Below the pieces are notes generated by a model that searched no databases, was not told where the DNA came from, and saw only the letters and a list, made by a program, of their open reading frames with translations. Shown here in pieces: positions 1 to 64,000 of a stretch of DNA of 64,000 nucleotides. The translations under genes and the position numbers were made by a program. Within the stretch, counting starts at the first letter, position 1; every line of letters begins with the position of its first letter. Origin of the DNA: a virus (taxonomy: Duplodnaviria; Heunggongvirae; Uroviricota; Caudoviricetes); the IMG/VR virus record IMGVR_UViG_3300015177_000008, positions 47,519 through 111,518 of that record, one strand, 5' to 3'.

Positions 1-1537
1 CAGGTTTAAACGTCAGTTCAGTTTTGATCTGATCTTTCATTCCCGTGATTGGCTGTCCCTCGGCGTCTCGCAGAGACAGAACCAGCGGCTTTTGCGCACT
101 CCCGTTAGCAAGCATTTGGATACGGCTCTGGCCATCAAGCGTTAACGTAGTACGATCGGCGCTCATACCTGCTCCGGTAATGACCACCGCAGTCTGCACA
201 CGTTTCGAGGCATTGCCTTTGTTATCGTATGCAACCGCAGAGATCGCGTAATAATTGTCTTTGCCTGCACGATAAGCCGGGAGCGTTACTTGCCACTGGT
301 TACCCTGACCGGTAATTTTACCGCCTGCGGCCAGCAAAGACGGTGCTTCCCATTGCACATTTTTCAGGCCGTGAGTTGCTTTGCTGACCACGAGGCCAAG
401 AGACACCGTCTGCCCGCCCTTACCTTCAATACGGTCTGGCAAGGCAATACGGATCACCTCAGCTTTGCGATACTCAAGAACTATATTGTTATTACGTTCA
501 ACCAGATCATATCGGCTGCCTGCCAGTACCCGACGCTCGCGAATGCTGTCTGTATCGAGTTGTTTCTCCAGAGGCTCGCCAATCCGGTAGTTAACTTCCA
601 GGCCAAAGCGAGTGTCATTCTGACCGCTCTTGCCCTGTTTGTGCTCTGCACTCAGTGTCAGAAGAGGCACTGGCGTGTAATTCACTTCAGCGGTAATCGC
701 ATGTGGATCTTTCTGGCGTTTATCTTTACCAAACAGCCCAACTTCATCGCCATAATACTGTTCATACATCAGGCTTGCGCCAAGCTGCGGCCAGGCAGGT
801 AAATAACCCTCAGCACGAATATCCCAGCCATTCGCCGGGCGTTCCTGATAATCCTCAACATCCGGTGATTTTTTCCAGCCAGAAGCCCGGATATAACCAT
901 TGGCGCTCAGCTTAAGATAATCACGCCAGTATTCCGTACCAATACCAATGCGGGTATGACTACGAGATAAATCATGGTCAATAAAGGTATTCACCCCCGC
1001 CATCCAGTCATTACCTGAAAAATGACGCCAGCCAAAACCAATATTTGACTGAGTGCGATCGTCAGTGCGATGTATTGCCCCCTGAGTGAACAGCATATTT
1101 GTCGGCGTGTCATATATCGGATAAAGCATTTCCAGCGAAGAATCCTTCAGCGAGAAATCTTTATCGGCATTCAGTTTGACGCGCGCGGTGCCATATTTCC
1201 CGAGCCACTCCTGGATTTCCTGGGTGGCCTTAGCCGTAGCCATTCCGGTAACAAAGTTGCGAGTCGTATCGCTATCCGGCTGACTGCTTAAAAATTTACC
1301 GGCATTCGCGGCAACCGACGCGATATTTTTTTCTGTATTATTGTCAGTAGCAACCGCAGTATTTTCCGTACTTAGACGTGGCAAAGCCGCATTATGCGCT
1401 TGAGCTGTCATTGACGGTGTAAAAGTGACAGCTAATGGGAAAAGAACCTGAACAGAGATGTTTGCCCATGCCACACATCTAGCCAAGGCGGAATAGCGGA
1501 AACGTTGTTGTTTATAGGTTTTATTTAAACGTAACAT
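1..1537 (-). CDS. Intimin/invasin-family inverse autotransporter, N-terminal part; gene runs off the window start (partial)
   Basis: Minus-strand ORF from ATG at 1537 open to position 1 (not in track because no stop in window). Translation MLRLNKTYKQQRF... contains intimin/invasin beta-barrel-type motifs (YGTARVKLNADKDF, GIGTEYWRDYLKLSANGYIRASGW, GSRYDLVERNNNIVLEYRK). Confidence 0.7.
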   Translation of the reverse strand, partial: MLRLNKTYKQQRFRYSALARCVAWANISVQVLFPLAVTFTPSMTAQAHNAALPRLSTENTAVATDNNTEKNIASVAANAGKFLSSQPDSDTTRNFVTGMATAKATQEIQEWLGKYGTARVKLNADKDFSLKDSSLEMLYPIYDTPTNMLFTQGAIHRTDDRTQSNIGFGWRHFSGNDWMAGVNTFIDHDLSRSHTRIGIGTEYWRDYLKLSANGYIRASGWKKSPDVEDYQERPANGWDIRAEGYLPAWPQLGASLMYEQYYGDEVGLFGKDKRQKDPHAITAEVNYTPVPLLTLSAEHKQGKSGQNDTRFGLEVNYRIGEPLEKQLDTDSIRERRVLAGSRYDLVERNNNIVLEYRKAEVIRIALPDRIEGKGGQTVSLGLVVSKATHGLKNVQWEAPSLLAAGGKITGQGNQWQVTLPAYRAGKDNYYAISAVAYDNKGNASKRVQTAVVITGAGMSADRTTLTLDGQSRIQMLANGSAQKPLVLSLRDAEGQPITGMKDQIKTELTFKP

Positions 1538-2078
1538 TGACATAATTTCTTAATGAACGAGTTAACGAACATTTGCAACTGCGAGTAAAAGCATTTGCTT
1601 CCAGAAATATTTAGATTGGAGTGTCTATGCCCCCAACAGGGCCGCGAATGCTATCACAAACGAAAAAGTGCAACAACACATGAATTAACTGAGATTTAAT
1701 GATTGTTAGGCATCTATAACCAAAATGTTGCAACAACTTAAAATCAATGTTACTTGATAATGTATCCCAAATAACAGGAGGAGCTATTTCAGTACATGAG
1801 AGGATGATTATTCTAACAACATGGGAAGTAAAACATTTTTATTATTACATGATCCATAAATTAGAAATAAATGACCTAAGTCGTGAATAAAGCCTTTTAA
1901 GAAATAAAGTCAGCTCTATATCCAAAAAATAACTTTGAGATAATGAACACTATATCACATACCACATCAATTAATAACAACCTTCTACTTATATAACTTA
2001 GAAGTTGGTAGTTATTTATATAAATGCATTATAGTTTGCAAGTGTTTTTAAATGTTCATTTAACGATACTCATGATTT

Positions 2079-2567
2079 CTAATCAAAATTATTCAGTGCT
2101 TTTTTATTTATCATCTCGAACATTTTTAGTTCATCGTCAGATAATCCCTCCCAAACTTTCTTCATGATTATATTTTGCACACGTATCATTCTTTGTATAA
2201 ATAAAACTCCATCTGATGTTAAACATAAATTTTTACCTCGGCGATCGAGTTCATTATCAACACGTTTGATAAGGTTTTGCTTTTCTAAGATATCTGTAAT
2301 TCGCGTTATATTTGTTTTAGAAACCTGCAACAGGTTACTAATTTCAGATGGGGATAAACAATGACCATCAGTAAAATATAATAATGATAATGCCATAAAC
2401 ATGGTATTGTTTATTTTATGCTTCTCTAGCGCATCTGATATGACGTCCTGCATTTTATTGCTAATCCGGATACATAATTGCATTAGCAAATGCTCCTGAA
2501 CAGGATAATCTGTCTCTTTATTTTTTTGATAATCAAGTATTTTTTCTAGAAAAAGCACGTTTTTCAT
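2079..2567 (-). CDS. MarR-family transcriptional regulator
   Basis: 162 aa ORF with ATG at 2567; winged-helix MarR-like pattern (SPSEISNLLQVSKTNITRITDILEKQNLIKR...DRRGK); AT-rich gene flanked by AT-rich intergenic DNA. Confidence 0.55.
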   Translation of the reverse strand: MKNVLFLEKILDYQKNKETDYPVQEHLLMQLCIRISNKMQDVISDALEKHKINNTMFMALSLLYFTDGHCLSPSEISNLLQVSKTNITRITDILEKQNLIKRVDNELDRRGKNLCLTSDGVLFIQRMIRVQNIIMKKVWEGLSDDELKMFEMINKKALNNFD

Positions 2568-2741
2568 TGTTGTATCCGGTATTGAATAATCATCTCATAA
2601 AAACCATGTAGCCTGTGTGTGATATCTATGTCCCAATGAAACTGGTAAAATAAAGTATAGCAGTTCAAGATTCCTTGCGCCACCTGAATTTTCTACAGAT
2701 AATGCAAAACACATAGCAGTAAAACCTTTCGTTTATAAATT

Positions 2742-3041
2742 TTATTTTTTCCTATAAACATATAGTTCTCCATGCGCTTTCTTTCTGTCTCGGTGTATTC
2801 CCATTTCTTTTTCTATTCGTATCGTAGCTTTACGTAACTCTTTTGATGTGCTAACATCTTTGGCTGCAATGTTTTTTGGCACCGCCTGCTTCATGCAGCG
2901 GCGTATTTGTTCTCTAACATATATTCGTTGGTCTACCTGTCCTTCCTGTCGATAATCCATCAGTACTTCCTGCCAGCGAACAGCAGCCCTGCGCCATAGT
3001 CCTCTTTGCTCAAGATCTTCGGCCTTCTTGTCTCTAACCAT
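2742..3041 (-). CDS. PerC-like small transcriptional activator (putative)
   Basis: ATG at 3041 preceded by GGAGG; 99 aa basic protein with GLWRRAAVRW motif reminiscent of the PerC family. Track ORF 2742..3056 begins at an upstream TTG. Confidence 0.4.
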   Translation of the reverse strand: MVRDKKAEDLEQRGLWRRAAVRWQEVLMDYRQEGQVDQRIYVREQIRRCMKQAVPKNIAAKDVSTSKELRKATIRIEKEMGIHRDRKKAHGELYVYRKK

Positions 3042-3418
3042 TTCCCCTCCAAACAAACGTATGCTACAGATTAACTACCTAAAAATTGAGTTTAACACTA
3101 ACTCATGTAATTAATACTAATGCAAGAAAATATTCACTAATATTTTTATCTTTTAGTTATAAACTAAATTTACATGTGGCTGTTTTGCAAAATGTAGACT
3201 TCCTATATTTTTTATGAAATGATTAGGAAAATAAATTTATTTTATAGCCTTAACACTATGGTCAATACATTTCTTAACACCCAATGCCATCACGAATGAA
3301 CTAAGGAAAAGCGGAATGGCCTTTGACGTTAAAATGCTCTAACTGGAGGTTGTTCATGTGTTTTTCTCTTATCGTTTAGTTACTACATTCTTACACAAAC
3401 CAAGTAAGTGTTTACCTA

Positions 3419-5105
3419 TCATTTAACGCGTTTGAAAACGTATACGCTGACTGTGATCCCTGTGTCTTCAAACTCGTTGGTAAACGACTTCCCTCTGGCA
3501 TAAACGTAATTATCCATCGTCATCCAGTCCAGTATTGGCGCAGTGCCCGGCAATACTGCTACAAGACGCCCGCCGACTTTCAGATGCCCCAGCGCAGCCA
3601 GCGTGTGCTCTCTATGACGACCAAGCGAGTACGGCGGGTTCATAACGATTTTGTCGAACTGATAACCTGCGTTGTCCTCAGACCACTTTATGAAGTCGCA
3701 GCAAATCGTGTTCGTATACCCTTTTCCACGCAGGATATCAGCAAAGAGAGGTGCGATTTCTATGCAGGTAACATCTTCCAGATCGGCGTTAATATAGGCC
3801 AGAAGATCCCCACGTCCGGCTTGAGGCTCCAACAGCTTCTCACCAGGCTTCAATTCAGTGGCTCTTGCAACGTACTCAGCAATCAAGCGTGGGGTAGGGT
3901 AGAACTGGTGTGATTTTGTATCCGGTATTAAACCGGTAGCCACAATCGTATTTAGCGTATGGCCGATGTCATACGGGAACTGCCAGTGCTTTTTCTCCTG
4001 CACGCCGCCAATGAAGCTCAGTGTGCGCTCAAGCTCTTCCACCTGCGACTTCTGGAGAGCTGAATCAGAGAAGTACCATACTCCTTTGTCTTTGCTCAAT
4101 CGCCCGTCACGAAGCGCAGTGCGAACCGGGACGGAGATCGTCTTCTGGATTAGCCCGAACTGCTTTGGTGCCCGTGTTTTTTGGCGCTCTGCGGCATGGC
4201 GCGGGGATTGCTGCAGGCATACTGTAAGCCAGCACCTCATTCAACTTCCAGGCCACGTCAGGATGTATTTCAAAGTGAACGTTGCCGTTCTTGAACATCT
4301 TCACGCGCATCAGATTTCCATCGACGTTCATCCAGTCACCGGTCTGGCAGTCGTTTGCCCGATACGCAGCTGATAGCACCTCAGCAGTGCGGTTGATGGT
4401 AATAAATTCTTTGTGCGCGAAGAAATGAAGCAAAACACGCAGATCGTCGATATAGTCCTCTTTGCGATAGTTCACACTAACGCTGTCCCGCCAGAAATCA
4501 GAAATGCAGTCAGCGATTATCAGACGCTCGCTGAAACCGTTCGTCTTATTTGTCTTGTGCGCAGGACTCAGCGCCTTAAACAAGCCATACACGCGCTCGG
4601 AGAGATATTTGTGCCTGTCATTCAGCAAATTAAGCATCGTTGGTATGACCGTTTCTGCTTTGAACTCCGGTACACCAACGAACTCTTTAACCTTCATCTG
4701 ATAGCCGGTTCTGTCAGTTTTGATGACTTCCTGCTTGCCCTCGATAAATTGCTCACGCCACTCGTCGCGACGGGAAGCTGGCATGATCAGCAAAACGTTA
4801 GTCATATCCGTGACCTTCCTCCAGTACTCGGCCCAAATATTCTGTTTCACCCATTCCAGATCGACTTTATCCAACCAACCTCGATTTAAACGCGAGCGAT
4901 CTTCATCTGGTCGATGGTTTAGTCTCAGCAGGCGATTAATCATGTTGTGGCGTTCGTCGCCATAAACGAAGTCGTGTACCTGATACATGAAGTCGATCTC
5001 TTTCTCGCACTCGGCCACGATTTCGTGGATGACATTCATTTCCTGACGATAGTCGATAGCCGTGTTTGAGCTGGCATCGTCGATGATGGAAAGGGCTGTA
5101 TTCAT
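3419..5105 (-). pseudogene. SAM-dependent methyltransferase-like gene (NPPY motif, DUF4942-like), disrupted by a frameshift
   Basis: Two overlapping minus-strand ORFs in different frames (4107..5105 and 3419..4240). The downstream frame carries EPQAGRGDLL and IVMNPPYS motifs; the tail of the first and head of the second look like out-of-frame sequence. Confidence 0.5.
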
Positions 5106-5209
5106 AATTGCACCATTAAGAAAAGATTTGTTTAATAGTGCAATTATTTCAAAAAATGAAAAGGTACTAAATAGAAATTAACAGGCAATCCTTTAAATAA
5201 AGGTATTTG

Positions 5210-5824
5210 CTAATCATACTTTGAGGTATTTATAACCAGGATTTTGTTTGTATAAATCTTCTTAATATCCCATGTGACGTTACCGGAATACCATTGACCG
5301 TTATATACTTGGTTTCCAGTTGCACCGGTCATAGTTACATAGACAGGTCTGTCGTAATCGGTTCGTCTAAAGTTATAAACCCCAACCATAGCAGGCATTA
5401 CCGCACACGGATACCCCATATCTATTGTAAATTGAGGGTCAGAAATAGTGATAAGTTTCGCATCAAGGGGCATCATCTCACCGTGATACACCATTGCGCC
5501 TGCGCTGTTATACATGGCAATGCCATAGCCAGAATGTGGTAACACCATATCAGAAAAAGCATAAACTGTTATTGTTCCGGGGCTACCATTTACCTGATGC
5601 AATCTGAGAGCATTGTATCCGTTACTATGTTCATGAATAAACATCATGTTCGCCTTATTACTGCTTTTTATGAAGAAAAAGCATGATTTGTTTGATGGGA
5701 TTGATGTTTTAAAAACAGAACCTTTAGATGCAGACATTGTCCCTTTATTAATCAGATTTTGCGGAGTAAATTCAGGACTCATCCACAAACTTCCATCTGA
5801 TTGAGTAATTGACATCCCGAACAT
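5210..5824 (-). CDS. Hypothetical protein, AT-rich, Asn/Tyr/Gly-rich
   Basis: ATG at 5824 lies 2 nt after the stop of the upstream ORF; track ORF 5210..5881 starts at an upstream TTG. No recognisable motif. Confidence 0.4.
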   Translation of the reverse strand: MFGMSITQSDGSLWMSPEFTPQNLINKGTMSASKGSVFKTSIPSNKSCFFFIKSSNKANMMFIHEHSNGYNALRLHQVNGSPGTITVYAFSDMVLPHSGYGIAMYNSAGAMVYHGEMMPLDAKLITISDPQFTIDMGYPCAVMPAMVGVYNFRRTDYDRPVYVTMTGATGNQVYNGQWYSGNVTWDIKKIYTNKILVINTSKYD

Positions 5825-5826
5825 AA

Positions 5827-6108
5827 TTATCCCCAGTATGTGTATATGTAAGAACCAAGCCCCGTATATAAATTTGACCAACTAACCGTATTTCCATTAA
5901 TAGTAACATTTGGAACAGGTAAATTGATGTAGTTGTCGTTGTTAAGAGGCATTAATGACCACACGGCATGTAGTGATTTACCCGGTGGCGGATTAGAGTA
6001 CGTCTTAGAGCCTGATGATGCCGTAAACCGATCAAGAAAAAAAATAGGTGTAAGGAAGCCAGTAACGTTAATTCCTTTATTGTTGTAAATCCCTGTACCG
6101 TATGCCAT
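5827..6108 (-). CDS. Hypothetical protein, AT-rich, Asn/Gly/Thr-rich
   Basis: 93 aa ORF with ATG at 6108; directly followed by the 5210..5824 gene. Confidence 0.4.
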   Translation of the reverse strand: MAYGTGIYNNKGINVTGFLTPIFFLDRFTASSGSKTYSNPPPGKSLHAVWSLMPLNNDNYINLPVPNVTINGNTVSWSNLYTGLGSYIYTYWG

Positions 6109-6162
6109 TTTTCATCCTTGTTTTTATCAACATAATATGGCCGATCATGCGGCCATATCAGA

Positions 6163-6732
6163 TCAATTAGAGCTTTGAAAGGCTTTGTGTGGCTGTGTTG
6201 CGAGGTTATGTCGATGGCTTAACTCACGCATCATGTCTTCAAGGCGACTCTTTGTGTCGTCGAGCTGGTCGGCCATTGCTCCCAAAAGCTGACGAACGGC
6301 CATTGGATCGTCACTGTTTAGTGACGGCATTTTATAACCCGCCTTAGAAGACATCAGATTGAATGCAGACATCAACATTGTTAGAGAAAACTTAAGTCCG
6401 GCAATTTCACGATCTTTGCTGGCAATAATCGTCTCACTTTTGTTACCGTCATGAGTTCCTTGAGTCTCGCTCACCATATCCAAAGTCGCTTGCAACTTAT
6501 CAGCTCTCTCTTTTTCAGCAAGGTAATGAACGCCGAAATGATGTGCTAAAGCTACAACCTGAGTTGGTTCTTCAAAGGTGGAATTAAAATTAAGTACTGT
6601 AAACAGTCTCTCAAATATGGAAACGTCTTCTGTTCCCCGAACAATGCCTAACATTTTGACAAGTTCATTAGCATCCATTTCTTCGAATAGGGCGTTTTGT
6701 TCATCAGCTATTGCTTTGCATTTCTCGCACAT
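6163..6732 (-). CDS. Hypothetical protein (first gene with backbone-type 5' signals)
   Basis: 189 aa ORF; start in the conserved context AAGGAAAACACATG and preceded by a class-1 palindrome. Confidence 0.5.
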   Translation of the reverse strand: MCEKCKAIADEQNALFEEMDANELVKMLGIVRGTEDVSIFERLFTVLNFNSTFEEPTQVVALAHHFGVHYLAEKERADKLQATLDMVSETQGTHDGNKSETIIASKDREIAGLKFSLTMLMSAFNLMSSKAGYKMPSLNSDDPMAVRQLLGAMADQLDDTKSRLEDMMRELSHRHNLATQPHKAFQSSN

Positions 6733-6750
6733 GTGTTTTCCTTAATGCTT

Positions 6751-6764
6751 AAACAAGTTGTTTT
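6751..6764. promoter_or_regulatory. Class-1 palindrome AAACAA-N-TTGTTT (putative operator)
   Basis: aaacaagttgtttt, about 20 nt upstream of the 6163..6732 start on the minus strand. Confidence 0.45.
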
Positions 6765-6871
6765 CTTATGTGCTTTATTGTGATGTGGCATATAAGGGGA
6801 GCAAGCTAAACGTAAAGGTGCAAACTCTCTATTTTGGTCAACGAAACACAAGGGCCATTTGGCCCTTGTCA

Positions 6872-7030
6872 TTAACACGTTGCTTTACGGACTAGCGGAT
6901 AGGCGAAGTAGATCGCCAAACCAATGAGGACGCCATCAGAAATGACAGACATCATCTTTCCCGTGAAATCAACCAACACCGCCATCACCAGAAGAGCAAT
7001 GACGGTCACAAGCCGGAATCTCTCAAGCAT
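6872..7030 (-). CDS. Small membrane protein (52 aa)
   Basis: ATG overlaps the stop of the upstream gene (TAATG); hydrophobic MLERFRLVTVIALLVMAVLV...; below the track size cut-off. Confidence 0.3.
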   Translation of the reverse strand: MLERFRLVTVIALLVMAVLVDFTGKMMSVISDGVLIGLAIYFAYPLVRKATC

Positions 7031-7455
7031 TAGAGATAAGCATCCAGTGACAACTGAAGCGCCTGGGCGATCTTTTTCAGCGCCTGCTCTTCTTGTTCAC
7101 CAATGCCGTCCTGGTCGGCAATATCAAGGCACAGACACAGAACATCGACCGCCTCTGGAGTGCCCGCAATATCAGCCAGCTCACGCATAGCCTGTGCATT
7201 AGCGGAACGAGGGGACGCTTCGTAACGAGCACGGATATTGGCGCTCATTTGGGCAATTTCACCAGCAAACGGAGAAAACGCAGGCAGAGCTGCAATTGTT
7301 TTCTCAAGAATGGCAATTTCTTTTGCGTCACATGTGCCGTCGGCATAGGAGATCATGTACGCGCCCCACACGGTGGCCTCAACCGCATCACGGTTCTCCA
7401 TTTTTTTGACTTCAATAACAGCTTTACGAGTTTTCTTTTTGAAGAAACCTAACAT
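7030..7455 (-). CDS. Hypothetical protein
   Basis: 141 aa ORF; start context GGAAAACACATG; class-1 palindrome upstream. Confidence 0.5.
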   Translation of the reverse strand: MLGFFKKKTRKAVIEVKKMENRDAVEATVWGAYMISYADGTCDAKEIAILEKTIAALPAFSPFAGEIAQMSANIRARYEASPRSANAQAMRELADIAGTPEAVDVLCLCLDIADQDGIGEQEEQALKKIAQALQLSLDAYL

Positions 7456-7478
7456 GTGTTTTCCTTTTATTATTTGTC

Positions 7479-7493
7479 AAAACAAGTTGTTTT
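7479..7493. promoter_or_regulatory. Class-1 palindrome (putative operator)
   Basis: aaaacaagttgtttt upstream of the 7030..7455 start. Confidence 0.45.
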
Positions 7494-7548
7494 CTAGTTT
7501 CATATATTGCTTGCGCAAAGATGGTCAATGCATATGCACTAACAACCG

Positions 7549-7737
7549 TCAGAAATAACCAAGTACCGAACCGACTGGAAAAATAAAAATCCCAACTACA
7601 CGAGCCAAGGTCATGCCAGCCTGAAACTGGAGATCGCCAGAGCAAACAAGTTTTATAATGTTCGATACCCAACCGGCGGCCATGAGGGCCAGAATTGCCA
7701 GCCAAATTTTTCCAAAGTGATTTGAAAACCAGTTCAT
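7549..7737 (-). CDS. Small membrane protein (62 aa)
   Basis: Hydrophobic ORF; start overlaps the stop of 7734..7985 by 4 nt. Confidence 0.4.
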   Translation of the reverse strand: MNWFSNHFGKIWLAILALMAAGWVSNIIKLVCSGDLQFQAGMTLARVVGIFIFPVGSVLGYF

Positions 7738-7985
7738 ACAACCGCCTTAGTCACAGCATGATCCTGAGTAACTGGATGAACTTGAGGTATCGCATCCACC
7801 GCCATCCCATCCAGAGTGACAGGACGCTCCACTGGAGTGGTGGTAATTGTCGTCGACGAAGGTGTGGTGATGGATGAATCCGGCATCAAAAGGCTCTGAC
7901 CGGCTGGAACGGCTACCGTCGCCAGTGAAACTATAATGAGAACGTAGGCCATTGGTTTCAGCCTCTTTCTTTGAAAATTTTCCAT
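7734..7985 (-). CDS. Small secreted/membrane protein with Thr/Pro-rich tail (putative)
   Basis: N-terminal hydrophobic segment MAYVLIIVSLATVAVPAG; 4-nt overlap coupling to the next gene; lies entirely inside 7747..8241 in another frame. Confidence 0.35.
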   Translation of the reverse strand: MENFQRKRLKPMAYVLIIVSLATVAVPAGQSLLMPDSSITTPSSTTITTTPVERPVTLDGMAVDAIPQVHPVTQDHAVTKAVV

Positions 7986-8241
7986 CCGAACGGTCCTTGT
8001 TGTTTTTCTCCTTCACTAAAGGCCGTGCATTTTTCGCTTCACATGAAGAACTGGAGGTTACAATCGCCCCCACGTTCGCAACAACTGACGCTTGCTTATC
8101 TAAACGTGCCTTCAGCACCAGAACGGTAGTTTCCAATTCATCAAGACGTGACAGAAGGCGACCGCTAAATAATTCGGCCAAAATTTGACGTAAAGAACGA
8201 GGGCGTTTAGTTGCAGGAGTTAAAAAAAATTGACGTGCCAT
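7747..8241 (-). CDS. Hypothetical protein (C-terminal half possibly out of frame)
   Basis: N-terminal 85 aa look protein-like (coiled-coil); C-terminal part is low-complexity and overlaps 7734..7985. Confidence 0.35.
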   Translation of the reverse strand: MARQFFLTPATKRPRSLRQILAELFSGRLLSRLDELETTVLVLKARLDKQASVVANVGAIVTSSSSCEAKNARPLVKEKNNKDRSDGKFSKKEAETNGLRSHYSFTGDGSRSSRSEPFDAGFIHHHTFVDDNYHHSSGASCHSGWDGGGCDTSSSSSYSGSCCD

Positions 8242-8370
8242 GTGGACTCCATCCAGTGTCAGAAAGAGTTGCGGCTGGCGATTGCCAGCCGCCTTTCTCG
8301 TTCCATCCTGGAACTGTGTCTTACCGACACATTGTCATCCTGACGCCGATAAGATACATGATTTAACATA

Positions 8371-8390
8371 ATAGGTAAACACTTACTTAC
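8371..8390. promoter_or_regulatory. Class-2 AT-rich palindrome (ATARGTA...TACYTAT family)
   Basis: ataggtaaacacttacttac, overlapping the rnhA stop codon. Confidence 0.3.
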
Positions 8391-8980
8391 TGATTATTGT
8401 AAACAAAACCAATATCTTTCTTGTGAGGCGTATCTGCTGCGGAAAAAGCTGCGATCTTCGCCAGTCGATCACAGATTTCATTTTCACGATGCCCGGCGTG
8501 GCCTTTAACCCACTTCCAGCGAACATTATGTCGACTGGCAGCCTCATCCAGACGCTTCCACAGATCAACATTCTTTACTGGTTTTTTATCAGAAGTCATC
8601 CATCCATTACGTTTCCACCATTTCATCCACTGTGTCATGCCGTTTTTCAGATACTGGCTATCAGAGTGCAAAATAACGTTGCATGGATATTTCAAACGCT
8701 CCAGCCCGATAAGTGCCCCCATCATCTCCATGCGGTTATTGGTGGTGCTATGAAAACCATCTGAGAACTCGCGTTCCTCTCCACGATACTGGAGAACGAT
8801 ACCGTAACCGCCTGGGCCACCCGGATTTTTAAGGCAAGAGCCATCACTGAAGATTTTCACGGTTTTAAGCTGGGGATTGAACTCTACGACAGGCGTTGTG
8901 GGATTGGTGCGGGGAGAATTTTTGTTTTTGGCTTTTTTGCGAGTTTTTTCTTGCGATCGGGCTGGTGTCTTCGTCGTCAT
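8387..8980 (-). CDS. rnhA: Ribonuclease H
   Basis: ATG at 8980 with AGGAG upstream; RNase HI motifs ([32 protein letters not shown]). Track ORF extends upstream to 9034. Confidence 0.8.
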
Positions 8981-9039
8981 ATAAACTCCTGAATCAAGCG
9001 CCGCGCCGATTTTTTTCCTCGCGCGTGCGCACACGCGTG

Positions 9040-9560
9040 CGTGTTAATAATTATTAAAATAAACAAATTACTTCCCAGAACAGGTTTTTATAAACCTGAA
9101 CTGAACGAACGAAGTGAGTGAAGTTCACCTCGAACGAAGTGAGAGGTTGTCTTTTCAGGTAATACTCTCCCAGGGAGGTGAGTATAAAAATCCCTCACCA
9201 ACCTGGTCGTTTCATAACCTGAAAAGTTATGGCCTAAGTCTACTGCCAGCTTAGACTTGGGAAGTTATGGATGACAGCACCCCAGAACCGAGATCTTCCC
9301 ACACTTTATGAAGGGGAGTACTGGATTCAACCTCTCGAAACACCCCAGACTCGACAATCATAAAGTGACCCTTGTCTCCGCTCACTTTGGTTCCCCCTTC
9401 CCCGACACCTAAACGGCACCGGTTCTACGCTGGTAGTGAGCTTTTTTAAACCTGACGCCAGTGACGCTTACCCCCACCCATCAGGTCGAGTCTCCAGTCT
9501 ACGACTGGAAACTATCAGATCTTAGCACTTACAATTCATTTTATGAATAGTTTGTACTTA
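9040..9560. other. About 520-bp non-coding region with dense nested hairpins and short direct repeats (candidate structured RNA or origin-like region)
   Basis: No ORF of 60 aa or more; paired segments cttttcaggt/acctgaaaag, ggtgag/ctcacc, aagtcta/tagactt, ccagtc/gactgg; direct repeats gaacgaagtgag x2 and caccccaga x2; GC near 50 percent. Confidence 0.3.
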
Positions 9561-9564
9561 TCTA

Positions 9565-9795
9565 TCATTTCGATTGATTATTTTCTCGACCATGTAGTTG
9601 AACATTCAAGGCAAACACCTCGTTGATCAACTCACCTAAAAGCTGTTCAACAAGTTCGCGATGCTCCCCAAGATGCAAGCACTTAATTGCCCATTCGTAC
9701 AAGTTGAAAGCCTGCTCGCGGTCTTTCATCATTTCACGAGCCTTAGCCAGAAAATCGCTCTCTACGAGCGCAACAACATTGGTCGGGTATGGCAT
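9565..9795 (-). CDS. Hypothetical protein (76 aa)
   Basis: ORF in minus-strand gene array. Confidence 0.4.
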   Translation of the reverse strand: MPYPTNVVALVESDFLAKAREMMKDREQAFNLYEWAIKCLHLGEHRELVEQLLGELINEVFALNVQLHGRENNQSK

Positions 9796-9903
9796 GTTAG
9801 TTTTCCTTAAAGTGGTTCATAAAATCGATTTTAAAGCGTCTGGGAAGGGGTTCTAGTGGATTCTGTAGTGATGTTCAGGTCTGGAGTCTCTGATACAAAA
9901 CAG

Positions 9904-9958
9904 CCTGTTTCCGTATATTAATAATTAATATGTAGTTATTTATATATACAGAAGCAGG
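9904..9958. repeat. 55-bp element with 16-bp terminal inverted repeats (copy 1 of 2)
   Basis: cctgtttccgtatat ... tatatacagaagcagg around an AT-rich core; second copy at 57862..57916. Confidence 0.5.
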
Positions 9959-10488
9959 CTAATTACAGACGCCAGAACAAACTAAGCAGCCTTCTTTGAT
10001 GGTCTTTTTTTTTCTGACCACATTCGCAGGATCATACCCTCCCAGACTTTTCATGACGTCCAAAGGGATCTTGCTTATAGAGTGCCCAGCGTCCTGACAG
10101 AATCCTCGAAAAACAACGAGCATACTGCCACCGGGGTTGATGTTTACTTCTACCTGACCCAGATTGACGTCAGGCTCGACAAACGCTACGCGGCCACCAG
10201 ACAGAATAATCGTCTCATTCGCACACTCTGTTGCACGCTCATACCACTTTGTATCTAGGGATTGAGGAAGGCAATTGTACCTGGCTGTCCCCATTCAGAT
10301 TTCAAAGCATCACGCTCAACGCCTATGAAATTAGGCAGCTTTGCATTGTCCTTGTTGCAGGCAACGTCAACATCAAATGTCACTCCAAGATAACGTTGAA
10401 TGGCAGAAAACAGCCAGTCAGGTGTTCTCCAGAGGTCACGAAGAGAGTTGTCGCGCTTTCGCTGTTTGATTTTTTCGGCTGCAATCAT
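9959..10488 (-). pseudogene. Phage-type DNA N6-adenine methyltransferase (Dam family), disrupted
   Basis: Two ORFs in different frames: 10255..10488 ends ...GTIAFLNP-stop where NPPY/F is expected; 9959..10294 carries the downstream LPxxLDTKWY block. Apparent internal deletion plus frameshift. Confidence 0.5.
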
Positions 10489-10499
10489 CTTCTCTCTCG

Positions 10500-10519
10500 A
10501 TAGGTAAGTAAATACCTAT
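10500..10519. promoter_or_regulatory. Class-2 AT-rich palindrome
   Basis: ataggtaagtaaatacctat, just upstream of the Dam-like ORF start. Confidence 0.35.
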
Positions 10520-10551
10520 TTTTGCATTTGATTTTATGTCTGGCAATCAAA

Positions 10552-10598
10552 TAAAACGCGCCAGAAATGCAAACGAGAAGCTCTCTGGCGCGTTTTTG
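10552..10598. terminator. Bidirectional rho-independent terminator
   Basis: A-run, cgcgccaga ... tctggcgcg stem, then TTTTT; sits downstream of 10672..11481. Confidence 0.55.
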
Positions 10599-10671
10599 TG
10601 GTGCTGGGTATGTAATTGGCTTACCCAGCACTATAAAGCTCTCTATGGGCTTTATTTTCAGTAGGGGAACG

Positions 10672-11481
10672 TCATCCAATAGTGTACTCCGCGACAAACT
10701 TCTTAACGATCGGTGATTCTTCGTTCAATGTTAGATTTCCACCGTCTCTAACGGCAATTCCTGTCGCTGGAAATACAGCCATCATTTGCCCAGCCTGAGT
10801 TGACGCAGTGTTAAGCGGATACGGTTTTTCTGGATTGCTCATTAAAGCAATCTTAATACTATTACTTGTAGCCTTCTTTTCTGTGAGAAGGTGTCTCATG
10901 GAAATTACCGTGTAAACACTAATATCTGGACCTCCGCTAAACCAATTAAGAAGGTTTAATATCTTATCCTTTGCTTTGACAGGCGCGTTCTCATAAGCAT
11001 CTAAAAAAATATCTTTATCTAAACCCGCTTTATTGAAAAACGCATCATCTTTATCACTTAGAGTAAAACGAGGACCTCTTGCAGTACGCGCTTTTTTATT
11101 TGTGTTGCTATCATTTGACTGTTGAACTTTTAATTCATCATTAATCTCAACACACCCTTCAACCTCGATGATCCCCAACTGTTCTGGTTCGTTTTCGGCA
11201 GCTTCACCACTTTCAGCGTTAATTACGTTTATAGGCTCATGCGCTAACTCCAACTCATTTAAAGCTGAGCTGAAATCACCTGCTTTTTCTTCATTGAACA
11301 GTTCTTCGGCAACATCATCAGAACTCATGGCTACGCCAGCATCGAGGCCTAGAAGCAGATCGTCAATATCATCAGTATTTTCGACCTGTGCAGCTTTTTT
11401 TACCGGTTCATCAAGTGATTGCAACATAGCTGTCAGTTCGTCCAGATCATCATTTGTCATTACATTTTCAACCGAACTCAT
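10672..11481 (-). CDS. Hypothetical acidic protein
   Basis: 269 aa ORF rich in Asp/Glu. Confidence 0.5.
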   Translation of the reverse strand: MSSVENVMTNDDLDELTAMLQSLDEPVKKAAQVENTDDIDDLLLGLDAGVAMSSDDVAEELFNEEKAGDFSSALNELELAHEPINVINAESGEAAENEPEQLGIIEVEGCVEINDELKVQQSNDSNTNKKARTARGPRFTLSDKDDAFFNKAGLDKDIFLDAYENAPVKAKDKILNLLNWFSGGPDISVYTVISMRHLLTEKKATSNSIKIALMSNPEKPYPLNTASTQAGQMMAVFPATGIAVRDGGNLTLNEESPIVKKFVAEYTIG

Positions 11482-11639
11482 GTAAGTCTCCTTCTGTTTG
11501 GTTACATTTGCGTTTCGATGGCTACATTTTGACTAAACCTATCAGGCGGAAAAGTATTAAATACAGGCAGGAAATGATTGAAAGGCGACTGTTCTTTAAA
11601 AGAAAGCCTACTTTAAACTTTTTAAAGTAGGCTTTTGTT

Positions 11640-12188
11640 TTACACAATTTCAGAGGGTAATTTAAAAAATCCGTACTTATTACGTGCCTTAAAGAAGCAT
11701 TGCATCATTAAGTTTGTGTCATATAAGGCACTATGTGCTTTGGCATGATCGTATATAAAGCCAAGAGAGAAGGCCAACTCTTCAAGGCGGGGACGTTTAC
11801 CGTCTTCTGTGGCCCACAGGGAAAATAGAGTGTCAATCAATGGGATGTCTGGAAGCGAAAAACCGTAACTTTTCAGCTCATGCCTAATAAACGGAATATC
11901 GAACGCTTCGCCGTTGTGGGCTATCCAAATATCGGAAGAAGAGAGATACGAAGCGACAGATGAAGCGTGATCGGCTAGTAACGGCTCGGCGGCTAAATCT
12001 TCAAGACTGATGCCGTGTACCGCTTGCGCTTTCGGATCGATACTGCGACGCGGGTTGAACCGCATTACAAAACTATCAACCATTGTCTGTGTCTCAATTT
12101 CGTACTTCACCATTGCGATTTCAATGATTTTATGGCCTGAGAGGAAATCAAGACCTGTTGATTCGATGTCCACCCCTGTAGCAATCAC
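11640..12188 (-). CDS. DnaQ-like 3'-5' exonuclease (DEDDh)
   Basis: Exo motifs VDIESTGL, HNGEAFDIPF, HSALYDTNL. Confidence 0.7.
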   Translation of the reverse strand: MIATGVDIESTGLDFLSGHKIIEIAMVKYEIETQTMVDSFVMRFNPRRSIDPKAQAVHGISLEDLAAEPLLADHASSVASYLSSSDIWIAHNGEAFDIPFIRHELKSYGFSLPDIPLIDTLFSLWATEDGKRPRLEELAFSLGFIYDHAKAHSALYDTNLMMQCFFKARNKYGFFKLPSEIV

Positions 12189-12979
12189 TTTTTATCTCCT
12201 TTTACTGGTCGTTTGGACGGTGTGAAGATGGCAGCTTCAACATCCCACCCCCTCAAAATTCGCTGCGAGATAATGGTCGCAGTCAAGCCAACCTCTCTAG
12301 CCCATTCGGTAATTCGCTGAGTTCTGCCGCGACACTCGATCAGACGCTTACTATCTCGGTTGGCATACGTGTCGACGCTGGCGTTAAGCGCGCGATCTAA
12401 TGGCCACCCTTTCTTGATTCGATAGTGAAGAGTTGATGTCTGAATCCCGGCTCTTTTAGCCCATTGTGAGAGAGTCAGCTTTTCCCCCTTATGCTCCAAA
12501 ATTAAGTTTGAACGCGTGTTATTGGCCTGTTCTTCAAAAGTCGCCCATCTGCAATTTTCAGGTTCGTAGTCACCATTCACATCTTTGCGATCAAGAGACA
12601 TCCCCTCTGGTCGCTCTCCCATGTCAGCATAAAAGTTTTCAAATATTTGCCACCGCTCGCAGACTTTGATACCTCGGCCGCCATACCACTTATAGGCGTG
12701 ATGGGTTGGTTTTTCACATCGTTCCCGCATACCCAGCCATATACGATAAATTGGCGTTTTACTCATACCATGAGGCTTTACGCTACGGCGATGTGCGTTG
12801 TAGACACAGCCACACGATATTGTCGCCCCGTGATTTAGCTTCCCGTAACTAACCAGACAGGTGTTGCCGCAATCGCAGATGCAATCCCAAAGTCGCCCTT
12901 GTTTGTTTGAAATACCGGAATATTTAAGTGCAACCAACTTTCCAAAACGTTTACCTGTTATATCTACCGGTTGTCCCAT
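12185..12979 (-). CDS. HNH homing endonuclease
   Basis: Cys-rich N-terminus, HNH-type motif (VNGDYEPENCRWAT), two C-terminal helix-turn-helix-like repeats (TLSQWAKRAGIQTSTLHYRIKKGW / ITEWAREVGLTATIISQRILRGW). Confidence 0.65.
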   Translation of the reverse strand: MGQPVDITGKRFGKLVALKYSGISNKQGRLWDCICDCGNTCLVSYGKLNHGATISCGCVYNAHRRSVKPHGMSKTPIYRIWLGMRERCEKPTHHAYKWYGGRGIKVCERWQIFENFYADMGERPEGMSLDRKDVNGDYEPENCRWATFEEQANNTRSNLILEHKGEKLTLSQWAKRAGIQTSTLHYRIKKGWPLDRALNASVDTYANRDSKRLIECRGRTQRITEWAREVGLTATIISQRILRGWDVEAAIFTPSKRPVKGDKK

Positions 12980-12988
12980 TACTACTCC

Positions 12989-13408
12989 TTACAACTTCTT
13001 AGCGCCCTTGAGTAGTGCACTACGTACAAATTGAGCCGCTTTTTTCAAAGTTTCTTCACTGGTTTCACAGACAATCGGATCTTTCCACTTACCTGACGCA
13101 GTATTGAGAATATTGATTTGGTTGCTATCCAGACAAACAGAGATATAAAGCACCGTGCCACCAGCCAGCATCAAATGCATAGGAAACAGAGGCTTTTTAC
13201 TGTCTTCACTGAACTGAGACATGGCGATGTTAATGGCTTCACCCACTTGTGTACCAACAAGCCCCTGCGCAGTTTCGAATATGGCACGAATAGCCAGACG
13301 AGCCTCTCGATCGCTCATAAGCGACCGGGAATGTTCGTCCGCTACACGAATCAAAGCCTCTGTTGTTTTCCGATCCAGTTCATCTTCAAGCAACATTTCA
13401 CTAAACAT
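12989..13408 (-). CDS. Hypothetical protein
   Basis: 139 aa ORF. Confidence 0.45.
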   Translation of the reverse strand: MFSEMLLEDELDRKTTEALIRVADEHSRSLMSDREARLAIRAIFETAQGLVGTQVGEAINIAMSQFSEDSKKPLFPMHLMLAGGTVLYISVCLDSNQINILNTASGKWKDPIVCETSEETLKKAAQFVRSALLKGAKKL

Positions 13409-13469
13409 TTTTTATCCTTAACCCATTTTGAGAGTTTTATTGTCGCAATGTCGAAGAGGCGAACAATTT

Positions 13470-14114
13470 CTAATGAACGGTCACTCGGCCACAGAACCGG
13501 TTTTCTATCTTTTCTACAGCGTTATCTAGCATTCTCATCACTGATCTGGCTCTTGCTTCAACCGTGCGATATCGGTTGGAAACGACGAAGGTTTGCAGAT
13601 CCCCCCTTTGCGGATGCAGGTGAATTTTTGTCAGTTCCCCGCACATCAACGCATCAATACGAGCGACATACAGACGGTCTAATGATGCTCGTTGTGATCG
13701 CAAGTAATCTCGCTCTGAGAGAGCGACTCCCGGGCGTAGGCCAGCAATGGCGTTAAAGTTTGAAATAGCAGTTTTGTGGCAAAACTTTTCGATATCGAGG
13801 GCTAACTCAATACATCGATCTTCATTGGTATGGCCGACCAAATCCAACGTGTAGGCCATAACATCAGCAGGTGTGCGATCGATAACAAAGCCTTCAACAC
13901 CACGCGTAAGTAGCTCTATATGCTTTGCTATTTCCATTTGAATCTGAAGCCGCTCATATAGAGACATAGACTCACCTACTCGAACACCGAGTCGGCTCAT
14001 CAAACTTCCGACACCAGCATCCACGTAAGGGATTCCGTAATGTTTGTCGATATATTTTGCCAGGGTTGTTTTCCCACTGCCCTGAGCACCAGTGATCCCA
14101 ATCCGGTAATCCAT
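13470..14114 (-). CDS. P-loop NTPase, possible nucleotide kinase
   Basis: Walker A GITGAQGSGKTT near the N-terminus; position next to folA/thyA fits a nucleotide-metabolism role. Confidence 0.45.
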   Translation of the reverse strand: MDYRIGITGAQGSGKTTLAKYIDKHYGIPYVDAGVGSLMSRLGVRVGESMSLYERLQIQMEIAKHIELLTRGVEGFVIDRTPADVMAYTLDLVGHTNEDRCIELALDIEKFCHKTAISNFNAIAGLRPGVALSERDYLRSQRASLDRLYVARIDALMCGELTKIHLHPQRGDLQTFVVSNRYRTVEARARSVMRMLDNAVEKIENRFCGRVTVH

Positions 14115-14590
14115 TACGACCTTCTGTATACGATCTGCGAAAAGCCAGGCTCTTCCTCGCTGGCTCGTTGGGTATAAGCTGTTTCAACAGGCACAAAGCC
14201 TAAATTACGCATCATGCTTGCCGGGAAGAATGCATCGGCGTTTGGCACATCAACGCCGATGTGGGAGAGCCAAATCTCTTCAACATGCGGCATGAATAGC
14301 GAGTAAATTTGTTCCCCGCCAATCACCCACACAGGCTCTGGTAATCGCAACACATCATCCACACCAGCAGGGTAGAATCCATTTGGTACAAAGCCATGAG
14401 AGCGCGTCAAAACGAGGTTATGACGCTCTGGAAGAGGGCGTTTGAGACTTTCCATCGTTTTACGCCCCATAACGACAGTGGCGTTTTTGGTGAGTCTCTT
14501 AAATAGCTTCAGATCGGTAGAACAACGCCAGGGCAGTTCGTTCGCTATGCCGATCTCATAGTTACGGCCAACAGCAGCTATCATCTTCAT
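14114..14590 (-). CDS. folA: Dihydrofolate reductase
   Basis: DHFR pattern MIAAVGRNYEIG...LPW...VVMGRKT...LPER.N.VLTR; stop/start overlap with neighbours. Confidence 0.85.
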   Translation of the reverse strand: MKMIAAVGRNYEIGIANELPWRCSTDLKLFKRLTKNATVVMGRKTMESLKRPLPERHNLVLTRSHGFVPNGFYPAGVDDVLRLPEPVWVIGGEQIYSLFMPHVEEIWLSHIGVDVPNADAFFPASMMRNLGFVPVETAYTQRASEEEPGFSQIVYRRS

Positions 14591-15000
14591 TTGCTCACCT
14601 CATAGATGACCGGTCTATGATGAGAGTCAGCTAAGGCGGCACGGAGTCGAGGATCGTGCACCAGCGCAGCGATAAGCAGATCGCCTTTATGCTCCGCTAA
14701 TGTGCGCTTAATATGCTTCTCATAACTGGTGCCATTCGGTACGAGATGAAGCCAGTCATAATCAACGCCAAAATCTTTCAGCCATCGTTTAGTTGGCGCT
14801 TCAAGAGTTTCAGAGCGGCTACTGATAAGCACCACTTCAGCCCCTGAGCGAGCAAAACCACGCAACATACGGCTGGTGGGGAAAATGAGTTCATCACCGG
14901 CAATGAGCTGGCCTGCATCCGCGTCAGATACTGATTTACGATGGCTGGCATTTGCCAGCACACCTTCAATTTCGCATAAGACATACATACCTCTTGCCAT
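14587..15000 (-). CDS. Hypothetical protein
   Basis: ATG at 15000, 1 nt after the thyA stop; track ORF extends to 15048. Confidence 0.4.
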   Translation of the reverse strand: MARGMYVLCEIEGVLANASHRKSVSDADAGQLIAGDELIFPTSRMLRGFARSGAEVVLISSRSETLEAPTKRWLKDFGVDYDWLHLVPNGTSYEKHIKRTLAEHKGDLLIAALVHDPRLRAALADSHHRPVIYEVSK

Positions 15001-15001
15001 A

Positions 15002-16132
15002 TCACACCGCCACTGGAACCTTGATCCACGGTAGAGGGTCATAGCCAAGAATTAAAACCTCGTCCCATTTGAAATCATCCAACTCTGACCATTCATGAGG
15101 GAAAATAACGACCGGATCTGAATGCTCTGGAGCCTGTCGTTTCATTAGCTCACACACACCTTCCATGTGGTTGTTGTACAAATGCACGTCAAAGCCAAAA
15201 TGCACAAATGCACCGGCCATGTGACCCGTAATCTTCGCGAGAAAATGAGTGAGAATGCCATAGCCAGCAATATTGAATGGCATACCAACAAAAGTGTCTA
15301 CGCTACGCTGTACGAGGCAGGAGTTGAGGATGCGTTTGGGGATTCCAAGTTCATCCAGTTCAGCTTCAGTAACACTGCCGTCCATCTCCAGATCGTATAG
15401 CATCTTGGTGTAGATAGACTCGTAACCGAGGCGACTGTGTTGAAGACCAATGTCAGTTGCCATCGTTAAACGGGTTTCAAAATCCAGCTCACGACTCCAC
15501 AAAGAGAAGACAAAGTGGCAAGGTGGCAGTTTCATATCCTCAAGCTCGCCTACGTTCCATGCGTTAAGCATGATGCGACGATCGGTAGGGTTCGTGCGCA
15601 GTGTATCGACAATACGCTGTAGCTGATCGATTTCACGGGACAGCACTACGCGATCTTCACTGATACCCAGGTATCCCTCGACTTTGTACCCGCGTTCACG
15701 GAAAGTAGCGATCTTGCTCAGATATTCACTATGGCTCACGATGCGGGTATCTTCCCATCGACGCCACTGCTTACCGGAAACCGGCCCCAAATCGCCATTC
15801 TCATCGGCCCATGCATCCCAAATCTTAACGCCGTTATCCTTGAGAAATTGGATGTTGCCCGTGCCTTTCAGATACCACTCAAGTTCGACAAGCAGTGGCT
15901 TAAGATTTACCGCCTTTCCAGAAATAAGCGGCACAGTCCCACCAGTAAGCATGTAGTAAGAGGGAACGTAGCAGGTGCTTAAAGTACCAGTGCCTGTGCG
16001 ATCATCAGCCTGCACGCCGCTTTTAAGCACCGTCTCAATAACTTTTGCATACGATGCGTTTGTTACCTGACCGTTCGTATGCTCACGATTCAAAAGGAGT
16101 GACACAAAAACCTCACAAAGATAAGTAATCAC
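15002..16132 (-). CDS. thyA: Thymidylate synthase (with two insertions relative to ThyA as I recall it)
   Basis: DRTGTGT, WADENGDLGPV, RRIMLNAWNVGEL, LPPCH, PFNIAGYG motifs; true start uncertain because the annotated ATG lies inside a class-2 palindrome. Confidence 0.85.
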   Translation of the reverse strand: MITYLCEVFVSLLLNREHTNGQVTNASYAKVIETVLKSGVQADDRTGTGTLSTCYVPSYYMLTGGTVPLISGKAVNLKPLLVELEWYLKGTGNIQFLKDNGVKIWDAWADENGDLGPVSGKQWRRWEDTRIVSHSEYLSKIATFRERGYKVEGYLGISEDRVVLSREIDQLQRIVDTLRTNPTDRRIMLNAWNVGELEDMKLPPCHFVFSLWSRELDFETRLTMATDIGLQHSRLGYESIYTKMLYDLEMDGSVTEAELDELGIPKRILNSCLVQRSVDTFVGMPFNIAGYGILTHFLAKITGHMAGAFVHFGFDVHLYNNHMEGVCELMKRQAPEHSDPVVIFPHEWSELDDFKWDEVLILGYDPLPWIKVPVAV

Positions 16133-16138
16133 TTATTC
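16120..16138. promoter_or_regulatory. Class-2 AT-rich palindrome
   Basis: gataagtaatcacttattc, overlapping the thyA 5' end. Confidence 0.35.
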
Positions 16139-16275
16139 ATTAAGTGAGTTTACATTTATTGAGGGAACAAGGCCAGATAGATAAAAAATGGTGGCCTATG
16201 GCCACCAAAAACGAATAGTTGCTTCAGGAATTTAACGCGCCAACACAATATACATAGATAGATAACTACCTACAA

Positions 16276-17145
16276 TTATTTTTTGATCATTCCGTACATT
16301 GCTGAGGCTTTAGCTTGCTCAACAAAGGAGGATAAATCGACATCACTATAGGTTGGAGACTTCAGAATCTTTCCATCGGAAATTCGAAAACCGATCATCT
16401 TATCGGTACCATCAGCATGGCGAAATCCCAGGTCTGAAGAGTCGTATTTGCAGTTGGCCACAGCCTGGCGACGTTCCTCGACATCAGCAGGCCATAATTT
16501 TGTCATGTTAGACCGATGAATTTCGCCAACCAGCTCGACTACATTGATGCCGAGGAAATCAGCCAGTCGATAGGTCATCATGCACGCCACATAGATTTTG
16601 TTCATGACACGGCGCAGTTCCTGAATCAGCTCAGAATCCTTAACAGTCTTGTTCTCAAGTTTATCTGCCAGCTCTTCGAGCATACATGACGCCTCACGAG
16701 CTTCCTGAAATGGCATTGCCATATCATCGAAAACAGTGTTACCGGGCACAAAAATTGTCTGAATAAAGCGATCAATGCTCTGTTCCTGCGTGTAATAGGT
16801 CATGCCGGTAGAAATACCACCTTTGATGGCGACCATCGTACCAACACCAACGTATAAAAAGTCGGCCATTGCATCCAGCAGTTGCTCAATATCCCCATTC
16901 ATTGCGGCTGGAATACCTTCCACTACAGCTTCTTCATGAATCAGGCTTGCACGGAGACGAAGCAGCTCTGGTGTCGGCATAACGCGTCTCGGATGCTGGA
17001 AGAGTTCATGAAACTGATCGACCATCTTGTAAATACTTTCAGTAGCTACACCATGACCTTCATGCAACTCATATGGTTCTGGCTTAAATCCAATGAGTCG
17101 CTCGGTGGCAAGTTTCAGGTGGTCAGTCAGTTTGGTAAAGTTCAT
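16276..17145 (-). CDS. Hypothetical protein, possibly tandem MazG-like nucleotide pyrophosphohydrolase
   Basis: Two helical segments with EE...E...D-type acidic patterns; weak assignment. Confidence 0.3.
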   Translation of the reverse strand: MNFTKLTDHLKLATERLIGFKPEPYELHEGHGVATESIYKMVDQFHELFQHPRRVMPTPELLRLRASLIHEEAVVEGIPAAMNGDIEQLLDAMADFLYVGVGTMVAIKGGISTGMTYYTQEQSIDRFIQTIFVPGNTVFDDMAMPFQEAREASCMLEELADKLENKTVKDSELIQELRRVMNKIYVACMMTYRLADFLGINVVELVGEIHRSNMTKLWPADVEERRQAVANCKYDSSDLGFRHADGTDKMIGFRISDGKILKSPTYSDVDLSSFVEQAKASAMYGMIKK

Positions 17146-17222
17146 GCTAGTTTTGTTCCTTCTTAATTCTTGTGATCCATTGTGGCCCAGCGTTGCCAGG
17201 CCACATAATGCTTTGTATCGGT

Positions 17223-18365
17223 TTACAGGTCTGCAAACTGGCTTAGAGAAGCCTTATCCACGGTAGAATCGATCTGACCTACCAGATATGTGCTTTGCTC
17301 TGCCTCTTGTGGTGCAATTTGCAGTGTGTCGGTTAACAACCACTTGTTCATCCAGACCAGCGGATCTGTGGTAACTTCTGGAAATAAAGCCTTCAGGCCA
17401 AGACGATTCATAGCCAGATTGGTTCGGTATTTTACATAGGTCTTCAGAATATCCGCGTTTAAACCAATCATCGAACCGTCTTTGAAGAGATAGTCTGCCC
17501 AGTTCATTTCTTGTTCGGCGACTGATTTCATGGTGTCGTAAATGACGCTTTCTTCATCAGCAGCAATCTCTTTCCACAATAAACCTTCGCGACCGGTACG
17601 CATGAAGCGGATCATGCGTTCAGTTCCTTCGCAATGCAGAGCTTCATCACGAGCAATAAAGCGCATAATTTTGGTGTTACCCTCAAGCAACTTCCGTTCG
17701 CCAAAGGCAAACGTACATGCAAAACTTACATAGAAACGGATCGCCTCAAGCGCATTAATGGACACCAACGTGCGGAAAAGCTGACGGTGCAAAGGGTATG
17801 GCTCCCAGCCATATTCATTTACGTACAGACGTTCAAACTCTTTCTCACCTAACGACTGGCGCTCGCAGGTCATCCCATAAAGCCTGTCATATTCAGCAGA
17901 GATACTGATCGCTCGGTTGATGATTTCTTCATCCGTAACAATACCGTCAAAAACAATGCTCGGATCGTCCACCATGCCACGAATAATGTGGGTGTAGCTG
18001 CGGCTATGGATAGTCTCAGAGAAAGACCATGTTTCAACCCACGTTTCCAGTTCAGGAATAGAGATAAGCGGCAGCAGCGTTGCATTTGGGCTACGTCCCT
18101 GAACTGAGTCGAGTAACGTTTGATAACGGAGATTGCTCAGAAAAATGTGACGTTCGTGGTCCCGCAGCTTCGTGTTGAAGTCGATACGATCGCTCGAAAT
18201 ATCAACTTCTTCCGGCCGCCAGAAGAAAGACAATTGACGTTCAATCAACTTTTCAAAATCACGGTATTTTTGCTGATCGTAACGTGCCACGTTGACAGAT
18301 TGTCCGAGGAACATAGGCTCTTTGGTTGCATCATTAGCACCCAAACGGAACGTTGAATATGACAT
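17223..18365 (-). CDS. nrdB: Ribonucleotide reductase class Ia beta subunit
   Basis: ATG at 18365 in context GGAAAAACACATG; [34 protein letters not shown]... closely resembles E. coli NrdB as I recall it, including the iron-ligand regions. Confidence 0.9.
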
Positions 18366-18395
18366 GTGTTTTTCCTTTTGCTTTTTGATGTGTTT

Positions 18396-18407
18396 AAACA
18401 AGTTGTT
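18396..18407. promoter_or_regulatory. Class-1 palindrome (putative operator)
   Basis: aaacaagttgtt about 30 nt upstream of the nrdB start, followed by a second short palindrome ttgtttaaacaa. Confidence 0.45.
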
Positions 18408-18469
18408 ATCTTATTTGTTTAAACAAGGCTTACAAATCAAAGAGAAGGTGGGATACACCCCACCATATG

Positions 18470-20785
18470 TCAGATTTTGCAGGCTCCGTCGCACTCATCT
18501 TCTGGCTCGACGGCTACAGCTTGCGTCATTGGATTCTGCGGTTCGTCGTCATCACGCTTTCCTGCCCCATCTCTGGTGTTGTGGTAGTAAAGCGTTTTAA
18601 CTCCCATCTTGTAGGCGAGAAGCAAATCTGACAGTAGCGTCATCATTGGGACTTTATCGCCTTCAAAGCGAGAAGGGTCATAGTTGGTATTGGCTGAAAT
18701 AGCCTGGTCAAAGAACTTCTGGATGATCGCCACCTTTGTCAGATAGCCGCGGTTGTCCGGCATATCCCACAGGTATTCATACTGTTCCTTCAGTTTTTCA
18801 AACTCAGGCACGACCATCTTAACGATGCCGTCCTTAGAAGATTTCACCGACACCGGGCCACGAGGCGGTTCGATGCCGTTGGTGGAATTAGTGATCTGGC
18901 TGGAAGTCTCGCATGGCATTTGTGCCGTCAGTGTGGAGTTGCGAAGACCGTATTTTGCAATACGTTCACGCAGTTCTTCCCACGGCATCTTTAACTCAAA
19001 GTTGGTTTCGCCACTTTCGTCTAATGAAGAACGATAATGGTCGATCGGCAACTGACCAATTGCGTACTTGGTCTGCTCAAACCAGTCACACTCACCTTTT
19101 GCTTCAGCAAGTCGGCAGCTGGCATCAAGAAGGTAATACTGGATAGCTTCGAACGTTTCATGCACCAGTTTATTGCCAGCGGTATCAGAATAACGAACGC
19201 CATTCTTTGCCAGGTAATAAGCAAAGTTGGTTACACCGATTCCCAGGCTACGGCGAGCTTTGGCTGGCACTTCGGCTGCCTCCATCGGATAGTCTTGATA
19301 ATCCAGTAACGAATCCAGTGCAGCAACGGCATAGAACGCCACCTCTTTAAGAGACTCCAGTGAACGGATGGCTCCGAGGTTAAAAGCGGATAAAGTGCAA
19401 AGCGCGATCTCACCGTTCGGGTCGTCGGTAAATGCCAGTGGACGAGTGGGTAGAGTGATCTCCATGCACAGGTTTGACTGGCGAACAGGTGCAAGAGCAG
19501 GAATGAAAGCGCCATGCTCGTTAATATGATCGACGTTCGCAATATAAATTCGGCCCGTGGACGCTCGTTCCTGCATCAGAGATGAGAACAGCTCAATGGC
19601 AGGTACTGACTTCTTGCGAATTGAATCATCGGCTTCGTATTTATGGTACAGCTTTTCAAACAGATCCTGGTCTGTGAAGAAGGCTTCGTACATATCAGGC
19701 ACATCACGCGGGCTGAACAGAGTGATGTTCTCGCTTCTGACGAGTCGACGGTACATTAGACGGTTACTCATGACGCCGTAATCAAGATGGCGAACGCGGT
19801 TTTCATCAATACCACGGTTATTTTTCACCACCAGCAGACTTTCAACTTCAAGATGCCAGATCGGGTAAAACGCTGTTGCTGCGCCACCACGAACACCACC
19901 TTGCGAACAAGATTTAACAGCCGTCTGGAAATGCTTCAGGAATGGAATAACTCCGGTATGGGTGGCTTCACCATTGCGGATCTCGCTGCCCAGCGCACGG
20001 ATACGGCCAAAACCAATACCAATTCCAGCACGACGTGAAACGTAGTCGATAATTGCGGCTGAAGCTGCACTAATCCCTTTCAGACTATCGCCAGACTCAA
20101 TCAGCACACAACTGGAGAACTGACGGGTTGGAGTACGGACGCCGGCCATGATTGGTGTGGGCAGAGACAGTTTGAACGTACTTGTAACGTCATAGAAACC
20201 TTTGACCATCTCCATACGTGTTTTGCCAGCGCAGTCGTCTTCCCAATTCTGGAACAGACACATGCCTACCAGCATATAGATATGTTGCGGCCCCTCATGA
20301 ATCTCACCAGTAACGCGGTTTTGAACGAGGTATTTGCTTTGCAATTGCACCGTAGCTGCATAGCCAAAAAGATCGTCACGTTTAGGCTTAATGTAATTGC
20401 CGAGTTCTTCGATCTCTTCAAATGAATAATGTGTCAGCAAATCCTTGTCATAAACGCCCTTGTTAACGTTCTTGACAATGTGTTGGTAGAAGTTCGGATA
20501 GTCGTAACGACCGAAGGCATCTTTGCGGATTTTAAAAATGTTCAGGCGGGCAGCCACCTGTGAGTAATTTGGTGCTTCTGGTGAGATCAAATCAGCGGCA
20601 GATTTAACCAAAGCCTCATGCAACTGGCTGGTGGTAATCCCATCAAAAATGCTGGCCGCAGCTCCCATTGCTACAGCGGATGCGCTTACGCCACGAATGT
20701 CTTCTACGCCATACATTACGACGCGGTTGTATTTATCTTCGGATAACGGCTCTGTTTGGCCGTTACGTTTTACGATGCTTATCAT
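18470..20785 (-). CDS. nrdA: Ribonucleotide reductase class Ia alpha subunit
   Basis: 771 aa; catalytic-site regions (SNLCMEI, C-terminal YxxxxxY-like tail) typical of NrdA. Confidence 0.9.
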   Translation of the reverse strand: MISIVKRNGQTEPLSEDKYNRVVMYGVEDIRGVSASAVAMGAAASIFDGITTSQLHEALVKSAADLISPEAPNYSQVAARLNIFKIRKDAFGRYDYPNFYQHIVKNVNKGVYDKDLLTHYSFEEIEELGNYIKPKRDDLFGYAATVQLQSKYLVQNRVTGEIHEGPQHIYMLVGMCLFQNWEDDCAGKTRMEMVKGFYDVTSTFKLSLPTPIMAGVRTPTRQFSSCVLIESGDSLKGISAASAAIIDYVSRRAGIGIGFGRIRALGSEIRNGEATHTGVIPFLKHFQTAVKSCSQGGVRGGAATAFYPIWHLEVESLLVVKNNRGIDENRVRHLDYGVMSNRLMYRRLVRSENITLFSPRDVPDMYEAFFTDQDLFEKLYHKYEADDSIRKKSVPAIELFSSLMQERASTGRIYIANVDHINEHGAFIPALAPVRQSNLCMEITLPTRPLAFTDDPNGEIALCTLSAFNLGAIRSLESLKEVAFYAVAALDSLLDYQDYPMEAAEVPAKARRSLGIGVTNFAYYLAKNGVRYSDTAGNKLVHETFEAIQYYLLDASCRLAEAKGECDWFEQTKYAIGQLPIDHYRSSLDESGETNFELKMPWEELRERIAKYGLRNSTLTAQMPCETSSQITNSTNGIEPPRGPVSVKSSKDGIVKMVVPEFEKLKEQYEYLWDMPDNRGYLTKVAIIQKFFDQAISANTNYDPSRFEGDKVPMMTLLSDLLLAYKMGVKTLYYHNTRDGAGKRDDDEPQNPMTQAVAVEPEDECDGACKI

Positions 20786-20833
20786 GTATCACCAAATAAA
20801 GAGGGCCACTATATTTAGTGGCCCATATTAATA

Positions 20834-20851
20834 GATAAGCACTTACCTATC
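20834..20851. promoter_or_regulatory. Class-2 AT-rich palindrome
   Basis: gataagcacttacctatc upstream of nrdA. Confidence 0.35.
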
Positions 20852-20858
20852 AATGAGA

Positions 20859-21428
20859 TCAAATGAGAGACTTGAGAACATCGCGCACCTGGCGAAACTG
20901 ATCTGTTTGCATACCGGTATGGATGGCAGCCACCGCATCAGCCAAATGTTCGTTTTTGTTCACGAGAACATCCTGTCCAGATTGCTTACGACGCAGCCAC
21001 GGTGCTTTAGGGTGTTTTTTCGTAGCCCACTGGATAATCTCTTCTTTCGATGTTGTAAGTTTATTGCCGATAAAATGTTTAATTTCGTTTGGAGTAACCT
21101 GGATCAATGGCTTATCTACGCACGCAAGTACACCGATGCAAATACCGTAAGACGTCTGCGAACGAGAGTTTTGGCTCCCAACCGGTAGCTCACAAAAAAC
21201 CATATTTGCCTTATCAATGATTGGCTTCGCAACACGCCATATTTCACTGGCACGGCGCAGATCGTCACTGTTCACACGAACGGTCTTTTTGTTACTCCCC
21301 GCTTTAGTCTCAACAAGAGTAAGGCCGTGAATCTCAAGTTCGTCCGTTTCAAGGTCTAAAGTGCCCACAGCAAGCCCAAAGTTGCTCATTGAGGGATCAA
21401 CACCAACTACGCTGATTTTTTTACTCAT
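20859..21428 (-). CDS. RuvC-like Holliday junction resolvase (putative)
   Basis: N-terminal VVGVDPSMSNFGLAV and C-terminal EHLADAVAAIHTG resemble RuvC-fold catalytic motifs. Confidence 0.55.
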   Translation of the reverse strand: MSKKISVVGVDPSMSNFGLAVGTLDLETDELEIHGLTLVETKAGSNKKTVRVNSDDLRRASEIWRVAKPIIDKANMVFCELPVGSQNSRSQTSYGICIGVLACVDKPLIQVTPNEIKHFIGNKLTTSKEEIIQWATKKHPKAPWLRRKQSGQDVLVNKNEHLADAVAAIHTGMQTDQFRQVRDVLKSLI

Positions 21429-21437
21429 ATAGTCTCC

Positions 21438-22181
21438 TTACCATGTTCCCCATATAGGGTTTTCCAATAATCTCGCCTCCAACGAATTGGTTACTATTGC
21501 CGTTTGCAACGTTGGTTGGGGATAGTTTGCAAAGTCTGAATACTCATTTTCCTGCGTGACACGTTTATCTACGGCATGTTTAACGCCACTTGCTATGAAA
21601 TGACGCATGATGCCCAACAGCCTCCGACTGTCTGCACTATCGTTTGCTAAAACATGAGGGAGCTGAAGTTCGATTTCCACCATTTCCCCATACTTACCAA
21701 CAAACTGTAGTTTGTCCGCACTGTACTTTTTATCCCTCCTTTGGATAAGGAAACCAGTAAAAGCATCACCTGGCGATGCCAAACTATCCACCCGCTTATT
21801 GGCAAGTCGAATAAGGTTCGTGAAAGCCATACAGTGATGCGCACCCATTCCCCCAAAGAACCCTTCGCTATTAATGTTAAGATCTTCAGTTTCATGGGAT
21901 GCAATAAACCCAGGCCCGACGTTGGGAAGATACCCCCCCTCAACAAAAGGATTAATCAGGATCGGCGCAATACATCCAGGTGGTAGTGATTTCAAACTTT
22001 GCATCAATGGTGTCTCGGATATTAGACCAAGCAACGCGGCGAATTGTACTCCGTCAATATTGTTGCTGCCCCACAGAATACGTGGAGCCGCACCATTGGA
22101 AGTATGCCCATTGATCAGTTTTATCGACTGCATCACTGCAAATACCTGCAAAAACTGCGAGCGGCTTAATTTAAACGACAT
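21438..22181 (-). CDS. Hypothetical protein
   Basis: 247 aa ORF; stop/start overlap with sbcC. Confidence 0.45.
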   Translation of the reverse strand: MSFKLSRSQFLQVFAVMQSIKLINGHTSNGAAPRILWGSNNIDGVQFAALLGLISETPLMQSLKSLPPGCIAPILINPFVEGGYLPNVGPGFIASHETEDLNINSEGFFGGMGAHHCMAFTNLIRLANKRVDSLASPGDAFTGFLIQRRDKKYSADKLQFVGKYGEMVEIELQLPHVLANDSADSRRLLGIMRHFIASGVKHAVDKRVTQENEYSDFANYPQPTLQTAIVTNSLEARLLENPIWGTW

Positions 22182-24087
22182 AGCTGCGCCCCTCTTTAAC
22201 TTCCAGCGTAATAGTTTCCCGGAACCATGACTTCATCTCTTTATGGGAGATAATCAGCACAGTACCTCGCTCGCGAGCTTTGGACTCCAGAATACCCATG
22301 AGGCGTTCAAGACCGGCTGTATCGAGTGCATCGTCAATTTCGTCGCCGATAAACAAATCGATGTTTTTACTCGCCCGGTTACTAACCAGATCCTGCAATG
22401 CCAAAGAACACGCAATGCGAACCTTCCGCTTCTCACCACCAGAGAGGGTTTGGAACGACTTACTTGAACCTTTCTTCTGCACACTAATGTTGAATTTGTC
22501 GCGATACTCACCTTTTTTAGTGACATCCATCGTCGACCACTCAGCAGTAATGTTCCCGTCAGACAACGTATTGAGATATTCGGCTGTGCGTGTATTCAGG
22601 AAAGGCGTAACAGACGTCAAAATATGAGAACGCACCCCGGCAGGAGAGTAGACCTGACGAGCTTTTTCCAATAGCAACGTTTGTTCCTGAATAGCCTTCA
22701 ACTCATCTTTTAAGGACTTGAAGGTAGACTTACTGGATACCAGGTTATCTTCGTGTCTGGCGATAAGAGCAATAAACGGATTAATCTCTTTTGATATACG
22801 ATCGACCTCAGTGCGAGCACGAGTCACAAGAGACTCAATAGCAACAACCTCCTTCTCACGATGACGCAAAGATGAGAGTTGTTTCGTAAGCTCTTCAATC
22901 CGGGCAATGATAGCAGTTACATCAGGTGTCGTTTTAACAAGGGCAGACTCAATGCTTAACGCTTTCTCAAGATTCGTTTTGTGTTTAGCCATTGCCTCTG
23001 CAAGTGTCTTCGCCTGACCAATTTCCTGACGTGCTTGTTCAATGAAATTCTCCTTCACCGTTGATAGATCTTCTTCGCAGTAGGCTTTGCCACAAGTAGG
23101 GCATGGTGATCCCACTTTAGTACCAACCTCTTCTGCTTTGGTCTTAAAATTACGCGCGCGGTTCATTGCATCAGCCTGACTATTTTCTGTAGCTTTGATG
23201 CTTGCCCGAATATCAGTTATCGCACCACGAACTTTGAGCAACTTGGCGTCATGTTCTTCTTTTGAGGCTAACTTTTTGCGCTCCCTTTCGATTGCCTTCT
23301 CGGTATCACGTATCTGTTCGGGAAGAGTGCGGATCTCAAGTTCAACTTCCGTTAACTCAACTTCGGCACTGGCCAGCCCAGCCTGGGCATCGTCATAACG
23401 TTTAGAACGCTCTTGCTCCCATGATTCAGAGGAGGCTTTCGCTGACTCAATTTCTGACTGTGTTGCCTCAATGGTCGAGATTGTCGACTCCAATTTGGTT
23501 TTAACCACATCCATACGTGCGGCAGCTGCATTAGCTCGCTCACGAGCAATAGCGTAGGCGCGTGTCAGTCTGTCAACGCCAGCGGCTTCTTCTACGATGG
23601 TTTTGAGGTTTTTGTCGGACATTCCAGGTAAATCTGGCATAGCTTCTTGGCTCGCATAGATGGAAGCCATGAAAACCTCTTTAGATGCACCGATCAGACG
23701 CTCGACGAACTCCTGCGTCAGCGCATCTTTGCCTTTCGTCATATCGCCATCTTCACCACGAACGATAAGACGATTTTTGAACTCTTTGTGTTTACGGTGA
23801 CGAATGATTGCGTATCTCTTGCCTTCATCCTCGATGGTTACTGCAACACGACAGTTCTTTTCATGGTCGGTAGACAACACATCGTCACCCTTCACACCAT
23901 GAGCTGTTTCGCCATAAAGACACCACATCAGGCTATTCATTAGAGTTGACTTTCCAGAGCCATTACTTGATGCGGAACTATCATCACTATTAACACCCTG
24001 AATGAGCACTAAACCACGCTGATCTAACTCGACCTCCGCGCTGGCGATAGCCATAAAATTCTCAACCTGGAGCTTTAAAAACTTCAT
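22171..24087 (-). CDS. sbcC: SbcC/Rad50-like ATPase
   Basis: Walker A SNGSGKST, long coiled-coil with zinc-hook CPTCG, signature LSGGEKRK and Walker B LFIGDEID; GAGGTG before the ATG. Confidence 0.8.
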   Translation of the reverse strand: MKFLKLQVENFMAIASAEVELDQRGLVLIQGVNSDDSSASSNGSGKSTLMNSLMWCLYGETAHGVKGDDVLSTDHEKNCRVAVTIEDEGKRYAIIRHRKHKEFKNRLIVRGEDGDMTKGKDALTQEFVERLIGASKEVFMASIYASQEAMPDLPGMSDKNLKTIVEEAAGVDRLTRAYAIARERANAAAARMDVVKTKLESTISTIEATQSEIESAKASSESWEQERSKRYDDAQAGLASAEVELTEVELEIRTLPEQIRDTEKAIERERKKLASKEEHDAKLLKVRGAITDIRASIKATENSQADAMNRARNFKTKAEEVGTKVGSPCPTCGKAYCEEDLSTVKENFIEQARQEIGQAKTLAEAMAKHKTNLEKALSIESALVKTTPDVTAIIARIEELTKQLSSLRHREKEVVAIESLVTRARTEVDRISKEINPFIALIARHEDNLVSSKSTFKSLKDELKAIQEQTLLLEKARQVYSPAGVRSHILTSVTPFLNTRTAEYLNTLSDGNITAEWSTMDVTKKGEYRDKFNISVQKKGSSKSFQTLSGGEKRKVRIACSLALQDLVSNRASKNIDLFIGDEIDDALDTAGLERLMGILESKARERGTVLIISHKEMKSWFRETITLEVKEGRSYVV

Positions 24088-24316
24088 ATAACACCTCTGA
24101 TACCGTGTGTTAGCTTTTGGCCTTCTTTCAATCTGAACTCCGTATGCGCCGGGAAGGATCTGCGCCTCAATACGCCTTTTCTTGTTAACCTTCCAAGATA
24201 AAACGCTACGGGATTTCCTTGTGGGGGGTAGGGCTTGTGAAACATCACCGTCTGGCCTCGTTCAAGTCTTTTCATCGTGATGGCAAAGTCTCGAAAGCTC
24301 CCATAACGACTTTGCT

Positions 24317-25402
24317 TCACACAGCCTCCGAACTCTCCGCTTCGGTGAGGATTTCCTGACACAAAATATCCAATTTGCTCAGATCAAATCCGCCGTCAGT
24401 ATCGTGGACAATCTTGCAATAAGCAGATACCGACTCTCCCAGGCTATCGATTTTGCTGGTTTCAGTTGTGCTGGCTGTCCCTTCCATCATTGATGACTTA
24501 CGGATGAAGTTGCACACGACACCTTTTGCACCCATTGTTTTGAGGATGTTCTGGTACTTAATGCCTTCTTCATCGTTCTCAATTACGGCGCGGAAACGCA
24601 CGTAGTTGCCGCGAATTTGGTCATCAGCAACATCATCTTCCAGGTTAATGAATTTAGGCGCACTGGTTTCGTAGTGACTGAAACTGCCGTCCGGGTTTAC
24701 GATCATGTAGCCAGCCAGAGATCCAACATCTCCCCAATTTTGATGAGTCAGTGCACCGACACTGATAACTCCAGGAATGACCTCTTTGTGGTTGTGGTAA
24801 TGCCCACTAAGCACGAGACGAAAGCCGATATCCTTTAACTCCTGCGCATCGATACCGACGTCAGGCATTGTTGGAATGGCTTTGTTAATGGATGTATGGA
24901 TAACAACGTCATGGTTATCACCTTCTACGCTCTTACGTAATGCTTTCAGATCGCTGATAAGCTCCGCATGATTGTTACGCCAGCTAATCAGGTGGACAGT
25001 CACATCACCAATTTTTATTGAGTGTGGGCGCTTGCCACATACGATTACCACGCCGATAGAACTCAGCGATGCTGCTGCGTTGGCGCTATATACTGAATCG
25101 TTGGTTTCAAGATCGTGATTACCGGCCAGCATTACTACTGTCAGATCAAGCTCGTTGATAATCCACTTGTACGTTTCAGTTACGTAATGCAAAACAGAAG
25201 GGGACACAGTTCCTCGGACGTGAAATGTATCACCGGCAACCAACATGTACTTACAACCGGCCTTCTTCATGGCGATGGCTGCTTCTTTCGTTGCTTCCAA
25301 CTGTATTTCAAGTCTGGAGTTAAGCCCCTCAGCGTTCGTCGTGGAGAACGCATCCCATTTGTGGTAGTGGCAGTCAGAAATGACGCCGTATGGCAAAGTC
25401 AT
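24317..25402 (-). CDS. sbcD: SbcD/Mre11-like nuclease
   Basis: Calcineurin-like phosphoesterase motifs DCHYH, AGDTFH, GNHD. Confidence 0.8.
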   Translation of the reverse strand: MTLPYGVISDCHYHKWDAFSTTNAEGLNSRLEIQLEATKEAAIAMKKAGCKYMLVAGDTFHVRGTVSPSVLHYVTETYKWIINELDLTVVMLAGNHDLETNDSVYSANAAASLSSIGVVIVCGKRPHSIKIGDVTVHLISWRNNHAELISDLKALRKSVEGDNHDVVIHTSINKAIPTMPDVGIDAQELKDIGFRLVLSGHYHNHKEVIPGVISVGALTHQNWGDVGSLAGYMIVNPDGSFSHYETSAPKFINLEDDVADDQIRGNYVRFRAVIENDEEGIKYQNILKTMGAKGVVCNFIRKSSMMEGTASTTETSKIDSLGESVSAYCKIVHDTDGGFDLSKLDILCQEILTEAESSEAV

Positions 25403-25514
25403 GTATTTTTCCTTTGTGGTTATTTTGATACAAATTCTAAGAGCAATGAGGAGGTAAACAACTATGCATAACGGTATGTTAGGAATGAAACGAGTGCCTT
25501 AATATACAAAATTT

Positions 25515-25534
25515 ATAAGTAAGTATATACCTAT
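25515..25534. promoter_or_regulatory. Class-2 AT-rich palindrome
   Basis: ataagtaagtatatacctat upstream of sbcD. Confidence 0.35.
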
Positions 25535-25656
25535 TTATTTTGGCGTGAAGTTGCTTGTCTATATGGCTAAAAATAAGACAACGTCACTGTAGAACGAAAT
25601 GAGAGCGATTTTGAGGAGGCGTAGATTCTATCTACGCCAATATGCGATCTGGAGGG

Positions 25657-26301
25657 TTACAGCGCGTCAGTGGTCTTTTTACGCGCTGCGTTTATGCTTA
25701 TGACGCCAGCTTTTGGACGTGGGTCAACAAGGTTAAGTTCTTCTTCACTGTGGTATTCGAGGTCGAACTCACGTTTTACATGTCTGATGTAGATTGCGGT
25801 GAGCAGGCTATCTTTGGTCAGAAAGTGTCCGTAGGATTTGCGGATCACTTCTTCTACCTTCTCGATTTTCTCACCACCCATACAGAGATGATTAAACCGG
25901 CTGTGTTTCCGCAACATTTCGTCTACTGGGCCTGAGTAAACCTTGTCTACTTTCCCAAAACGGATGATTTTTCCTGTGTCTGCGGATACGAGGCAAATCA
26001 GCTTGTCTGGTGATAAACGATCTCGCCACGTCACACCTGAACGGAGTGTGTTGAAGTAGGGGGCATCCAATCCGATGATCGGTTTACGAAATGCGAGTAA
26101 TGGAACGTACCTGATGCAACTGTTTAAATGAAAATTCACACCAGCCTTATCAAGTTTAATTCTGGTTTCGTAGATCGGGCACTTCGCCGCTATACCGCAG
26201 ATGTCACAAAGCAACTTCTGCTTATTCAGGTTGGAATTTGATTCGATAGTGTAGGAGCCGTCTTCAAGACGACGAACCCAGCGCGTGCGTTTTAGATCCA
26301 T
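25657..26301 (-). CDS. Hypothetical protein
   Basis: 214 aa ORF. Confidence 0.45.
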   Translation of the reverse strand: MDLKRTRWVRRLEDGSYTIESNSNLNKQKLLCDICGIAAKCPIYETRIKLDKAGVNFHLNSCIRYVPLLAFRKPIIGLDAPYFNTLRSGVTWRDRLSPDKLICLVSADTGKIIRFGKVDKVYSGPVDEMLRKHSRFNHLCMGGEKIEKVEEVIRKSYGHFLTKDSLLTAIYIRHVKREFDLEYHSEEELNLVDPRPKAGVISINAARKKTTDAL

Positions 26302-26384
26302 ATGTCATTTTTCTGTGATTGTTAGCCGAGGCAACGATAACCCACCAGGTGCGCCGAAGGTAGTAAATGCCTGTTTTAATTATT

Positions 26385-26460
26385 CACATATCCACAGGAT
26401 AGATCCTAATAAAGAGATCCATAGATAGATCCTTGTATAGATCAAATAAGATCCCCGATC
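26385..26460. promoter_or_regulatory. Origin-like segment: DnaA-box-like site plus dense GATC cluster
   Basis: atatccaca (8/9 match to TTATCCACA) followed by six GATC sites within about 60 bp, immediately upstream of the iterons and repA. Confidence 0.45.
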
Positions 26461-26496
26461 GCTGTAAGCCGCGCCACGACTGGTCTGAAGCCATGT

Positions 26497-26605
26497 TCAT
26501 GTATGCTGTCAGCGGTAATTGATAGTCTGTCAGCGGTTCACCGTATGCTGCCAACTGTTTTTGGTATTCTGTCAGCGGCAAATCAAGTATGCTGTCAGCG
26601 GTTGA
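26497..26605. repeat. Iterons, upstream set (about 5 copies of TATGCTGTCAGCGGT and variants)
   Basis: Direct repeats tatgctgtcagcggt, gtctgtcagcggt, tattctgtcagcggc with irregular spacing. Confidence 0.7.
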
Positions 26606-26622
26606 ATGACAAAGGTGTCCAC

Positions 26623-27717
26623 ATGTCCACAAAAAATAAAAAAGGTAAAAATAACAAAGAAGTAGAAGATAATCTCGACAACTTTGAAGAAGGTTCCCTT
26701 GAATTGTACACAGGGGAACTTGTCCCTAATAGCAACAATACAGTCCAACCAATTGCGTTGATGCGGCTGGGATTGTTCGTGCCCACGCTCAAGGGGACAA
26801 AATACAGCAAGCGTAACAAGCCAAATGAGATCGATGCTTCAAAGGAGCTTGTTCAGCTCGAAGTAGCCCGTTCTGAAGGCTATTCCGATATCAAGATAAC
26901 CGGTCCTCGTCTCGACATGGATCATGATTTCAAAACGTGGGTGGGCGTTGTGCGTTCGCTGGCAGAATACGGCGAACCTAACGGTCGTGTCGAGTTAAGC
27001 ATCACGAAATTTGCGAAGTTTTGTGGCTATCCATCGTCACAGATCCGCAAAACACTCCGCGACCGGCTTACAAACAGTCTTTTGAAGATCATGCGTACAA
27101 CTCTGTCTTTCCAGAGAACATATGAAGAAAAGAACGTCGACGGCTCTAACAAGATCTCGCTTCTGATGGTGCACCTCATCAATAGCGTGGACTACAACGA
27201 GCAGAAAGATACGGTGGTGTTCTATGCAGAACCGAAGCTGGCCGAACTATATCGCTTTGACCATAAGGTTCTTTTGCAGTTAAAGGTTATCAATAAGCTA
27301 CCACGCAAAGAAACAGCACAGGCTCTGTACACCTTCATCGAAAGTCTTCCAACCAAGCCTGCGCCGGTGTCGCTTGCTCGATTGCGTGCGCGACTCAATT
27401 TGAGTAGCAGGAATGTCAGCTCGCAGAATCAGACTATACGCAACGGCTTAAAAGCTCTCCAAGATTTGGGCTATCTCGAATACAGCGAGATTAAGCGAGG
27501 GCGGTCGATCTATATCCAGATTCACAGCCGTAATCCAAAACTTAAAGTCGCACCGCCAAAACCTGAAGACATCGAACCCAAAAAAACAGATGAGAAAGCC
27601 GGGGAAATTGATGCTAAACAGAACATTATCAACAAGATAACTGAGCTTTCGCAGAATTTGACGCCTGAAAATATCAAGATGATTGAGATCCTTTCCAATA
27701 GTCTCAAACTGCTTTGA
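26623..27717 (+). CDS. repA: Iteron-type plasmid replication initiator (RepFIB-like)
   Basis: ATG at 26623 after AAGGTG; motifs TVQPIALMRLGLFVPTLK, ITGPRLDMDHDFKTWVG, LYTFIESLP, SLARLRARLNL match RepFIB-type RepA as I recall it; flanked by iterons. Track ORF starts upstream inside the iterons. Confidence 0.8.
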   Translation: MSTKNKKGKNNKEVEDNLDNFEEGSLELYTGELVPNSNNTVQPIALMRLGLFVPTLKGTKYSKRNKPNEIDASKELVQLEVARSEGYSDIKITGPRLDMDHDFKTWVGVVRSLAEYGEPNGRVELSITKFAKFCGYPSSQIRKTLRDRLTNSLLKIMRTTLSFQRTYEEKNVDGSNKISLLMVHLINSVDYNEQKDTVVFYAEPKLAELYRFDHKVLLQLKVINKLPRKETAQALYTFIESLPTKPAPVSLARLRARLNLSSRNVSSQNQTIRNGLKALQDLGYLEYSEIKRGRSIYIQIHSRNPKLKVAPPKPEDIEPKKTDEKAGEIDAKQNIINKITELSQNLTPENIKMIEILSNSLKLL

Positions 27718-27718
27718 T

Positions 27719-28250
27719 ATGCTGTCAGCGGTGAAATGTATGCTATCAGCGGCTATTTTTCTGAAAAGTATGCTGTGAACGGTTAAAGATATGCTACCAG
27801 CGGTATAGTGAGATGAACGTATGCTGTGAGCGGTAAATCATCTATCACCACTCAATGCTCTGTCATACCTCCCCAGTGGTTACTAACCTCGAAGAGTGCA
27901 TTCCATATAGGTTTGCGCTCACTAACATTCTATTGCTATTGCGCTGATTGCTTGTAGTGAAAGGCATTTATTGCCTGCTGCTCCCTGATAGAACGTATGC
28001 TGTCAGCGGTGTTTTATTGAGGAATTTTTGTTTGGATATGCTATCAGCGGTAATTAATGGTATATGTCAGACCTTCGTATGCTGCCAGCGGTAATTTTGT
28101 TCTGGTTATACCCATACCGGTACACATTATTCATGCAATGTCTTAAGTATGCTGTCAGCGGTAAAAAATCGAGTAAAGTATGCTGTGAGCGGTGAGATAG
28201 ACTCTCGATATGCTATCAGCGGTAGTTGATTGTGTATGCTGTCAGCGGTG
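27719..28250. repeat. Iterons, downstream set (at least 11 copies)
   Basis: tatgctgtcagcggt and variants (tatgctatcagcgg, tatgctgtgagcggt, tatgctgccagcggt) spaced about 20-35 bp apart, with a 160-bp gap. Confidence 0.75.
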
Positions 28251-28296
28251 ACGACTATGAAATATGACTGCGGAACGTGCCGCAGTCAGTTTGCAT

Positions 28297-28509
28297 TTAG
28301 TGTATTTTCTTTAACAGACCCCAAAGTGTTCCGGCTTTTGTAGTCAGTTTTCCTGTTTCTGGATCGTACATACGCCATTCACGCCGCTGGTGGACGATAT
28401 ACCCATCTTCACGTTCCAGACGCTCAAGAATGCCAGGTTGCTTGAAACCCTTAGCACGCCAGTAGCCGCTTGTTTTCTCGATTTCCAGACCTGCCAGTGT
28501 TAATGCCAT
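28297..28509 (-). CDS. Hypothetical protein (70 aa)
   Basis: ORF; start overlaps the upstream stop. Confidence 0.4.
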   Translation of the reverse strand: MALTLAGLEIEKTSGYWRAKGFKQPGILERLEREDGYIVHQRREWRMYDPETGKLTTKAGTLWGLLKKIH

Positions 28510-28844
28510 TATTCAACCTCCTTGCAGTCATCGAAAAGGTAGCTTTGCTGAGAAGCGTGAACGCCATAGAAGCCCTTGTATTTGTTGTATACGAAGTGGT
28601 CTTCTCCGACGCCGGTTAATTTGCCATTACGGTTTGTGAGATATGGGGATGACAACACTCGATCGTCACGCACAACATAGAACTGGTCGCCGCTGTCTAC
28701 GACCATCGCTCCATATGGTGCTTTTATGACGTCGGTAAGAGCGCCATTCTTAACGTCGGCTACAGACATTTCACACTGATAAACAGTGGTGTCGGCCACA
28801 ACGATCGAAGAAAGGAACAACAGCGCGAATGGGATGGCCTTCAT
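28509..28844 (-). CDS. Hypothetical secreted protein
   Basis: N-terminal signal-peptide-like MKAIPFALLFLSSIVVA. Confidence 0.45.
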   Translation of the reverse strand: MKAIPFALLFLSSIVVADTTVYQCEMSVADVKNGALTDVIKAPYGAMVVDSGDQFYVVRDDRVLSSPYLTNRNGKLTGVGEDHFVYNKYKGFYGVHASQQSYLFDDCKEVE

Positions 28845-29020
28845 GCTGCCACCTCTTTGATTACATCAAATGCTGAATTAAATACGAGCACGATAGCCAA
28901 AGCGTTTATGACTACGTCGTTCACCGGGGAAAAGACTTTACGAATGACACCGGTGAAAATGCAGTCGATGACAAAAGCTATTGAAACGATGAGTAACAAG
29001 TATTCAATAAAAATCTTCAT
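28841..29020 (-). CDS. Small membrane protein (59 aa)
   Basis: ATGA overlap with the downstream gene; two hydrophobic segments; below track cut-off. Confidence 0.3.
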   Translation of the reverse strand: MKIFIEYLLLIVSIAFVIDCIFTGVIRKVFSPVNDVVINALAIVLVFNSAFDVIKEVAA

Positions 29021-29059
29021 GATAGGTAGATACTAACTTATATAAATTTTACTGTAAAC

Positions 29060-29335
29060 TCACTCAAAAGTGCTGATGCTTAAAATACGCTCAAGATGTG
29101 CGGCATCTTCATCACTGATTTGTTGAGTCTCTTCTACGTACCAACAGTTGCCGTTATGCCAACAAACACCATCATCATCAACCATCACTGAATCAGCGTC
29201 ATGACCTGTATATTCAACGAGAATACGCTGGATCAGCGCGTCAGTTTCTTCGTCGTTAAGGCCATCGGCTTTGACCATAAAAACCGGAAACACGTCATAG
29301 ACAGTGCTGGTAACGATTCGAACTAAAACTCTCAT
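29060..29335 (-). CDS. Hypothetical protein
   Basis: 91 aa; start context GGAAAAACACATG. Confidence 0.4.
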   Translation of the reverse strand: MRVLVRIVTSTVYDVFPVFMVKADGLNDEETDALIQRILVEYTGHDADSVMVDDDGVCWHNGNCWYVEETQQISDEDAAHLERILSISTFE

Positions 29336-29390
29336 GTGTTTTTCCTTTTGTGGTTAGTGTTTACTTATTTTGTTAGTTATGAATAGGCGA

Positions 29391-29816
29391 TCAATCTTCT
29401 TGTTTAGGGAAAAACTGTTCAATAACTCTGTCAACGGCTGTGTCTATATGGAGTAGATGCCACACAACCATATCTTTGCTTCCCATGCCTTGTGTGAATA
29501 TCACGTCATACTTACGCCATGCGCAGTGGAACCAATATGCTGAGTCATCAATTGGTAAATCCTCTCCCGCCTCTTTGAAGTATTTCAGCAGCATTGCCTG
29601 CTCTGCCGTTGGCGTTGGGCCTATTTCCTGAGCGTACATACGGATGAATCGCTGCCAGTCTGTCTCGTCGGGAGTTGGATCTGGTGGATTCATTTCGGCG
29701 ATAGCTTTTCGCAGCTGATGCGCCCAATCAGGTTCAGGAAAGCCTTTTGCTACTTCATCATCAATAACATCCAGAGCCACGTTTGCGGCATCGTAGAGTT
29801 TCTTAATAGCTGTCAT
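29391..29816 (-). CDS. Hypothetical protein
   Basis: 141 aa; class-1 palindrome and a terminator upstream. Confidence 0.45.
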   Translation of the reverse strand: MTAIKKLYDAANVALDVIDDEVAKGFPEPDWAHQLRKAIAEMNPPDPTPDETDWQRFIRMYAQEIGPTPTAEQAMLLKYFKEAGEDLPIDDSAYWFHCAWRKYDVIFTQGMGSKDMVVWHLLHIDTAVDRVIEQFFPKQED

Positions 29817-29832
29817 GTTTTCTTAACCCTTT

Positions 29833-29846
29833 AAACAAGTTGTTTT
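29833..29846. promoter_or_regulatory. Class-1 palindrome (putative operator)
   Basis: aaacaagttgtttt between the terminator and the 29391..29816 start. Confidence 0.45.
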
Positions 29847-29864
29847 CTTAATAGGATAATTGCG

Positions 29865-29890
29865 ATAAAAAAGGCGTCCAACTGGACGCC
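29865..29890 (-). terminator. Rho-independent terminator
   Basis: Minus-strand GGCGTCCAGTTGGACGCC followed by TTTTTTAT, downstream of the SPFH gene. Confidence 0.6.
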
Positions 29891-29907
29891 TGAACTTTTA
29901 AGGGGAG

Positions 29908-30738
29908 TTATTTCACTGTAATGAAAGGAGTGTTAGCCCCTTGAGTCATGTACTGCGGTAACTGGCCATTCCATTTATTGATGGCTTCCAGCTCCATAAC
30001 GTTCGGGTTTTGACGCAGAGCTTCACCGCGCAGACGAATGGCGTCTGCTTCTGCTTGCGCACGAGCACGGATAGCATCAGCTTCACCATTAGCCTGTTCA
30101 CGCAGCATATTCGCCTCAGCTTTACGTTGTTCAACTTCCTGCTGACGTTGCAGAGTACGCTGGTTAGCCGTTACTTTGGCGTTAATAGATTCAATGACGG
30201 TTTTTGGGTAATCAGGCTTTCCAACCCATGACAAGCTCAGTACCTCAATACCAACCGGAGACATCTCTTTCTGAATATCTTTCAGTGCGTTGTCCAGCAA
30301 TTGTGCCTTACCACCGTCGATAAATGAGTCAGTGGTCATACGGCTGGCCAAACGGTTTAGAGAGTCGGCAATTTTCTGACGCAGATCTGATTCGGTGATA
30401 TCGTCTACGCCTTTGCGATAGGTCTGGAACACCGTCGTTACCTTGTCACGATTAACCAGATACGCAACGCCAATTTTGTGACCAATAGCAGTACCGTCAC
30501 TCATCTGGAATGTGAACGGCTCGTCGTAGGTCTTCATTTGTTTGAAGGTCGGGAATACGTAAAGTTCGGTGTTAAGACCTGTCCATTGGCGACCAACGCC
30601 AACCACTTCACCAATCCCTTTGTCTTCACCTAATTTGTTTACTTTGATGCCAACGTATCCAGACTCCACGCGATCGCAGCCAGTAAGACCCATTGTGCAA
30701 ATAGCCGCCAGAGCAACTGCAAGTAAACCTTTCTTCAT
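29908..30738 (-). CDS. SPFH/band-7 (stomatin-prohibitin-like) lipoprotein
   Basis: Lipobox LTGC after a signal peptide; SPFH-like core and Ala/Glu/Arg-rich coiled-coil C-terminus. Confidence 0.6.
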   Translation of the reverse strand: MKKGLLAVALAAICTMGLTGCDRVESGYVGIKVNKLGEDKGIGEVVGVGRQWTGLNTELYVFPTFKQMKTYDEPFTFQMSDGTAIGHKIGVAYLVNRDKVTTVFQTYRKGVDDITESDLRQKIADSLNRLASRMTTDSFIDGGKAQLLDNALKDIQKEMSPVGIEVLSLSWVGKPDYPKTVIESINAKVTANQRTLQRQQEVEQRKAEANMLREQANGEADAIRARAQAEADAIRLRGEALRQNPNVMELEAINKWNGQLPQYMTQGANTPFITVK

Positions 30739-30741
30739 TAC

Positions 30742-30942
30742 TTATTTCCCCTTTGCTTTGATTAATGAGTTGATAAACTTACGACCAGCAATAAGACCGA
30801 TTACAGGAGCACCAAAACCAACGATAACTCCAAACATGACGGCTAAATCACTCTTGGTAGAAATCAGCGACGGAACCAGTAATCCGTAGATGAGAGCCAC
30901 TGAAAGGCCTGTGGCTACTGCCAATAGATAGATTTTGATCAT
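30742..30942 (-). CDS. Small two-TM membrane protein
   Basis: 66 aa hydrophobic ORF immediately upstream of the SPFH gene in the same operon. Confidence 0.4.
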   Translation of the reverse strand: MIKIYLLAVATGLSVALIYGLLVPSLISTKSDLAVMFGVIVGFGAPVIGLIAGRKFINSLIKAKGK

Positions 30943-30973
30943 GTGTTTTCCTATGTGGTTGTTATGTGAAAAT

Positions 30974-30990
30974 GATAAGTAAGTACTTAT
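30974..30990. promoter_or_regulatory. Class-2 AT-rich palindrome
   Basis: gataagtaagtacttat upstream of the 30742..30942 start. Confidence 0.35.
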
Positions 30991-31034
30991 ATATTTTCAA
31001 GAAATAAAAAAGGCGTCCTGTGGACGCCTTGTGT

Positions 31035-33374
31035 TTACTCTTCTACTGACTCGGTGGGATTGTCTTTTGATCTCCGGTCGTCGATTGCCTGTAAAGCCGC
31101 AATGATTTCAGCTAGTGGCTTCTCCCGATACATCTCGACGATCTGTGATTTGGTGTATTTCTTGTCACCAATTTCTACTCGACCGCTGGCGTTCTTTGGC
31201 AGGTATCCTTCTTCCAGCATGTACTCGACGAGCGACTCGATAACGTCGAGGCCACGAGTAGGATCGAAGTAGAATTTCCAGGTGCATTTGCCATACGGTG
31301 GTGCAACTTTGTTTTTGATGCACTCTGCGCCTACGTCCTGACCGATCTTCTCTTTCCCATCCTTCATCACCGATGCACCGAGACGGATGCGCACAGAAGC
31401 GTAAAACTTCGGTGAATCGCCGCCTGGAGACGTAGTAGGGTCGCCAAACATTACACCGATTTTTGTGCGAACCTGATTCAAGAAGATGATGCAGGCGTTG
31501 TATTTGCGTGCCCACAAAGCCAGAGTGGGGAAGTTCGCACTCGTCGCACGAGCCAGCGCCGTATTGTCGTTCATGTTTAGCTGATCTTTGTCTTTGGCAG
31601 TGCCTTCAGCCATCTTTTCGAACTTCTCGGCTTTGGAGTTCGGAACCATAGACGCAAGTGAGTCAGCCACGATACAGATAGGTGCTGATTCAGGAATAAG
31701 CTCTTCATCACGTACCAATTTAAGAATTGTGCCGATCAACTCTACAGAGTCTTCGAAGGTATCAGGCTGCTTGTATACCCACTGACCGTCATCCTCATCT
31801 GCATTCAAACCATTGGCTACAGCCAGGCCAACGTCAAAACTGTTTTCATGATCGAGGAATACCGCCAGACCATCTTGTTTTTGAGCGGAGATCATCGCTG
31901 CTGTTGCAAGGAATGTGTTGTGGCTGATAATCCCGTTAGACCAGAAAGAGTGTGTTTCCGGCATCGCTACGTCGAACGTTGGTGCTTCACCTTCCTCAAT
32001 AGCCACGACTTCGTCGTAGAACAAGTTAGAGCCAATTACCGCTGCCAGTTGTGCAAACAGATGCTCGTTAAAACGATTCTTTCTGCCAATGAAGGAGACA
32101 TAGATTTCTCGCAGTTTGTCTATTCCGACACGATCGCCGCGGCCAATAACGTGGTCTACCAGAGCGTAGTCTTCACGGGTGGTCTTGGTGAGCGACTCGT
32201 AGAGTGATTTCACTAAGCCGCTGATGTGCGGAACATAGCCTGAGTAAGTGCGGTCAAAACCAATGTCCCGTTTGGTTGCCACTGATAAACGTGCCGGAGA
32301 TTCGAAACCAATCGTTGACAGAAAAAGGTCGTAATTAGAGCCACTGAATGACAGCCGGTAATATGTATTTTCATAACCCGCGACGTGTTTTTCAGAGATA
32401 GTTGACGTAATCCCCAGATTCAGGAGCATGAGGCGAATTTGCTGTAGCAGCAGCCCACTCGCGCTCACAACCTCAATGCAGCGACCATCATTGACGTGGC
32501 ATTCCAGCTCAAAGTAGCCGCGAAGGAATGCAATTTGAGCCTCGCTATTGGCGCGACGCACACTCAACGGAACCTGCTTGCCAGCAGCTTTCTCATACTC
32601 CAGACCATATTCTTTAAAAAGCAGCGAACGCACCTCTTTGCTAAACAGCACATGGTCTTCCGAGCCGTTATGTTTTCTCGTAACTGGCATCTTGTCTGAT
32701 ACCAGCGAAATGAGGCGGTAGTACTCATCCTTGATGAAAGGATCTGTGTTAGAAAAATTCACTGAATTTTCAGAGGCCACGTATCCGTCAGCAATTAAAT
32801 AGCCCATCAGTTTTGCGATATTGGCATCCAGGTGCTGATCGCCGAATTGATGTGTGCCAACCATTGAAGGAATCGTGTCGCCTACACTGATTTTTTCAGC
32901 ATGTCGCCAGACGACATTACCTAAGTCGTCAACCACACGGATTGGGTGACGGAACGTAGCCTCGATATAACCGCCTGATGCCAGCTTAATACGCTTGAAT
33001 TTGCGACGGTTGTTCCATGTCAGGTGTGAGGTCTTCTCTATCACGCCATTTTCATTGATGAGTCCAACGTTATGCTCTACATCGCGAGTAGTGCATGTCG
33101 CTTTGTACCCTTCAATCTCAAACAACTCTTTCACTGTTACCATTCCACGCTCCGTCAGCAGCATGGTGTCTGCGGTAACACATTTCCCCGCACTTGGAGG
33201 ACCGAATACTTCGACGATACGACCACATGGGAAGCCGCCATCGTAACGACCAGAAATAGCTTTGTTTAACGGTGGAAAGCCTGTATCAATCCAATGAGTT
33301 ACTTTCTGAATTTCGTCGTTGCTACCGATTTTCTTTTTCAGAGCAAGTGCCAGTGCGGATTTTCCTTTTGCCAT
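31035..33374 (-). CDS. recA: RecA-family recombinase interrupted by an intein
   Basis: Exteins GRIVEVFGPPSAGK...TFLATAAM and FLNQVRTKIGVMFGDPTTSPGGDSPKFYASVRIRLGA resemble RecA; a 422-aa insertion splits the Walker A motif. Confidence 0.8.
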   Translation of the reverse strand: MAKGKSALALALKKKIGSNDEIQKVTHWIDTGFPPLNKAISGRYDGGFPCGRIVEVFGPPSAGKCVTADTMLLTERGMVTVKELFEIEGYKATCTTRDVEHNVGLINENGVIEKTSHLTWNNRRKFKRIKLASGGYIEATFRHPIRVVDDLGNVVWRHAEKISVGDTIPSMVGTHQFGDQHLDANIAKLMGYLIADGYVASENSVNFSNTDPFIKDEYYRLISLVSDKMPVTRKHNGSEDHVLFSKEVRSLLFKEYGLEYEKAAGKQVPLSVRRANSEAQIAFLRGYFELECHVNDGRCIEVVSASGLLLQQIRLMLLNLGITSTISEKHVAGYENTYYRLSFSGSNYDLFLSTIGFESPARLSVATKRDIGFDRTYSGYVPHISGLVKSLYESLTKTTREDYALVDHVIGRGDRVGIDKLREIYVSFIGRKNRFNEHLFAQLAAVIGSNLFYDEVVAIEEGEAPTFDVAMPETHSFWSNGIISHNTFLATAAMISAQKQDGLAVFLDHENSFDVGLAVANGLNADEDDGQWVYKQPDTFEDSVELIGTILKLVRDEELIPESAPICIVADSLASMVPNSKAEKFEKMAEGTAKDKDQLNMNDNTALARATSANFPTLALWARKYNACIIFLNQVRTKIGVMFGDPTTSPGGDSPKFYASVRIRLGASVMKDGKEKIGQDVGAECIKNKVAPPYGKCTWKFYFDPTRGLDVIESLVEYMLEEGYLPKNASGRVEIGDKKYTKSQIVEMYREKPLAEIIAALQAIDDRRSKDNPTESVEE
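31917..33182 (-). mobile_element. Intein with LAGLIDADG homing-endonuclease domain inside recA
   Basis: Starts with Cys directly after GPPSAGK, ends ...SHN followed by Thr; LAGLIDADG-type blocks LMGYLIADGYV and LRGYFELECHV. Confidence 0.7.
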
Positions 33375-33376
33375 GA

Positions 33377-33649
33377 TCAGGCTCCTTTTGTTTCGTTGAT
33401 TCGTTTTAAAGCGGCGGATTCATCGAATACAATCGCATCGTGGTTAAGGAGTCTGGATACACGAGCGAGGATTTTTACGACTTGCTCGCTGACTAATCCA
33501 AACTCGCGATCTGTCGCTTTCATTCCGACAGCGCCCAGAATTGACGGCAGTGCGATGACAGCGTACTCACCGTGATAAAAGACAATCTCTTTTGCCAGTT
33601 GGGCAGGGGTGGTTGTAGCGCCATTGATAATCGATTTAAGCATTAGCAA
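33377..33649 (-). CDS. Hypothetical protein
   Basis: 90 aa ORF; overlaps neighbours by a few nt. Confidence 0.4.
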   Translation of the reverse strand: MLMLKSIINGATTTPAQLAKEIVFYHGEYAVIALPSILGAVGMKATDREFGLVSEQVVKILARVSRLLNHDAIVFDESAALKRINETKGA

Positions 33650-34638
33650 TACCTTTCGAATGGAAGAACAAACACTTCAAGGTCTTCAAGGAACGAACGG
33701 AAATTCAGCTCGTAGCACAGTTGCTCGAATGCTTTCACGTCACGATTGCCTTTGATTGTTTCGATTTCGGTAGGCGGAAACTTCGTCTCAATCAGGTTCA
33801 TTAGCGTGATGTTTCTCTTGAACGCTTCGAGCATTCGACAGCCTGTTTTCTCGTTGAAGGCATTCTTCGCTAGTTTGTTGAAGGCGGTCTTATGACGCCC
33901 TTTATTAACCACGATTGAGCCGTCGTTGATGCCGCGTACCATCGTTGCGACACTTCCCCATTCATGCAGCAGCTCTTTCGCACCGCCAGCACCAATGCCA
34001 CCAACACCGCTAATGTTGTCCGAGTTATCGCCTTGTAATGCTTTTGCTTCCAAAAATGCGCGAGGCGTGGCGAATCCTGTCAGCTCCGCAAATTGCTCAA
34101 AATTAACCTGCTTGTTTTTGGCGTCTTCACGCAGGCTTACCCAGCTTACGTTTTCACGAACTAACTGAAGCCAGTCGCTATCGCCTGTTAACAGATAGAT
34201 GTGTTCAACGGTTGGCTGCGGTGCCATGCGGGATACCAGCAGCCCGGCCAGATCATCCGCTTCTGCATCTTTTGCAATGAGTTGGGTAACTCCAAGCGCG
34301 GTCATCATTTTGAGGATGTATGGCTTCTGGATAGCAAAGCCTTCCTTCATCTTTTTCATATCAGGATCGCCGTCGCGATTTGCTTTGTAGTCCGGGTAAA
34401 AGTCGCGACGCTTGTCACTAAATCCATCCCAAAGAATCATAGGTCGGGCATGGAGGATGGAGGCATAACGACGGACGTTCTTAACAAAGCCGAAAGCAGC
34501 CTGTACTTCCATTTCGCCGTTGTGCAATTTGTCAGATTGTTGATGGTAATAACCCAGGCTATTGCCATCTACGAAGAGATAATTCACCGGTACATTCCTT
34601 CCAAAAAGTAAGGCGTCCGTAGACGCCTTACTGGTCAC
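33643..34638 (-). CDS. 5'-3' exonuclease / flap endonuclease
   Basis: FEN-type motifs VDGNSL, EADDLAG, GDSDWLQL and a helix-hairpin-helix-like GVGGIGAGGA. Confidence 0.8.
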   Translation of the reverse strand: MTSKASTDALLFGRNVPVNYLFVDGNSLGYYHQQSDKLHNGEMEVQAAFGFVKNVRRYASILHARPMILWDGFSDKRRDFYPDYKANRDGDPDMKKMKEGFAIQKPYILKMMTALGVTQLIAKDAEADDLAGLLVSRMAPQPTVEHIYLLTGDSDWLQLVRENVSWVSLREDAKNKQVNFEQFAELTGFATPRAFLEAKALQGDNSDNISGVGGIGAGGAKELLHEWGSVATMVRGINDGSIVVNKGRHKTAFNKLAKNAFNEKTGCRMLEAFKRNITLMNLIETKFPPTEIETIKGNRDVKAFEQLCYELNFRSFLEDLEVFVLPFERYC

Positions 34639-34647
34639 GTAATGGGA

Positions 34648-35676
34648 TTACAGAGAGTCCAGCTCTCTCAGTAGGTCATCCAGACCTTCATCTTCCGTCG
34701 CAGATGCGGTTGCTACAGATGTCGCTGCGACTGCTTCAGACTCTTTGACTGATACGGCAACGGCAGCGGAACTTGCCTCTGGTTTAAATTCAGTTTCAAC
34801 GGCACGGAGGATTTCTTCATCAACCAGACTGGTTGGTTCAGAAGCCGGTGTGTGCGCGGTTGCTACAGCCGTCGCTCCTTCTGTATGACCAGTGACAGAG
34901 CCAAATCCAGGTAGTGCCGCAGCCGATGTTTTCGCGGTTGAGGAAATTGCTGGTGCAGATGCTGCGGCAGTTGGTGCAGCGATGCCAATCAGACGACCCA
35001 TAGTGCGAACTGTCGACAGAAGACGAGTTTCATCAGCCTGATTTGCGTATGCGATCAGATCATGCTGGGTGTTCCAGAATTTATCTTCGATATCGCCTTT
35101 GTAGACTTTACGCTTAGGCGAGACGTCATATTTGGTATCGCGACCAGAGCCAGTACGTTTAATCAGGAATGCGTAGCCTTCCTCTTTGCTCAGTGGATTG
35201 CCGATATCATCAGCGATGTCTTCGGTGATTGCTTTGCAGATATCATCGAATACAGTAGACGGCAGCTCGATTAACTGGCATTTCTCAGCATCTGCGAAAT
35301 CCTCACGAGCAGAAAGAATGCCGTTGACCAGGTAGCGAGGAGTGGCACGCATTTGACCGATGCGTTCTTCCATTGCTTTGTTACCCTTGTGACGAGCGCG
35401 ACCTTCCATAACCATTTCGCATAGCTGACAAGCGCGACCGTGAGTATGTTGCTCACAAATATAAGCGTTGGTTGCTTCTTTACCTTCCTCGTTCTGATAC
35501 TTAACGTAGTGCATACCGAAAGTCTGGAAGAACTTACCGTTTGGGTCGTCTTTATTCGGGAAGATGCGGATATAGTTGACGCCGTCTTTTAAGCGAGTCA
35601 GATCAACGTTGTTGCCACGTTTGGCGGCAATGTCTTCACGAGTTTTGTTAAGCAAATCAAGTAATGTCTTAGACAT
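34648..35676 (-). CDS. Single-stranded DNA-binding protein-like (putative)
   Basis: Cys/His cluster (CEQHTHGRACQLCE), Ala/Ser/Thr-rich linker and acidic C-terminal tail DEGLDDLLRELDSL. Confidence 0.4.
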   Translation of the reverse strand: MSKTLLDLLNKTREDIAAKRGNNVDLTRLKDGVNYIRIFPNKDDPNGKFFQTFGMHYVKYQNEEGKEATNAYICEQHTHGRACQLCEMVMEGRARHKGNKAMEERIGQMRATPRYLVNGILSAREDFADAEKCQLIELPSTVFDDICKAITEDIADDIGNPLSKEEGYAFLIKRTGSGRDTKYDVSPKRKVYKGDIEDKFWNTQHDLIAYANQADETRLLSTVRTMGRLIGIAAPTAAASAPAISSTAKTSAAALPGFGSVTGHTEGATAVATAHTPASEPTSLVDEEILRAVETEFKPEASSAAVAVSVKESEAVAATSVATASATEDEGLDDLLRELDSL

Positions 35677-35759
35677 GTGTTTCTCCTTGTTGTGATTTGG
35701 CCGATGGCGCTATGCGCGTTGGGCTTTCGTTCATTCGTGGCTCTTTCGAGCTGTTAAAT

Positions 35760-35788
35760 GATAGATCAGTACTTACTTATTATCTATC
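35760..35788. promoter_or_regulatory. Class-2 AT-rich palindrome
   Basis: gatagatcagtacttacttattatctatc upstream of the SSB-like gene. Confidence 0.35.
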
Positions 35789-35793
35789 AAAAA

Positions 35794-36225
35794 TCAACGG
35801 GGAGTAATAAAGCGTTCAGAGCCTAATCGCTCTAATTCAACGATGGCCATCTTTGACGCCTGAACGATCATGTCTCGGCGATGCGAAAAGGCGGCGACAG
35901 CATGTTTGTATATGTCTGCGATGTGCCGTGCTTCATCCAACTTCTGCCGTTTAGACAGATACTGTGGGTTTGTTTTAACCTTAGCGTCCAGTACAGACTC
36001 GTTGAACTTAATGCCGTTCATACTCAAGTTCTTACGCTCTGTGTCGTATAGCTTTGCTTCAACAGCTTCAAGGTTAAGTTTTGCCTCTGCGACATCTCGA
36101 TCTGCCTGCGCTAGTTTTGACCCATACTCCATTAAAAGCCGTGGCTGTTTACGCCATACTTCCTCAAGGTTGTCGCGGTCGAACTCCAGATCGGCCATGA
36201 TTTTAGAAAAAATATCAGTGTTCAC
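35794..36225 (-). CDS. Hypothetical protein
   Basis: 143 aa ORF. Confidence 0.4.
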   Translation of the reverse strand: MNTDIFSKIMADLEFDRDNLEEVWRKQPRLLMEYGSKLAQADRDVAEAKLNLEAVEAKLYDTERKNLSMNGIKFNESVLDAKVKTNPQYLSKRQKLDEARHIADIYKHAVAAFSHRRDMIVQASKMAIVELERLGSERFITPR

Positions 36226-36433
36226 TCTAATAGGTTCCTACTTATAAAATCTGTATCAATTATATCAAACAGAGAACGGGTTTATGGCGTCATGTCAACT
36301 TTGTTCAGGGGAAAATATTGAGATCACCGAAGATAATTAGTTGTCTTATTTTGGTAAGCTGTGCTGACCATCTTTAGGTCACATACATGAGATGGATGGG
36401 GGTGTGGCATGAACGGATGAAATTCAGTCGCCG

Positions 36434-36462
36434 TTGACAGATGTCAACACTGTGAATAGAAT
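36434..36462 (+). promoter_or_regulatory. Sigma70-like promoter with palindrome over the -35
   Basis: TTGACA - 17 nt - TAGAAT; the -35 sits inside the palindrome ttgacagatgtcaa; GGAGG and ATG follow at 36480. Confidence 0.5.
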
Positions 36463-36479
36463 ACTATTATCGGAGGCGA

Positions 36480-36704
36480 ATGAAGCAACATCCGAATAAG
36501 CATATTCAAGCAGCCATTGACTATGCATTAAGTAAAGGCTGGATCTGGGTAGCAGCTGGTGGTGCTGCACATTGTTTTTGCAGACTGCGATGCGGTAATC
36601 CAGAAGGTGAACACAAAACTCACCAAATGAGCGTATGGTCGACTCCGGGTAATCCCGAAAACCATGCCAAACAGATCAAACGAATGGTTGATCGTTGTAA
36701 ATGA
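36480..36704 (+). CDS. Small basic protein, possible HicA-like toxin
   Basis: 74 aa; KGW...AH...HKTH pattern loosely like HicA; first gene of a two-gene plus-strand insert. Confidence 0.3.
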   Translation: MKQHPNKHIQAAIDYALSKGWIWVAAGGAAHCFCRLRCGNPEGEHKTHQMSVWSTPGNPENHAKQIKRMVDRCK

Positions 36705-36764
36705 TTTCAAGGCGGCATTAGCCGCCTTTTGCAGAAACTGTCCAACTATCTTCAAAGGAAAACT

Positions 36765-37328
36765 ATGGCGCTTTATAACTTCACTCTGACGCTCTCAGGC
36801 GTATCGTATGAGACGGAAGGACTGGAAGACGCGCTGTACCAAAACGGCTGTGACGATGCGCTAATTTGCGCATATGGAAACTCCGTCTATGTAGAATTTG
36901 ACCGCGAAGCACAATCACTTGATGCAGCTATCGCATCTGCGGTCGACAATATTGAATCAGCCGGTATCGGTGCAATTGTTGAATCCGTCGACTCGGCTCT
37001 TGTGGGCTTAAGCGATATCGCGGAACTGACAGACCTGTCTCGCCAGGCAGTGGCGTTGCTCAAAGACGGTAAGCGCGGAAGCGGCGACTTCCCTTGCCCT
37101 GTACAACGCATAAAAGGCCAGTCTCCTCTCTGGGATTGGGCTGATGTGGCTGAATGGCTCATGAATAACGGACGACTTAAAGAGGGCGATCAAATTGTCC
37201 AAAATGCCCGAACTTTGAGTAAATGGAATCTGGCGCTTCGAAACAGCGTCTCGAAAGATTTCAACGAAATAGAGCAAATTGCGGAGAAACTGATTAAACG
37301 CCGCAAAGATATTGCGAAATGCGCATAA
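36765..37328 (+). CDS. HTH-containing protein, possible HicB-like antitoxin
   Basis: ATG at 36765 after AAGGAAAA; helix-turn-helix LSDIAELTDLSRQAVALLKDGKRG; terminator-like hairpin atgcccgccaattggcgggcat follows. Confidence 0.35.
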   Translation: MALYNFTLTLSGVSYETEGLEDALYQNGCDDALICAYGNSVYVEFDREAQSLDAAIASAVDNIESAGIGAIVESVDSALVGLSDIAELTDLSRQAVALLKDGKRGSGDFPCPVQRIKGQSPLWDWADVAEWLMNNGRLKEGDQIVQNARTLSKWNLALRNSVSKDFNEIEQIAEKLIKRRKDIAKCA

Positions 37329-37657
37329 TGATGCCCGCCAATTGGCGGGCATCTGTTCTCTGTAAAGGTGTCTGGCATCGTCTGGTTCGTTAACGTTTAC
37401 TAAACCAATGGTGACAAAAATTAGTTATCTTTGAAAAATAAAGGTTGCATGAAAAGAAGGGGTATGCGTTAATAGCATCGTTGGTTTGCAAGACAGACCT
37501 TATGTAAGCAGTTTTAGTAAAGCAGTCTCAGTTCAGTGTTATCTTCTGATTTCCCTTCTTCGTGAGTCTCCTCCTTAAGTGCCTAAGTAAGTCCCAATCT
37601 ATACAGATCAAATTCTCGCCGCACTATGTGGCTCACAAAATTAAGAAGGTAATATCT

Positions 37658-37873
37658 ATGTCTAATAAAATGACTGGTTTAGTAAAATGGTTTAACTCTG
37701 ATAAAGGCTTTGGCTTTATTTCTCCTGCTGATGGCAGTAAAGATGTTTTTGTACATTTTTCGGCAATTCAGAGTAATAATTTCCGCACTTTGGAAGAAGG
37801 CCAGCAGGTCGAATTCTCTATCGAGAATGGGGCTAAAGGCCCAGCAGCAGCAAATGTCGTTGCTCTAAGCTGA
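37658..37873 (+). CDS. Cold-shock protein, CspA family
   Basis: [38 protein letters not shown]... (RNP1/RNP2 motifs); long 5' leader of about 160 nt; track ORF starts upstream. Confidence 0.85.
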
Positions 37874-38151
37874 TTCAACGCTGATGATCCTCATTTCTAC
37901 AATAACGAAGACGGTGTAAGCCTGAGTGGATAGATTTGTAGGATTGTACAAGTTGAATAAATTAGCATGGTAAGGCCATGCTAATTAAATCGACACAACG
38001 GCCAGTTTATTCCATAAAAGTGAATTGCCCATTGTGGCGAAATGCGGGGTTGCCGCATGAATAGTCAAAGGCAGAAGCTAACTGCCGGCATGGCAAAACA
38101 AAGTGCGTAAGAGGAGTGACTTCCTCAACAAGCGCCATAATTCTTTATAAA

Positions 38152-38178
38152 CCCGCCAACAGGCGGGTTTTCTTTATT
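38152..38178 (+). terminator. Rho-independent terminator
   Basis: cccgcc aaca ggcggg followed by ttttctttatt; abuts the dnaE stop on the other strand. Confidence 0.5.
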
Positions 38179-41100
38179 ACTTATTTATTGTCTCCGCGAT
38201 ATCAGCCAGAATGGCCTCCAGTCGCTCTCCTTCTTCCGGTCGGAAGTACAGGATATTCGGGTTAAATCCGTAGAAGACGGTTGCATCAAGCTCTGGGAAG
38301 TACTCCTTACGACCAATCAGATCTGATGGTTTACTCTTATTGTTAAATAGTGCGGTTGAACGACTACCACACGTCAAAATGTAGGTTGGTCGTACAAGAT
38401 TAATTTCTTCCCGCATAAAGTCTGTGAACTGGCCTATCTCGTCTTTGGTATAGTCTTTCTCTTTGTCCTTAACCTTCTTACAAACACCCGTGACATAAAG
38501 ATCGCCCATGCGCAGATCTCCAACTGTCAGTAGTTTTGCCTTAAAGTCGTCGTATCCGTTCTCCATGAAGTAGCCGGTACGAGCGTCATTGCCGTTCGCA
38601 TTGTCCAGAATGATCATGATTTTGGGTTTAATACCAATAGTCGGGCGTATCAACTCCTCACCCAAGCCCATTTCAGCCGCCATACGTGTCATGAGTACGT
38701 TGATTTCGGCAGAACGCTTAGGATTCATTTCGAACGGACGTGATGCTTTAACAGCGTCAATGATGAGATTGCCCATCAGCTCAGCCTGGTCGCGCAGTCG
38801 TTCAGGATCAGTTGCTGGCAGACTGCCTGGCTCAATTGACGCAAAAGCCCCTACTTTATGAAGCGACTCGCGTACACGACTGTTACATGCACGCTTCTCG
38901 ACCGCTTCATCGAATTGTGCCACTGACTCGAATTTGCCACCAACTTTCTCACGCGCACGCATAATTGCCTGACAACCATTTTCAGAACAGCCTTTCACAG
39001 CAGAGAATGGCGCATACAGTGCCTGACTGCCGTCTTCGAGTGTGCGGATCTCAATTCGGTTAGATGACACATTAACGTCTGGTGGCAATACGCGAATGCC
39101 ATAGGTCAGCGCATCCTTCACCAGCCCCTGATGCTTATCCTCGCCCAGAATGGTGAGCGCAGCTGCGAAGAACTCAGCAGGGTAGTGCGTCTTTAGCCAC
39201 ATAGACTGATAACTGATTAAAGAATAAGCAACGGAGTGTGATTTATTGAACTGATAGGCTCCGTTTTTCTCAAATGCGGTCCAGATCTCCTTCGCTTTCA
39301 TCTCTGATAGCCCTGGATGTGACGCTGTAACGCGTACTGCGTTTATAGGTAGTTTTGCGCCGTGCTCAAGTGCCTCTTCGACAGTTTTCAGAGTTCCGTC
39401 TTCGCATTTAAAATGTTCCGCACGGTGAATGCGCTGTGTAGTGCCATCTTCCAGCTCAACGTCTATCCAGCCAGCTTGAGCCTGAACGATGAACTTCTCG
39501 CCCATGCTCTTCATTTTTTCCATGTTCTTCTTACCGATTGCGGAACGCACAGCGTCAGCTTCAGCCATTGTGAAGCCGGCAAGCAATCGAGTCGCGTTCA
39601 TCGTCTGTTCCTGATAGAGAATCACGCCATTTGTTTCCGCGGTAAGTTTATCAAGAACGGGGTGTAATGATTCCGGCGTCATAAAGCCTTTGGCGACAGA
39701 AACATAGTCATCCAACATGCCTGATTGAATTGGCCCCGGCCGGAAGAGCGCAGTTGTAGCGACGACCGTTTTAAAGCTCATTGGCTCAATTCCACCACCT
39801 AAATCTTTAAGCAGCTTGCGCATTGGGCCTGATTCAAGCTGGAAAACACCTTGAGTGTACCCAGCAGCAAAACCATCCAGCACCTTGCGATCTTCAAGAG
39901 AAATGGCATCAAGATTGATATCTTCACCTGTGTTCTCTTTTATGTAGCGTTTTGCACTATCGAGCAAATCGAGAGTTGCCAGGCCAAGCACGTCCAGCTT
40001 AATTAGGCCCATAGCCTCGCAGTAACGCTTGTCAAATGCGATACAACGCGCGTCACCACGGCGCTCAACCGGTGTACGTTCTGTCAGAGGAACACCTGCT
40101 ACGATCATCCCTGCCGCATGTCTACCAAAGCCACGCATAAGGCTTTGTAACTTGCAGGCTGCATTGAATGCATCAGGATATTTTGTTGCGTATTTGTCGA
40201 GACTTGCCAGTTGTTCGCGCAGTTCTTCCAATGGAAGGCTATCATCCTCAGCGTTCTTCAGTTCTTTTGATACCGCCATATCTGCGGACTCCACACCATA
40301 AATACGAGCGGTGTCACGTAGTGCAGAGGCTGCGCCCAGGTAGGTGAAGTTCGGAATGCCTGCAACGTAATCTTCGCCGTAGCGTTCATTCAGATACTCG
40401 ATCACCTCATGGCGACGTGCCTGGCTGAAGTCCAAATCCGCATCTGGCAAGTCGAGACGCTCAGGGTTGATGAAACGCTCAAACAGAAGACCGTGACGGA
40501 TTGGGTCGACGTTGGTTATGCCTATGCACCACGCCACCAGAGAACCGGCAGAGGAACCACGACCAGGCCCAACGGGAATGCCAGTTTCACGACTATGATT
40601 CATCAGATCGCGCACCATCAGGAAGTAACCACAGAATCCCAGGCGAGTCAGCGTGTCCATTTCGTACTTTAGCCGCTCAACATAAACCCTGTTCTCAGAA
40701 GCAGGTGGTGTGTATCCAAACTCTTTTGTGGTAAGACGTTTACGCAGCCCTGCAACAGCCAGTTTCATAAGCGTTGCAGGCTCGTCGTCTGCCATCTTTG
40801 GCAGTGCTGGCGGCAATTCATGCCAGCGCCATGTGCAGGCATCGATAATGGTATCCTGCGTTGTTGAGGCCATTGCAGCTGTTACCGGCACATCCATGCG
40901 AACGGAGAAGGCTTTAAGCGCCTCAAGGAGATGGCGGCGACCATTGACGGCGTTATCTCGCTGGTGGGGGATACGCAGACGATGCGGCTGGTCGATTTTG
41001 ATGTTGTTCGTAACCATGTGCGCAATGTCTTTAATGTCTGCATCGTCGATCGATTCGTAATAAGCGGGATAGAACGCCACTGGCTCTATTTTCAATGCGC

Positions 41101-41695
41101 TGGCGACTTTCATCGCCCGGACGTTAATCTGGTCGTAGAATGGGGTAGGGTGCGGATAAACCACACTATAGAAGTTGTCTTTTCCACCCGCTGTAATCAG
41201 TGTGCTTATGATTTTTGCAAAATCGTTGCGTTGGAACACGCTACCGATGTCGGAAGTAAGCAGGATGATGTTGCCTTTGGCATATGTAGAAACCAACTGT
41301 TCGAGCGAGAGACGCGGTACAAAGTAGAACTGTTCTCGTGTGTTGGCCGCCGTCATTAGTTCGCAGATGTCGCGATATCCTTGCTCATTTTTAATTAGAG
41401 CGGTAAACGAGTAGTTACGTCCCCGCTCTAATGATTCCATACATCTCATAGATTCTTTAGCAAGTTTAGCCCGGTGCTCGTATGTGGGATCATCAACAAT
41501 GTTTAGTTTCACACCACAAATAACCGCCATGTCGTCACCAGCGGCACGTTGTAGTGGAATAACGCTCGCAATATTCATGCTATCTGCTGAAATTACAGCG
41601 GTGTAGCCAGCTTCTCTGGCAATCTTCACCGCGTTTTCTGCTTTTAGAGCCGACTCCCCAAGTGAGAAGTCAGTTCGAACCATCAGTGCCTTCAT
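38177..41695 (-). CDS. dnaE: DNA polymerase III alpha subunit (DnaE family)
   Basis: 1172 aa; N-terminal PHP-like region and polymerase-core motif GRGSSAGSLVAWCIGIT; start context GGTAAAAACACATG. Confidence 0.85.
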   Translation of the reverse strand: MKALMVRTDFSLGESALKAENAVKIAREAGYTAVISADSMNIASVIPLQRAAGDDMAVICGVKLNIVDDPTYEHRAKLAKESMRCMESLERGRNYSFTALIKNEQGYRDICELMTAANTREQFYFVPRLSLEQLVSTYAKGNIILLTSDIGSVFQRNDFAKIISTLITAGGKDNFYSVVYPHPTPFYDQINVRAMKVASALKIEPVAFYPAYYESIDDADIKDIAHMVTNNIKIDQPHRLRIPHQRDNAVNGRRHLLEALKAFSVRMDVPVTAAMASTTQDTIIDACTWRWHELPPALPKMADDEPATLMKLAVAGLRKRLTTKEFGYTPPASENRVYVERLKYEMDTLTRLGFCGYFLMVRDLMNHSRETGIPVGPGRGSSAGSLVAWCIGITNVDPIRHGLLFERFINPERLDLPDADLDFSQARRHEVIEYLNERYGEDYVAGIPNFTYLGAASALRDTARIYGVESADMAVSKELKNAEDDSLPLEELREQLASLDKYATKYPDAFNAACKLQSLMRGFGRHAAGMIVAGVPLTERTPVERRGDARCIAFDKRYCEAMGLIKLDVLGLATLDLLDSAKRYIKENTGEDINLDAISLEDRKVLDGFAAGYTQGVFQLESGPMRKLLKDLGGGIEPMSFKTVVATTALFRPGPIQSGMLDDYVSVAKGFMTPESLHPVLDKLTAETNGVILYQEQTMNATRLLAGFTMAEADAVRSAIGKKNMEKMKSMGEKFIVQAQAGWIDVELEDGTTQRIHRAEHFKCEDGTLKTVEEALEHGAKLPINAVRVTASHPGLSEMKAKEIWTAFEKNGAYQFNKSHSVAYSLISYQSMWLKTHYPAEFFAAALTILGEDKHQGLVKDALTYGIRVLPPDVNVSSNRIEIRTLEDGSQALYAPFSAVKGCSENGCQAIMRAREKVGGKFESVAQFDEAVEKRACNSRVRESLHKVGAFASIEPGSLPATDPERLRDQAELMGNLIIDAVKASRPFEMNPKRSAEINVLMTRMAAEMGLGEELIRPTIGIKPKIMIILDNANGNDARTGYFMENGYDDFKAKLLTVGDLRMGDLYVTGVCKKVKDKEKDYTKDEIGQFTDFMREEINLVRPTYILTCGSRSTALFNNKSKPSDLIGRKEYFPELDATVFYGFNPNILYFRPEEGERLEAILADIAETINK

Positions 41696-41873
41696 GTGTT
41701 TTTACCTTTCTGGTTTTTTTGATTTTGTCATTGGGGAAGCCTACGAACTTCCCATGCATCGAAATCGCAACTTCTTTTGCTGATTGGTGACAATCGGGCT
41801 TGTCTGGACACACCAGACAAGCCTTACCAGTTTCAGAAGCAGCGATAAGAGAGCCGAAACATCCTTTACGCAC
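41670..41873 (-). CDS. Small Cys-rich protein (possible zinc ribbon)
   Basis: 67 aa with C-x-x-CPDKPDC; overlaps the dnaE start by 26 nt. Confidence 0.3.
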   Translation of the reverse strand: MRKGCFGSLIAASETGKACLVCPDKPDCHQSAKEVAISMHGKFVGFPNDKIKKTRKVKTHEGTDGSN

Positions 41874-41875
41874 GA

Positions 41876-43111
41876 TTAACCAAATATTTTTTGAACAACT
41901 TCACGAGCCGCTTGTGCAGAAGCTGAAGGGAGTTTGTTAATGAAAGAACGCTCAATACCTGTCACAAAGTCGCCTCGCATCATTCCAATCTTGGCCGACA
42001 ACAAAAGTTCACGAGGGCCAATTGGCTGACTAATAAGGTGTTCTTCGTATCCATCGCGAACGATACCGGCAAACTTAACCATCTTTTCAGCGTATTCATC
42101 CACGATGCCTGCATTTATCAACATGTTGATCTCTGCGTCTTTGCTCATGTATTTCACATTCGAAACGATGCCAAAACGCGAAAAGTTCGCGGCGTTCTGG
42201 ATGTTTGTACCCTGGTACAAGCCGGTTTCATCACCAGATCCGTTCGTGTTGCCAGTGCCAATGAAAGCAAACCGTTCATGCGGAGTAATGCGACGCCATT
42301 CTGGAGTCGCCTCTTTGATGACCAACGCCTCACCTTCCAGCACTGGCTGATACACGCCAAGAATTTGTGGAAACGCAAAGTCGTATTCATCCGCGAGGTA
42401 AACCCAGCCATGCTTCATTGCGAGCGCAAGCAAGCCAGGCTCGAAATACGTAGAGCCATCACGCGCCAGAATTTGCCCCGTAACATGTGCCTCTTCCATT
42501 GATGCTGTATGTTGGGCACGGATCAACGGACGATTGAGCAAAGCACATAGCTGTGTAGGCAATGACGATTTGCCTGTTCCTGCATGACCCCACAAATAGC
42601 CAGGTATGCCAAGTTCAAGCATCATGAAAATATCTTTGATCAGTTCGAAGTCGCCATATACGTAGCCCTTCTTCACTTCTGGAACGAACTCTGGATACGG
42701 CGTATTGACGTTGACGCTAACCATGAGCGGCGTCCCACGTTTTGTTCCGAGTTCTTCCACCGTTACGTTTAGCAGTTCGTGAGCTGCGACCAGATCTGTC
42801 TTGTACTCAACTGTGCCTGTGTAACCAGGGCTACTGGTCAAGCCAGAAGATTTGGCCATTTCGCTTTTTTGCTCGGCACGTTTAGCTTGAATTGCATCAA
42901 GTGCCTTTTTCGATAGCGTTGGCTCATCTGGAAACTGCGTTGTGTACATTTTCAGTACGGTGTCAGGATCGGCATCTTTTACTGACTCAGGAATGCCCTC
43001 GCAATTACCATTGGCTACATGGGACTTAAAATAGTGAAATGATTTGCCGCACCACTTGCAAACAAGGTAATCAGAATGATTTTTTTCATTTTGCAGTGCA
43101 GTAGTCGTCAT
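41876..43111 (-). CDS. CobS-like AAA+ ATPase (MoxR family)
   Basis: Walker A GHAGTGKSS and Walker B LADEYDFA; paired with a VWA-domain protein. Confidence 0.65.
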   Translation of the reverse strand: MTTTALQNEKNHSDYLVCKWCGKSFHYFKSHVANGNCEGIPESVKDADPDTVLKMYTTQFPDEPTLSKKALDAIQAKRAEQKSEMAKSSGLTSSPGYTGTVEYKTDLVAAHELLNVTVEELGTKRGTPLMVSVNVNTPYPEFVPEVKKGYVYGDFELIKDIFMMLELGIPGYLWGHAGTGKSSLPTQLCALLNRPLIRAQHTASMEEAHVTGQILARDGSTYFEPGLLALAMKHGWVYLADEYDFAFPQILGVYQPVLEGEALVIKEATPEWRRITPHERFAFIGTGNTNGSGDETGLYQGTNIQNAANFSRFGIVSNVKYMSKDAEINMLINAGIVDEYAEKMVKFAGIVRDGYEEHLISQPIGPRELLLSAKIGMMRGDFVTGIERSFINKLPSASAQAAREVVQKIFG

Positions 43112-43172
43112 GCGTTTTTCCTTTGTTCTCTAATGAGCGTTCAACTTCTTATATAAATATACCATTAACTAT

Positions 43173-43190
43173 CGTAAGTGCTTACTTATC
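43173..43190. promoter_or_regulatory. Class-2 AT-rich palindrome
   Basis: cgtaagtgcttacttatc upstream of the CobS-like gene. Confidence 0.35.
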
Positions 43191-43206
43191 ATTAAGGCTG
43201 TTTTAT

Positions 43207-45315
43207 TCACTTCAAAATGATACGAGATAGTTCAGTAACTACAGATGAACCAAGACTATCAACGCTCGTTACCAGGGCATGATTTGAGTAAAATCTCTCC
43301 GGTGCGTCAGTCATGATGCCAATTGCCATCAAATCAATGTCAGTCTGCGTTTCAATTTGCTTCGCAACCGAACGCAAATGAGCGTCAAAACCTCTCCCAA
43401 CAGCCCACGGCGCGCCATCGCTCAGAACAAGCATGATCTTCCTGTCCTCCAAGCGACCGGAAAATAACGATGCAAGGCTGGCTATGCTTTCACCATCCAC
43501 GTTATTAAGAAGTGGGAATGTGTAGCCTACGCACCCCATACGTGAGCGAACTTCGCGAGAATTTGCTTTTTCATTCCAATTTTTGATGATAGGTAGCATT
43601 AAAGATTCAAAGCGAGAGAACTCATATTTGATAGCCTTAAGTTCTCCTGCTGCCATATGACTGCCAAATGTAGTGAAGCCGGTGATAATGTTGGGAACAT
43701 TTATTCGATCAAGTGCATCGGCGATGGTATATGCACTTGCAAGAGCTAGTTTTATCGTTTCGCCACTCATTGAACCCGATAAATCAATCACTTGTTGAAC
43801 ACAGGCGTTAACGGCTTTAGATTCTTCTTTTTTACGAAACACGCGATCATCATTCATTGTTAATCTGTAGATACTTGAACCATGAATGCGCCCCCGACGC
43901 TGGCCAGGTATAAACTGAACTCTGTTTCTGCTTGCTATTGCACGTTCCAGGTCTTTTGCCAGCGTCGACGAAACACCTGACGAAAGGTGCTTTTCAATAT
44001 ATTTGTCGAAGAGTTGGTTGCCTTCAGGAACGATGCGATAACGGCTGATTGGATATCCACCTAAATCAATATCGGAGAATGTTTTAATAAGCCGTTTGAT
44101 ATGGGCTTCTGCCTGATCAATCGAGCCGATGAAGTCGTATGAGCGATTGTATGGCCTGTATTCGCTTTTCGAGCTTTCTGTTAACTCGCTTTTAATCGTT
44201 TCGGATAGCGCATCTTCTGTCATGCCTCCGACTTCATCTTCCATGCTATCCAACTCCTCTAAAGCCTCTTCCAGACTCATTTTTGACGGAGTTGGAATGT
44301 CTGAAGAGCCGTCTTCTGTCGATTTTCTTTTTTCGTGGTCAGTGGTAAATGATTCTGACGCCGCGTTATCAGAAGCACCAGAATCTGATACCTCTTTATC
44401 ATTTTCTGTATCATCGAATATTGTTTCTGATGATTCAGAATTATCTGAATCATCACTGTCGTTATTATCATGTTTGTGCTTACTGTGTGATTCTGATTTG
44501 ATAGATTTGTGATTATCTAACGCTGGGGGTGTCTCATGATCTTCGTTGTCTTCATTGTTTTCTCCAGAGGCATCCGTCTGGTCAGCGTCTGAAGGATCGG
44601 AAGTTTTTCCCGGAGCTGACTCCTTACCTTTGCTTTCACTTTCAGTGTCTTTGAGGATCTTAGCTATGGTCGCAGCCACCTTTACACAATCCTCGGTGCA
44701 AGACATGTTACGCACGGCCACATCGATACCATGTTCTTTTAATAATGAAATTGGTTTCTCAATGACAGGCCAATATTCATCCATGAAATCTACGAACGGT
44801 GCTTGGCCATCCCAGGCTCTTACAACCGGACAGAGAAAGAAGTTTAGAAAAAGCGCGCGCTGATCTTTACCACAATAAGCAATAGCCTCTGAAGCCTTTG
44901 GTTTAAAGACTTTTTCGATTATAAGGCGCTGAGTTGCCATCAGATTACGTCTTGTTCCGTTAAAGACCTGACCCATTTTTCGCTCGATGAACACGTCTTC
45001 TAAGGCATTCCATAGCGACCAGGAAGGAACGCGTCCTTTTTCTCTCATTTTGTTGGACACACGAATATCGGTAAACAAAATGTGAGCAACCTCATGATCG
45101 AGAAATCCGCGCACAGCATTCATCAATGCCGGTGTTGCGTTATCCGGGATTGATGGGATGTTTACGAGAATTGGCTCTCCATCATCGTTATAGCGTACAT
45201 AAGCGTCGTCCCCTCGTTCTGCAACAGGGATGTTTTTACCTGAAAGGAGAGCGACTACTCGTTTTACACTGTCACGGAAGTCCTGAACCTCTTTGATGGA
45301 ATGTTTTTTAGACAT
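43207..45315 (-). CDS. CobT-like protein with von Willebrand A domain
   Basis: MIDAS-type DLSGSM; long acidic Ser/Asp/Glu-rich low-complexity insert; degenerate class-1-like site upstream. Confidence 0.6.
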   Translation of the reverse strand: MSKKHSIKEVQDFRDSVKRVVALLSGKNIPVAERGDDAYVRYNDDGEPILVNIPSIPDNATPALMNAVRGFLDHEVAHILFTDIRVSNKMREKGRVPSWSLWNALEDVFIERKMGQVFNGTRRNLMATQRLIIEKVFKPKASEAIAYCGKDQRALFLNFFLCPVVRAWDGQAPFVDFMDEYWPVIEKPISLLKEHGIDVAVRNMSCTEDCVKVAATIAKILKDTESESKGKESAPGKTSDPSDADQTDASGENNEDNEDHETPPALDNHKSIKSESHSKHKHDNNDSDDSDNSESSETIFDDTENDKEVSDSGASDNAASESFTTDHEKRKSTEDGSSDIPTPSKMSLEEALEELDSMEDEVGGMTEDALSETIKSELTESSKSEYRPYNRSYDFIGSIDQAEAHIKRLIKTFSDIDLGGYPISRYRIVPEGNQLFDKYIEKHLSSGVSSTLAKDLERAIASRNRVQFIPGQRRGRIHGSSIYRLTMNDDRVFRKKEESKAVNACVQQVIDLSGSMSGETIKLALASAYTIADALDRINVPNIITGFTTFGSHMAAGELKAIKYEFSRFESLMLPIIKNWNEKANSREVRSRMGCVGYTFPLLNNVDGESIASLASLFSGRLEDRKIMLVLSDGAPWAVGRGFDAHLRSVAKQIETQTDIDLMAIGIMTDAPERFYSNHALVTSVDSLGSSVVTELSRIILK

Positions 45316-45413
45316 GGCTAATCCTTTGTTATGAAAACAAATTATTTACTAGTGTGTTTAATGTAGCACTGCGCGAACAGGGAACTAAGCCATTCGCGCA
45401 GGGAGAAGAGGGG

Positions 45414-45626
45414 TTAACAGATTCTGACGGCTAAAGACCCGGAGCCGGTATTGAGAAGCGTGAAGCGTTTGTTGTTAAGTTCGAATATAAAGCCAGTTGT
45501 GTCATTCACACCAACCTGAATCTGCTCATTCGGTAGATCGGTGAGGATGTCAGCCACATACTCATCAGCTAATTTCTGTACGTGTCCGATCTCAAGAGCG
45601 ATTAGACTGGAAATAGTGGTTTTCAT
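45414..45626 (-). CDS. Hypothetical protein (70 aa)
   Basis: ORF. Confidence 0.35.
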   Translation of the reverse strand: MKTTISSLIALEIGHVQKLADEYVADILTDLPNEQIQVGVNDTTGFIFELNNKRFTLLNTGSGSLAVRIC

Positions 45627-45804
45627 TCAATCAATCCATTCTAACTTATACTATGGTAAGGAATACTACTAAAATTTGTATCAATACTGAATACATCTAT
45701 ATCAGATGCAAGTTAATTTTCTTACCTATTTTGGGCTGGTTTTTCTCCATGCATGGACCTTTGCTCGGTCTTACAAGTGCCTGCCGAAAAAAAATGATAA
45801 TAGC

Positions 45805-45832
45805 TTTACAACCCTAACCTTTGATGTAATAT
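45805..45832 (+). promoter_or_regulatory. Sigma70-like promoter of the HTH regulator gene
   Basis: TTTACA - 16 nt - TAATAT, immediately followed by the class-2-type palindrome ggtaagcacttacc. Confidence 0.45.
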
Positions 45833-45833
45833 C

Positions 45834-45847
45834 GGTAAGCACTTACC
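45834..45847. promoter_or_regulatory. Class-2-type palindrome at the regulator's transcription start region
   Basis: ggtaagcacttacc directly downstream of the -10 (autoregulatory position). Confidence 0.4.
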
Positions 45848-45878
45848 AGAGAGAATTAAACGCGCAAAGGTTGTAACA

Positions 45879-46265
45879 ATGTCTGACAACAAGATTGAAT
45901 TTATAGAAAGTCGCTATGCTGCTTTTATCGCAGGGCTGATTGAATCCTCACCTATGAGTCAGGCCCAAATAGCCAGACTTATTGGTTATAAAAATGCCAA
46001 CAACCTTTCTTTAATTAAAAGTGGCAAAATTCCTTTGCCTATCGATAAGGTTCGTCCGCTGGCGCTGGCACTGGGTATTGAGCCAAGTCGTCTTATGATG
46101 ATGGTGCTGGAAGAACGCCAACCCGAACTTGCAGCATTTTTATACAAAGAAGGCACTGCTCCTCTTAACGAGGACGAAAAACAGGTTCTTGCTGCATATA
46201 ACGAGCGATTCGGTAAAGAGAAAGGCGCATCACAAAAGGTTGTTGAGGCCATAAAGTCTCTATGA
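45879..46265 (+). CDS. XRE-family helix-turn-helix transcriptional regulator (candidate repressor)
   Basis: HTH MSQAQIARLIGYKNANNLSLIKSG; plus-strand gene convergent with the recombinase. Confidence 0.65.
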   Translation: MSDNKIEFIESRYAAFIAGLIESSPMSQAQIARLIGYKNANNLSLIKSGKIPLPIDKVRPLALALGIEPSRLMMMVLEERQPELAAFLYKEGTAPLNEDEKQVLAAYNERFGKEKGASQKVVEAIKSL

Positions 46266-47363
46266 AAAATTTACACGAATAAGCTCTGTTGATAGACGAT
46301 CTCCCTTAAATTTGTGGTCAATTTCGTCTAAATCCGGTTGCTCTACGATTGATGCGATGTACGTCGAGAAACTTTCTAAGGCGTCTCGCATCTCGTCCAT
46401 ATAATCGTGCCGGTCGTAGACCCGATCTATCCCCTCAAGACTGTGGTTCATGATTTTGCGTGATACCTCCTGGCTTATGCCTAATGCTGGGAAGTAACTA
46501 CGCGCAGTACGGCGCAAATCTCGGGGTGTAAATGGCTCAAGCTCCATCAGTTCTGGTCGTTCCAGAATACGACGTAATGCCTGGGCTATTGCCACTTTAG
46601 ACATAGGAAGGTCTTTCCCGATTTTTTTATTCGAAGGCACGAGCCACTGGCTGTCTTTACCGTATTCGAACAACTCTTCAATGCATGTGCGCATTAATGT
46701 GCTTAAAGGCAGAGAATGCTCACGGGCAGATTTGTTCCTCTTGCCTTGATTCCAAACCCCACGCTTAAGATTGAACTCACTTTTTTTAGCCCGCAGTACT
46801 TCGTCAGGTCGTCTTGCGGATACAAGACATAGCCTGGCCGCCCATTTTGTACCAGCGCACACATTGAAGTAGTCCCATATATTCCAGAACACCCATACCT
46901 CTGCGTCAGTCAGCTTCCGCTCGCGGGGCGTGGGCTTTGCGCCACCGGCAACTTTGTTAAGTGACATATCGTTTAACGGTGACACGTCTATCATCCCCTG
47001 GAAGGCGCACCAGCTAAGGAACTGCTTCATTAGAGAGAAAACGCGGCGGCCCATAACAATTTTGCCATCCAGTATTAGTGGGTTGACCAGTTGGTTCACC
47101 ATGAACCTATTAATGTCACTTACTTTTACATCGGCAATGTGCGGCAAAACATGTATCAAAATACAATGAACAGCGATCTCTGGCCGACGTCTGGTTATCA
47201 GCAGAGATAAGCGAGTGAATAACATGAATGCGTCCGAGAATCTCAAGTCATTGCTGACCTGGGAGATCATAACGGCCTGCATTTGAGATGCTCTTTCGAG
47301 ATACTCTATCGCCTCTTTTGAGGTGTTCTCCGCAGCGCGTGCTCTGTCAAAGCTATTTTTCAT
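46260..47363 (-). CDS. Tyrosine recombinase/integrase
   Basis: C-terminal catalytic region PFTPRDLRRTARSYF...NHSLEGIDRVYDRHDY (R, H-x-x-R and Y signature). Confidence 0.7.
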   Translation of the reverse strand: MKNSFDRARAAENTSKEAIEYLERASQMQAVMISQVSNDLRFSDAFMLFTRLSLLITRRRPEIAVHCILIHVLPHIADVKVSDINRFMVNQLVNPLILDGKIVMGRRVFSLMKQFLSWCAFQGMIDVSPLNDMSLNKVAGGAKPTPRERKLTDAEVWVFWNIWDYFNVCAGTKWAARLCLVSARRPDEVLRAKKSEFNLKRGVWNQGKRNKSAREHSLPLSTLMRTCIEELFEYGKDSQWLVPSNKKIGKDLPMSKVAIAQALRRILERPELMELEPFTPRDLRRTARSYFPALGISQEVSRKIMNHSLEGIDRVYDRHDYMDEMRDALESFSTYIASIVEQPDLDEIDHKFKGDRLSTELIRVNFS

Positions 47364-47573
47364 ATGACAATCACCGAGTTACGCCGATGCACTGTATAAG
47401 TAAACAGTATATTAGGCATAGATTCTTATAGGATCAAGAGTAAAAGTAACTCATTTTCAGCAATGATTCCATACATAGTAGGTATGGAATCATTTTGACG
47501 TTGTTTTTTGAATTTTAAGGGAAATGGGAGTGAGTTTGGTGGGAATAAAAACGGCTCCTGTGAGCCGTTAAAA

Positions 47574-47819
47574 TCAGAGGGTGCTGACGTATGCAGCCAG
47601 TTCTGTGTATCCGCCAATCGGCTGGCCTTCGATCAGCACCTGGGGGATAGTCTCTACCGGTTTACCAACAATTTCACTTAGTTTTTCCTTGTCGATACCG
47701 GCAGTGGTGATGTCGATGTACTCATAATCACCGTAGCCATGTCCCTTTAGTTGCTTCGCTAGCTCGACCGCACGTTTGCAGTATGAGCAGTTATCTCGTC
47801 CGTAGATAGTGATCGTCAT
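47574..47819 (-). CDS. Glutaredoxin (NrdC/NrdH-like)
   Basis: ATG at 47819 after GAGGT; active site CSYC in MTITIYGRDNCSYCKRA. Track ORF extends upstream. Confidence 0.75.
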   Translation of the reverse strand: MTITIYGRDNCSYCKRAVELAKQLKGHGYGDYEYIDITTAGIDKEKLSEIVGKPVETIPQVLIEGQPIGGYTELAAYVSTL

Positions 47820-47861
47820 TGTTACCTCATAGAATTGATATGCAACTTTACTCACAAAGAA

Positions 47862-47883
47862 GATAGGTATGTGCATACTTATC
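47862..47883. promoter_or_regulatory. Class-2 AT-rich palindrome
   Basis: gataggtatgtgcatacttatc between the glutaredoxin gene and the plus-strand membrane protein gene. Confidence 0.35.
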
Positions 47884-47993
47884 TTTGCAGTCTGCATTAT
47901 AAAGCTATTAAAGCCTCGATCAATCTATTAATTAAGGCATTGTTTGGTTAACATTACCCTAATATTTTATAGTTAGTAGAGTGAAATACATAC

Positions 47994-49256
47994 ATGCCTT
48001 TTTTAATTTTCATTATTATACTACTGCTCACCGTGATTTTTTGGGATTGGGTTGTTTTAAATGGTCAAATTGTTGGAACATTGGCTACAGCATTTGCTTT
48101 TATAGCAACAGCATGGAATGCCTACGAAGCGAGAAAAAGTGCAAAAGCAGCTTTTTCAGCCCTTCAATTAACAACAGAATCATTGTTCGAAATGCGAAAG
48201 AGTGCATTTAAACAATGGTTTGATTCCTTATTAAATCAACATGATGAGCTATGTCTTCTTGCAAAACAAATTATCGATAAACGCAAAATTAATTTAAACA
48301 GCGATGAGTTACATAGACTATATTACCCATTGGTAAAACAGCATGAGGTAATACAGTATGTGAAGCATATTATTAATATTTTTGAGTATGTGGATAGTTC
48401 ATTTTATATTGATGGGGAATGTCTAAAGGAAAAAAGAGCGTATGTGTCACAATTAATTTTCAAAATCCCACCTCAGATGAAGTTGATTATTGCTATCTTT
48501 GGATTAAAGATCGATTATTGTGAACATATTAATTCGGGAAAACTGTGTTGTTTATTAAATAAATATGATTTTTTCAATGATGAAATATTTTTTGATGATG
48601 CTTATTCAGATATGCCTTATCTGGATGCATTCATAAACCTTAGATTCAACAAAATATTCAAATCTCGAATGATAAATTATTTTGATAATATCATTAAAAG
48701 TTATTATGTTCCATCGGACGTTAAAAGGGACTGGATGTTTCGAGACCCAAAGCTCGTACCGTCGGTTCTTATGAATTATAAAACTCCTTGTTCTCCTATA
48801 ATTAATGATTACTTTGAGAAGTTGCCTTTACATGTAAGAGACTACTTTGAGAAAGTACTTAAAACTGCGCATGATAGAGTTACTAATTTTGATGCTTACA
48901 TCCCACGCCTTATTGGTTGTTCAATCGTACAACGTTACGAAGATGTACCTTCCGAAAAAAACAGGTTAAATGACAGGAACGATGTAATAGCTATGGCTGA
49001 AGATTACATCGAGAAAAGGAGATCTAATCAACTAGATTACAGACTTGAAAATATATACTTTAAGAGTGACAAAGATATAATCCCAGGCCACAATTTGATT
49101 GTGGCATTTGATGACTATGAATATAAATTAGCACTAATTAAGATAAATGAAAATAAAGATAACGGCAGTCTTTTACATCGAATTTACATTGAATCTTGTG
49201 ACATGGTTAAAGAATATAAGCGCGAAATATTAAAACTGGGCGACTATGTAAAGTAA
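47994..49256 (+). CDS. AT-rich membrane-anchored protein of unknown function
   Basis: 420 aa; two N-terminal TM helices then an Ile/Lys/Asn/Tyr/Phe/Asp-rich domain; GC clearly lower than the backbone; followed by a strong terminator. Confidence 0.5.
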   Translation: MPFLIFIIILLLTVIFWDWVVLNGQIVGTLATAFAFIATAWNAYEARKSAKAAFSALQLTTESLFEMRKSAFKQWFDSLLNQHDELCLLAKQIIDKRKINLNSDELHRLYYPLVKQHEVIQYVKHIINIFEYVDSSFYIDGECLKEKRAYVSQLIFKIPPQMKLIIAIFGLKIDYCEHINSGKLCCLLNKYDFFNDEIFFDDAYSDMPYLDAFINLRFNKIFKSRMINYFDNIIKSYYVPSDVKRDWMFRDPKLVPSVLMNYKTPCSPIINDYFEKLPLHVRDYFEKVLKTAHDRVTNFDAYIPRLIGCSIVQRYEDVPSEKNRLNDRNDVIAMAEDYIEKRRSNQLDYRLENIYFKSDKDIIPGHNLIVAFDDYEYKLALIKINENKDNGSLLHRIYIESCDMVKEYKREILKLGDYVK

Positions 49257-49271
49257 ATTGCACTGTTCAAC

Positions 49272-49302
49272 AAAAAAGGGGCCGAAGCCCCTTTGAATTT
49301 TG
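49272..49302. terminator. Bidirectional rho-independent terminator
   Basis: AAAAAA ggggc cgaa gcccc TTTGAATTTT. Confidence 0.7.
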
Positions 49303-49368
49303 CGCTGAAAAAAGTGTTGCTAGGATGTTAGCAAGCTATGGTTAAGAACGTCTGCCGTAATTGTCTAT

Positions 49369-49446
49369 CACAGCGTTGAGCGGTCTGGTTTATGTTAGCG
49401 GAGTCTTAATCGAGTTGATTAAAAGGCCAAACCGCTCAACGCTGTG
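49369..49446. repeat. Long hairpin A (16-bp perfect stem, 46-nt loop), 2 nt after tRNA-Ser
   Basis: cacagcgttgagcggt ... accgctcaacgctgtg. Confidence 0.55.
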
Positions 49447-49448
49447 TC

Positions 49449-49535
49449 TGGCGGAGAGTAATGGAATCGAACCATCATCGCTTGCGCAATGGGACGGTTT
49501 TCAAGACCGCTTGAGCACCATGCTCCCTACTCTCC
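49449..49535 (-). tRNA. tRNA-Ser (anticodon UGA), type II
   Basis: Manual fold: acceptor GGAGAGT/ACTCTCC, anticodon loop CTTGAAA, long variable arm, T-loop TTCGATT, discriminator G, encoded CCA. Confidence 0.7.
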
Positions 49536-49679
49536 GGCCGTTGTGGTGGCCGGTACTGAATCTCCGGCATACGGTGCAGCCAATTAGGACTACGGACGAT
49601 CACCGCTCGCGAAAGGGAAGATTTGCGGCCGCATTTCCCTAACATCCAAGAAAGCTATCGCATCAGTCTGCGAATCCAC

Positions 49680-49759
49680 CACAACGGTAAGATCACTACC
49701 TTTCGACCAGTCATTGTGCACATGAACGACGATTAACCGTAATGATCTTATCGTTGTGT
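49680..49759. repeat. Long hairpin B (16-bp stem, 1 mismatch)
   Basis: cacaacggtaagatca ... tgatcttatcgttgtg. Confidence 0.5.
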
Positions 49760-49809
49760 TGTGAAGCCAGATGCTTATCTTCTGGTTGCTTCAAAGAGCT
49801 GCACTTCCT

Positions 49810-49897
49810 CACAACGGTAAGAGCACTGGTCTGACTCTATCGATTTACGGGCTTGTGGGTCAGTATCGCCGATTCGCCCAATGCTCTTACCTGTTGT
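49810..49897. repeat. Long hairpin C (16-bp stem, 1-nt bulge), 2 nt after tRNA-Thr
   Basis: cacaacggtaagagca ... tgctcttacctgttgtg. Confidence 0.5.
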
Positions 49898-49899
49898 GT

Positions 49900-49975
49900 T
49901 GGTGCCGGTTAACGGGATCGAACCGCTGACATCCTGCTTACAAGGCAGGCGCTCTACCAACTGAGCTAAACCGGC
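49900..49975 (-). tRNA. tRNA-Thr (anticodon UGU)
   Basis: Manual fold: acceptor GCCGGTT/AACCGGC, D-arm GCTC..GAGC, anticodon stem CCTGC/GCAGG with loop CTTGTAA, T-loop TTCGATC, encoded CCA. Confidence 0.8.
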
Positions 49976-49977
49976 AT

Positions 49978-50052
49978 TGGCGATGGTGGGTGGATTCGAA
50001 CCACCGACCAGTTGGTTAACAGCCAACTGCTCTACCGCTGAGCTACACCATC
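49978..50052 (-). tRNA. tRNA-Asn (anticodon GUU)
   Basis: Manual fold: acceptor GATGGTG/CACCATC, anticodon stem GTTGG/CCAAC with loop CTGTTAA, T-arm GGTGG TTCGAAT CCACC, encoded CCA. Confidence 0.8.
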
Positions 50053-50319
50053 AATTCAGCACTGACAGTATTTATTACTCAACAGTGCCAATCGCGGCGG
50101 TGTTAGTTTCTGCCAGGAAACGCACCGCTACTTGCACTTTTCGTTAGTGCCAGACGCTTTCGACTTCGCTCAATAGTAGAAGGCAAAATCTTTAAGTAGA
50201 TGATGTTTCTGAGGACAGCACCTACTTTGTAATTTATACAATGTGATGTATGGAATCATTTGTTGTGAAAACAGGCACCAATGGCAACAGTGGTTAAACC
50301 TACACAACAATCCTGTCTT

Positions 50320-50441
50320 CACAACGTTGAGGCCACTACTCCGATTGAATGTTTGCCCAACATGTTACATATCAACGCTCGCCGGTATCTCTGTGAATAG
50401 AACCTTAGAATTGATAAAAATGTAATGGCCTCAACGTTGTG
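50320..50441. repeat. Long hairpin D (15-bp perfect stem, 92-nt loop)
   Basis: cacaacgttgaggcc ... ggcctcaacgttgtg. Confidence 0.5.
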
Positions 50442-50800
50442 TGCTGGCTAACCATACCAGCCGGGCTACGTCGCCGCTTTTTAACCCAGTATAAACGACA
50501 TAATTGAACAAAATGACGTAACAGGATGGGCGGTCAGTGGCTAAGAATCCGGGAGTCATATGGAGTTGAAAATATACCAACCGCCCATTCTGTTACTTCA
50601 TCGGAGGGAACATTCATGTTCCCTCCTGCGTTCTGCAATCACACTCGCTCAGTGTGTCCCATTTCGGTAACGAGGCTGGAAACTGACCTCGCTGGTGTTT
50701 GGCTTATTAGGCTACTGCCAGATAGACTTCTTCGTTTGCACTTGTATTTAAGTTCAAACAGTCGCGTCTCAACGAAAACAAAGTCATCTTATACACAAAA

Positions 50801-50822
50801 GATAAGTAAGTAAATACTTATC
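50801..50822. promoter_or_regulatory. Class-2 AT-rich palindrome (perfect 8-bp arms)
   Basis: gataagtaagtaaatacttatc. Confidence 0.4.
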
Positions 50823-50831
50823 AATATGTTT

Positions 50832-51122
50832 TTATTCGGTTGTGACTTTTTTGATCAAGGCCACGCTGCGACTAGGTGTTCTTGTAATGGTGGCAGTGAA
50901 TCGTTTCGCTTGGATAGTAATGGTTTCGTTCTCCTTAAGTTGCCCGTAGCGAGTTTCCACCAGGGTGCCAAGACGCCACAGACCATCATCGATACGTTTA
51001 TGACTAGCAAATTTAATCAGCAACAGTTTTACGACTAACTGACCTACGTAAAAGGCGAATGCGACTCCGGCCGCTAAGAAATAGGTGGCCAACCACCATT
51101 CCCAAGAAGTTAAATTGCTCAT
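50832..51122 (-). CDS. Hypothetical membrane protein
   Basis: 96 aa with N-terminal hydrophobic segment. Confidence 0.4.
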   Translation of the reverse strand: MSNLTSWEWWLATYFLAAGVAFAFYVGQLVVKLLLIKFASHKRIDDGLWRLGTLVETRYGQLKENETITIQAKRFTATITRTPSRSVALIKKVTTE

Positions 51123-51271
51123 TTTTTCACCTTTGTTTCATGAACTACCCGATACACACGCTTTCCGATGCACAGTGTTTTGGTTTTAAGTTCCTGCTTA
51201 ATTAAATCACGACAGATGCCGAAGCCGATAAGGAAGCCACCCATAAAAGCTAATGAGATGTATGGAATCAT
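51119..51271 (-). CDS. Small membrane protein (50 aa)
   Basis: MIPYISLAFMGGFLIGFGIC...; ATGA overlaps at both ends; GGAG before the ATG. Confidence 0.3.
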   Translation of the reverse strand: MIPYISLAFMGGFLIGFGICRDLIKQELKTKTLCIGKRVYRVVHETKVKK

Positions 51272-51483
51272 TTTAACGCTCCTGATTCTACTAATTGCTG
51301 TAGCAATACTTTCCCTTTATCAGTTAACTGGTAGTTGGCCGAACACCACGTTTCAGAAACGTTTGCAACCAACCCTAAACGCTCTAACTTAGCTCGCGTT
51401 TTAGGCTTCCAGTACTCAGGGAACTCCGGCCACTTACTGATTTCATGAAGCGTTTCCTTCTCCCGTTTACTTAATACGATCAT
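51268..51483 (-). CDS. Hypothetical protein (71 aa)
   Basis: ORF in overlap-coupled chain. Confidence 0.4.
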   Translation of the reverse strand: MIVLSKREKETLHEISKWPEFPEYWKPKTRAKLERLGLVANVSETWCSANYQLTDKGKVLLQQLVESGALK

Positions 51484-51646
51484 CCTTAATCTCCTTCAGG
51501 GTGTTGGTTATTTCTACAATGCGATAAATACGACCGCGTCTTTCTATAACACCGCTTTTAATGTAGTCATTGATGCAACTGGACATCACCACAATACCTA
51601 TGAAAAAACCAACTGCTAAAAATGCAATCATCCAGCCGAGCATCAT
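51467..51646 (-). CDS. Small membrane protein (59 aa)
   Basis: MMLGWMIAFLAVGFFIGIVVM...; overlaps both neighbours. Confidence 0.3.
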   Translation of the reverse strand: MMLGWMIAFLAVGFFIGIVVMSSCINDYIKSGVIERRGRIYRIVEITNTLKEIKDDRIK

Positions 51647-52965
51647 TCTTTATCTCCGATTCGATCTTCTGTATCGCGTAAGCAACGCGGCCATTTCAGT
51701 CGTGGGTGGCGTAAGCTGCCGTCCGGTGTTTTCTCGTGACAATGAACCTCGACAATACGACCACGGTACTTCTCTTTGTTGTTCCAGATCTCATCCAGAT
51801 ATTTATGCTTAATGCCGCTCGCACGAACGATGACGCCGTTTTCAAGACGAATAACAATTTTTCCAAGTGTGTTGGCAAAACCAGAGTCCGGGTCGCCCGG
51901 CTCAAAGTCGATAATTTCACCATCTTCGGAATCTTCGTCTTTTAACTTCCACCAGCTGCGGGTACGTTTAAACTCGTAAACAGAGTTCGGATCTTTGCCC
52001 ATCTCCCCTTCTTCGTTATCGTCCAGGCGTTTCATGAAGCGTTCGATGAAGTCTTCGTGGCTATGGATGATATAGAACGGATGCAGGTGAATGTCTTGTG
52101 TGTAGCCTTCACTGCGATCGTTTTTGAACAACGCCACCAGCATAGCCAGGCGCTCTTTCAGCTTCATACCTGTCTTTGCATACTCTTTGGATTTAGCCTG
52201 TGCTCGCCATTCCGGTAGGAAGAAGTCGAAAACATGATAAATAGCGCCAATTGCCTGCACGTTCTTTTTGCGCAATGCAGATACGGACTGGTTAAATGAA
52301 CCGGCAGTTCCTTCACCATCGAAGAAGATGTGTTTGTGGCCTGAAAGTTTGCCTAATTCGAGCATTGCTGGCTTTAGGTGATCGAGAGACGTGATTGGAT
52401 TACCAGTACGAGAAAGGAAGTTAACCTCTTCCTCGTCAACAATAACCTCGCAAATTACTCGCAAACCATCGAGCTTAAGACTGCCAATCATCGGCCATTT
52501 TGCTTTAGGATTTGGCTTGAAGGGGTATTTGTCGCCTTTTTCTTTATACGGTGACGCCAGCTGCACCTCGAATTTCGGAATGGGATTTTCAAAAACCTTG
52601 TTGCATAGGCTAATCCCAACACCTGCTTTCGGGTCTTTTAAGAGGAAACGACGGAACACGTCCTGCCCATCGGCGCACATTGACGCCACGATAGACTCAA
52701 CAGCTGCTATTGCTGCGTTCCCCGTTAGCTCGCGAGAGGCCAGCTTATTCAGTACATCAATGGCTTTTTCGTCACTTGGGATGGACTCACTAAGCGGCTC
52801 TGCCACTTTGTATTTCTTTACCCCAAAACGGATGAAAGGGTTGAGCATCAATGAAACCATGCTTTGCTCGAAGTCATCCATGTTGGCCAATGCCTCTTTT
52901 TTTGCATTGGTTCCCATAGCTTTCATTTCGTCCAGCTTATGCTTAAGTGCGATCAACTTTTTCAT
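51643..52965 (-). CDS. ATP-dependent DNA ligase
   Basis: Adenylation motif I KLDGLR and downstream nucleotidyltransferase motifs. Confidence 0.8.
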   Translation of the reverse strand: MKKLIALKHKLDEMKAMGTNAKKEALANMDDFEQSMVSLMLNPFIRFGVKKYKVAEPLSESIPSDEKAIDVLNKLASRELTGNAAIAAVESIVASMCADGQDVFRRFLLKDPKAGVGISLCNKVFENPIPKFEVQLASPYKEKGDKYPFKPNPKAKWPMIGSLKLDGLRVICEVIVDEEEVNFLSRTGNPITSLDHLKPAMLELGKLSGHKHIFFDGEGTAGSFNQSVSALRKKNVQAIGAIYHVFDFFLPEWRAQAKSKEYAKTGMKLKERLAMLVALFKNDRSEGYTQDIHLHPFYIIHSHEDFIERFMKRLDDNEEGEMGKDPNSVYEFKRTRSWWKLKDEDSEDGEIIDFEPGDPDSGFANTLGKIVIRLENGVIVRASGIKHKYLDEIWNNKEKYRGRIVEVHCHEKTPDGSLRHPRLKWPRCLRDTEDRIGDKE

Positions 52966-53444
52966 TGTTGTTTTACCTCCATATGTTGATCGATTTGCTC
53001 ATGTGTTTCTTTTGTTGTTTCTTCAAGCAACGCCGCATACACGTCAGTGATCGCTGTTTGTGATGTGGTGCTCTTCTTAACCATGCTATTAATCGTTACA
53101 CTGTCACGTTTTCGTTTTAAAGTTCTGGCTTGTTTATTCCGTTCTTCAACCTCCTTAATGAGCGCGGTCATATCTTCGAAATACAGAGATTCTCCTTTAC
53201 GAATCTCTTCAACCATCATTTTTAACGCCTTGCATTTGCCTGCTTTGATAGCGGTTGCGCACGACTGGAATGAAGTTCGAGGAAGACGGTTTTCTTTGAA
53301 GGCAAGAATGGTGTGCTGGCAAACGGAGTAGCTGCAATATGCCGACTCACCGTTTATCTTTACTTCCTCACAACGAAGTGAATAACCATTATTTCCTGAA
53401 ATAGAGGGGATTTTTGACAAATCAGCTTTCACAACTACCGCCAT
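52962..53444 (-). CDS. Hypothetical protein (Cys-rich N-terminal region)
   Basis: 160 aa ORF. Confidence 0.4.
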   Translation of the reverse strand: MAVVVKADLSKIPSISGNNGYSLRCEEVKINGESAYCSYSVCQHTILAFKENRLPRTSFQSCATAIKAGKCKALKMMVEEIRKGESLYFEDMTALIKEVEERNKQARTLKRKRDSVTINSMVKKSTTSQTAITDVYAALLEETTKETHEQIDQHMEVKQQ

Positions 53445-53454
53445 AAATAATCTT

Positions 53455-53467
53455 GTACTTACCTATC
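53455..53467. promoter_or_regulatory. Class-2 AT-rich palindrome (partial)
   Basis: gtacttacctatc. Confidence 0.25.
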
Positions 53468-53499
53468 GTTATTTGCGTAAAAAACGACGCGCGGAGAGA

Positions 53500-54282
53500 T
53501 TACCAACTTCCCCAGCTAATCATCTTGCGCTGATTGCTTTCTAAGCGATAGGGGACAAGAAGCTCTGTGACATGATTGATGGCGTATGATTTAGCCTCTT
53601 GCTCTATCATCGGTAATTCGTTAGCAATCCTGACCATCTTCCCAGCAAATTCCGCCATTACGCCATCACATGCCTTCCCAGCATCAATAACGATATGCAC
53701 CAGATCCAACTGGCTTTTGCACATGTCGCAAAGAGACGCATACTCACTCTCTCTGATTACATTTACGGCATCATTAGCCCCTTTATTAAGCAAGACTTCC
53801 AACAGGTTTGTCGGGGTAACGAAATCGGCTTTAAGTGACAATGTTCTCTCACCTTTTATCGACCGTAAGTACTCTTCGTAGTTTTGCTTGTCTTCCAGCA
53901 AAACTAAGCTATGCATAGTTAGAAGTGATTCTTGAATAGCCTCTTCAATAATACTGTCATTTGACGCACAAAAAACGGTATTTGTGTAGATCACTTTGCC
54001 ATCCATCCATGCCCCAACCTGCACTTTAAGACTGATCGGGTTTTCTTTGCTAATAAAAACAACTAATGCAGAACGCCGTGCACAAGAAGGTTCACCCCAT
54101 ACGTGTAACTCAACTTTCAGATAAGGTAGCCCTGGTAGCGGGATCTCAACCAAACGAGTGGCGATATGATCCATTGCTGTTTTTACGGCTTTTTCAATGA
54201 TGTCTAGCCGATTGCTCTCGCTGATTTCTAAACCAGTTTTATCAATGATGTCGCAGGCTAATTTCTGAATTTCGTCTTTCAT
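53500..54282 (-). CDS. Hypothetical protein
   Basis: 260 aa ORF. Confidence 0.45.
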   Translation of the reverse strand: MKDEIQKLACDIIDKTGLEISESNRLDIIEKAVKTAMDHIATRLVEIPLPGLPYLKVELHVWGEPSCARRSALVVFISKENPISLKVQVGAWMDGKVIYTNTVFCASNDSIIEEAIQESLLTMHSLVLLEDKQNYEEYLRSIKGERTLSLKADFVTPTNLLEVLLNKGANDAVNVIRESEYASLCDMCKSQLDLVHIVIDAGKACDGVMAEFAGKMVRIANELPMIEQEAKSYAINHVTELLVPYRLESNQRKMISWGSW

Positions 54283-54323
54283 ACCAACTCCTAGCTAACA
54301 GATGAAAGTATTCTTACAGAAAG

Positions 54324-54343
54324 ATAAGTAGTCATCTACTTAT
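54324..54343. promoter_or_regulatory. Class-2 AT-rich palindrome
   Basis: ataagtagtcatctacttat (8-bp arms). Confidence 0.35.
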
Positions 54344-54357
54344 TTTATCGGCGTTTG

Positions 54358-55539
54358 TTACGATAGAGCCTTAATGCCTAAAACCTTGCTTTGCAACTCC
54401 AACTGTTTGGTATACGGTTTTGCCCGATAATAGGCTTTGATAATTTGTTCTGGCGTTGCATCGCCGGGGTCGAGTCCTTCCTCGCCCAAACACGCTACTT
54501 TGACATTAAGACCAATACTGGTCAGTCGCCTGGCTGCGGCCATAGTGTTTCGTATAGCTTGCTTTTCACTATCCCACATCATGATCACATTACGTAATCC
54601 ACGCGCCTTGAGCGTCAGGAACGCGCCTAACTGATCTTCTGCATCCTGAGTGGTGTTACCAGATAGATGCATCCCGAACGTTCCTATCGGCTCCACGTAA
54701 TGACGTAATGTTTCTTCATCAAAAATAGCTCGTTTAACCCCCATAACATCGAACGCCCCCTCACAGACAACTACAGTCTGTTTGCCGACCGCATTATGGC
54801 CGTTGTAGAGAAATTTACCTGAAGCTGGAAGCTGCATAGGAAAGAGGTAGCGGCGTTCTGCTGTACCGGTAATGTCTCGTCCCTGAAATGTCTTCATTAC
54901 CCCATCCAGATCGTAAACCGGTATCAGTATTCGCATATCGAATATCTGCCCTTTGACCTGGTCTGTGTACGGATCGACGTATGCGTGCTTGCCTTCGACG
55001 CAGTAACGCAGATCAAAGTATTTGGCCAGATCCGGGGAGATATGGCGCTCCACCAGATAATCAGGAAGACGACCGTCAATGGGGAGTTCGTAATGTCGAG
55101 GGAGAGCTACTGGCCCTTCGAGTTCAACCTTGCTGGCCAGCACGACCTCTTCCTTCTTCGGCGCCCATCCTTGTGAGATCAGCGCGTTCTGCACATATTC
55201 CTCGAACTGTCGTCGTGATTTACCGCTGTAGTGCTTGAGGAAGACCAGCTTATTGAACTGAATCTCTTCGGGATGATCACCAGCAAAGCATTTGCCGACG
55301 CCACTGGTCAGATTGAAATATACCTTCCAGTTGGAGCTGCCACATACCGGACACTCCTTGATATTCACTTCACGACCGCGAGCACTCACGCCTCCACGTC
55401 GATAAACGATACCTTCAGTGTCCAACCATTGTTCAAAATCTAATTCGGTAATTAGCTCTTTCAGCTCGCTCACGATAATTCCACTTTTAATAGGCAATAT
55501 TGTGACCAACCTAAATGTTGATATAATATAAAGGTTCAT
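54358..55539 (-). CDS. DnaG-like DNA primase
   Basis: ATG at 55539 in context GAAAAACACATG; zinc-binding CPVCGSS...C..GDH and TOPRIM VVVCEGAFDVMG. Track ORF extends upstream into a hairpin. Confidence 0.75.
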   Translation of the reverse strand: MNLYIISTFRLVTILPIKSGIIVSELKELITELDFEQWLDTEGIVYRRGGVSARGREVNIKECPVCGSSNWKVYFNLTSGVGKCFAGDHPEEIQFNKLVFLKHYSGKSRRQFEEYVQNALISQGWAPKKEEVVLASKVELEGPVALPRHYELPIDGRLPDYLVERHISPDLAKYFDLRYCVEGKHAYVDPYTDQVKGQIFDMRILIPVYDLDGVMKTFQGRDITGTAERRYLFPMQLPASGKFLYNGHNAVGKQTVVVCEGAFDVMGVKRAIFDEETLRHYVEPIGTFGMHLSGNTTQDAEDQLGAFLTLKARGLRNVIMMWDSEKQAIRNTMAAARRLTSIGLNVKVACLGEEGLDPGDATPEQIIKAYYRAKPYTKQLELQSKVLGIKALS

Positions 55540-55591
55540 GTGTTTTTCTTTTGTGGTTTGGCAAAAGAAAAGTTGTTTCACCAATGAATCA

Positions 55592-55622
55592 AGCGTGGAG
55601 GTGTTCTCCACGCTTATTTTTT
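55592..55622 (+). terminator. Terminator-like hairpin oriented for the plus strand
   Basis: agcgtggag gtgtt ctccacgct then TATTTTTT; lies between the helicase stop and the primase start. Confidence 0.35.
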
Positions 55623-56961
55623 AGGTAACGTCTAAGATTCGCTCAATGAAGCGCATTTGTTCGAGGTTTTGTTTAACGCGAATGCTGATCCCTCCCTGCT
55701 GGTTACGAGAACCAGCAAAGTAGAGACGAGCCTCTCCTTTCGCTTCTTCTTCTTCGGTTTTGTTGATCGTTATTACCAGGTCAGCAATACGTACTTTTTC
55801 GATGTTGTCGGCGGCGTGCATCATTGTGGCAACTTCTGACGCGCCACCTTCACGGTTTGTCTGCGATGCCGTGATCCCAGCAACGTTATGCTTGTCATAA
55901 AGAGCACGTAAATCGGTGTAGATACTACGAATGTTAGCGCGATCATCACGAAGGTCATAACTGGCACGCATCAAATCTGCGTAGTCGACAACAACCATAT
56001 CAGGCACCATGCCATTGGCTTTCATGCTGTTAAGCATACGGTCCAGATCTGCCGGTGACATACTTCCTGACGGACGCTCAACCACCCACAAACTACCAAT
56101 CCCCTTCGTGGCTCCCAACTCTGCCAACTTACGATGAACCTCATCGCGCCGTTCCACCAGCTTGGACATTTCCGTCTCCGACAATCTTGCATCAAAACGG
56201 TCGGATAAAATGGTGGTGTGAACCTCCAGCGAGAGATACAGAACATTGTAGCCAGCAAGCGTAGCGTTTATGGAAAACTCACCCATTGCGGTCGATTTAC
56301 CGGATTTAGCGAACCCCATGAAGAGCACCATTTCACGCTTCGCCCAGCCTTTTTGGTACAGCAACCTATCGAGCAGAGGGAGTCCAGTTGTAATGCTGTT
56401 TGGCACATACTCCTCTGAAGCCTCATATTCACGCGCTTTCAATCGCTCACTTGCGGAGGTGTAGTAGTCATAGATTCCGGTCGCTTCGTTCGATCCAATC
56501 TGCTGAACCTTGGCCATTATTGACATCGCCCCCTGAAAGTCGCCTTTCTCTTTCAGTTCAGCAGCCTTAATCAGAGCATCATCAAACGCTACGCTTTTTG
56601 CGAAGGTTGATACCTGGTCAATCATGTACGAGGTATCGGACAATTTTTCTGCAAGGATGCGCTTAAACGCAGCAACAACATCGGCGAATAGTTCCTCACG
56701 GATAGTCTTATCGCGTTTCGCACGCTTAAGCATATCCAGAATCGCAGATGAAGAGGGCGCGCTCTTGTACATACGGTAATAGCCCGAAACCATATTAACC
56801 AATATGGCATTGGCCGCATTGGCAAATTGACTAGGCACAACAAGATCTCCCGCACGAGTAAGAAACTCGTGATCACGACAAAAATAGGCCGTCAATCTGT
56901 TCTGAAAATCTTCATCAAACTCTTCGGACAGCCCGCGTCCTGTATGGCAAAGTTCGGTCAT
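55621..56961 (-). CDS. DnaB-family replicative helicase
   Basis: Walker A GFAKSGKST and RecA-like C-terminal domain; start context GGAAAGCACATG; class-1 palindrome upstream. Confidence 0.85.
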   Translation of the reverse strand: MTELCHTGRGLSEEFDEDFQNRLTAYFCRDHEFLTRAGDLVVPSQFANAANAILVNMVSGYYRMYKSAPSSSAILDMLKRAKRDKTIREELFADVVAAFKRILAEKLSDTSYMIDQVSTFAKSVAFDDALIKAAELKEKGDFQGAMSIMAKVQQIGSNEATGIYDYYTSASERLKAREYEASEEYVPNSITTGLPLLDRLLYQKGWAKREMVLFMGFAKSGKSTAMGEFSINATLAGYNVLYLSLEVHTTILSDRFDARLSETEMSKLVERRDEVHRKLAELGATKGIGSLWVVERPSGSMSPADLDRMLNSMKANGMVPDMVVVDYADLMRASYDLRDDRANIRSIYTDLRALYDKHNVAGITASQTNREGGASEVATMMHAADNIEKVRIADLVITINKTEEEEAKGEARLYFAGSRNQQGGISIRVKQNLEQMRFIERILDVT

Positions 56962-56980
56962 GTGCTTTCCTTTATTTTTT

Positions 56981-56994
56981 AAACAAATTGTTTT
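56981..56994. promoter_or_regulatory. Class-1 palindrome (putative operator)
   Basis: aaacaaattgtttt about 20 nt upstream of the helicase start. Confidence 0.45.
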
Positions 56995-57004
56995 CTAGTG
57001 TTAG

Positions 57005-57745
57005 TTAATTAGATAGGGAATCAATAAACCGCCGTGCTTCTTCCAGTTCTTCTGGAAAGTGGGCGGAAATAAGGCGCTCTGGAACGATTTCCATTAGCCA
57101 GGTAGCGGAGAAAATTGCGCGTATGCGCTTGCTGCGGGGGATGGCGCGTAAACGCTCCAGAATCCACTCAAAATAGCTTTCCTGAATCGGGTTGAACTGC
57201 ATGTCTCCCATATGCTTAAAGCTAACCAGAGAGTCATCCAGACGGGTTGTTGCGCGTCTGGCTAATTTCTCTTCAAATATCTCAATCAGTTCTGGCTGCC
57301 ACAAATGCTGTGGGCGAGGCAGCTTGTCCCACAAACGTCGTGCAGCTGCGGAAAGCACGGTGGAGATAAAGTAGTCGTATGAGCAGCAATAGCGATCCGC
57401 AAACTGGCGTGCTTTCCATAGCGACGTTTTATTGGCAGTCGACAACTCCTGATAAGGCAGGCGTTTTAACCCGGTGGTGAACGGAGCTGTTTCAAAGTGT
57501 TCGCGACCGTGCGTCAGCATGATATTTGAGTACTGACGTTTGTATGCCTCCGTAAAAAGGCAGGTGGCCATGAGAGGATGCATGTCGCGGTAATCAAACC
57601 ACTTCGTCTCGAAGAGTTCAGCCTCGTCTTTACAGCGCGACAAACCAATGTTTTCAGCGACCCACTTGTCCATAACAGCGGTATTCCACTCTGTCATGAA
57701 GTCGTACTGGTCGTTGTCGATGGTATCGAAAAAGATTTGGCTCAT
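57005..57745 (-). CDS. Hypothetical protein
   Basis: ATG at 57745; track ORF starts at an upstream GTG. Confidence 0.45.
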   Translation of the reverse strand: MSQIFFDTIDNDQYDFMTEWNTAVMDKWVAENIGLSRCKDEAELFETKWFDYRDMHPLMATCLFTEAYKRQYSNIMLTHGREHFETAPFTTGLKRLPYQELSTANKTSLWKARQFADRYCCSYDYFISTVLSAAARRLWDKLPRPQHLWQPELIEIFEEKLARRATTRLDDSLVSFKHMGDMQFNPIQESYFEWILERLRAIPRSKRIRAIFSATWLMEIVPERLISAHFPEELEEARRFIDSLSN

Positions 57746-57756
57746 GTGGCTCACCT

Positions 57757-57778
57757 GGTAGGTAGTTACTTACTTATC
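57757..57778. promoter_or_regulatory. Class-2 AT-rich palindrome
   Basis: ggtaggtagttacttacttatc. Confidence 0.3.
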
Positions 57779-57861
57779 ACAATGAGCGGATGATAGCGAC
57801 TGGTGGCAGTTTTTGGAAGTGGAAACGGAAGGGAGTTGTTCTGGTGGTGTCTTTTAAAAGA

Positions 57862-57916
57862 CCTGCTTCCGTATATATTTAATAAGTTACTTATTATTTA
57901 TATATACAGAAGCAGG
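57862..57916. repeat. 55-bp element with 16-bp terminal inverted repeats (copy 2 of 2)
   Basis: cctgcttccgtatata ... tatatacagaagcagg; core contains ataagttacttat. Confidence 0.5.
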
Positions 57917-58027
57917 CATAACTTGTCGTCTTAGACGCCCAGAAGCTCTACACTTTGAGCCTGTTAAATTGATTAAAAACTTATGTGTAAAATAGAACGC
58001 ATTAGTCAGTAGCTAAGAGATGCAATA

Positions 58028-58795
58028 ATGGACGATTTATCGGTATACGCGAGATCATTGGATAAGGCTAAATACTATGTTTATTGTCTCTATGATACAG
58101 AAGACAAGATGAAAAGACCGTTTTACATAGGAAAAGGCAAATCGACTCGTTGTCTCGATCACATCAAGTATCCCGATGACTCTCCCAAATCCATGCGGAT
58201 CAAAGAACTTTTGGCTAATAAAAAATTAGGCATAGATATTCTTCGTCATGGTATGGATGAAACCACAGCCAAACTTGTTGAGGCGACATGCATCGACCTT
58301 ATGGGGGTCGGAGAGCTTACGAATAAGGTACGAGGAAGTGGTTCCATGATGGGCAGAATATCACTGGACGCCTACCATCACTTAGTGCTGCAAGAGGAAA
58401 CTGAAATTGCTCCTGAGCACGCCGGTCTTGCCTTCCTGCTAAACAGCACCTACAAGTCAGGAATGTCCGCTCTGGCATTATATGAAGCTACGCGTGGCGT
58501 ATGGGCAAAGGTTCCAAGAGACGAGAATCTCAAATATGCCTACGCTACATATGGTGGGCTGATAATGGAAGTTTATCAGATTGAATGCTGGGTCAAAGCC
58601 GGTTCTCAGCAGTACTTTACAAGGGATATAGCTCTTGGCCCCGACACAAAACGTTATGAATTTGTTGGCAGAATAGCCGATGAGCATATTAGAAAACTGT
58701 ATGTAGGCAAATTAATCAAGAAGCCACCAAGCTACGGTAGCCCTTTTGTGAAGGTTGGGGTGGTTAGGACTGAACATAGTGTTAGTGCGGCATAA
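58028..58795 (+). CDS. GIY-YIG endonuclease (free-standing, homing-endonuclease-like)
   Basis: GIY-YIG-like N-terminus YYVYCLYD...PFYIGKGKSTRCLDH; isolated plus-strand gene with its own terminator. Confidence 0.55.
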   Translation: MDDLSVYARSLDKAKYYVYCLYDTEDKMKRPFYIGKGKSTRCLDHIKYPDDSPKSMRIKELLANKKLGIDILRHGMDETTAKLVEATCIDLMGVGELTNKVRGSGSMMGRISLDAYHHLVLQEETEIAPEHAGLAFLLNSTYKSGMSALALYEATRGVWAKVPRDENLKYAYATYGGLIMEVYQIECWVKAGSQQYFTRDIALGPDTKRYEFVGRIADEHIRKLYVGKLIKKPPSYGSPFVKVGVVRTEHSVSAA

Positions 58796-58811
58796 AGCTG
58801 ACACTGTAGTT

Positions 58812-58849
58812 ATGCATTGGCGCAATATACGCGCCAATGCATGATTTTT
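58812..58849. terminator. Bidirectional rho-independent terminator
   Basis: atgcattggcgc aatata gcgccaatgcat then gaTTTTTaa, between convergent genes. Confidence 0.6.
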
Positions 58850-59207
58850 AACCTTTCTTCATCAACTCTCGTTTGATTTCATCGGTACGCATCGTGACAT
58901 CGGCAGCGGTGATCGCCTCATTCAATTTCACGATGTCCTCGATTTCCTGCGGTGACTTCTCTGCCAGATGGAAAATGGCTGCTCGAATCACGTCAGAACG
59001 AGTGAACTTCTCGAAGCGAGGGATGAACTTCATCATCTCCAGCAGTTCGAAGTATTCGTCCTCCAGTGACATTGTGCGGCTTTTAATTTTCTCTTTGCCA
59101 CGAGTCGGGCGTCCCTGTGGTCTGACTGGTTGGCGCAAAGGAGTTGTGTTCTTAGCCGGTGCATCAGGCTCTTTGCGCTTTGCTAGGTCACCCATTTTCA
59201 TGGACAT
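58848..59207 (-). CDS. Small partition protein, ParG-like (putative)
   Basis: 119 aa basic protein immediately downstream of parA; RHH assignment not checked against sequence. Confidence 0.45.
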   Translation of the reverse strand: MSMKMGDLAKRKEPDAPAKNTTPLRQPVRPQGRPTRGKEKIKSRTMSLEDEYFELLEMMKFIPRFEKFTRSDVIRAAIFHLAEKSPQEIEDIVKLNEAITAADVTMRTDEIKRELMKKG

Positions 59208-59875
59208 TATTCTTCTTCCTCCAGACTCAACAGATAATCTACAAATTCTTCAAACTCGGCTTCCGCCTTTTTGTCGCGCTCGCTACCGGTCATTTCAAAG
59301 ATAGAACGACCAGACTCTTCCGCATCATCATAGACGTTGCGGTTATATAGATTGACTGGCGCAGACTCGATTCCAAACGTCTCAACAATCTCTTTAGCCG
59401 CCAGAATGCGAGACACTTGTGATGGCAAAGCCGGGCACTGGTTCATGACCGCGCGGACCTTCACTTTATCGTTTACATTGCGAACATTGTCGATAATAGG
59501 ATCGATGTCACGTAAAGATTTCAAATCACGACGCTTAGGACGCAGCGGGATAATGATAACGTCAGCCATCAGCATCGCTTGTCGCTGAATTTCGGAGTCG
59601 AAGCCACCAGCATCTACCACTACAAACTCAGCTCTACCCTGAAGCGATTTTAGGTGCTTAATGATGTCATCCTGAACGTATGCAAAAGGAATCAGCTCAA
59701 GGTCTTCGTTCTGTCGACGGTCTTCACACCAGCTCGTTGTCGTGCGCTGAATATCTATATCGGTAATATAAACCTTCTTCTTCTTATTGACTTTCAGGCA
59801 AACGGCAATTTGCTGGGCAACGGTGGATTTGCCAGGCCCGCCCTTTGTGCCGCCAACCACAAAGATCTTGGTCAT
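59207..59875 (-). CDS. parA: ParA-family partition ATPase (small, type Ib-like)
   Basis: Deviant Walker A GGTKGGPGKST; class-1 palindrome in its upstream region. Confidence 0.8.
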   Translation of the reverse strand: MTKIFVVGGTKGGPGKSTVAQQIAVCLKVNKKKKVYITDIDIQRTTTSWCEDRRQNEDLELIPFAYVQDDIIKHLKSLQGRAEFVVVDAGGFDSEIQRQAMLMADVIIIPLRPKRRDLKSLRDIDPIIDNVRNVNDKVKVRAVMNQCPALPSQVSRILAAKEIVETFGIESAPVNLYNRNVYDDAEESGRSIFEMTGSERDKKAEAEFEEFVDYLLSLEEEE

Positions 59876-59910
59876 TGGAGAGTTCCCTTTGCGTATATAA
59901 TTATCGTCTG

Positions 59911-59924
59911 AAACAACTTGTTTT
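59911..59924. promoter_or_regulatory. Class-1 palindrome (putative operator) upstream of parA
   Basis: aaacaacttgtttt preceded by TATAAG. Confidence 0.45.
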
Positions 59925-60021
59925 CTTATATGTGATATAGCCTAAATGCCTACGGCTACGGTGTAAAGGTTAAATGGTAGGTTGTGGTTAACAATTGGCA
60001 ATCATTGCTTGTATTTGCCTG

Positions 60022-60073
60022 TTGAAAAAAGTAACAATGACCTCTATATTACAAGTACGGTGATATGCCGTAC
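60022..60073 (+). promoter_or_regulatory. Sigma70-like promoter plus palindromic operator of the toxin-antitoxin operon
   Basis: TTGAAA - 17 nt - TATATT followed by palindrome gtacgg tgatat gccgtac. Confidence 0.5.
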
Positions 60074-60193
60074 ACAATTTGATAATGCACACGTAATGGG
60101 CTATAGCCTTTTAAAGTAATTTTTGAGTCGAAAACTCAGTTTGAACAGAGGAGATTGATGGCCTTCCTACATCACGGCCATCAGGAGGAATAC

Positions 60194-60463
60194 ATGTCAG
60201 CACTAAAAAAGCAGCGCATCGATTTGAGATTAACCGATGACGATAAAAGCATCATCGAGGAAGCTGCCGCAATGTCTAACCAGAGCATTACTCAGTTTAT
60301 GGTTAGCAGTGCATCTGAACGTGCCGTGAAAGTTATAGAGCAACACCGTAGACTAGTTCTGAATGAAGAATCCTGGAATCTGGTTATGGACGCTATAAGC
60401 AATCCTCCGGCACCGAACGATAAGCTGAAACGAGCTGCTAATCGTCTGAAAAGCATGGAGTAG
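60194..60463 (+). CDS. DUF1778-type antitoxin (TacA-like)
   Basis: ATG at 60194 after AGGAGG; 89 aa MSALKKQRIDLRLTDDDKSIIEEAA...; directly upstream of a GNAT gene. Track ORF starts upstream. Confidence 0.65.
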   Translation: MSALKKQRIDLRLTDDDKSIIEEAAAMSNQSITQFMVSSASERAVKVIEQHRRLVLNEESWNLVMDAISNPPAPNDKLKRAANRLKSME

Positions 60464-60470
60464 TTTACTC

Positions 60471-60992
60471 GTGAGCAATACGACGATAGAGATTTTCTCT
60501 GGAGAGAAAGATTATGATCTAAACGGTTTTGATTGCGGCGAAGAGTCACTAAACGCCTTTTTAGCCAACCACTTAAAAAGGCAGCATGAGGGAAAAATTC
60601 TTCGTGCTTATGTGCTTTGCACTCAAGAAGAAAGGCCAAAAGTGTTAGGGTATTACACTTTGTCAGGTAGTTGTTTTGAAAAGGAGTCCTTACCTTCACG
60701 AAGCAAACAAAAGAAGGTTCCTTATCGGAATGTTCCAAGTGTTACTTTGGGTAGGCTGGCTTTGGACAAGTCCCTTCAAGGTCAAGGATTTGGCTCAATG
60801 CTTGTAACACATGCAATGCGCGTTGTGTACAATGCATCTCTTGCTGTAGGCATTCATGGACTTTTCGTTGAGGCGTTAAATGACAAAGCCAAGGCGTTTT
60901 ATAAAAGTTTAGGCTTTATCCAGCTGGTTGGTAACAACGAGCGTTCTTTGTTCTATCCTACAAAATCTATCGAAAAATTGTTCGAAGAATAA
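60471..60992 (+). CDS. GNAT-family acetyltransferase toxin (TacT-like)
   Basis: 173 aa with GNAT core (QGQGFGSMLVTHAM...); GTG start 8 nt after the antitoxin stop; hairpin gttcccctca tt tgaggggaac follows. Confidence 0.7.
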   Translation: MSNTTIEIFSGEKDYDLNGFDCGEESLNAFLANHLKRQHEGKILRAYVLCTQEERPKVLGYYTLSGSCFEKESLPSRSKQKKVPYRNVPSVTLGRLALDKSLQGQGFGSMLVTHAMRVVYNASLAVGIHGLFVEALNDKAKAFYKSLGFIQLVGNNERSLFYPTKSIEKLFEE

Positions 60993-61160
60993 TGTGTTCC
61001 CCTCATTTGAGGGGAACTTCGACATCACCAACCACAAACCCTCTCTCCCATCGTATTGTGAAAAAGGATTTGGCGTTCGGTTTCTTCAGTCATTACATCA
61101 TTATTGCTGATATAGATAGGCTCAGCTCCATCGCAGAACAATACGCTGGCGGTTTGTGGT

Positions 61161-61412
61161 TTAATGACGCACCCACTTATCATACAACTCACGATGAACG
61201 GCAGAAGCATCTTTCTGACGTATTTTATTGCTCGTCTCATTCACCACTTCCACTGTGCTTTGAAGTCGTTTTCTGTCTTCCTGTTTTGCCTTCTCTTCCA
61301 TTGCTCGTCGCGCCGCATTTCCGCCCATCGTGTAAGCGCCGACCAGAACGAAAAGAACGGCAGCCAGCGTAATCAAAGCAACTTTTAGCTTTGTCATCAG
61401 GCTGCCTAGCAT
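61161..61412 (-). CDS. Membrane protein with N-terminal TM helix and charged coiled region
   Basis: 83 aa; architecture like an i-spanin or Rz-type protein but short. Confidence 0.35.
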   Translation of the reverse strand: MLGSLMTKLKVALITLAAVLFVLVGAYTMGGNAARRAMEEKAKQEDRKRLQSTVEVVNETSNKIRQKDASAVHRELYDKWVRH

Positions 61413-61413
61413 A

Positions 61414-62106
61414 TTAGACCATCCCTTTCTGGTGTTTTCTTACCTGCGACCAGGCAATGAATCCTGCCACAACAATAGTGGCAATACCGAAGATGATGCG
61501 TACTGTATCCCCGCTAGAGATATGACCTTGTGCCTTATCCATAGCAGCGGAAACCTGCGGCATAACATCGGCAAGCTGCGCCAGACCAATACCTGCTGTA
61601 ACAGTTGCGCCAGCGGTTTCTTTAGTTACAGGAACAGCCTTCACGGTTTTCACCGGCTTAACGACGCCAGCTCGACGCAGACCTTCCTCAATAACTTCTG
61701 CCGTATACCAGGTGTTCAGCGTTTTTAGCGGGCCTCGGCCATTCTCGTGGCGAATGATTGCCTCAACCAAAGGTCGAAGGATGTCGTAATCATGCAGATC
61801 GATGATCATGTCTGCGGTTACACCAACGGCTTTAGACACCTCATTAATGTAGGCGTCAGTATTGTTTTCATTCGGCGGTGCCCAGCGTTCAATAACTTCA
61901 CGAATGGTATCGATACTTGAGCCGTCTTTTGCGCGACGTTTATCGTGGTAGGTAATTAGAGTCACCGCCAGCGCACGAATCCCCCAAACAGGGTCTTTAA
62001 ACGTGCAAAAGCGCGGTTCGTCTGGATTCGCAACCAGACCTTGCCACGGTGATCCTTTATCCAGATTACCGGGGTTATTATTACGAATGCCTCTCGGAGT
62101 CTTCAT
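61414..62106 (-). CDS. Hypothetical protein with C-terminal TM helix
   Basis: ATG at 62106 after AGGAGAT; N-terminal motif GIRNNNPGNL; C-terminal hydrophobic anchor. Confidence 0.4.
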   Translation of the reverse strand: MKTPRGIRNNNPGNLDKGSPWQGLVANPDEPRFCTFKDPVWGIRALAVTLITYHDKRRAKDGSSIDTIREVIERWAPPNENNTDAYINEVSKAVGVTADMIIDLHDYDILRPLVEAIIRHENGRGPLKTLNTWYTAEVIEEGLRRAGVVKPVKTVKAVPVTKETAGATVTAGIGLAQLADVMPQVSAAMDKAQGHISSGDTVRIIFGIATIVVAGFIAWSQVRKHQKGMV

Positions 62107-62119
62107 CCTTGATCTCCTG

Positions 62120-62455
62120 TTATTGCAGTCCACTTTTTACGCCATACGCGGCTAACCCCAAAAGCAGTGCGGTAATAATGAACGACGTTATTTTAGAAAC
62201 AATGCCGCCAAAGAACCCACTTGAGATGGAGTCCAACCGGTTAAGGAGTTTGTCCAGATTGGAGTGTTGAATACTATGTTGCGCCGGGGTCATATCACCA
62301 AAGTAGGTTTTCAGCTGATCGTTGACCTCCTGGCCAATTTCTTCACGTAGCTCTTTACCTAATTTGCCGACAACCTCCCGAGCAACGATCGCGGCAATGC
62401 GCTCAACTTGCTCTGTTGTTACGCCCGCCATCTCGTTCGACATATTTTCCTCCAT
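62120..62455 (-). CDS. Hypothetical protein with C-terminal TM helix
   Basis: 111 aa ORF. Confidence 0.35.
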   Translation of the reverse strand: MEENMSNEMAGVTTEQVERIAAIVAREVVGKLGKELREEIGQEVNDQLKTYFGDMTPAQHSIQHSNLDKLLNRLDSISSGFFGGIVSKITSFIITALLLGLAAYGVKSGLQ

Positions 62456-62505
62456 GAAAAGTCAAATCGGGATGGCGGATTTATATCACATTTTATCTTT
62501 TTTGT

Positions 62506-62526
62506 ATAGGTATGCACTTACCTATC
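62506..62526. promoter_or_regulatory. Class-2 AT-rich palindrome
   Basis: ataggtatgcacttacctatc. Confidence 0.35.
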
Positions 62527-62624
62527 TGTAAATAAACTTAAACACCAACAATAAATTACCTCAGAACATCTCTCTTTATATTTATTGCCTTCTTTGCGTA
62601 AGCTATATCTCAGTTAATCTTATA

Positions 62625-62909
62625 TTAAATAAAAATATATAATAATGTGCACGCTAAAAGTGGAATCGCAAAATCCATCAGGCTTGCCACATCCCAAGCG
62701 CGCGGATCAAAACCGCCCCACCACGGCATATTCATTCGCTTGCCATGCCCAAACATTTCAATCCAGCGATATTCTGCCTGGGTGTGTTCACGCGCAATGA
62801 AGAACGTACAACCAGCTATCGCCCCGTAAGCCCAGTTTCCGGTAAAAAGACCAACCAGTACCTGCGCAGCCACAGCACAAAGTGCATGAAGGAAAGGTGT
62901 TATATCCAT
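62625..62909 (-). CDS. Hypothetical membrane protein
   Basis: 94 aa with two hydrophobic segments. Confidence 0.35.
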   Translation of the reverse strand: MDITPFLHALCAVAAQVLVGLFTGNWAYGAIAGCTFFIAREHTQAEYRWIEMFGHGKRMNMPWWGGFDPRAWDVASLMDFAIPLLACTLLYIFI

Positions 62910-62919
62910 TACGCCTCCT

Positions 62920-63624
62920 TTATCCGATATCGCTTCGGGAAACGGATAACAACTTTAATTCTGACTCAAGTTCATCAACTCTTTCAGTCAGCTTCTGGAT
63001 ATGGTGAATCAGTGGAACAACCAGACGTTCGTACATTACACCTTCGGCAACAAGGCCATTGCTGGAAATGGTTTCCGGTGCATCATCTTCGTTGGCTGGT
63101 CGCCAGTGAACAAACTGAGGGGCAATTTCTCCAACTTCCTCGGCAATCAATCCATAGAATCCCCAGTCACGCCTGTCATTTTCGCATTGCGACCTGTACC
63201 ACACAGGGCGCATCCTGAAAATGAGATCGGCGTGCTCTGAATCTATCGTCTCTACTGAATGTTTATAGCGGATAGACGATGTTGACCGCAGCACAGACGA
63301 AATTGCAGGGTCAGGATTAAGATAAAGATTTGCCGCCGCTGTAGTTGTGCCCAATCCCCATAAATAAAACGCTTCACGACCTGTCAGTGGATAAAAATCT
63401 CCGCCATAACGACCGCTTTCCAGATCGTTCACTTCCACTTTGTTTTTCAGCTTATTATCCACTTCTGTTTTTGTGTATCTGGTACTGATATCCTGCTTTG
63501 CACTGTCCATATCAGTCTGAAGCGTTGATACTTTTCCGCTAATTGATGAAATATCTTCCTTAGCTTTACTGACATCCCCCTTTAGCTTGGTGATATCTCC
63601 TGGAATTACTGTCGATGTAGCCAT
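62920..63624 (-). CDS. Tail-fibre-like protein with C-terminal intramolecular-chaperone (peptidase S74-like) domain
   Basis: N-terminal coiled-coil repeats (DISSISGKVSTLQTDMDSAKQDIS) and C-terminal WGFYGLIAEEVGEIAPQFV block; short for a complete fibre. Confidence 0.45.
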   Translation of the reverse strand: MATSTVIPGDITKLKGDVSKAKEDISSISGKVSTLQTDMDSAKQDISTRYTKTEVDNKLKNKVEVNDLESGRYGGDFYPLTGREAFYLWGLGTTTAAANLYLNPDPAISSVLRSTSSIRYKHSVETIDSEHADLIFRMRPVWYRSQCENDRRDWGFYGLIAEEVGEIAPQFVHWRPANEDDAPETISSNGLVAEGVMYERLVVPLIHHIQKLTERVDELESELKLLSVSRSDIG

Positions 63625-63633
63625 TTCTCTACC

Positions 63634-63915
63634 TCACATCCAGCCACGAAGTTGATGCTCAACAACAACCGCGTATTTATCGAATATTGACGATTTTTTT
63701 GCATCATTAATGATGCGCACGTTTACAAAATATCCGTCTTCCTTAACACATACCGGCTCGCCATCTTCAGTAAGTTCTCCGGTTTCTTTGTACACGTTAC
63801 CTATCACATCAATGAGAACATTGTTCTGCATCGACTCGTCATCATAATAGCTAATACTCTCCATAAAGGCCGAAAAGTCGGCCCTGTCGGCAAATTTGAG
63901 TGTTAAATCTTTCAT
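63634..63915 (-). CDS. Hypothetical protein
   Basis: 93 aa ORF. Confidence 0.4.
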   Translation of the reverse strand: MKDLTLKFADRADFSAFMESISYYDDESMQNNVLIDVIGNVYKETGELTEDGEPVCVKEDGYFVNVRIINDAKKSSIFDKYAVVVEHQLRGWM

Positions 63916-64000
63916 TAGATTGACTCCCCCACCTGAGCATCAGTCAATGCCTTGTGCCATATTCTGAAATTCCTGACATGACCAAATAAATGACGTAACC

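What the first reader, a model, noticed from the sequence alone, without database searches (positions are those of the whole stretch)
31035..33374. RecA-family recombinase split in its P-loop by a 422-aa LAGLIDADG intein
The Walker A motif reads GPPSAGK-[C...HN]-T: the insertion begins with Cys, ends with His-Asn and is followed by Thr, restoring GPPSAGKT after splicing. Two LAGLIDADG-type blocks are present inside. Recombinase activity would depend on protein splicing, and the intein is a potential homing element.
Basis: partly seen in the sequence, partly recalled or inferred. Interest (0 to 1): 0.65.

Follow-up and report, generated by a model that had tools for sequence, protein, structure and literature searches.

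The report
Known intein in phage-plasmid RecA

Summary
Observation confirmed in every detail. The minus-strand ORF 31035-33374 (779 aa) reads GPPSAGK|C…SHN|T. The 422-aa insert (window 31917-33182) matches Pfam Intein_splicing and LAGLIDADG_3, has blocks A, B, C, E, F and G, and its model folds like full-length archaeal inteins (TliVMA, PI-PfuI).

An intein-less allele in Escherichia phage CMS-2020a equals the in-silico spliced product at 356 of 357 residues, so the insertion is exactly 1266 nt between Lys64 and Thr.

It is already known. Topilina et al. 2015 list this RecA intein as site "c2 (65-486)" in E. coli, Enterobacter and Salmonella, and RefSeq names some copies "intein-containing recombinase RecA".

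- The gene was found only on plasmids, which where examined are SSU5-like phage-plasmids: 251 of 5426 complete E. coli genomes, none chromosomal, and 114 of them carry the intein.
- The intein is 97-99.9% identical across extein lineages that are only 76-86% identical (dS about 0.09 against 1.0-2.2).
- Invaded alleles carry roughly 8-nt synonymous co-conversion tracts.
- dN/dS is 0.2 in the endonuclease region.

This is the signature of recent, probably ongoing homing. Splicing and cleavage remain untested. Low novelty, modest interest.

The parts
31035..33374 (-). Precursor ORF, 779 aa (86.6 kDa): RecA-like recombinase with the intein
   Evidence: The exact protein is seen on 452 public contigs.
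33382..33387 (-). Shine-Dalgarno AAGGAG, 7 nt before the ATG. The upstream ORF's stop codon (TGA, 33377-33379) lies 2 nt before the ATG.
   Evidence: read directly
33183..33374 (-). N-extein, aa 1-64, ending in the first seven Walker A residues GPPSAGK (33183-33203)
31917..33182 (-). Intein, 422 aa (47.5 kDa), precursor aa 65-486; 1266 nt absent from the empty alleles
32853..33182 (-). N-terminal splicing (HINT) part. Block A has Cys1 (33180-33182). Block B is TFRH, with Thr76 and His79 (32946-32957).
   Evidence: NCBIfam intein_Nterm TIGR01445, 35.5 bits against a cut-off of 24.5
32028..32852 (-). LAGLIDADG endonuclease domain plus DNA-recognition region (intein about 111-385)
   Evidence: Pfam LAGLIDADG_3; Foldseek matches to TliVMA, PI-TkoII, PI-PfuI and I-DmoI; dN/dS 0.20
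32778..32819 (-). LAGLIDADG motif 1 (block C), IAKLMGYLIADGYV, with acidic residue Asp132
   Evidence: conserved in relatives
32493..32537 (-). LAGLIDADG motif 2 (block E), QIAFLRGYFELECHV, with acidic residue Glu227
   Evidence: conserved in relatives
31917..32027 (-). C-terminal splicing part. Block F is PTFDVAMPETHSFWSNG. Block G is IISHN, with His421 and Asn422.
31035..31916 (-). C-extein, aa 487-779 plus the stop codon. It starts with the +1 nucleophile Thr487 (ACA, 31914-31916), which completes Walker A, and holds the rest of the RecA core (Walker B, L1/L2).
31010..31030 (-). Intrinsic-terminator-like hairpin (9-bp stem, 6 G-C pairs, T tail) directly after the stop codon, so recA closes the recombination operon
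33377..36225 (-). Upstream genes of the same strand block (context): small ORF 33377-33649, 5'-3' (FEN-type) exonuclease 33643-34638, T4 gp32-like SSB 34648-35676, UvsY-like mediator 35794-36225
   Evidence: PHROG matches; annotation of phage Cyrano

Best explanation
This is a bona fide class-1 intein with an embedded double-motif LAGLIDADG homing endonuclease. [quoted passage not shown] The inferred sequence of events is as follows. The 86.6-kDa precursor is translated with its P-loop split, so it cannot bind ATP. Cys1 makes the N-S acyl shift, Thr+1 attacks the thioester, Asn422 cyclises with help from His421 and block F, and an O-N shift joins Lys64 to Thr. This gives a 39-kDa recombinase with an intact GPPSAGKT and a free 47.5-kDa intein. 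The free intein would then cut intein-less recA alleles of related phage-plasmids at the empty site whenever two elements share a cell. Repair from the intein-bearing copy then copies the intein in, together with a few flanking nucleotides. The anatomy, the exact boundaries, the fold and the population signature of recent horizontal spread are shown here. The chemistry of splicing and the DNA cleavage are inferred.
For: - **Sequence and domains.** Searches give the ORF, the junctions and the Pfam hits. Blocks A, B, C, E, F and G and their catalytic residues are located and are conserved in relatives.
- **Fold.** The AlphaFold2 model has pLDDT 80.7 and pTM 0.84. Its best PDB matches are full-length inteins: TliVMA 7qss (E 3.8e-21, TM 0.71), PI-TkoII, PI-PfuI and PI-SceI. 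Mini-inteins match the splicing part and I-DmoI the nuclease part. A sequence-only PDB search gives the same families.
- **Exact empty site.** The CMS-2020a allele equals N-extein plus C-extein at 356 of 357 aa. The spliced product aligns without a gap to E. coli RecA over GPESSGKT.
- **Polymorphism.** 114 of 251 E. coli plasmids with the gene carry the intein, and none of the 253 places is chromosomal. In PLSDB 248 plasmids carry the intein DNA, out of 645 that match the gene.
- **Horizontal spread.** The intein is 96.8-99.9% identical in extein backgrounds that are 76-86% identical. Each invaded allele has an intein-less partner that is 97-99% identical in the exteins. Intein dS is about 0.09 against 1.0-2.2 for the exteins.
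- **Co-conversion.** All seven intein-bearing alleles examined have ACA TTC CT after the intein, and six of the seven have GCG GGG AAA before it (ET350 has GCA). The empty alleles keep lineage-specific synonymous codons there.
- **Constraint.** dN/dS is 0.15 for the intein and 0.20 for the endonuclease region.
- **Literature.** Topilina et al. 2015 list the same intein. The intein-bearing phage-plasmid Cyrano is a working, inducible phage.
Against: No experiment on this intein was found in the searchable literature, so splicing and cleavage are unproven.

The second LAGLIDADG motif ends in Cys rather than Gly.

The last 14 residues of the model, including block G, have low confidence.

The dN/dS estimates rest on only about 38 substitutions per comparison.

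No complete E. coli genome holds two such plasmids at once (251 records in 251 genomes), so the co-residence that homing needs must be transient.

Ordinary homologous recombination between phage-plasmids does occur in this gene, as the chimeric ET350 and RHB17 alleles show. It could account for part of the spread.
Confidence: 0.85

Rival explanations
1. The intein still splices, but its endonuclease is no longer active. The present distribution would then reflect past homing followed by vertical descent and ordinary homologous recombination among mosaic phage-plasmids.
For: Crossovers inside and next to the intein exist (ET350, RHB17). Motif 2 has Cys in place of the final Gly. More distant family members have visibly decayed endonuclease regions (P0007, P0012, P0013). 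No co-resident plasmid pairs were seen.
Against: The intein variant shared by the Klebsiella, Enterobacter and Citrobacter-type backgrounds is 99.8-99.9% identical, while their exteins are about 84% identical. The conversion tracts stop within about 8 nt of the junction in three separate lineages, which generic recombination would not produce repeatedly. Both acidic residues and the block-D Lys are kept. dN/dS is 0.20 in the nuclease region.
Confidence: 0.12
2. The intein is kept because it acts as a conditional switch. Splicing would be held back or released by temperature, redox state or DNA damage, so that the recombinase becomes active only at a given stage, such as lytic induction. This is compatible with the best explanation rather than exclusive of it.
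For: Extein-controlled conditional splicing was shown for the Pyrococcus horikoshii RadA intein at the same P-loop point (PMC4513877). The intein has four Cys residues (1, 30, 228, 235) and the N-extein has Cys50. The gene sits in a recombination operon of an inducible phage-plasmid.
Against: About half of the E. coli elements do without the intein, and Yersinia pMT1 never has it (0 of 63). No feature specific to regulation was found here. The population pattern is fully explained by selfish homing.
Confidence: 0.1
3. The insert is a non-splicing inserted domain or an inactivating insertion, so the gene is in effect a pseudogene in the elements that carry it.
For: None specific. RefSeq names the whole protein only 'LAGLIDADG family homing endonuclease'. 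The recombinase may be dispensable, since one E. albertii plasmid has it broken by an IS element.
Against: All nucleophiles and assisting residues of a class-1 intein are present. The reading frame is intact in the seven intein-bearing alleles examined, and the same 779-aa protein occurs on 452 public contigs. Boundaries are exact to the codon. The fold is that of splicing-competent inteins.
Confidence: 0.03

Closest known systems
Enterobacterial RecA intein, insertion point c2 (Topilina, Novikova, Stanger, Banavali & Belfort 2015, NAR 43:6631, Table 1: E. coli MS 145-7, E1520, HVH 43, HVH 139, KOEGE 10 and others; Enterobacter cloacae BWH 29; Salmonella enterica 557928)
   Same: It is the same object: intein residues 65-486, in the P-loop, in E. 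coli, Enterobacter and Salmonella 'RecA'. [quoted passage not shown]
   Different: That paper treats the host as bacterial RecA and never mentions phage (0 occurrences). Here the gene is found only on plasmids, which where examined are SSU5-like phage-plasmids, and it fails the RecA equivalog cut-off. The homing signature was not described there.
Pyrococcus horikoshii RadA intein (site c1; PDB 4e2t)
   Same: It has the same insertion point, after the Walker A lysine and before Thr, in a RecA-superfamily recombinase, with Cys1 and Thr+1. Its HINT fold matches the model (E 2e-5).
   Different: It is an archaeal 172-aa mini-intein with no endonuclease and about 20% identity. Its conditional splicing has been shown experimentally, which this intein's has not.
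Mycobacterium tuberculosis RecA intein PI-MtuI (site a, 252-691) and M. leprae RecA intein (site b)
   Same: They are inteins in a RecA protein whose activity needs splicing. The splicing-domain fold matches (2in0, 5i0a).
   Different: They use different insertion sites and sit in a chromosomal RecA. NCBIfam NF007072, built on that type, scores only 100.8 bits against a cut-off of 1024.
Full-length LAGLIDADG inteins TliVMA (7qss), PI-TkoII (2cw7), PI-PfuI (1dq3), PI-SceI (1vde)
   Same: The architecture is the same: a HINT splicing domain interrupted by a two-motif LAGLIDADG nuclease plus a DNA-recognition region (TM up to 0.71).
   Different: Identity is 10-21%, and the host proteins (V-ATPase, DNA polymerase, RNR) and organisms (archaea, yeast) are different.
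P-loop 'GK|[TS]' inteins in other ATPases (UvsW-like SF2 helicases, DnaB-like primase-helicases, UvrD)
   Same: At 31-35% identity to this intein, they sit at the same point of Walker A (GK|C…HN|T/S). This is the known P-loop hot spot (PMC4760082).
   Different: The host proteins differ. The nearest relatives at 41-48% identity are all RecA or RecA-like.
T4-type UvsX-UvsY-gp32 recombination module
   Same: The gene neighbourhood matches: a UvsY-like mediator, a gp32-like SSB and an exonuclease lie upstream of the recombinase.
   Different: The recombinase is much closer to bacterial RecA (PDB E about 1e-34) than to T4 UvsX (1e-5).

Membership tests
Class-1 intein (HINT domain) | Cys or Ser at intein position 1 (block A) | tested here: met
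   Cys65 of the precursor, in CVTADT
Class-1 intein (HINT domain) | Block B TxxH | tested here: met
   TFRH, with Thr76 and His79; aligned with ATxxHP in relatives
Class-1 intein (HINT domain) | Blocks F and G ending in His-Asn, followed by Cys, Ser or Thr at +1 | tested here: met
   PTFDVAMPETHSFWSNG-IISHN|T
Class-1 intein (HINT domain) | In-frame insertion whose removal restores a conserved host motif, with intein-less alleles existing | tested here: met
   The 1266-nt insertion is absent from CMS-2020a and at least six other alleles, and GPPSAGKT is restored
Class-1 intein (HINT domain) | HINT fold | tested here: met
   AlphaFold2 pTM 0.84; Foldseek hits to inteins only at the top of the list. 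The C-terminal 14 residues are of low confidence.
Class-1 intein (HINT domain) | Protein splicing actually occurs | not testable with these tools
   Needs expression and a western blot or mass spectrometry. No published test was found.
LAGLIDADG homing endonuclease (double-motif, intein-borne) | Two LAGLIDADG motifs, each with an acidic residue at position 8 | tested here: met
   LMGYLIADG (Asp132) and LRGYFELEC (Glu227). Pfam LAGLIDADG_3 matches at 2.4e-17 in two stretches.
LAGLIDADG homing endonuclease (double-motif, intein-borne) | Alpha-beta-beta-alpha-beta-beta-alpha nuclease fold | tested here: met
   Foldseek matches to I-DmoI and to the nuclease domains of PI-PfuI and TliVMA
LAGLIDADG homing endonuclease (double-motif, intein-borne) | Site-specific cleavage of the intein-less allele | not testable with these tools
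   Indirect support only: presence/absence polymorphism, dS 0.09 against more than 1, and short co-conversion tracts
RecA family (Pfam PF00154) | Score above the gathering threshold, with Walker A, Walker B and L1/L2 colinear with RecA | tested here: met
   125.5 bits against a threshold of 27. The spliced product aligns to E. coli RecA at E about 1e-34.
Bacterial RecA orthologue (NCBIfam TIGR02012 equivalog) | Score at or above the curated cut-off of 325.3 bits | tested here: not met
   132.5 bits. The gene is never chromosomal in 5426 E. coli genomes. It is a phage-plasmid RecA-like or UvsX-like recombinase (phrog_97).
RecA intein insertion point c2 (Topilina et al. 2015) | Intein between the Walker A Lys and Thr, at residues 65-486 of an enterobacterial RecA-like protein | tested here: met
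   Coordinates are identical
Mycobacterial RecA inteins (sites a and b; NF007072) | Insertion at RecA residue 251/252 or 205/206, with a score at or above 1024 bits | tested here: not met
   The site is different and the score is 100.8 bits

The most novel reading that the evidence does not exclude
The intein may be caught in the middle of a sweep through the SSU5-like phage-plasmids of Enterobacteriaceae, at 0-82% occupancy depending on host genus. It may also be more than a passenger. Its endonuclease could give intein-bearing elements an edge when two phage-plasmids meet in one cell, by cutting the rival's recombinase gene and converting it. In addition, or instead, splicing could gate the element's own recombination module to a particular physiological state. 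Either would make it a natural, genetically tractable E. coli system for studying intein homing and conditional splicing.
Probability: 0.15. Interest if true: 0.55.

Novelty: already known. Interest (0 to 1): 0.25.

Why it matters
As a discovery it does not matter much. The intein was catalogued in 2015, and the exact protein occurs on 452 public contigs.

It has three practical uses:
- **A natural test system.** Intein-bearing and intein-less alleles that are 97-99% identical coexist in E. coli on inducible phage-plasmids such as Cyrano/pLF82. This is a convenient setting for measuring intein homing, co-conversion and the cost or benefit of a P-loop intein in a model organism.
- **Annotation.** Most RefSeq records name the precursor only "LAGLIDADG family homing endonuclease". 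That hides the element's recombinase and can split one gene family in two in pangenome or typing analyses of phage-plasmids.
- **A crossover point.** The near-identical intein gives diverged phage-plasmid lineages a shared stretch of homology inside recA. At least one chimeric allele (ET350) shows that crossovers happen there.

Tried and rejected
- **Non-intein insertion or chance motif match.** Rejected on domain scores, sequence blocks, fold and the exact empty site.
- **Chromosomal RecA.** Rejected: none of the 253 places in E. coli genomes is chromosomal, and the protein scores below the equivalog cut-off.
- **Membership of the mycobacterial RecA intein groups.** Rejected on insertion site and score.
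- **Other inteins in classic host genes of this window.** I checked the RNR large subunit, Pol III alpha, the DnaB-like helicase, primase, ligase and SbcC. None has intein domains.
- **Literature on this intein in SSU5, pHCM2, Cyrano or phage-plasmid papers, and any experimental work on it.** Nothing was found beyond Topilina 2015 and the general P-loop surveys.
- **The word-indexed protein search.** It returned only 13 hits, so I followed it with the exhaustive HMMER search.
- **Technical problems.** Locus FASTA files did not reach the Python sandbox. I worked around this by building alignment A1 with DNA alignment and reading that file. MAFFT misplaced the N-exteins of the empty alleles in A1, so all identity and junction figures were recomputed from fixed coordinates.
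- **Second structure job.** I did not model the whole precursor, because it would not have changed the conclusion.
Full report
**1. The observation**

The window has a 779-codon ORF on the minus strand at 31035..33374. It has an AAGGAG ribosome-binding site 7 nt upstream of the ATG. A strong terminator-like hairpin follows the stop codon directly.

The translation reads …RIVEVFGPPSAGK|CVTADTMLL…WSNGIISHN|TFLATAAM…. The stretch from Cys65 to Asn486 is exactly 422 residues (window 31917-33182). Removing it leaves a 357-aa protein with an intact Walker A motif, GPPSAGKT.

Pfam finds RecA (3.4e-36), LAGLIDADG_3 (2.4e-17, two stretches) and Intein_splicing (2.1e-11). All three are above their gathering scores.

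**2. What the insert is**

All canonical intein blocks are present:
- Block A: Cys1.
- Block B: TFRH (Thr76, His79).
- Block C: LMGYLIADG (Asp132).
- Block D: a Lys-containing stretch, AAGKQVP.
- Block E: LRGYFELEC (Glu227).
- Block F: PTFDVAMPETHSFWSNG.
- Block G: IISHN, followed by Thr+1.

An AlphaFold2 model built on 11 related sequences has mean pLDDT 80.7 and pTM 0.84. Its best solved-structure matches are full-length endonuclease-bearing inteins:
- TliVMA 7qss (E 3.8e-21, TM 0.71/0.69)
- PI-TkoII 2cw7
- PI-PfuI 1dq3
- PhoVMA 7qst
- PI-SceI

After these come mini-inteins, including the P. horikoshii RadA and M. tuberculosis RecA inteins, and I-DmoI for the nuclease domain. A sequence-only search of the PDB gives the same families.

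The last 14 residues of the model are of low confidence, so block G rests on sequence rather than on the model.

**3. What the host protein is**

The in-silico spliced product aligns without a gap to E. coli RecA through GPESSGKT, Walker B and the L2 region, at E about 1e-34. It is far weaker against T4 UvsX, at 1e-5. The insertion therefore falls between the equivalents of E. coli RecA Lys72 and Thr73.

It is not the cell's RecA. It scores 132.5 bits against the 325.3-bit cut-off of the RecA equivalog model, and it matches PHROG 97, "UvsX-like recombinase". It is also the last gene of a block that encodes a UvsY-like mediator, a gp32-like SSB and a 5'-3' exonuclease.

The surrounding window is an SSU5-type phage-plasmid. 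It carries RepB/Rep3, Pol III alpha, RNR, SbcCD, a DnaB-like helicase, a ligase and three tRNAs. The gene is 100% identical to that of E. coli MLI108K3 plasmid p108_MLI108-3, and the neighbouring 16.5 kb differ by 3 nt before the two sequences diverge.

**4. Empty sites**

Escherichia phage CMS-2020a carries a 1074-nt allele. Its product differs from the spliced window protein at one residue (S347A), and it reads GGG AAA|ACG TTC at the junction. The insertion is thus exactly 1266 nt, in frame, between the Lys and Thr codons.

Among 5426 complete E. coli genomes, 251 carry the gene. All 253 places are on plasmids. Of these genomes, 114 have the full-length intein-bearing form and nearly all the rest have the empty form.

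In PLSDB 645 plasmids match the gene and 248 match the intein DNA itself. By genus, intein-bearing over gene-bearing plasmids are:

| Genus | Intein-bearing / gene-bearing |
|---|---|
| Escherichia | 123 / 231 |
| Klebsiella | 71 / 266 |
| Enterobacter | 41 / 50 |
| Citrobacter | 6 / 10 |
| Shigella | 2 / 8 |
| Cronobacter | 2 / 9 |
| Salmonella | 1 / 5 |
| Yersinia (pMT1) | 0 / 63 |

**5. Evidence that it has been moving**

I aligned seven intein-bearing and seven intein-less alleles (A1). Because MAFFT misplaced the short N-exteins of the empty alleles, I recomputed identities by segment from fixed coordinates.

The exteins fall into three main lineages: E. coli type, Klebsiella type, and Salmonella/Yersinia/Enterobacter type with a related GS04/Citrobacter subgroup. 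They are 76-86% identical to one another. Each lineage contains both intein-bearing and intein-less alleles that are 97-99% identical in their exteins.

The intein, in contrast, is 96.8-99.9% identical across all backgrounds. One variant is 99.8-99.9% identical in Klebsiella, Enterobacter, Citrobacter and E. coli GS04 hosts, whose exteins are about 84% identical to one another.

By the Nei-Gojobori method, synonymous divergence is about 0.09 in the intein against 1.0-2.2 in the flanking exteins of the same gene pairs.

At the junctions, all seven intein-bearing alleles read ACA TTC CT after the intein. Six of the seven read GCG GGG AAA before it; ET350 has GCA. The empty alleles keep lineage-specific synonymous codons there:
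- E. coli type: GCA/GCG GGG AAA|ACG TTC CTT
- Klebsiella type: GCT GGC AAA|ACC TTC CTG
- Salmonella, Yersinia and Enterobacter type: GCC/GCT GGT AAA|ACC TTT TTG

The lineage-specific extein sequence resumes within about 8 nt on either side. These are short co-conversion tracts, as expected from repair of a double-strand break made at the empty site. The repeated, tightly bounded pattern in three lineages is hard to obtain from general recombination.

dN/dS is 0.15 for the intein and 0.20 for its endonuclease region (about 38 substitutions per pair), so the nuclease part has been under purifying selection.

None of the 5426 chromosomes carries the intein, although 114 of those strains hold an intein-bearing plasmid. 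The endonuclease therefore does not seem to invade the host's own recA.

General recombination also acts on this gene. ET350 is a chimera with a crossover inside the intein, and the RHB17 empty allele is chimeric in the C-extein.

**6. Relatives**

An exhaustive HMMER search found 189 representative clusters at E ≤ 1e-30.
- The nearest, at 41-48% identity, are RecA or RecA-like proteins with the intein at the same GK|C…HN|T point. Some are bona fide RecA proteins with the RecA C-terminal domain, and some carry a second intein.
- At 31-35% identity the same kind of intein sits at the same Walker A point of UvsW-like helicases, a DnaB-like primase-helicase and UvrD. This matches the published P-loop hot spot (PMC4760082).
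- Some distant RecA members have lost the first LAGLIDADG motif, as the homing-cycle model predicts.

**7. Mechanism**

Shown here: the anatomy, the exact boundaries, the fold, the polymorphism, the horizontal spread and the purifying selection.

Inferred from the established chemistry of class-1 inteins and LAGLIDADG enzymes:
1. The precursor has Lys64 and Thr487 separated by 422 residues, so it cannot form a P-loop.
2. Cys1 undergoes an N-S acyl shift.
3. Thr+1 performs the trans-esterification.
4. Asn422 cyclises.
5. An O-N shift produces the 39.0-kDa recombinase and a 47.5-kDa free intein (masses).
6. The free intein cuts empty alleles during transient co-residence of two phage-plasmids.
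7. Repair from the invaded copy then copies the intein in.

The intein-bearing phage-plasmid Cyrano (pLF82) forms virions and is induced by genotoxic stress (PMC9928086). The intein is therefore compatible with a working element.

**8. Comparison with what is known, and novelty**

Table 1 of Topilina et al. 2015 (PMC4513877) lists RecA inteins at "c2 (65-486)" in eight E. coli strains, two Enterobacter strains and one Salmonella strain. [quoted passage not shown] The residue numbers are identical to those found here.

PHROG 9666 matches the precursor end to end. The exact protein is on 452 public contigs in a 90%-identity cluster of 1496 members. RefSeq names some copies "intein-containing recombinase RecA". 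The object is therefore already known.

I did not find the following in the searchable literature:
- its plasmid-only location, on SSU5-like phage-plasmids;
- the occupancy figures;
- the dS contrast and the co-conversion tracts;
- any experimental test of its splicing or cleavage.

These are useful additions but would not surprise a specialist.

**9. Verdict**

Novelty: already known. Interest is low to modest (0.25). Its main value is as a convenient natural E. coli system for studying intein homing, and as a note on misleading annotation.

Noticed in passing
window 31035-33374; RefSeq records NZ_CP117002.1 and many others: PGAP names the whole 779-aa precursor 'LAGLIDADG family homing endonuclease' in most E. 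coli and Klebsiella records, and 'intein-containing recombinase RecA' or 'hint domain-containing protein' in others. The recombinase function is hidden, and intein-bearing and intein-less alleles may be split into different gene families in pangenome work.
   Followed up: partly
L008 962-3301 (E. coli ET350 plasmid) and L009 959-2032 (E. coli RHB17-C18 plasmid): Both alleles are chimeric. ET350 has the N-extein and 5' intein of the window type, and the 3' intein and C-extein of the GS04/Citrobacter type, so there was a crossover inside the intein. The RHB17 empty allele has an E. coli-type N-extein and a GS04-type C-extein.
   Followed up: partly
L015 about 1600-2920 (E. albertii p3RM15112, CP043255.1): The recA C-extein is interrupted after …KFEKMAE by an IS3-family element with two transposase ORFs, in a 62-kb, apparently deleted derivative of the phage-plasmid.
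   Followed up: partly
PLSDB CP059946.1 60873-62917 (hit H114) and NZ_CP147598.1 (hit H132): In CP059946.1 the intein match comes in two pieces spanning 2045 nt, so about 780 nt are inserted inside the intein. A K. pneumoniae plasmid carries a more divergent intein variant, at 92.8% identity.
   Followed up: no
E. coli CPww7 plasmid NZ_CP075717.1 / NZ_CP116971.1 (hits H27, H71): Only query positions 43-1466 match, that is the C-extein plus the 3' part of the intein, and the feature is annotated 'hypothetical protein'. This is a truncated copy on a 162-165-kb plasmid.
   Followed up: no
window 18470-20785, 38177-41695, 55621-56961: The RNR large subunit, Pol III alpha and the DnaB-like helicase are the commonest intein hosts in bacteria, but they carry no intein here. 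RecA is the only invaded gene found among the ten large ORFs checked.
   Followed up: yes
window 49449-50052: There are three tRNA genes on the minus strand: Ser(tga), Thr(tgt) and Asn(gtt). tRNA-Thr(tgt) reads ACA, the Thr+1 codon that travels with the intein. This is probably coincidence.
   Followed up: no
window about 36480-37328 and 37658-37873: Just upstream of the recombination operon lie a HicA/HicB-like toxin-antitoxin pair and a cspG cold-shock gene, according to the annotation of the matching records.
   Followed up: no
window 43178 onward against NZ_CP117002.1: The window matches p108_MLI108-3 with 3 mismatches over plasmid nt 1-16555 (window 26623-43177). It then diverges or shifts near the AAA-ATPase/CobT-like genes, so the window comes from a mosaic relative and not from that plasmid itself.
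   Followed up: no
proteins P0034, P0046, P0085 (about 1140-1150 aa) and P0007, P0012, P0013: Some RecA proteins from other organisms carry this P-loop intein plus a second intein (P0034, confirmed; the other two are inferred from their length). Others retain the intein but with a degenerate endonuclease region.
   Followed up: partly
protein P0016 (cluster member): One near-identical 779-aa protein is recorded on a contig of 2.72 Mb. This may be a chromosomally integrated copy or an assembly chimera. It contrasts with 0 chromosomal places in the complete E. coli genomes.
   Followed up: no

What the first reader, a model, noticed from the sequence alone, without database searches (positions are those of the whole stretch)
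36434..37328. Two-gene plus-strand insert with an autoregulation-type promoter: possible HicAB-like toxin-antitoxin pair
A strong sigma70-like promoter whose -35 lies inside the palindrome ttgacagatgtcaa drives a 74-aa basic protein followed by a 188-aa HTH protein, and a perfect hairpin terminator follows. Order and sizes fit a toxin-first TA pair, but sequence similarity to HicA/HicB is weak, so it may be a different or new family.
Basis: inference. Interest (0 to 1): 0.5.

Follow-up and report, generated by a model that had tools for sequence, protein, structure and literature searches.

The report
Autoregulated toxin-antitoxin-like phage-plasmid gene pair
A self-contained, self-repressing two-gene cassette carried as an accessory insert by an E. 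coli phage-plasmid looks like a toxin-antitoxin or phage-defence module. It is not a true HicAB pair: it belongs to an uncharacterised family already listed as the untested defence candidate PDC-M06.

Summary
A near-consensus sigma-70 promoter, a 74-aa basic protein (A), a 187-aa HTH protein (B) and a perfect terminator lie at 36433-37353. They sit on the + strand between minus-strand replication genes of an SSU5-like phage-plasmid (99.7% identical to E. coli phage Cyrano).

The pair is a real insert, because related phage-plasmids have only about 125 bp at this site. The palindrome is really GTTGAC-N4-GTCAAC. It is perfect in 45 of 55 homologous loci whose B has the HTH domain and absent from all 25 loci whose B lacks it, so it is almost certainly B's operator and the promoter is autorepressed.

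A→B is conserved in all 80 species examined, in unrelated neighbourhoods. Only B's acidic N-terminal domain always travels with A. A is inactivated in six genomes with B intact, never the reverse.

Verdict: a toxin-antitoxin-like module of a new, possibly zinc-binding, HicA-fold family. Toxicity is unproven.

The parts
36433..36448 (.). Operator: palindrome GTTGAC-AGAT-GTCAAC whose left arm overlaps the -35 hexamer. Proposed binding site of a dimer of B.
   Evidence: Sequence. It is the only perfect match in the window. GTTKAC-N4-GTMAAC is perfect in 45/55 loci whose B has the HTH and scores >=11/12 in 49/55. None of the 25 loci without an HTH reaches 10/12, and none of 4000 shuffles reaches 12. 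Its position is -67 to -32 from the A start codon.
36434..36462 (+). Sigma-70-type promoter: -35 TTGACA (36434-36439), 17-nt spacer, -10 TAGAAT (36457-36462).
   Evidence: 11/12 matches. The same arrangement is conserved in homologous loci. The genes are transcribed in the Cyrano lysogen at 30x and 14x above local background (PMC9928086).
36480..36704 (+). Gene A: 74 aa, basic (pI 9.5), rich in Cys and His. PDC-M06A / phrog_5923. Predicted topology alpha-beta-beta-(short alpha)-beta-alpha. Proposed effector or toxin.
36709..36728 (+). Intergenic stem-loop AAGGCGGC-ATTA-GCCGCCTT followed by TT: a terminator-like attenuator or mRNA-stabilising hairpin directly after the A stop codon.
   Evidence: -14.8 kcal/mol, z = -3.45. 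A stem of >=6 bp at the same place occurs in 22/25 homologous loci with a spacer of >=40 nt, with different sequences.
36765..37328 (+). Gene B: 187 aa. PDC-M06B / phrog_2620. It has an acidic ferredoxin-like N-domain (aa 1-75, 36765-36989), an AlpA/excisionase-type winged HTH (about aa 78-135, 36996-37169) and a C-terminal helical hairpin (aa 143-186, 37191-37322). Proposed neutraliser of A and autorepressor.
37330..37353 (+). Intrinsic-terminator-like hairpin ending the operon (10-bp perfect stem, 4-nt loop, T-rich tail TGTTCTCTGT).

Best explanation
The module is an autonomous, negatively autoregulated two-gene cassette of the toxin-antitoxin type, carried as an accessory gene pair (a moron) by an SSU5-like phage-plasmid.

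Proposed mechanism:
- Transcription starts at the sigma-70 promoter at 36434-36462.
- A dimer of B binds the palindrome GTTGAC-N4-GTCAAC through its AlpA-type winged helix. The palindrome overlaps the -35 hexamer, so binding shuts off the promoter.
- A is the effector. It is a small, basic, probably zinc-stabilised protein with a HicA-like alpha-beta-beta-beta-alpha fold, and most plausibly binds or cleaves RNA.
- B's acidic ferredoxin-like N-domain binds and neutralises A.
- A conserved stem-loop after gene A sets the A:B transcript ratio.

For the phage-plasmid the likely payoff is stable inheritance (killing of cells that lose it), exclusion of other phages by abortive infection (the PDC-M06 reading), or both.

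Shown: the anatomy; strict A-B linkage; covariation of the operator with the HTH domain; expression in a lysogen (from the literature); variable presence among related phage-plasmids.

Inferred: B binding the operator; A-B contact; A toxicity; RNA as the target; zinc binding.
For: 1. Both proteins match the two components of PADLOC candidate PDC-M06 (E = 1e-19 and 1e-32) in the right order. SSU5's own pair and planctomycete pairs match it too.
2. A followed by B on the same strand is found in all 80 species loci examined. B comes in three architectures (about 185, 148 and 84-93 aa), and only its N-terminal ~70 residues are always present. That is the modular neutralising-domain plus swappable DNA-binding-domain design of antitoxins.
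3. The 16-bp palindrome is perfect in 45/55 loci with an HTH-bearing B, absent (<10/12) from 25/25 loci without one, and reaches 12/12 in 0/4000 shuffles. It sits at a fixed distance and overlaps the -35, while its 4-nt centre varies freely. The window holds a single perfect copy, so regulation is local.
4. Immediate neighbours in 54 loci (107 proteins) are unrelated housekeeping genes, so the cassette moves as a unit. Related phage-plasmids lack it at the same site. It is present in 110 of the 236 E. coli genomes that carry an SSU5-like dnaE.
5. A has pI 9.5 (+6) and the B N-domain pI 4.05 (-12.5), so their charges are complementary.
6. A is broken by nonsense or frameshift mutations in 6/80 genomes with B intact, and never the reverse. 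If hits fell in proportion to gene length this would have a probability of about 0.001 (my arithmetic).
7. One MAG encodes A and a B-like N-domain as a single ORF.
9. Both genes are transcribed in the Cyrano lysogen at 30x and 14x above prophage background (PMC9928086).
Against: - No toxicity or neutralisation data exist for any family member. PDC-M06 is one of 145 explicitly untested candidates.
- The proposed toxin gene is upstream, followed by a terminator-like hairpin, and has about twice the transcript level of B. That is unusual if B must be in excess.
- Neighbours in species genomes are rarely defence genes.
- A ferredoxin/ACT/RAM-like N-domain is also typical of ligand-sensing regulators.
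- Three of the six A-pseudogenes are from Providencia. Two have frameshifts at nearly the same codon and may be one event. Three are from MAGs and could be assembly errors.
Confidence: 0.55

Rival explanations
1. It is a bona fide HicA/HicB type II toxin-antitoxin pair, as annotated in phage Cyrano. A is a HicA mRNA interferase that uses the conserved His, and B is a HicB antitoxin.
Confidence: 0.1
2. It is not a toxin system but a small regulatory cassette. B is an autoregulated transcription factor whose ferredoxin/ACT-like N-domain senses a ligand or the A protein. A is a harmless small zinc protein, such as an RNA- or nucleic-acid-binding accessory factor, whose level B controls.
For: B's N-domain resembles ACT, RAM and HMA regulatory or metal-binding domains. 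A's Cys/His pattern suggests metal binding. A's transcript exceeds B's, and a conserved hairpin separates the genes. A has no sequence-level similarity to any proven toxin. A-pseudogenes with intact B would also be expected if A is simply dispensable.
Against: Loci whose B lacks any DNA-binding domain still keep A plus the N-domain strictly paired, so the conserved core is an A-B protein pair, not a regulator and its target. The distribution is patchy, mobile and independent of context. Members are embedded in BREX, DISARM or type I RM loci, which is how PDC-M06 was defined. The charge complementarity is extreme. The window holds only one operator copy.
Confidence: 0.2
3. The polarity is reversed. 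A, being upstream and more highly expressed, is the antitoxin or inhibitor. B's conserved N-domain, with invariant D31 and R47, is the toxic or enzymatic effector.
For: The usual type II order is antitoxin first and in excess. The A transcript is about twice that of B, and a terminator-like hairpin follows A. The B N-domain has invariant D31, F6, F45 and R47.
Against: A is inactivated in six genomes while B stays intact, which should be lethal if B were the toxin. The DNA-binding and autoregulatory domain, a hallmark of antitoxins, is on B. At long range A is more conserved than B: 49-59% against 33-43% identity in Planctomycetes.
Confidence: 0.05
4. It is a dedicated anti-phage defence system (PDC-M06) that does not work by toxin-antitoxin logic. 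For example, A could directly target an invading phage component while B acts only as a regulator.
For: Both proteins match the PDC-M06 models. Those models were built from cassettes embedded in known defence systems. The pair is expressed in the lysogen as a moron.
Against: The candidate is untested. Defence genes are rare among neighbours here: about 5 of 107. The short B forms without an HTH argue that B does more than regulate. TA-type and defence readings are not mutually exclusive.
Confidence: 0.1

Closest known systems
PDC-M06 (PADLOC-DB v2 phage defence candidate; cassette CAS_00046, FAM_01986>>FAM_01364; Payne et al., bioRxiv 10.1101/2024.01.29.577857)
   Same: Both proteins match the PDC-M06A and PDC-M06B HMMs (E = 1e-19 and 1e-32). 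They are adjacent, on the same strand, in the order A then B.
   Different: PDC-M06 is only a computational candidate. It was defined by embedding in BREX, DISARM or type I RM loci and has not been tested. Here the cassette sits in a phage-plasmid replication module, not in a defence locus. No mechanism, fold or operator had been described for it.
HicAB type II toxin-antitoxin systems (Pfam PF07927 HicA_toxin; PDB 6hpb, 6g26, 4p78, 5yrz, 1whz)
   Same: The order is toxin-first, with a small basic first protein of about 60-75 aa. The predicted topology is alpha-beta-beta-beta-alpha, with a conserved His at the start of strand 2 preceded by G-x-S. The partner has an N-terminal binding domain fused to a DNA-binding domain. 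The promoter is autoregulated.
AlpA / excisionase-type (MerR-superfamily) winged-helix regulators, e.g. PDB 8c3t (GIsul2 excisionase), BldC 6amk, TerS HTH domains
   Different: There is no recombinase partner or att site. B carries extra N- and C-terminal domains. The inferred target is an inverted repeat of two 6-bp half-sites 10 bp apart at its own promoter. There is no Pfam HTH_17 hit.
Other toxin-first TA operons with HTH antitoxins (MqsRA, HigBA); comparison from general knowledge
   Same: The toxin gene lies upstream. The antitoxin carries the DNA-binding domain and represses a promoter through a palindrome that overlaps the promoter elements.
   Different: No homology was detected. The conserved terminator-like stem-loop between the two genes, and the higher transcript level of the putative toxin, are not typical features.

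Membership tests
HicA toxin (PF07927) | Significant match to the HicA_toxin profile, or to solved HicA sequences | tested here: not met
   Pfam gives no HicA hit at E<=1. PDB profile searches with 38- and 96-sequence alignments find no HicA. NCBIfam gives none.
HicA toxin (PF07927) | dsRBD-like alpha1-beta1-beta2-beta3-alpha2 fold | tested here: inconclusive
HicA toxin (PF07927) | Catalytic His in the G-S-H motif at the start of strand 2 | tested here: inconclusive
   H31 is present in 93/96 family members and is preceded by G-x-S. hhalign (probability 27-34%) places H31 opposite the His next to the mutated position 24 of 4c26.
HicA toxin (PF07927) | Ribosome-independent mRNA cleavage, with growth arrest when expressed alone | not testable with these tools
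   This needs expression and RNase assays.
HicB antitoxin (PF15919 and relatives) | N-terminal HicB (partial RNase H-like) domain that binds HicA | tested here: not met
HicB antitoxin (PF15919 and relatives) | C-terminal RHH or Xre-type HTH DNA-binding domain | tested here: not met
PDC-M06 (PADLOC candidate system) | Both component HMMs matched by adjacent same-strand genes in the order A>>B | tested here: met
   PDC-M06A E = 1.2e-19 and PDC-M06B E = 1.3e-32, with the genes 60 nt apart. The cassette definition is FAM_01986>>FAM_01364.
PDC-M06 (PADLOC candidate system) | Anti-phage activity | not testable with these tools
   The authors list the 145 PDCs as untested. No paper in the library mentions PDC-M06.
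Type II toxin-antitoxin module (generic) | Strictly linked two-gene operon that moves as a unit between unrelated contexts | tested here: met
   A downstream B-type ORF was found wherever the contig allows (77 of 80 species loci; the other three are at contig ends or a fusion). The 107 immediate neighbours share no family in more than 3 members. Presence among SSU5-like phage-plasmids is variable.
Type II toxin-antitoxin module (generic) | Autoregulation through an operator at the promoter, bound by the antitoxin's DNA-binding domain | tested here: met
   Shown by comparison only. The palindrome overlapping the -35 is perfect in 45/55 loci with an HTH, never occurs in the 25 loci without one, and reaches 12/12 in 0/4000 shuffles. 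Binding itself was not tested.
Type II toxin-antitoxin module (generic) | The toxin is harmful alone and is neutralised by direct binding of the antitoxin | not testable with these tools
   The support is indirect only: six A-pseudogenes with intact B and none the other way; charge complementarity; one A-B fusion ORF.
AlpA/excisionase winged-helix regulators (PF05930/PF12728) | Profile match and fold of the DNA-binding domain | tested here: inconclusive

The most novel reading that the evidence does not exclude
A and B would found a new toxin-antitoxin or abortive-infection family. A would be a zinc-stabilised effector with a HicA-like fold, an invariant H4/H31 pair and a C38-C/H48-C73 metal site. 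It would be held in check by a previously undescribed antitoxin domain, an acidic ferredoxin-like module that occurs alone or fused to swappable DNA-binding domains. A conserved intergenic stem-loop would tune the toxin:antitoxin ratio, or might itself be a target of A. In phage-plasmids the module would act both as an addiction system and as a barrier to superinfecting phages.
Probability: 0.3. Interest if true: 0.6.

Novelty: new variant of a known kind. Interest (0 to 1): 0.45.

Why it matters
The family is widespread: 704 clusters at 50% identity, found from Enterobacterales to Planctomycetota. It has no Pfam model, no solved structure and no experimental study. Its only names are an untested PADLOC candidate label and a HicAB annotation that the evidence here does not support.

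It is transcribed in lysogens of a Crohn's-disease-associated E. coli strain, and it is present in about half of the SSU5-like phage-plasmids of E. coli. These elements also spread resistance genes, so a maintenance or exclusion module on them affects their persistence.

This analysis provides concrete handles for experiments:
- a defined 16-bp operator;
- domain boundaries for B;
- candidate catalytic and metal-binding residues in A;
- natural A-null alleles.

It also corrects the public annotation: B is not HicB.

Tried and rejected
- Pfam and NCBIfam scans of both proteins gave no meaningful hits. RuBisCO_small, CagE and mycosin appeared at E 0.01-0.2 and are chance matches.
- PDB profile searches for A (two depths) and B found only chance hits: lectins, thioredoxin glutathione reductase and vaginolysin.
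- Foldseek of the A model against the PDB found nothing significant. The afdb50 library was unavailable.
- hhalign of A against an E. coli-type HicA profile gave a non-colinear 19-column match between the A N-terminus and the HicA C-terminal helix. I do not count it as homology. A global hhalign gives a plausible colinear overlay but a probability of only 0.8%.
- A copper-chaperone (HMA) reading of B's N-domain was rejected because it has no CxxC motif. Its conserved motif is G-C-D-D with an invariant Asp.
- The neighbourhood was tested for enrichment of defence genes or integrases, and none was found.
- Literature searches for PDC-M06, protein accessions and locus tags returned only the Cyrano paper.
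- A second B-like hit in L042 is only an orphan 79-aa HTH fragment and is uninformative.
- Rfam finds no known RNA in the A-B operon.

Full report
WHERE THE WINDOW COMES FROM. The 1.4 kb around the finding is 99.7% identical to Escherichia phage Cyrano (pLF82, OV696614). It is 100% identical to about 108-kb plasmids of many E. coli strains. All 110 matching places in 5,426 complete E. coli genomes are on plasmids. These are SSU5-like phage-plasmids. The flanking genes are a replication and recombination module on the minus strand: RecA, a 5'-3' exonuclease, a gp32-like SSB, a UvsY-like protein (35794-36225) and DnaE (38177-41695).

THE OBSERVATION.
- The promoter is TTGACA-17-TAGAAT at 36434-36462, with 11 of 12 consensus positions.
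- Gene A is 36480-36704. It encodes 74 aa with pI 9.5, behind a GGAGG Shine-Dalgarno.
- Gene B is 36765-37328 and encodes 187 aa.
- A perfect 10-bp hairpin at 37330-37353 folds at -21.8 kcal/mol, z = -5.7.
- The palindrome is wider than reported: GTTGAC-AGAT-GTCAAC at 36433-36448.
- A further stem-loop lies directly after the A stop codon: AAGGCGGC-ATTA-GCCGCCTT at 36709-36728, -14.8 kcal/mol, z = -3.45.

'Insert' is also correct. In phage PhiR41_1 the UvsY-like gene and dnaE are about 125 bp apart, against 1951 bp here. SSU5 has a diverged copy of the pair (57% and 71% identity) at the same site, but with a different third gene. An SSU5-like dnaE is found in 236 E. coli genomes and this cassette in 110. 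The site is therefore a variable accessory-gene slot. The + strand island also holds a separate cspG-like gene, described under THINGS SEEN IN PASSING.

WHAT THE PROTEINS ARE BY SEQUENCE. Pfam and NCBIfam give nothing for either protein; in particular there is no HicA_toxin or HicB hit. PHROGs places A in phrog_5923 (unknown function) and B in phrog_2620 ('excisionase and transcriptional regulator'). PADLOC matches A to PDC-M06A (E = 1e-19) and B to PDC-M06B (E = 1e-32).

PDC-M06 is cassette CAS_00046 (FAM_01986>>FAM_01364). It is one of 145 'phage defence candidates' that Payne et al. derived from genes embedded in BREX, DISARM or type I RM loci, and the authors state explicitly that these are untested. 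No paper in the library mentions PDC-M06 or these proteins, with one exception. Misson et al. 2023 (PMC9928086) annotate them as HicA/HicB. They show by RNA-seq of the LF82 lysogen that both are 'morons', transcribed at 30x (A) and 14x (B) above prophage background.

The family is large. A profile of A finds 704 clusters at 50% identity in 1.84 billion representatives. It occurs in Enterobacterales, Pasteurellaceae, Moraxellaceae, Neisseriaceae, Alteromonadaceae, Planctomycetota, Verrucomicrobiota, Chloroflexota and others.

COMPARATIVE ANATOMY. I fetched 80 species loci with a relative of A.
- Linkage. A B-type ORF follows A on the same strand wherever the contig allows.
- Architectures of B. 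There are three. About 185 aa: N-domain, winged helix and C-terminal helices (Enterobacterales). About 148 aa: N-domain plus HTH (Pasteurellaceae, Acinetobacter, Neisseria). About 84-93 aa: N-domain only (Planctomycetes, Cardiobacteriaceae). Only residues 1 to about 70 of B are universal, with F6, G28, D31, F45, R47, A55 and A59 nearly invariant.
- Neighbours. The 107 immediate neighbours from 54 loci share no Pfam family in more than three members, and only about five are PADLOC defence proteins. The cassette is autonomous and mobile.
- Charges. They are complementary: A is +6 and the B N-domain is -12.5 at pH 7.
- Asymmetric decay. A is broken in six genomes. There are nonsense codons in L018, L045 and L081 and frameshifts in L057, L059 and L065. 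B is intact in all six, and the reverse is never seen. If hits fell in proportion to gene length this would have a probability of about 0.001 by my arithmetic. The caveats are that two Providencia frameshifts may be a single event and that three cases come from MAGs.
- Fusion. One Rhodothermales MAG (L075) encodes A and a B-like N-domain as a single 158-aa ORF.

THE OPERATOR. The motif GTTKAC-N4-GTMAAC lies 32-67 nt (median 51) upstream of the A start codon.
- It is perfect in 45 of the 55 loci whose B has the DNA-binding domain, and matches at least 11 of 12 positions in 49.
- None of the 25 loci whose B lacks that domain reaches even 10 of 12.
- None of 4000 shuffled upstream regions reaches 12.
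- The arms are conserved across families (GTTGAC/GTCAAC, or GTTTAC/GTAAAC in Pasteurellaceae, Neisseria and Moraxellaceae), while the 4-nt centre varies freely.
- The left arm contains the -35 hexamer.
- The 64-kb window holds only this one perfect copy.

This is as strong as comparative evidence gets. The palindrome is the binding site of a B dimer, with two half-sites one helical turn apart, and occupancy should block RNA polymerase. That is classical negative autoregulation. Binding itself remains an inference.

THE INTERGENIC STEM-LOOP. In 22 of the 25 loci where A and B are at least 40 nt apart, a stem of 6-17 bp follows the A stop codon. The sequences differ, the median folding z-score is -2.4, and the stem is often followed by a T-run. 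Where the genes abut or overlap by 4 nt, as in Acinetobacter and Pasteurellaceae, there is no stem-loop. It is therefore a lineage-specific tuning element, probably a partial terminator or a 3' stabiliser of an A-only transcript. This fits the 2:1 A:B transcript ratio in LF82. It is an odd feature for a toxin-first TA operon, and I count it against the simple TA model.

STRUCTURE OF A. The AF2 model (pLDDT 88.7) has the order helix 7-18, strands 22-25 and 32-37, a short helix 43-47, strand 49-53 and helix 59-72.
- Foldseek finds nothing.
- hhalign of the A family against five PDB HicA sequences gives a colinear local match of A 11-35 to HicA 5-29, covering helix 1, strand 1 and the G-S-x-H strand. 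The probability is only 27-34%. A global alignment has no statistical support.
- As a control, an E. coli-type HicA profile also fails to find the other PDB HicA structures. Sequence negatives are therefore weak evidence inside this superfamily.

In 96 diverse members, H4 and P56 are invariant. W21, H31, C38, T55, A63 and C73 are at least 97% conserved. Position 48 is Cys in 74 members and His in 17. That Cys/His exchange suggests a structural metal site (C38, C/H48, C73 plus a His) with no counterpart in the five PDB HicA sequences aligned here. The metal site is an inference: I could not inspect the model coordinates.

INTERPRETATION. The best-supported reading is an autoregulated, toxin-antitoxin-type cassette. 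A would be the effector, with a HicA-like fold, probably RNA-directed and possibly zinc-dependent. B's acidic N-domain would be its neutraliser, and B's winged helix would be the autorepressor. My confidence is about 0.85 for autoregulation, about 0.55 for TA-type logic and about 0.3 for a HicA-like RNase activity.

For a phage-plasmid present at about 5 copies per cell, post-segregational stabilisation and exclusion of other phages are both plausible payoffs. The PDC-M06 label favours the latter but has not been tested.

The rivals are, in order: a non-toxic regulatory cassette (0.2); a genuine HicAB pair (0.1); a defence system that does not use TA logic (0.1); and reversed polarity (0.05). 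The last is contradicted by the A-pseudogenes.

NOVELTY AND SCORE. The cassette is already catalogued (PDC-M06, PHROGs 5923 and 2620) and already annotated, inaccurately, as HicAB. It is not a discovery of a new object. What is new here is:
- the operator;
- the domain dissection of B;
- the finding that B is not HicB;
- the Cys/His signature of A;
- the asymmetric gene decay;
- the conserved intergenic hairpin.

I rate it a new variant of a known kind, namely TA-like or defence two-gene modules, with moderate interest (0.45).

THINGS SEEN IN PASSING.
- The cspG-like gene (CDS 37658-37873) carries a full cspA-thermoregulator 5' UTR (Rfam RF01766, 185.7 bits, 37480-37898) and has its own terminator at 38149-38170.
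- The window's RecA (31035-33374, 779 aa) contains an intein with a LAGLIDADG domain. The otherwise near-identical plasmid of strain AR_0104 lacks it; its RecA gene is 1074 nt.

Noticed in passing
window 37480-37898 (CDS 37658-37873; promoter-like site 37411-37439; terminator 38149-38170): A cspG-like cold-shock gene lies directly downstream of the pair. It has a complete cspA thermoregulator 5' UTR (Rfam RF01766, 185.7 bits against a gathering score of 78), on the same + strand island but as a separate transcription unit. Similar csp genes are morons in lambdoid prophages such as Tritos.
   Followed up: partly
window 31035-33374 (- strand): The phage-plasmid RecA is 779 aa because it carries an intein with a LAGLIDADG homing-endonuclease domain (Pfam Intein_splicing and LAGLIDADG_3). 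Phage Cyrano has the same 2340-nt gene. The plasmid of E. coli AR_0104, identical over the studied 1.4 kb, has an intein-free 1074-nt recA.
   Followed up: partly
window 36226-38176, compared with L084 (PhiR41_1) 2727-2851 and L083 (SSU5) 2729-4319: The gap between the UvsY-like gene and dnaE is a variable accessory-gene slot in SSU5-like phage-plasmids. It is about 125 bp and empty in PhiR41_1 and CMS-2020a. It holds A-B plus cspG here, and A-B plus an unrelated minus-strand gene (SSU5_053) in SSU5.
   Followed up: partly
L075 5011-5490 (Rhodothermales MAG, JBFGTT010000222.1): A and a divergent B-like N-domain are encoded as one 158-aa ORF. This is either a natural fusion or an assembly error that removed the stop codon. 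If real, it argues for physical coupling of the two proteins.
   Followed up: partly
L018, L045, L057, L059, L065, L081 (A genes near locus position 8001-8220): Gene A carries nonsense or frameshift mutations in six species representatives, three of them Providencia isolates, while gene B is intact. The frameshifts in L057 and L065 are at almost the same codon (about 19-20).
   Followed up: yes
L082 1235-2403 (Pirellulales MAG): Two A-B pairs lie in tandem on one contig: A at 1235-1447 and 1959-2168, B at 1477-1677 and 2194-2403. This is a local duplication of the cassette.
   Followed up: no
L042 10499-10738 (Mannheimia indoligenes): An orphan 79-aa fragment that matches only the HTH part of B lies about 2 kb downstream of the complete A-B pair.
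   Followed up: partly
alignment A6 (family of A), insert between positions 38 and 48 of the window protein: About 10 of 96 family members carry an extra Cys-rich insert (C-x-C-x3-C type) in the loop between strands 2 and 3. This suggests a second metal site or a zinc-ribbon-like elaboration in some lineages.
   Followed up: no

What the first reader, a model, noticed from the sequence alone, without database searches (positions are those of the whole stretch)
37329..38178. Host-like cspA-type cold-shock gene with a long 5' leader and two downstream hairpins
The CspA-family protein is very similar to enterobacterial CspA as I recall it, and carries about 160 nt of leader after a TTGCAT/TTAATA promoter-like pair, as in the chromosomal cspA. 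A 300-nt non-coding tail with two hairpins follows. An RNA chaperone on a phage-plasmid may aid early gene expression or low-temperature maintenance.
Basis: partly seen in the sequence, partly recalled or inferred. Interest (0 to 1): 0.4.

Follow-up and report, generated by a model that had tools for sequence, protein, structure and literature searches.

The report
Phage-plasmid cold-shock gene, structured 3' tail
This is a real, long-kept cold-shock RNA-chaperone gene on an E. coli phage-plasmid, with the usual cold-sensing leader, so it is ordinary, except that its tail folds into a conserved RNA structure that matches no described RNA family.

Summary
Window 37329-38178 is the whole intergenic block between hicB and a convergent dnaE on an SSU5-like phage-plasmid (99.9% identical to phage Cyrano, 100% to many E. 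coli plasmids).

It holds a self-contained csp cassette:
- a cspA-type promoter: -35 TTGCAT, then TG-n-GTTAAT;
- a leader of about 178 nt that matches Rfam's cspA thermoregulator (185.7 bits, threshold 78);
- a 71-aa CDS at 37658-37873;
- a 303-nt tail ending in an intrinsic terminator.

The protein is closer to CspB/G/I (81-83%) than to CspA (73%). RefSeq already annotates it as cspG. It is not a recent or dead capture. Klebsiella and Citrobacter phage-plasmids carry it at the same place, with saturated synonymous sites and dN/dS of about 0.04.

The tail is more than two hairpins. It is a chain of conserved helices, including a 111-nt four-helix junction (38031-38141). That junction also lies downstream of cspB in the K-12 Qin prophage and across the Enterobacteriaceae, always after a csp gene. 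It is better conserved than the CDS, shows compensatory changes, holds no ORF and has no Rfam match. Its function is unknown.

The gene is ordinary. The 3' RNA is the interesting part.

The parts
37330..37353 (+). Intrinsic terminator closing the upstream hicA/hicB unit. It marks the 5' boundary of the csp cassette.
   Evidence: The terminator scan finds a 10-bp stem with 8 G-C pairs followed by a T-rich tail. hicA and hicB are named in the Cyrano annotation.
37433..37473 (+). cspA-type promoter: an A-rich block (AAAATAA, 37435-41), the -35 hexamer TTGCAT (37445-50), and an extended -10, TG (37465-66) followed by GTTAAT (37468-73).
   Evidence: These are invariant columns in the alignment with cspA, cspB, cspG, cspI and the Klebsiella phage-plasmid csp (A5). 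The generic sigma-70 scan does not pick it up, so the assignment rests on homology alone.
37480..37657 (+). 5' leader of about 178 nt. It contains the cold-box hairpin (GGUUUG 37483-88 paired with CAGACC 37494-99; cold box UGCAAGACAGAC 37487-98), an extended version of the GCCGAAAGGC upstream-box hairpin (about 37618-37634), and the Shine-Dalgarno AAGG at 37646-49.
   Evidence: Rfam RF01766 (cspA thermoregulator) matches 37480-37898 at 185.7 bits against a gathering score of 78. See also alignment A5. The cold-box hairpin folds in all four leaders tested. The transcription start is placed by homology with the cspB/cspG start used in PMC7815308.
37658..37873 (+). csp CDS: a 71-aa cold-shock-domain protein of the CspB/G/I type.
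   Evidence: ORF list, protein alignment, NCBIfam CspG equivalog above its cut-off, purifying selection. RefSeq plasmids annotate it as cspG.
37880..37951 (+). D1: proximal 3'UTR long imperfect hairpin with a conserved apex (ACGAAGACGG...GCCUGAGU). This part is tentative.
   Evidence: RNAalifold on 5 sequences predicts it, with 17 of 36 pairs in the prediction (D1 plus D2) keeping pairing through changes on both sides. The sequence block is conserved in Klebsiella, Citrobacter, Qin and divergent loci. The sample is small.
37960..37986 (+). It is not a terminator, because no U-run follows it.
   Evidence: It is present in the minimum-free-energy fold. A helix at the same position, with unrelated sequence, occurs in 10 lineages; 6 of its 9 pairs show changes on both sides. 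A weak Rfam miRNA match here is spurious.
38000..38030 (+). D2b: a helix (GGCCAGUUUAUU paired with AAGUGAAUUGCC) leading into the four-helix element.
   Evidence: RNAalifold on 10 sequences predicts 11 pairs that are mostly kept.
38031..38141 (+). D3: the four-helix junction RNA element. P1 is 38031-39 with 38133-41. P2 is 38042-47 with 38053-58. P3 is 38069-74 with 38082-87, with the invariant loop AAGCUAA. An invariant single-stranded stretch AAAGUGCGUAAG lies at 38100-38111. P4 is 38111-15 with 38122-26.
   Evidence: On 37 variants, 95.9% of cells are paired, 9 of 26 pairs change on both sides, 0 of 500 shuffles reach the observed values, and slid controls pair at 23-60%. RNAalifold predicts the same helices independently, and so does the single-sequence fold. 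With divergent members added, 13 of 26 pairs change on both sides. The covariance model scores the window copy at 120 bits, E = 1e-29. There is no Rfam family and no conserved ORF.
38149..38179 (+). Intrinsic terminator of the csp unit (AAACCCGCC-AACA-GGCGGGUUU followed by UUCUUUAUU). It abuts the stop codon of the convergent dnaE (38177-79, minus strand).
   Evidence: The terminator scan flags it on the + strand only. It is homologous to the terminator in the Klebsiella and Citrobacter phage-plasmids and in Qin cspB. The dnaE ORF is 38177-41695, minus strand.

Best explanation
The region is a self-contained, cold-inducible csp expression cassette carried as an accessory gene (a 'moron') by SSU5-like phage-plasmids.

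Proposed mechanism, by analogy with E. coli cspA/B/G/I:
- A cspA-type promoter fires constitutively or is boosted in the cold.
- At 37 C the long leader makes the mRNA short-lived and poorly translated, and prone to premature termination.
- After a temperature drop the leader adopts the translatable fold, the mRNA is stabilised, and a 71-aa CspB/G/I-type RNA chaperone accumulates. It melts RNA structure for host and element transcripts.

The 303-nt 3'UTR is a chain of conserved helices ending in an intrinsic terminator. Its core is a four-helix junction shared with the Qin-prophage cspB locus. My best guess is that this acts in cis as a 3' stability and decay-control domain for the csp mRNA. 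It would block 3' exonucleases, and Csp or cold-induced RNases could open it.

Shown here: the identity of promoter, leader and CDS by homology; purifying selection; conservation at the same position across phage-plasmids; the RNA structure of the tail.

Inferred, not shown: cold induction in this element, any benefit to host or plasmid, and every function proposed for the 3' element.
For: - The Rfam cspA thermoregulator matches at 185.7 bits against a threshold of 78.
- The promoter core, cold box, Shine-Dalgarno region and first codons are conserved with cspA/B/G/I.
- The CDS passes the CspG and CspA NCBIfam cut-offs.
- dN/dS is 0.04 against Citrobacter. Against Klebsiella, pS is 0.79 and pN is 0.03.
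- The same gene lies next to dnaE in 100-114 kb E. coli, Citrobacter and Klebsiella phage-plasmids.
- The unit is bracketed by terminators and runs opposite to the recombination genes upstream of hicAB and to the downstream dnaE.
- In strain LF82 (host of Cyrano) the related Tritos prophage's cspB and cspI are transcribed 59- and 93-fold above the prophage background in lysogens (PMC9928086).
- 3' element: structure and covariation. It is 84% identical between the window and Qin, against 81% for the CDS, 56% for the leader and 50% for the spacer. By regex, 180 of 188 copies have a csp ORF upstream. Of the other 8, five were regex misses, two have IS insertions, and one locus is truncated and uninformative.
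- G-U pairs are valid only on the csp strand.
Against: - There are no expression data for this gene. The Cyrano annotation omits it, so the LF82 transcriptome table does not report it.
- The Klebsiella phage-plasmid lacks D2b and D3 yet keeps the gene, so the four-helix element is dispensable for csp itself.
- Equilibrium folding at 10-37 C shows no thermoswitch, but it fails for the cspA control too, so it is uninformative.
- The cis-stability role of D3 is a guess. Nothing here separates it from an sRNA or a protein-binding role.
Confidence: 0.75

Rival explanations
1. The four-helix element plus terminator is released from the csp mRNA, or transcribed on its own, as a stable 3'UTR-derived small RNA. 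It would act in trans through the invariant single-stranded AAAGUGCGUAAG or the AAGCUAA loop, on host or element mRNAs, or as a sponge.
For: - The element is better conserved than the CDS.
- It has invariant unpaired stretches flanked by helices that co-vary.
- In most clades it is followed by a G+C-rich terminator with a U-tail, the usual 3' end of enterobacterial sRNAs.
- It behaves as a discrete module, present or absent between phage-plasmid lineages.
Against: - No promoter-like site lies upstream of it.
- The PHB10/Enterobacter clade has no separate terminator hairpin after it.
- The window holds no more matches complementary to the invariant 12-mer than chance predicts: 6 found, 6.3 expected.
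- The papers searched mention no sRNA at the K-12 cspB 3' end.
- A 111-nt four-way junction is atypical for Hfq-type sRNAs (my own knowledge).
Confidence: 0.25
2. The Csp serves the phage side of the element rather than cold adaptation. It would act as an RNA chaperone or transcription antiterminator that helps early or late gene expression during lytic growth or plasmid replication at any temperature.
For: - The gene sits among replication and recombination genes (dnaE, a gp32-like SSB, an exonuclease, RecA/UvsY).
- In lambdoid relatives the homologous cassette lies between the Q antiterminator and the lysis genes, where late transcription passes through it.
- CspA-family proteins are known antiterminators (established knowledge, not tested here).
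Against: - The cassette has its own cspA-type promoter and leader. It is insulated by terminators on both sides and runs opposite to the replication and recombination genes around it, though it shares its strand with the hicAB pair upstream.
- The control elements kept under selection are those of cold-inducible csp genes.
- Only 85 of 50,697 phage records encode a Csp, and SSU5 itself gave no hit, so the gene is not a core phage function.
Confidence: 0.15
3. The gene is a recent, decaying or unexpressed capture from the host, and the tail is just spacer plus terminators. Its apparent conservation would reflect recent horizontal transfer, not selection.
For: - About 90 E. coli plasmids carry a copy that is 99-100% identical, so within E. 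coli the conservation says nothing.
- There are no expression data.
Against: - Across genera the synonymous sites are saturated while the protein stays 93% identical.
- The nearest chromosomal csp genes are only 71-80% identical in nucleotides.
- Within one and the same pair of loci, the tail element is 84% identical while the leader and spacer are 50-56%.
- Compensatory changes are present in all four helices, and divergent members scoring 34-68 bits keep the architecture.
Confidence: 0.03

Closest known systems
E. coli K-12 cspB cassette in the Qin prophage (also lambdoid phages Tritos, 2H10, HannyBb, PhiR63_1)
   Same: The whole unit aligns end to end: promoter, cold-box leader, CDS (82% aa identity), proximal 3'UTR block, D2 hairpin, D2b, four-helix D3 (84% nt identity) and terminator.
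   Different: - The Qin-type unit sits between the Q antiterminator and the lysis genes, paired with a divergent cspF and a convergent ynfU. Here it stands alone between hicAB and dnaE on a plasmid-prophage.
- The leader and spacer are only 50-56% identical.
- The leader is about 178 nt here against about 160 nt.
E. coli cspA mRNA thermosensor (Rfam RF01766)
   Same: A full-length match to the model over the leader and CDS, at 185.7 bits. The -35 hexamer, the extended -10, the cold box, the upstream-box hairpin and the Shine-Dalgarno context are shared.
   Different: - The protein is only 73% identical to CspA.
- The cspA terminator part of the model is not matched, because a 303-nt structured 3'UTR intervenes.
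- Temperature switching was not shown here.
cspG-ymcF-ymcE-gnsA and cspI-ynfQ-ynfR-ynfN-gnsB loci of E. coli K-12
   Same: These are the closest proteins (83% and 81%). RefSeq uses the name cspG for this gene. They have the same promoter and leader type.
   Different: Those genes are followed by small protein-coding genes. This one is followed by a non-coding structured RNA, and the covariance model finds no D3 element in the cspG, cspI or cspA loci.
3'UTR-derived sRNAs and protein-protected mRNA 3' ends of enterobacteria (for example CpxQ, SdhX, and ProQ at the cspE 3' end). Recalled from my own knowledge, not tested.
   Same: The 3'UTR is better conserved than its CDS, has invariant unpaired stretches, and ends in a terminator with a U-tail.
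   Different: - The element is much larger and branched (a four-way junction).
- There is no evidence of processing or of Hfq or ProQ binding.
- One clade has no adjacent terminator hairpin.

Membership tests
CspA family of cold-shock-domain proteins (CspB/G/I subgroup) | A single cold-shock domain of about 70 aa, with the RNP1 motif (K-G-F-G-F-I) and the RNP2 motif (V-F-V-H-F). | tested here: met
   The protein is 71 aa, with KGFGFI at residues 16-21 and VFVHF at 30-34. It scores 146.6 bits on the NCBIfam CspG equivalog (cut-off 144) and 140.2 bits on the CspA subfamily model (cut-off 130).
CspA family of cold-shock-domain proteins (CspB/G/I subgroup) | RNA-chaperone or nucleic-acid-melting activity, and induction by cold. 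| not testable with these tools
   This needs biochemistry and expression assays. Only purifying selection (dN/dS 0.04-0.15) argues that the protein is functional.
cspA thermoregulator mRNA (Rfam RF01766) | A score above the curated gathering threshold over the long 5'UTR plus the start of the CDS. | tested here: met
   185.7 bits against 78, covering model positions 1-428.
cspA thermoregulator mRNA (Rfam RF01766) | The cold box near the 5' end, the upstream-box hairpin before the Shine-Dalgarno sequence, and a cspA-type promoter with TTGCAT and an extended -10. | tested here: met
   Alignment A5 with cspA/B/G/I. The cold-box hairpin folds in all leaders tested.
cspA thermoregulator mRNA (Rfam RF01766) | A temperature-dependent switch between a poorly translated 37 C fold and a translatable cold fold. 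| tested here: inconclusive
   Equilibrium folding at 10, 15, 25 and 37 C showed no change in Shine-Dalgarno or AUG accessibility. The cspA positive control showed none either, so the test has no power.
Intrinsic (Rho-independent) terminator | A G+C-rich hairpin directly followed by a U-run on the transcribed strand. | tested here: met
   38149-38170 forms a 9-bp stem with 6 G-C pairs, followed by UUCUUUAUU. It is flagged on the + strand only. The scan found 2 sites against 0.6 expected in shuffles.
Any described RNA family, for the 3' four-helix element (Rfam 15, 4227 models) | A match to a curated covariance model. | tested here: not met
   Nothing covers 38031-38141 even at E <= 10 on the tail alone. 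Only terminator-like fragments and a spurious miRNA hairpin hit appear.
Hfq/ProQ-type 3'UTR-derived sRNA (considered for D3) | A stable processed or separately transcribed 3' fragment, chaperone binding, and a seed complementary to its targets. | not testable with these tools
   Only the anatomy could be checked. Conserved unpaired stretches and a terminator are present. The window shows no excess of complementary sites, and there is no promoter-like site upstream.
Small protein gene in the tail (such as ymcF/ynfQ/ynfR downstream of cspG/cspI) | An ORF kept open in one frame across homologues. | tested here: not met
   No frame stays open across the 37 variants: three variants have at most 23 codons open in every frame. 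One-nucleotide indels shift the short ORFs between clades. The 28-aa ORF at 37978-38064 is not conserved.

The most novel reading that the evidence does not exclude
The csp 3'UTR, and above all the 111-nt four-helix junction at 38031-38141, is an undescribed class of conserved structured RNA. It is tied to cspB-type cold-shock genes across the Enterobacteriaceae, including the K-12 Qin prophage. It would act either as a regulated 3' stability domain or as the source of a trans-acting RNA in the cold-shock response. That it is a genuine selected RNA structure I put at about 0.8. That it is also unreported and has a specific regulatory role I put at about 0.45.
Probability: 0.45. Interest if true: 0.6.

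Novelty: new member of a known kind. Interest (0 to 1): 0.4.

Why it matters
The gene adds little. Cold-shock genes on prophages are known (Qin cspB, cspF, cspI), and this one is already annotated as cspG on dozens of plasmids. It does show two things:
- SSU5-like phage-plasmids of several genera have kept a complete, cold-type csp unit for a long time. That points to selection outside the warm gut (the environment, food, transmission).
- At least one reference annotation (phage Cyrano) misses the gene, so its expression has gone unreported.

The more useful result is the tail. A roughly 300-nt 3'UTR built of helices that co-vary, with a four-helix junction better conserved than the coding sequence, sits in a well-studied E. 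coli K-12 locus and matches nothing in Rfam. Work on cold-shock regulation has centred on the 5' leaders. A conserved 3' domain would be a directly testable new layer: mRNA decay control, or a 3'-derived RNA.

Tried and rejected
- **Small proteins in the tail.** I suspected a YmcF/YnfQ/YnfR-like ORF. Those genes lie downstream of cspG and cspI, not cspB. No ORF is conserved in the tail.
- **AgvB/Pas-type prophage sRNAs.** The Pas sRNA preprint does not mention csp, and no link to AgvB-type anti-sRNAs turned up.
- **tRNA-like cloverleaf.** ARAGORN finds no tRNA there, and the junctions are far too long.
- **Known ribozyme, riboswitch or sRNA.** No Rfam match.
- **Complementarity of the invariant 12-mer.** It matches the window no more often than chance (6 found, 6.3 expected). 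An 8-bp match inside the csp CDS is not conserved in cspB.
- **Thermoswitch by equilibrium folding at 10-37 C.** Uninformative, because the cspA control fails too.
- **Generic sigma-70 scan.** It does not recognise the csp promoter, so the promoter call rests on homology.
- **Term-seq supplements of PMC7815308.** They list only 5'UTR and internal 3' ends for cspB, and nothing for its 3'UTR in the text held.
- **MAFFT plus RNAalifold on the set with divergent members.** It recovers P1, P2 and P4 but misaligns P3. The model-guided alignment keeps P3 but leans towards the model.
- **Literature searches.** I found no described cspB 3' element and no comment on csp in SSU5-like phage-plasmids.

Full report
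**What is there**

The finding's coordinates (37329-38178) are exactly the intergenic block between the stop codon of a + strand gene (36729-37328) and the stop codon of a convergent 1172-aa pol III alpha gene (dnaE, 38177-41695, minus strand). The window is an SSU5-like phage-plasmid. This block is 99.9% identical to Escherichia phage Cyrano, the phage-plasmid of strain LF82, and 100% identical to many 95-120 kb IncFIB E. coli plasmids. In Cyrano's annotation the two upstream genes are hicA and hicB. The csp gene itself is not annotated there, although RefSeq plasmids call it cspG.

**The gene**

The CDS is 37658-37873 and encodes 71 aa: [71 protein letters not shown]. It carries both RNP motifs. 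Identity to other Csp proteins:

| Compared with | aa identity |
|---|---|
| CspA | 73% |
| CspB | 82% |
| CspG | 83% |
| CspI | 81% |
| Klebsiella phage-plasmid pJN2-26 homologue | 93% |

It just passes NCBIfam's CspG equivalog cut-off (146.6 against 144) and also the CspA subfamily cut-off. So it belongs to the cold-inducible CspB/G/I subgroup and is not especially CspA-like.

**Not a recent or dead capture**

Promoter, leader and CDS occur at the same place, next to dnaE, in phage-plasmids of about 105-114 kb from Citrobacter (88% nt identity) and Klebsiella (about 82%).

| Window compared with | Result |
|---|---|
| Citrobacter phage-plasmid | dN/dS = 0.04 |
| Klebsiella phage-plasmid | synonymous sites saturated (pS 0.79), pN 0.03 |
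| Chromosomal or prophage csp genes of K-12 | 71-80% nt identity |

Csp genes are uncommon in phages: 85 of 50,697 records have one, and SSU5 itself gave no hit.

**Promoter and leader**

I aligned the region with cspA, cspB, cspG, cspI and the Klebsiella copy (A5). The invariant features are:
- an AAAATAA block;
- TTGC of the -35 hexamer (TTGCAT, 37445-50);
- TG (37465-66);
- TTAAT of GTTAAT (37468-73);
- GGTTTG at the transcript start.

A generic sigma-70 scan misses the site because the -10 is non-canonical. The Rfam cspA thermoregulator model matches 37480-37898 at 185.7 bits against a gathering score of 78. The transcription start inferred from homology, and from the cspB/cspG start used for reporter constructs in PMC7815308, is about 37480. 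That gives a leader of about 178 nt. The cold box (UGCAAGACAGAC) and its 5' hairpin, an extended version of the GCCGAAAGGC upstream-box hairpin, the AAGG Shine-Dalgarno sequence and the first codons are all conserved.

I could not show temperature switching. Equilibrium folding between 10 and 37 C changes nothing, but it changes nothing for cspA either. PMC7815308 also reports Rho-dependent premature termination in the cspB and cspG 5' regions at 37 C, which may apply here by homology.

**Insulation**

A strong terminator at 37330-37353 closes hicB. Another, at 38149-38170 with a T-run, closes csp and abuts the dnaE stop codon. The cassette is thus an autonomous unit. It runs opposite to dnaE and to the recombination genes further upstream, though it shares the + strand with the adjacent hicAB pair. 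This is the anatomy of a moron. In LF82 lysogens the related Tritos prophage's cspB and cspI are transcribed 59- and 93-fold above the prophage background (PMC9928086). The Cyrano csp was not scored because it is not annotated.

**The tail**

The 303-nt tail folds much better than shuffled sequences (z = -6.5). Comparative analysis shows much more.

*Homology with the Qin cspB cassette.* The entire cassette is homologous to the cspB cassette of the K-12 Qin prophage and of lambdoid phages such as Tritos and 2H10. Within that pair of loci, identity differs sharply by segment:

| Segment | Window vs Qin cspB |
|---|---|
| Leader | 56% |
| CDS | 81% |
| Proximal tail (spacer) | 50% |
| Block 38031-38143 | 84% |

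*More copies.* Pattern scans of IMG/VR and of one genome per species found this block in Escherichia, Shigella, Enterobacter, Kluyvera, Kosakonia, Phytobacter, Superficieibacter, Pseudescherichia, Leclercia, Atlantibacter and Raoultella.

*Structure.* On 37 distinct variants (A3) a four-helix junction is supported:
- 95.9% of cells are paired;
- 9 of 26 pairs change on both sides;
- none of 500 shuffles reaches the observed values;
- slid controls pair at only 23-60%.

RNAalifold predicts the same four helices on its own, and so does the single-sequence fold of the window copy.

*Divergent members.* A covariance model built from A3 found copies scoring 34-68 bits downstream of other csp genes. 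With them included, 13 of 26 pairs change on both sides, though that alignment is model-guided.

*Strand and coding.* Frequent G-U pairs are valid only on the csp strand. No reading frame is conserved.

*Link to csp.* Every copy follows a csp gene by 86-179 nt. The apparent exceptions are regex misses (KWYN, or a DMVKWFN N-terminus, in place of the expected motif), IS insertions, or one truncated locus that cannot be judged.

*Unpaired invariant parts.* These are the P3 loop AAGCUAA and the 12-mer AAAGUGCGUAAG.

*Known families.* Rfam has no family for the element, even at E <= 10 on the tail alone. The literature searches found no description of it.

**The rest of the tail**

The rest of the tail is also conserved structure.
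- A further helix (D2b, 38000-38030) leads into the junction.
- A proximal long hairpin (D1, about 37880-37951) has a conserved apex, but its support is weaker.

In the Klebsiella phage-plasmid, D1, D2 and the terminator are retained, but D2b and D3 are cleanly absent. The junction is therefore a discrete module that csp can do without.

**How it most likely works**

The cassette works as a cold-inducible csp gene of the cspA type. This is inferred from homology of every control element and is not shown by experiment.

For the 3' domain I favour a cis role in mRNA 3'-end stability and decay control. It is always co-oriented with csp and a fixed short distance after it, it has no promoter-like site of its own, and csp mRNA levels are known to be set largely by stability (established knowledge). 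A 3'UTR-derived trans-acting RNA is a serious rival. The data here do not separate the two.

**Novelty and score**

The gene and leader are a new member of a known kind and are already annotated, so the finding as written is ordinary. The structured 3'UTR, especially the four-helix junction, appears to be undescribed and is present in E. coli K-12 itself. That raises the interest to moderate.

Noticed in passing
window 37658-37873; L213 (phage Cyrano OV696614) 5330-5545: The reference annotation of phage Cyrano has no CDS for this csp gene, although RefSeq plasmids annotate the identical sequence as cspG. As a result, the published LF82 moron-expression table cannot report it.
   Followed up: partly
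window 36480-37353: A hicA (36480-36704) and hicB (36729-37328) toxin-antitoxin pair lies directly upstream and ends in a strong terminator at 37330-37353. Both genes are listed as expressed morons of Cyrano in PMC9928086.
   Followed up: partly
window 49449-50052 (minus strand): A cluster of three tRNA genes (Ser-tga, Thr-tgt, Asn-gtt) is carried by the phage-plasmid.
   Followed up: no
L003 (K-12 Qin) about 2428-2475: The Qin cspB 3'UTR holds a perfect Shine-Dalgarno-like UAAGGAGGU followed by an 11-codon ORF (MKQWLAYLAKS). By my own pairing by eye, the Shine-Dalgarno-like sequence forms the 3' arm of the conserved D2 hairpin. The ORF is absent from the window, so it is probably not a gene.
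   Followed up: partly
L210 1185-1964; L212 514-1572: The paralogous loci cspG and cspI are followed by small protein genes: ymcF/ynfQ (annotated 'cold-shock protein'), ymcE, ynfR and gnsA/gnsB. cspB-type loci carry the structured RNA in that position instead. The covariance model finds no D3 element in the cspG, cspI or cspA loci.
   Followed up: partly
L003 2699-2869; L182 6835-7035; L245 1824-1994 and others: In chromosomal and prophage copies the module is cspF/H-like gene (divergent), cspB-like gene, 3' RNA, then a convergent YnfU-like zinc-ribbon gene of 56-73 aa. The phage-plasmid has taken only the csp unit with its RNA.
   Followed up: partly
L041 about 1800-3010; L120: An IS3-family element has inserted immediately upstream of the four-helix element (L041). 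A second transposase-like insertion, which I took to be IS1 but did not confirm, lies inside the cspB CDS (L120). These two loci, plus the truncated locus L177, are the only ones where the element is not shown to follow an intact csp.
   Followed up: yes
L191 (Raoultella lignicola) 4465-4635: In this copy the 5' half of the four-helix element (P1 and P2) is replaced by tandem GCCTGAAA repeats, while P3, the invariant 12-mer and P4 remain. It scores 85 bits.
   Followed up: no
L169 (IMG/VR contig of 85 kb) 254-8830: A related phage-plasmid-like contig carries csp and the 3' element next to the same gp32-like, exonuclease and 143-aa genes. Downstream of the csp unit, beyond two small ORFs, where the window has dnaE, it has a 2858-aa ORF.
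   Followed up: no
L211 1730-1942 (NZ_CP152468.1): In this K-12-derived RefSeq record, the gene at the cspA position (between yiaG and hokA) is labelled cspE by the automatic annotation.
   Followed up: no
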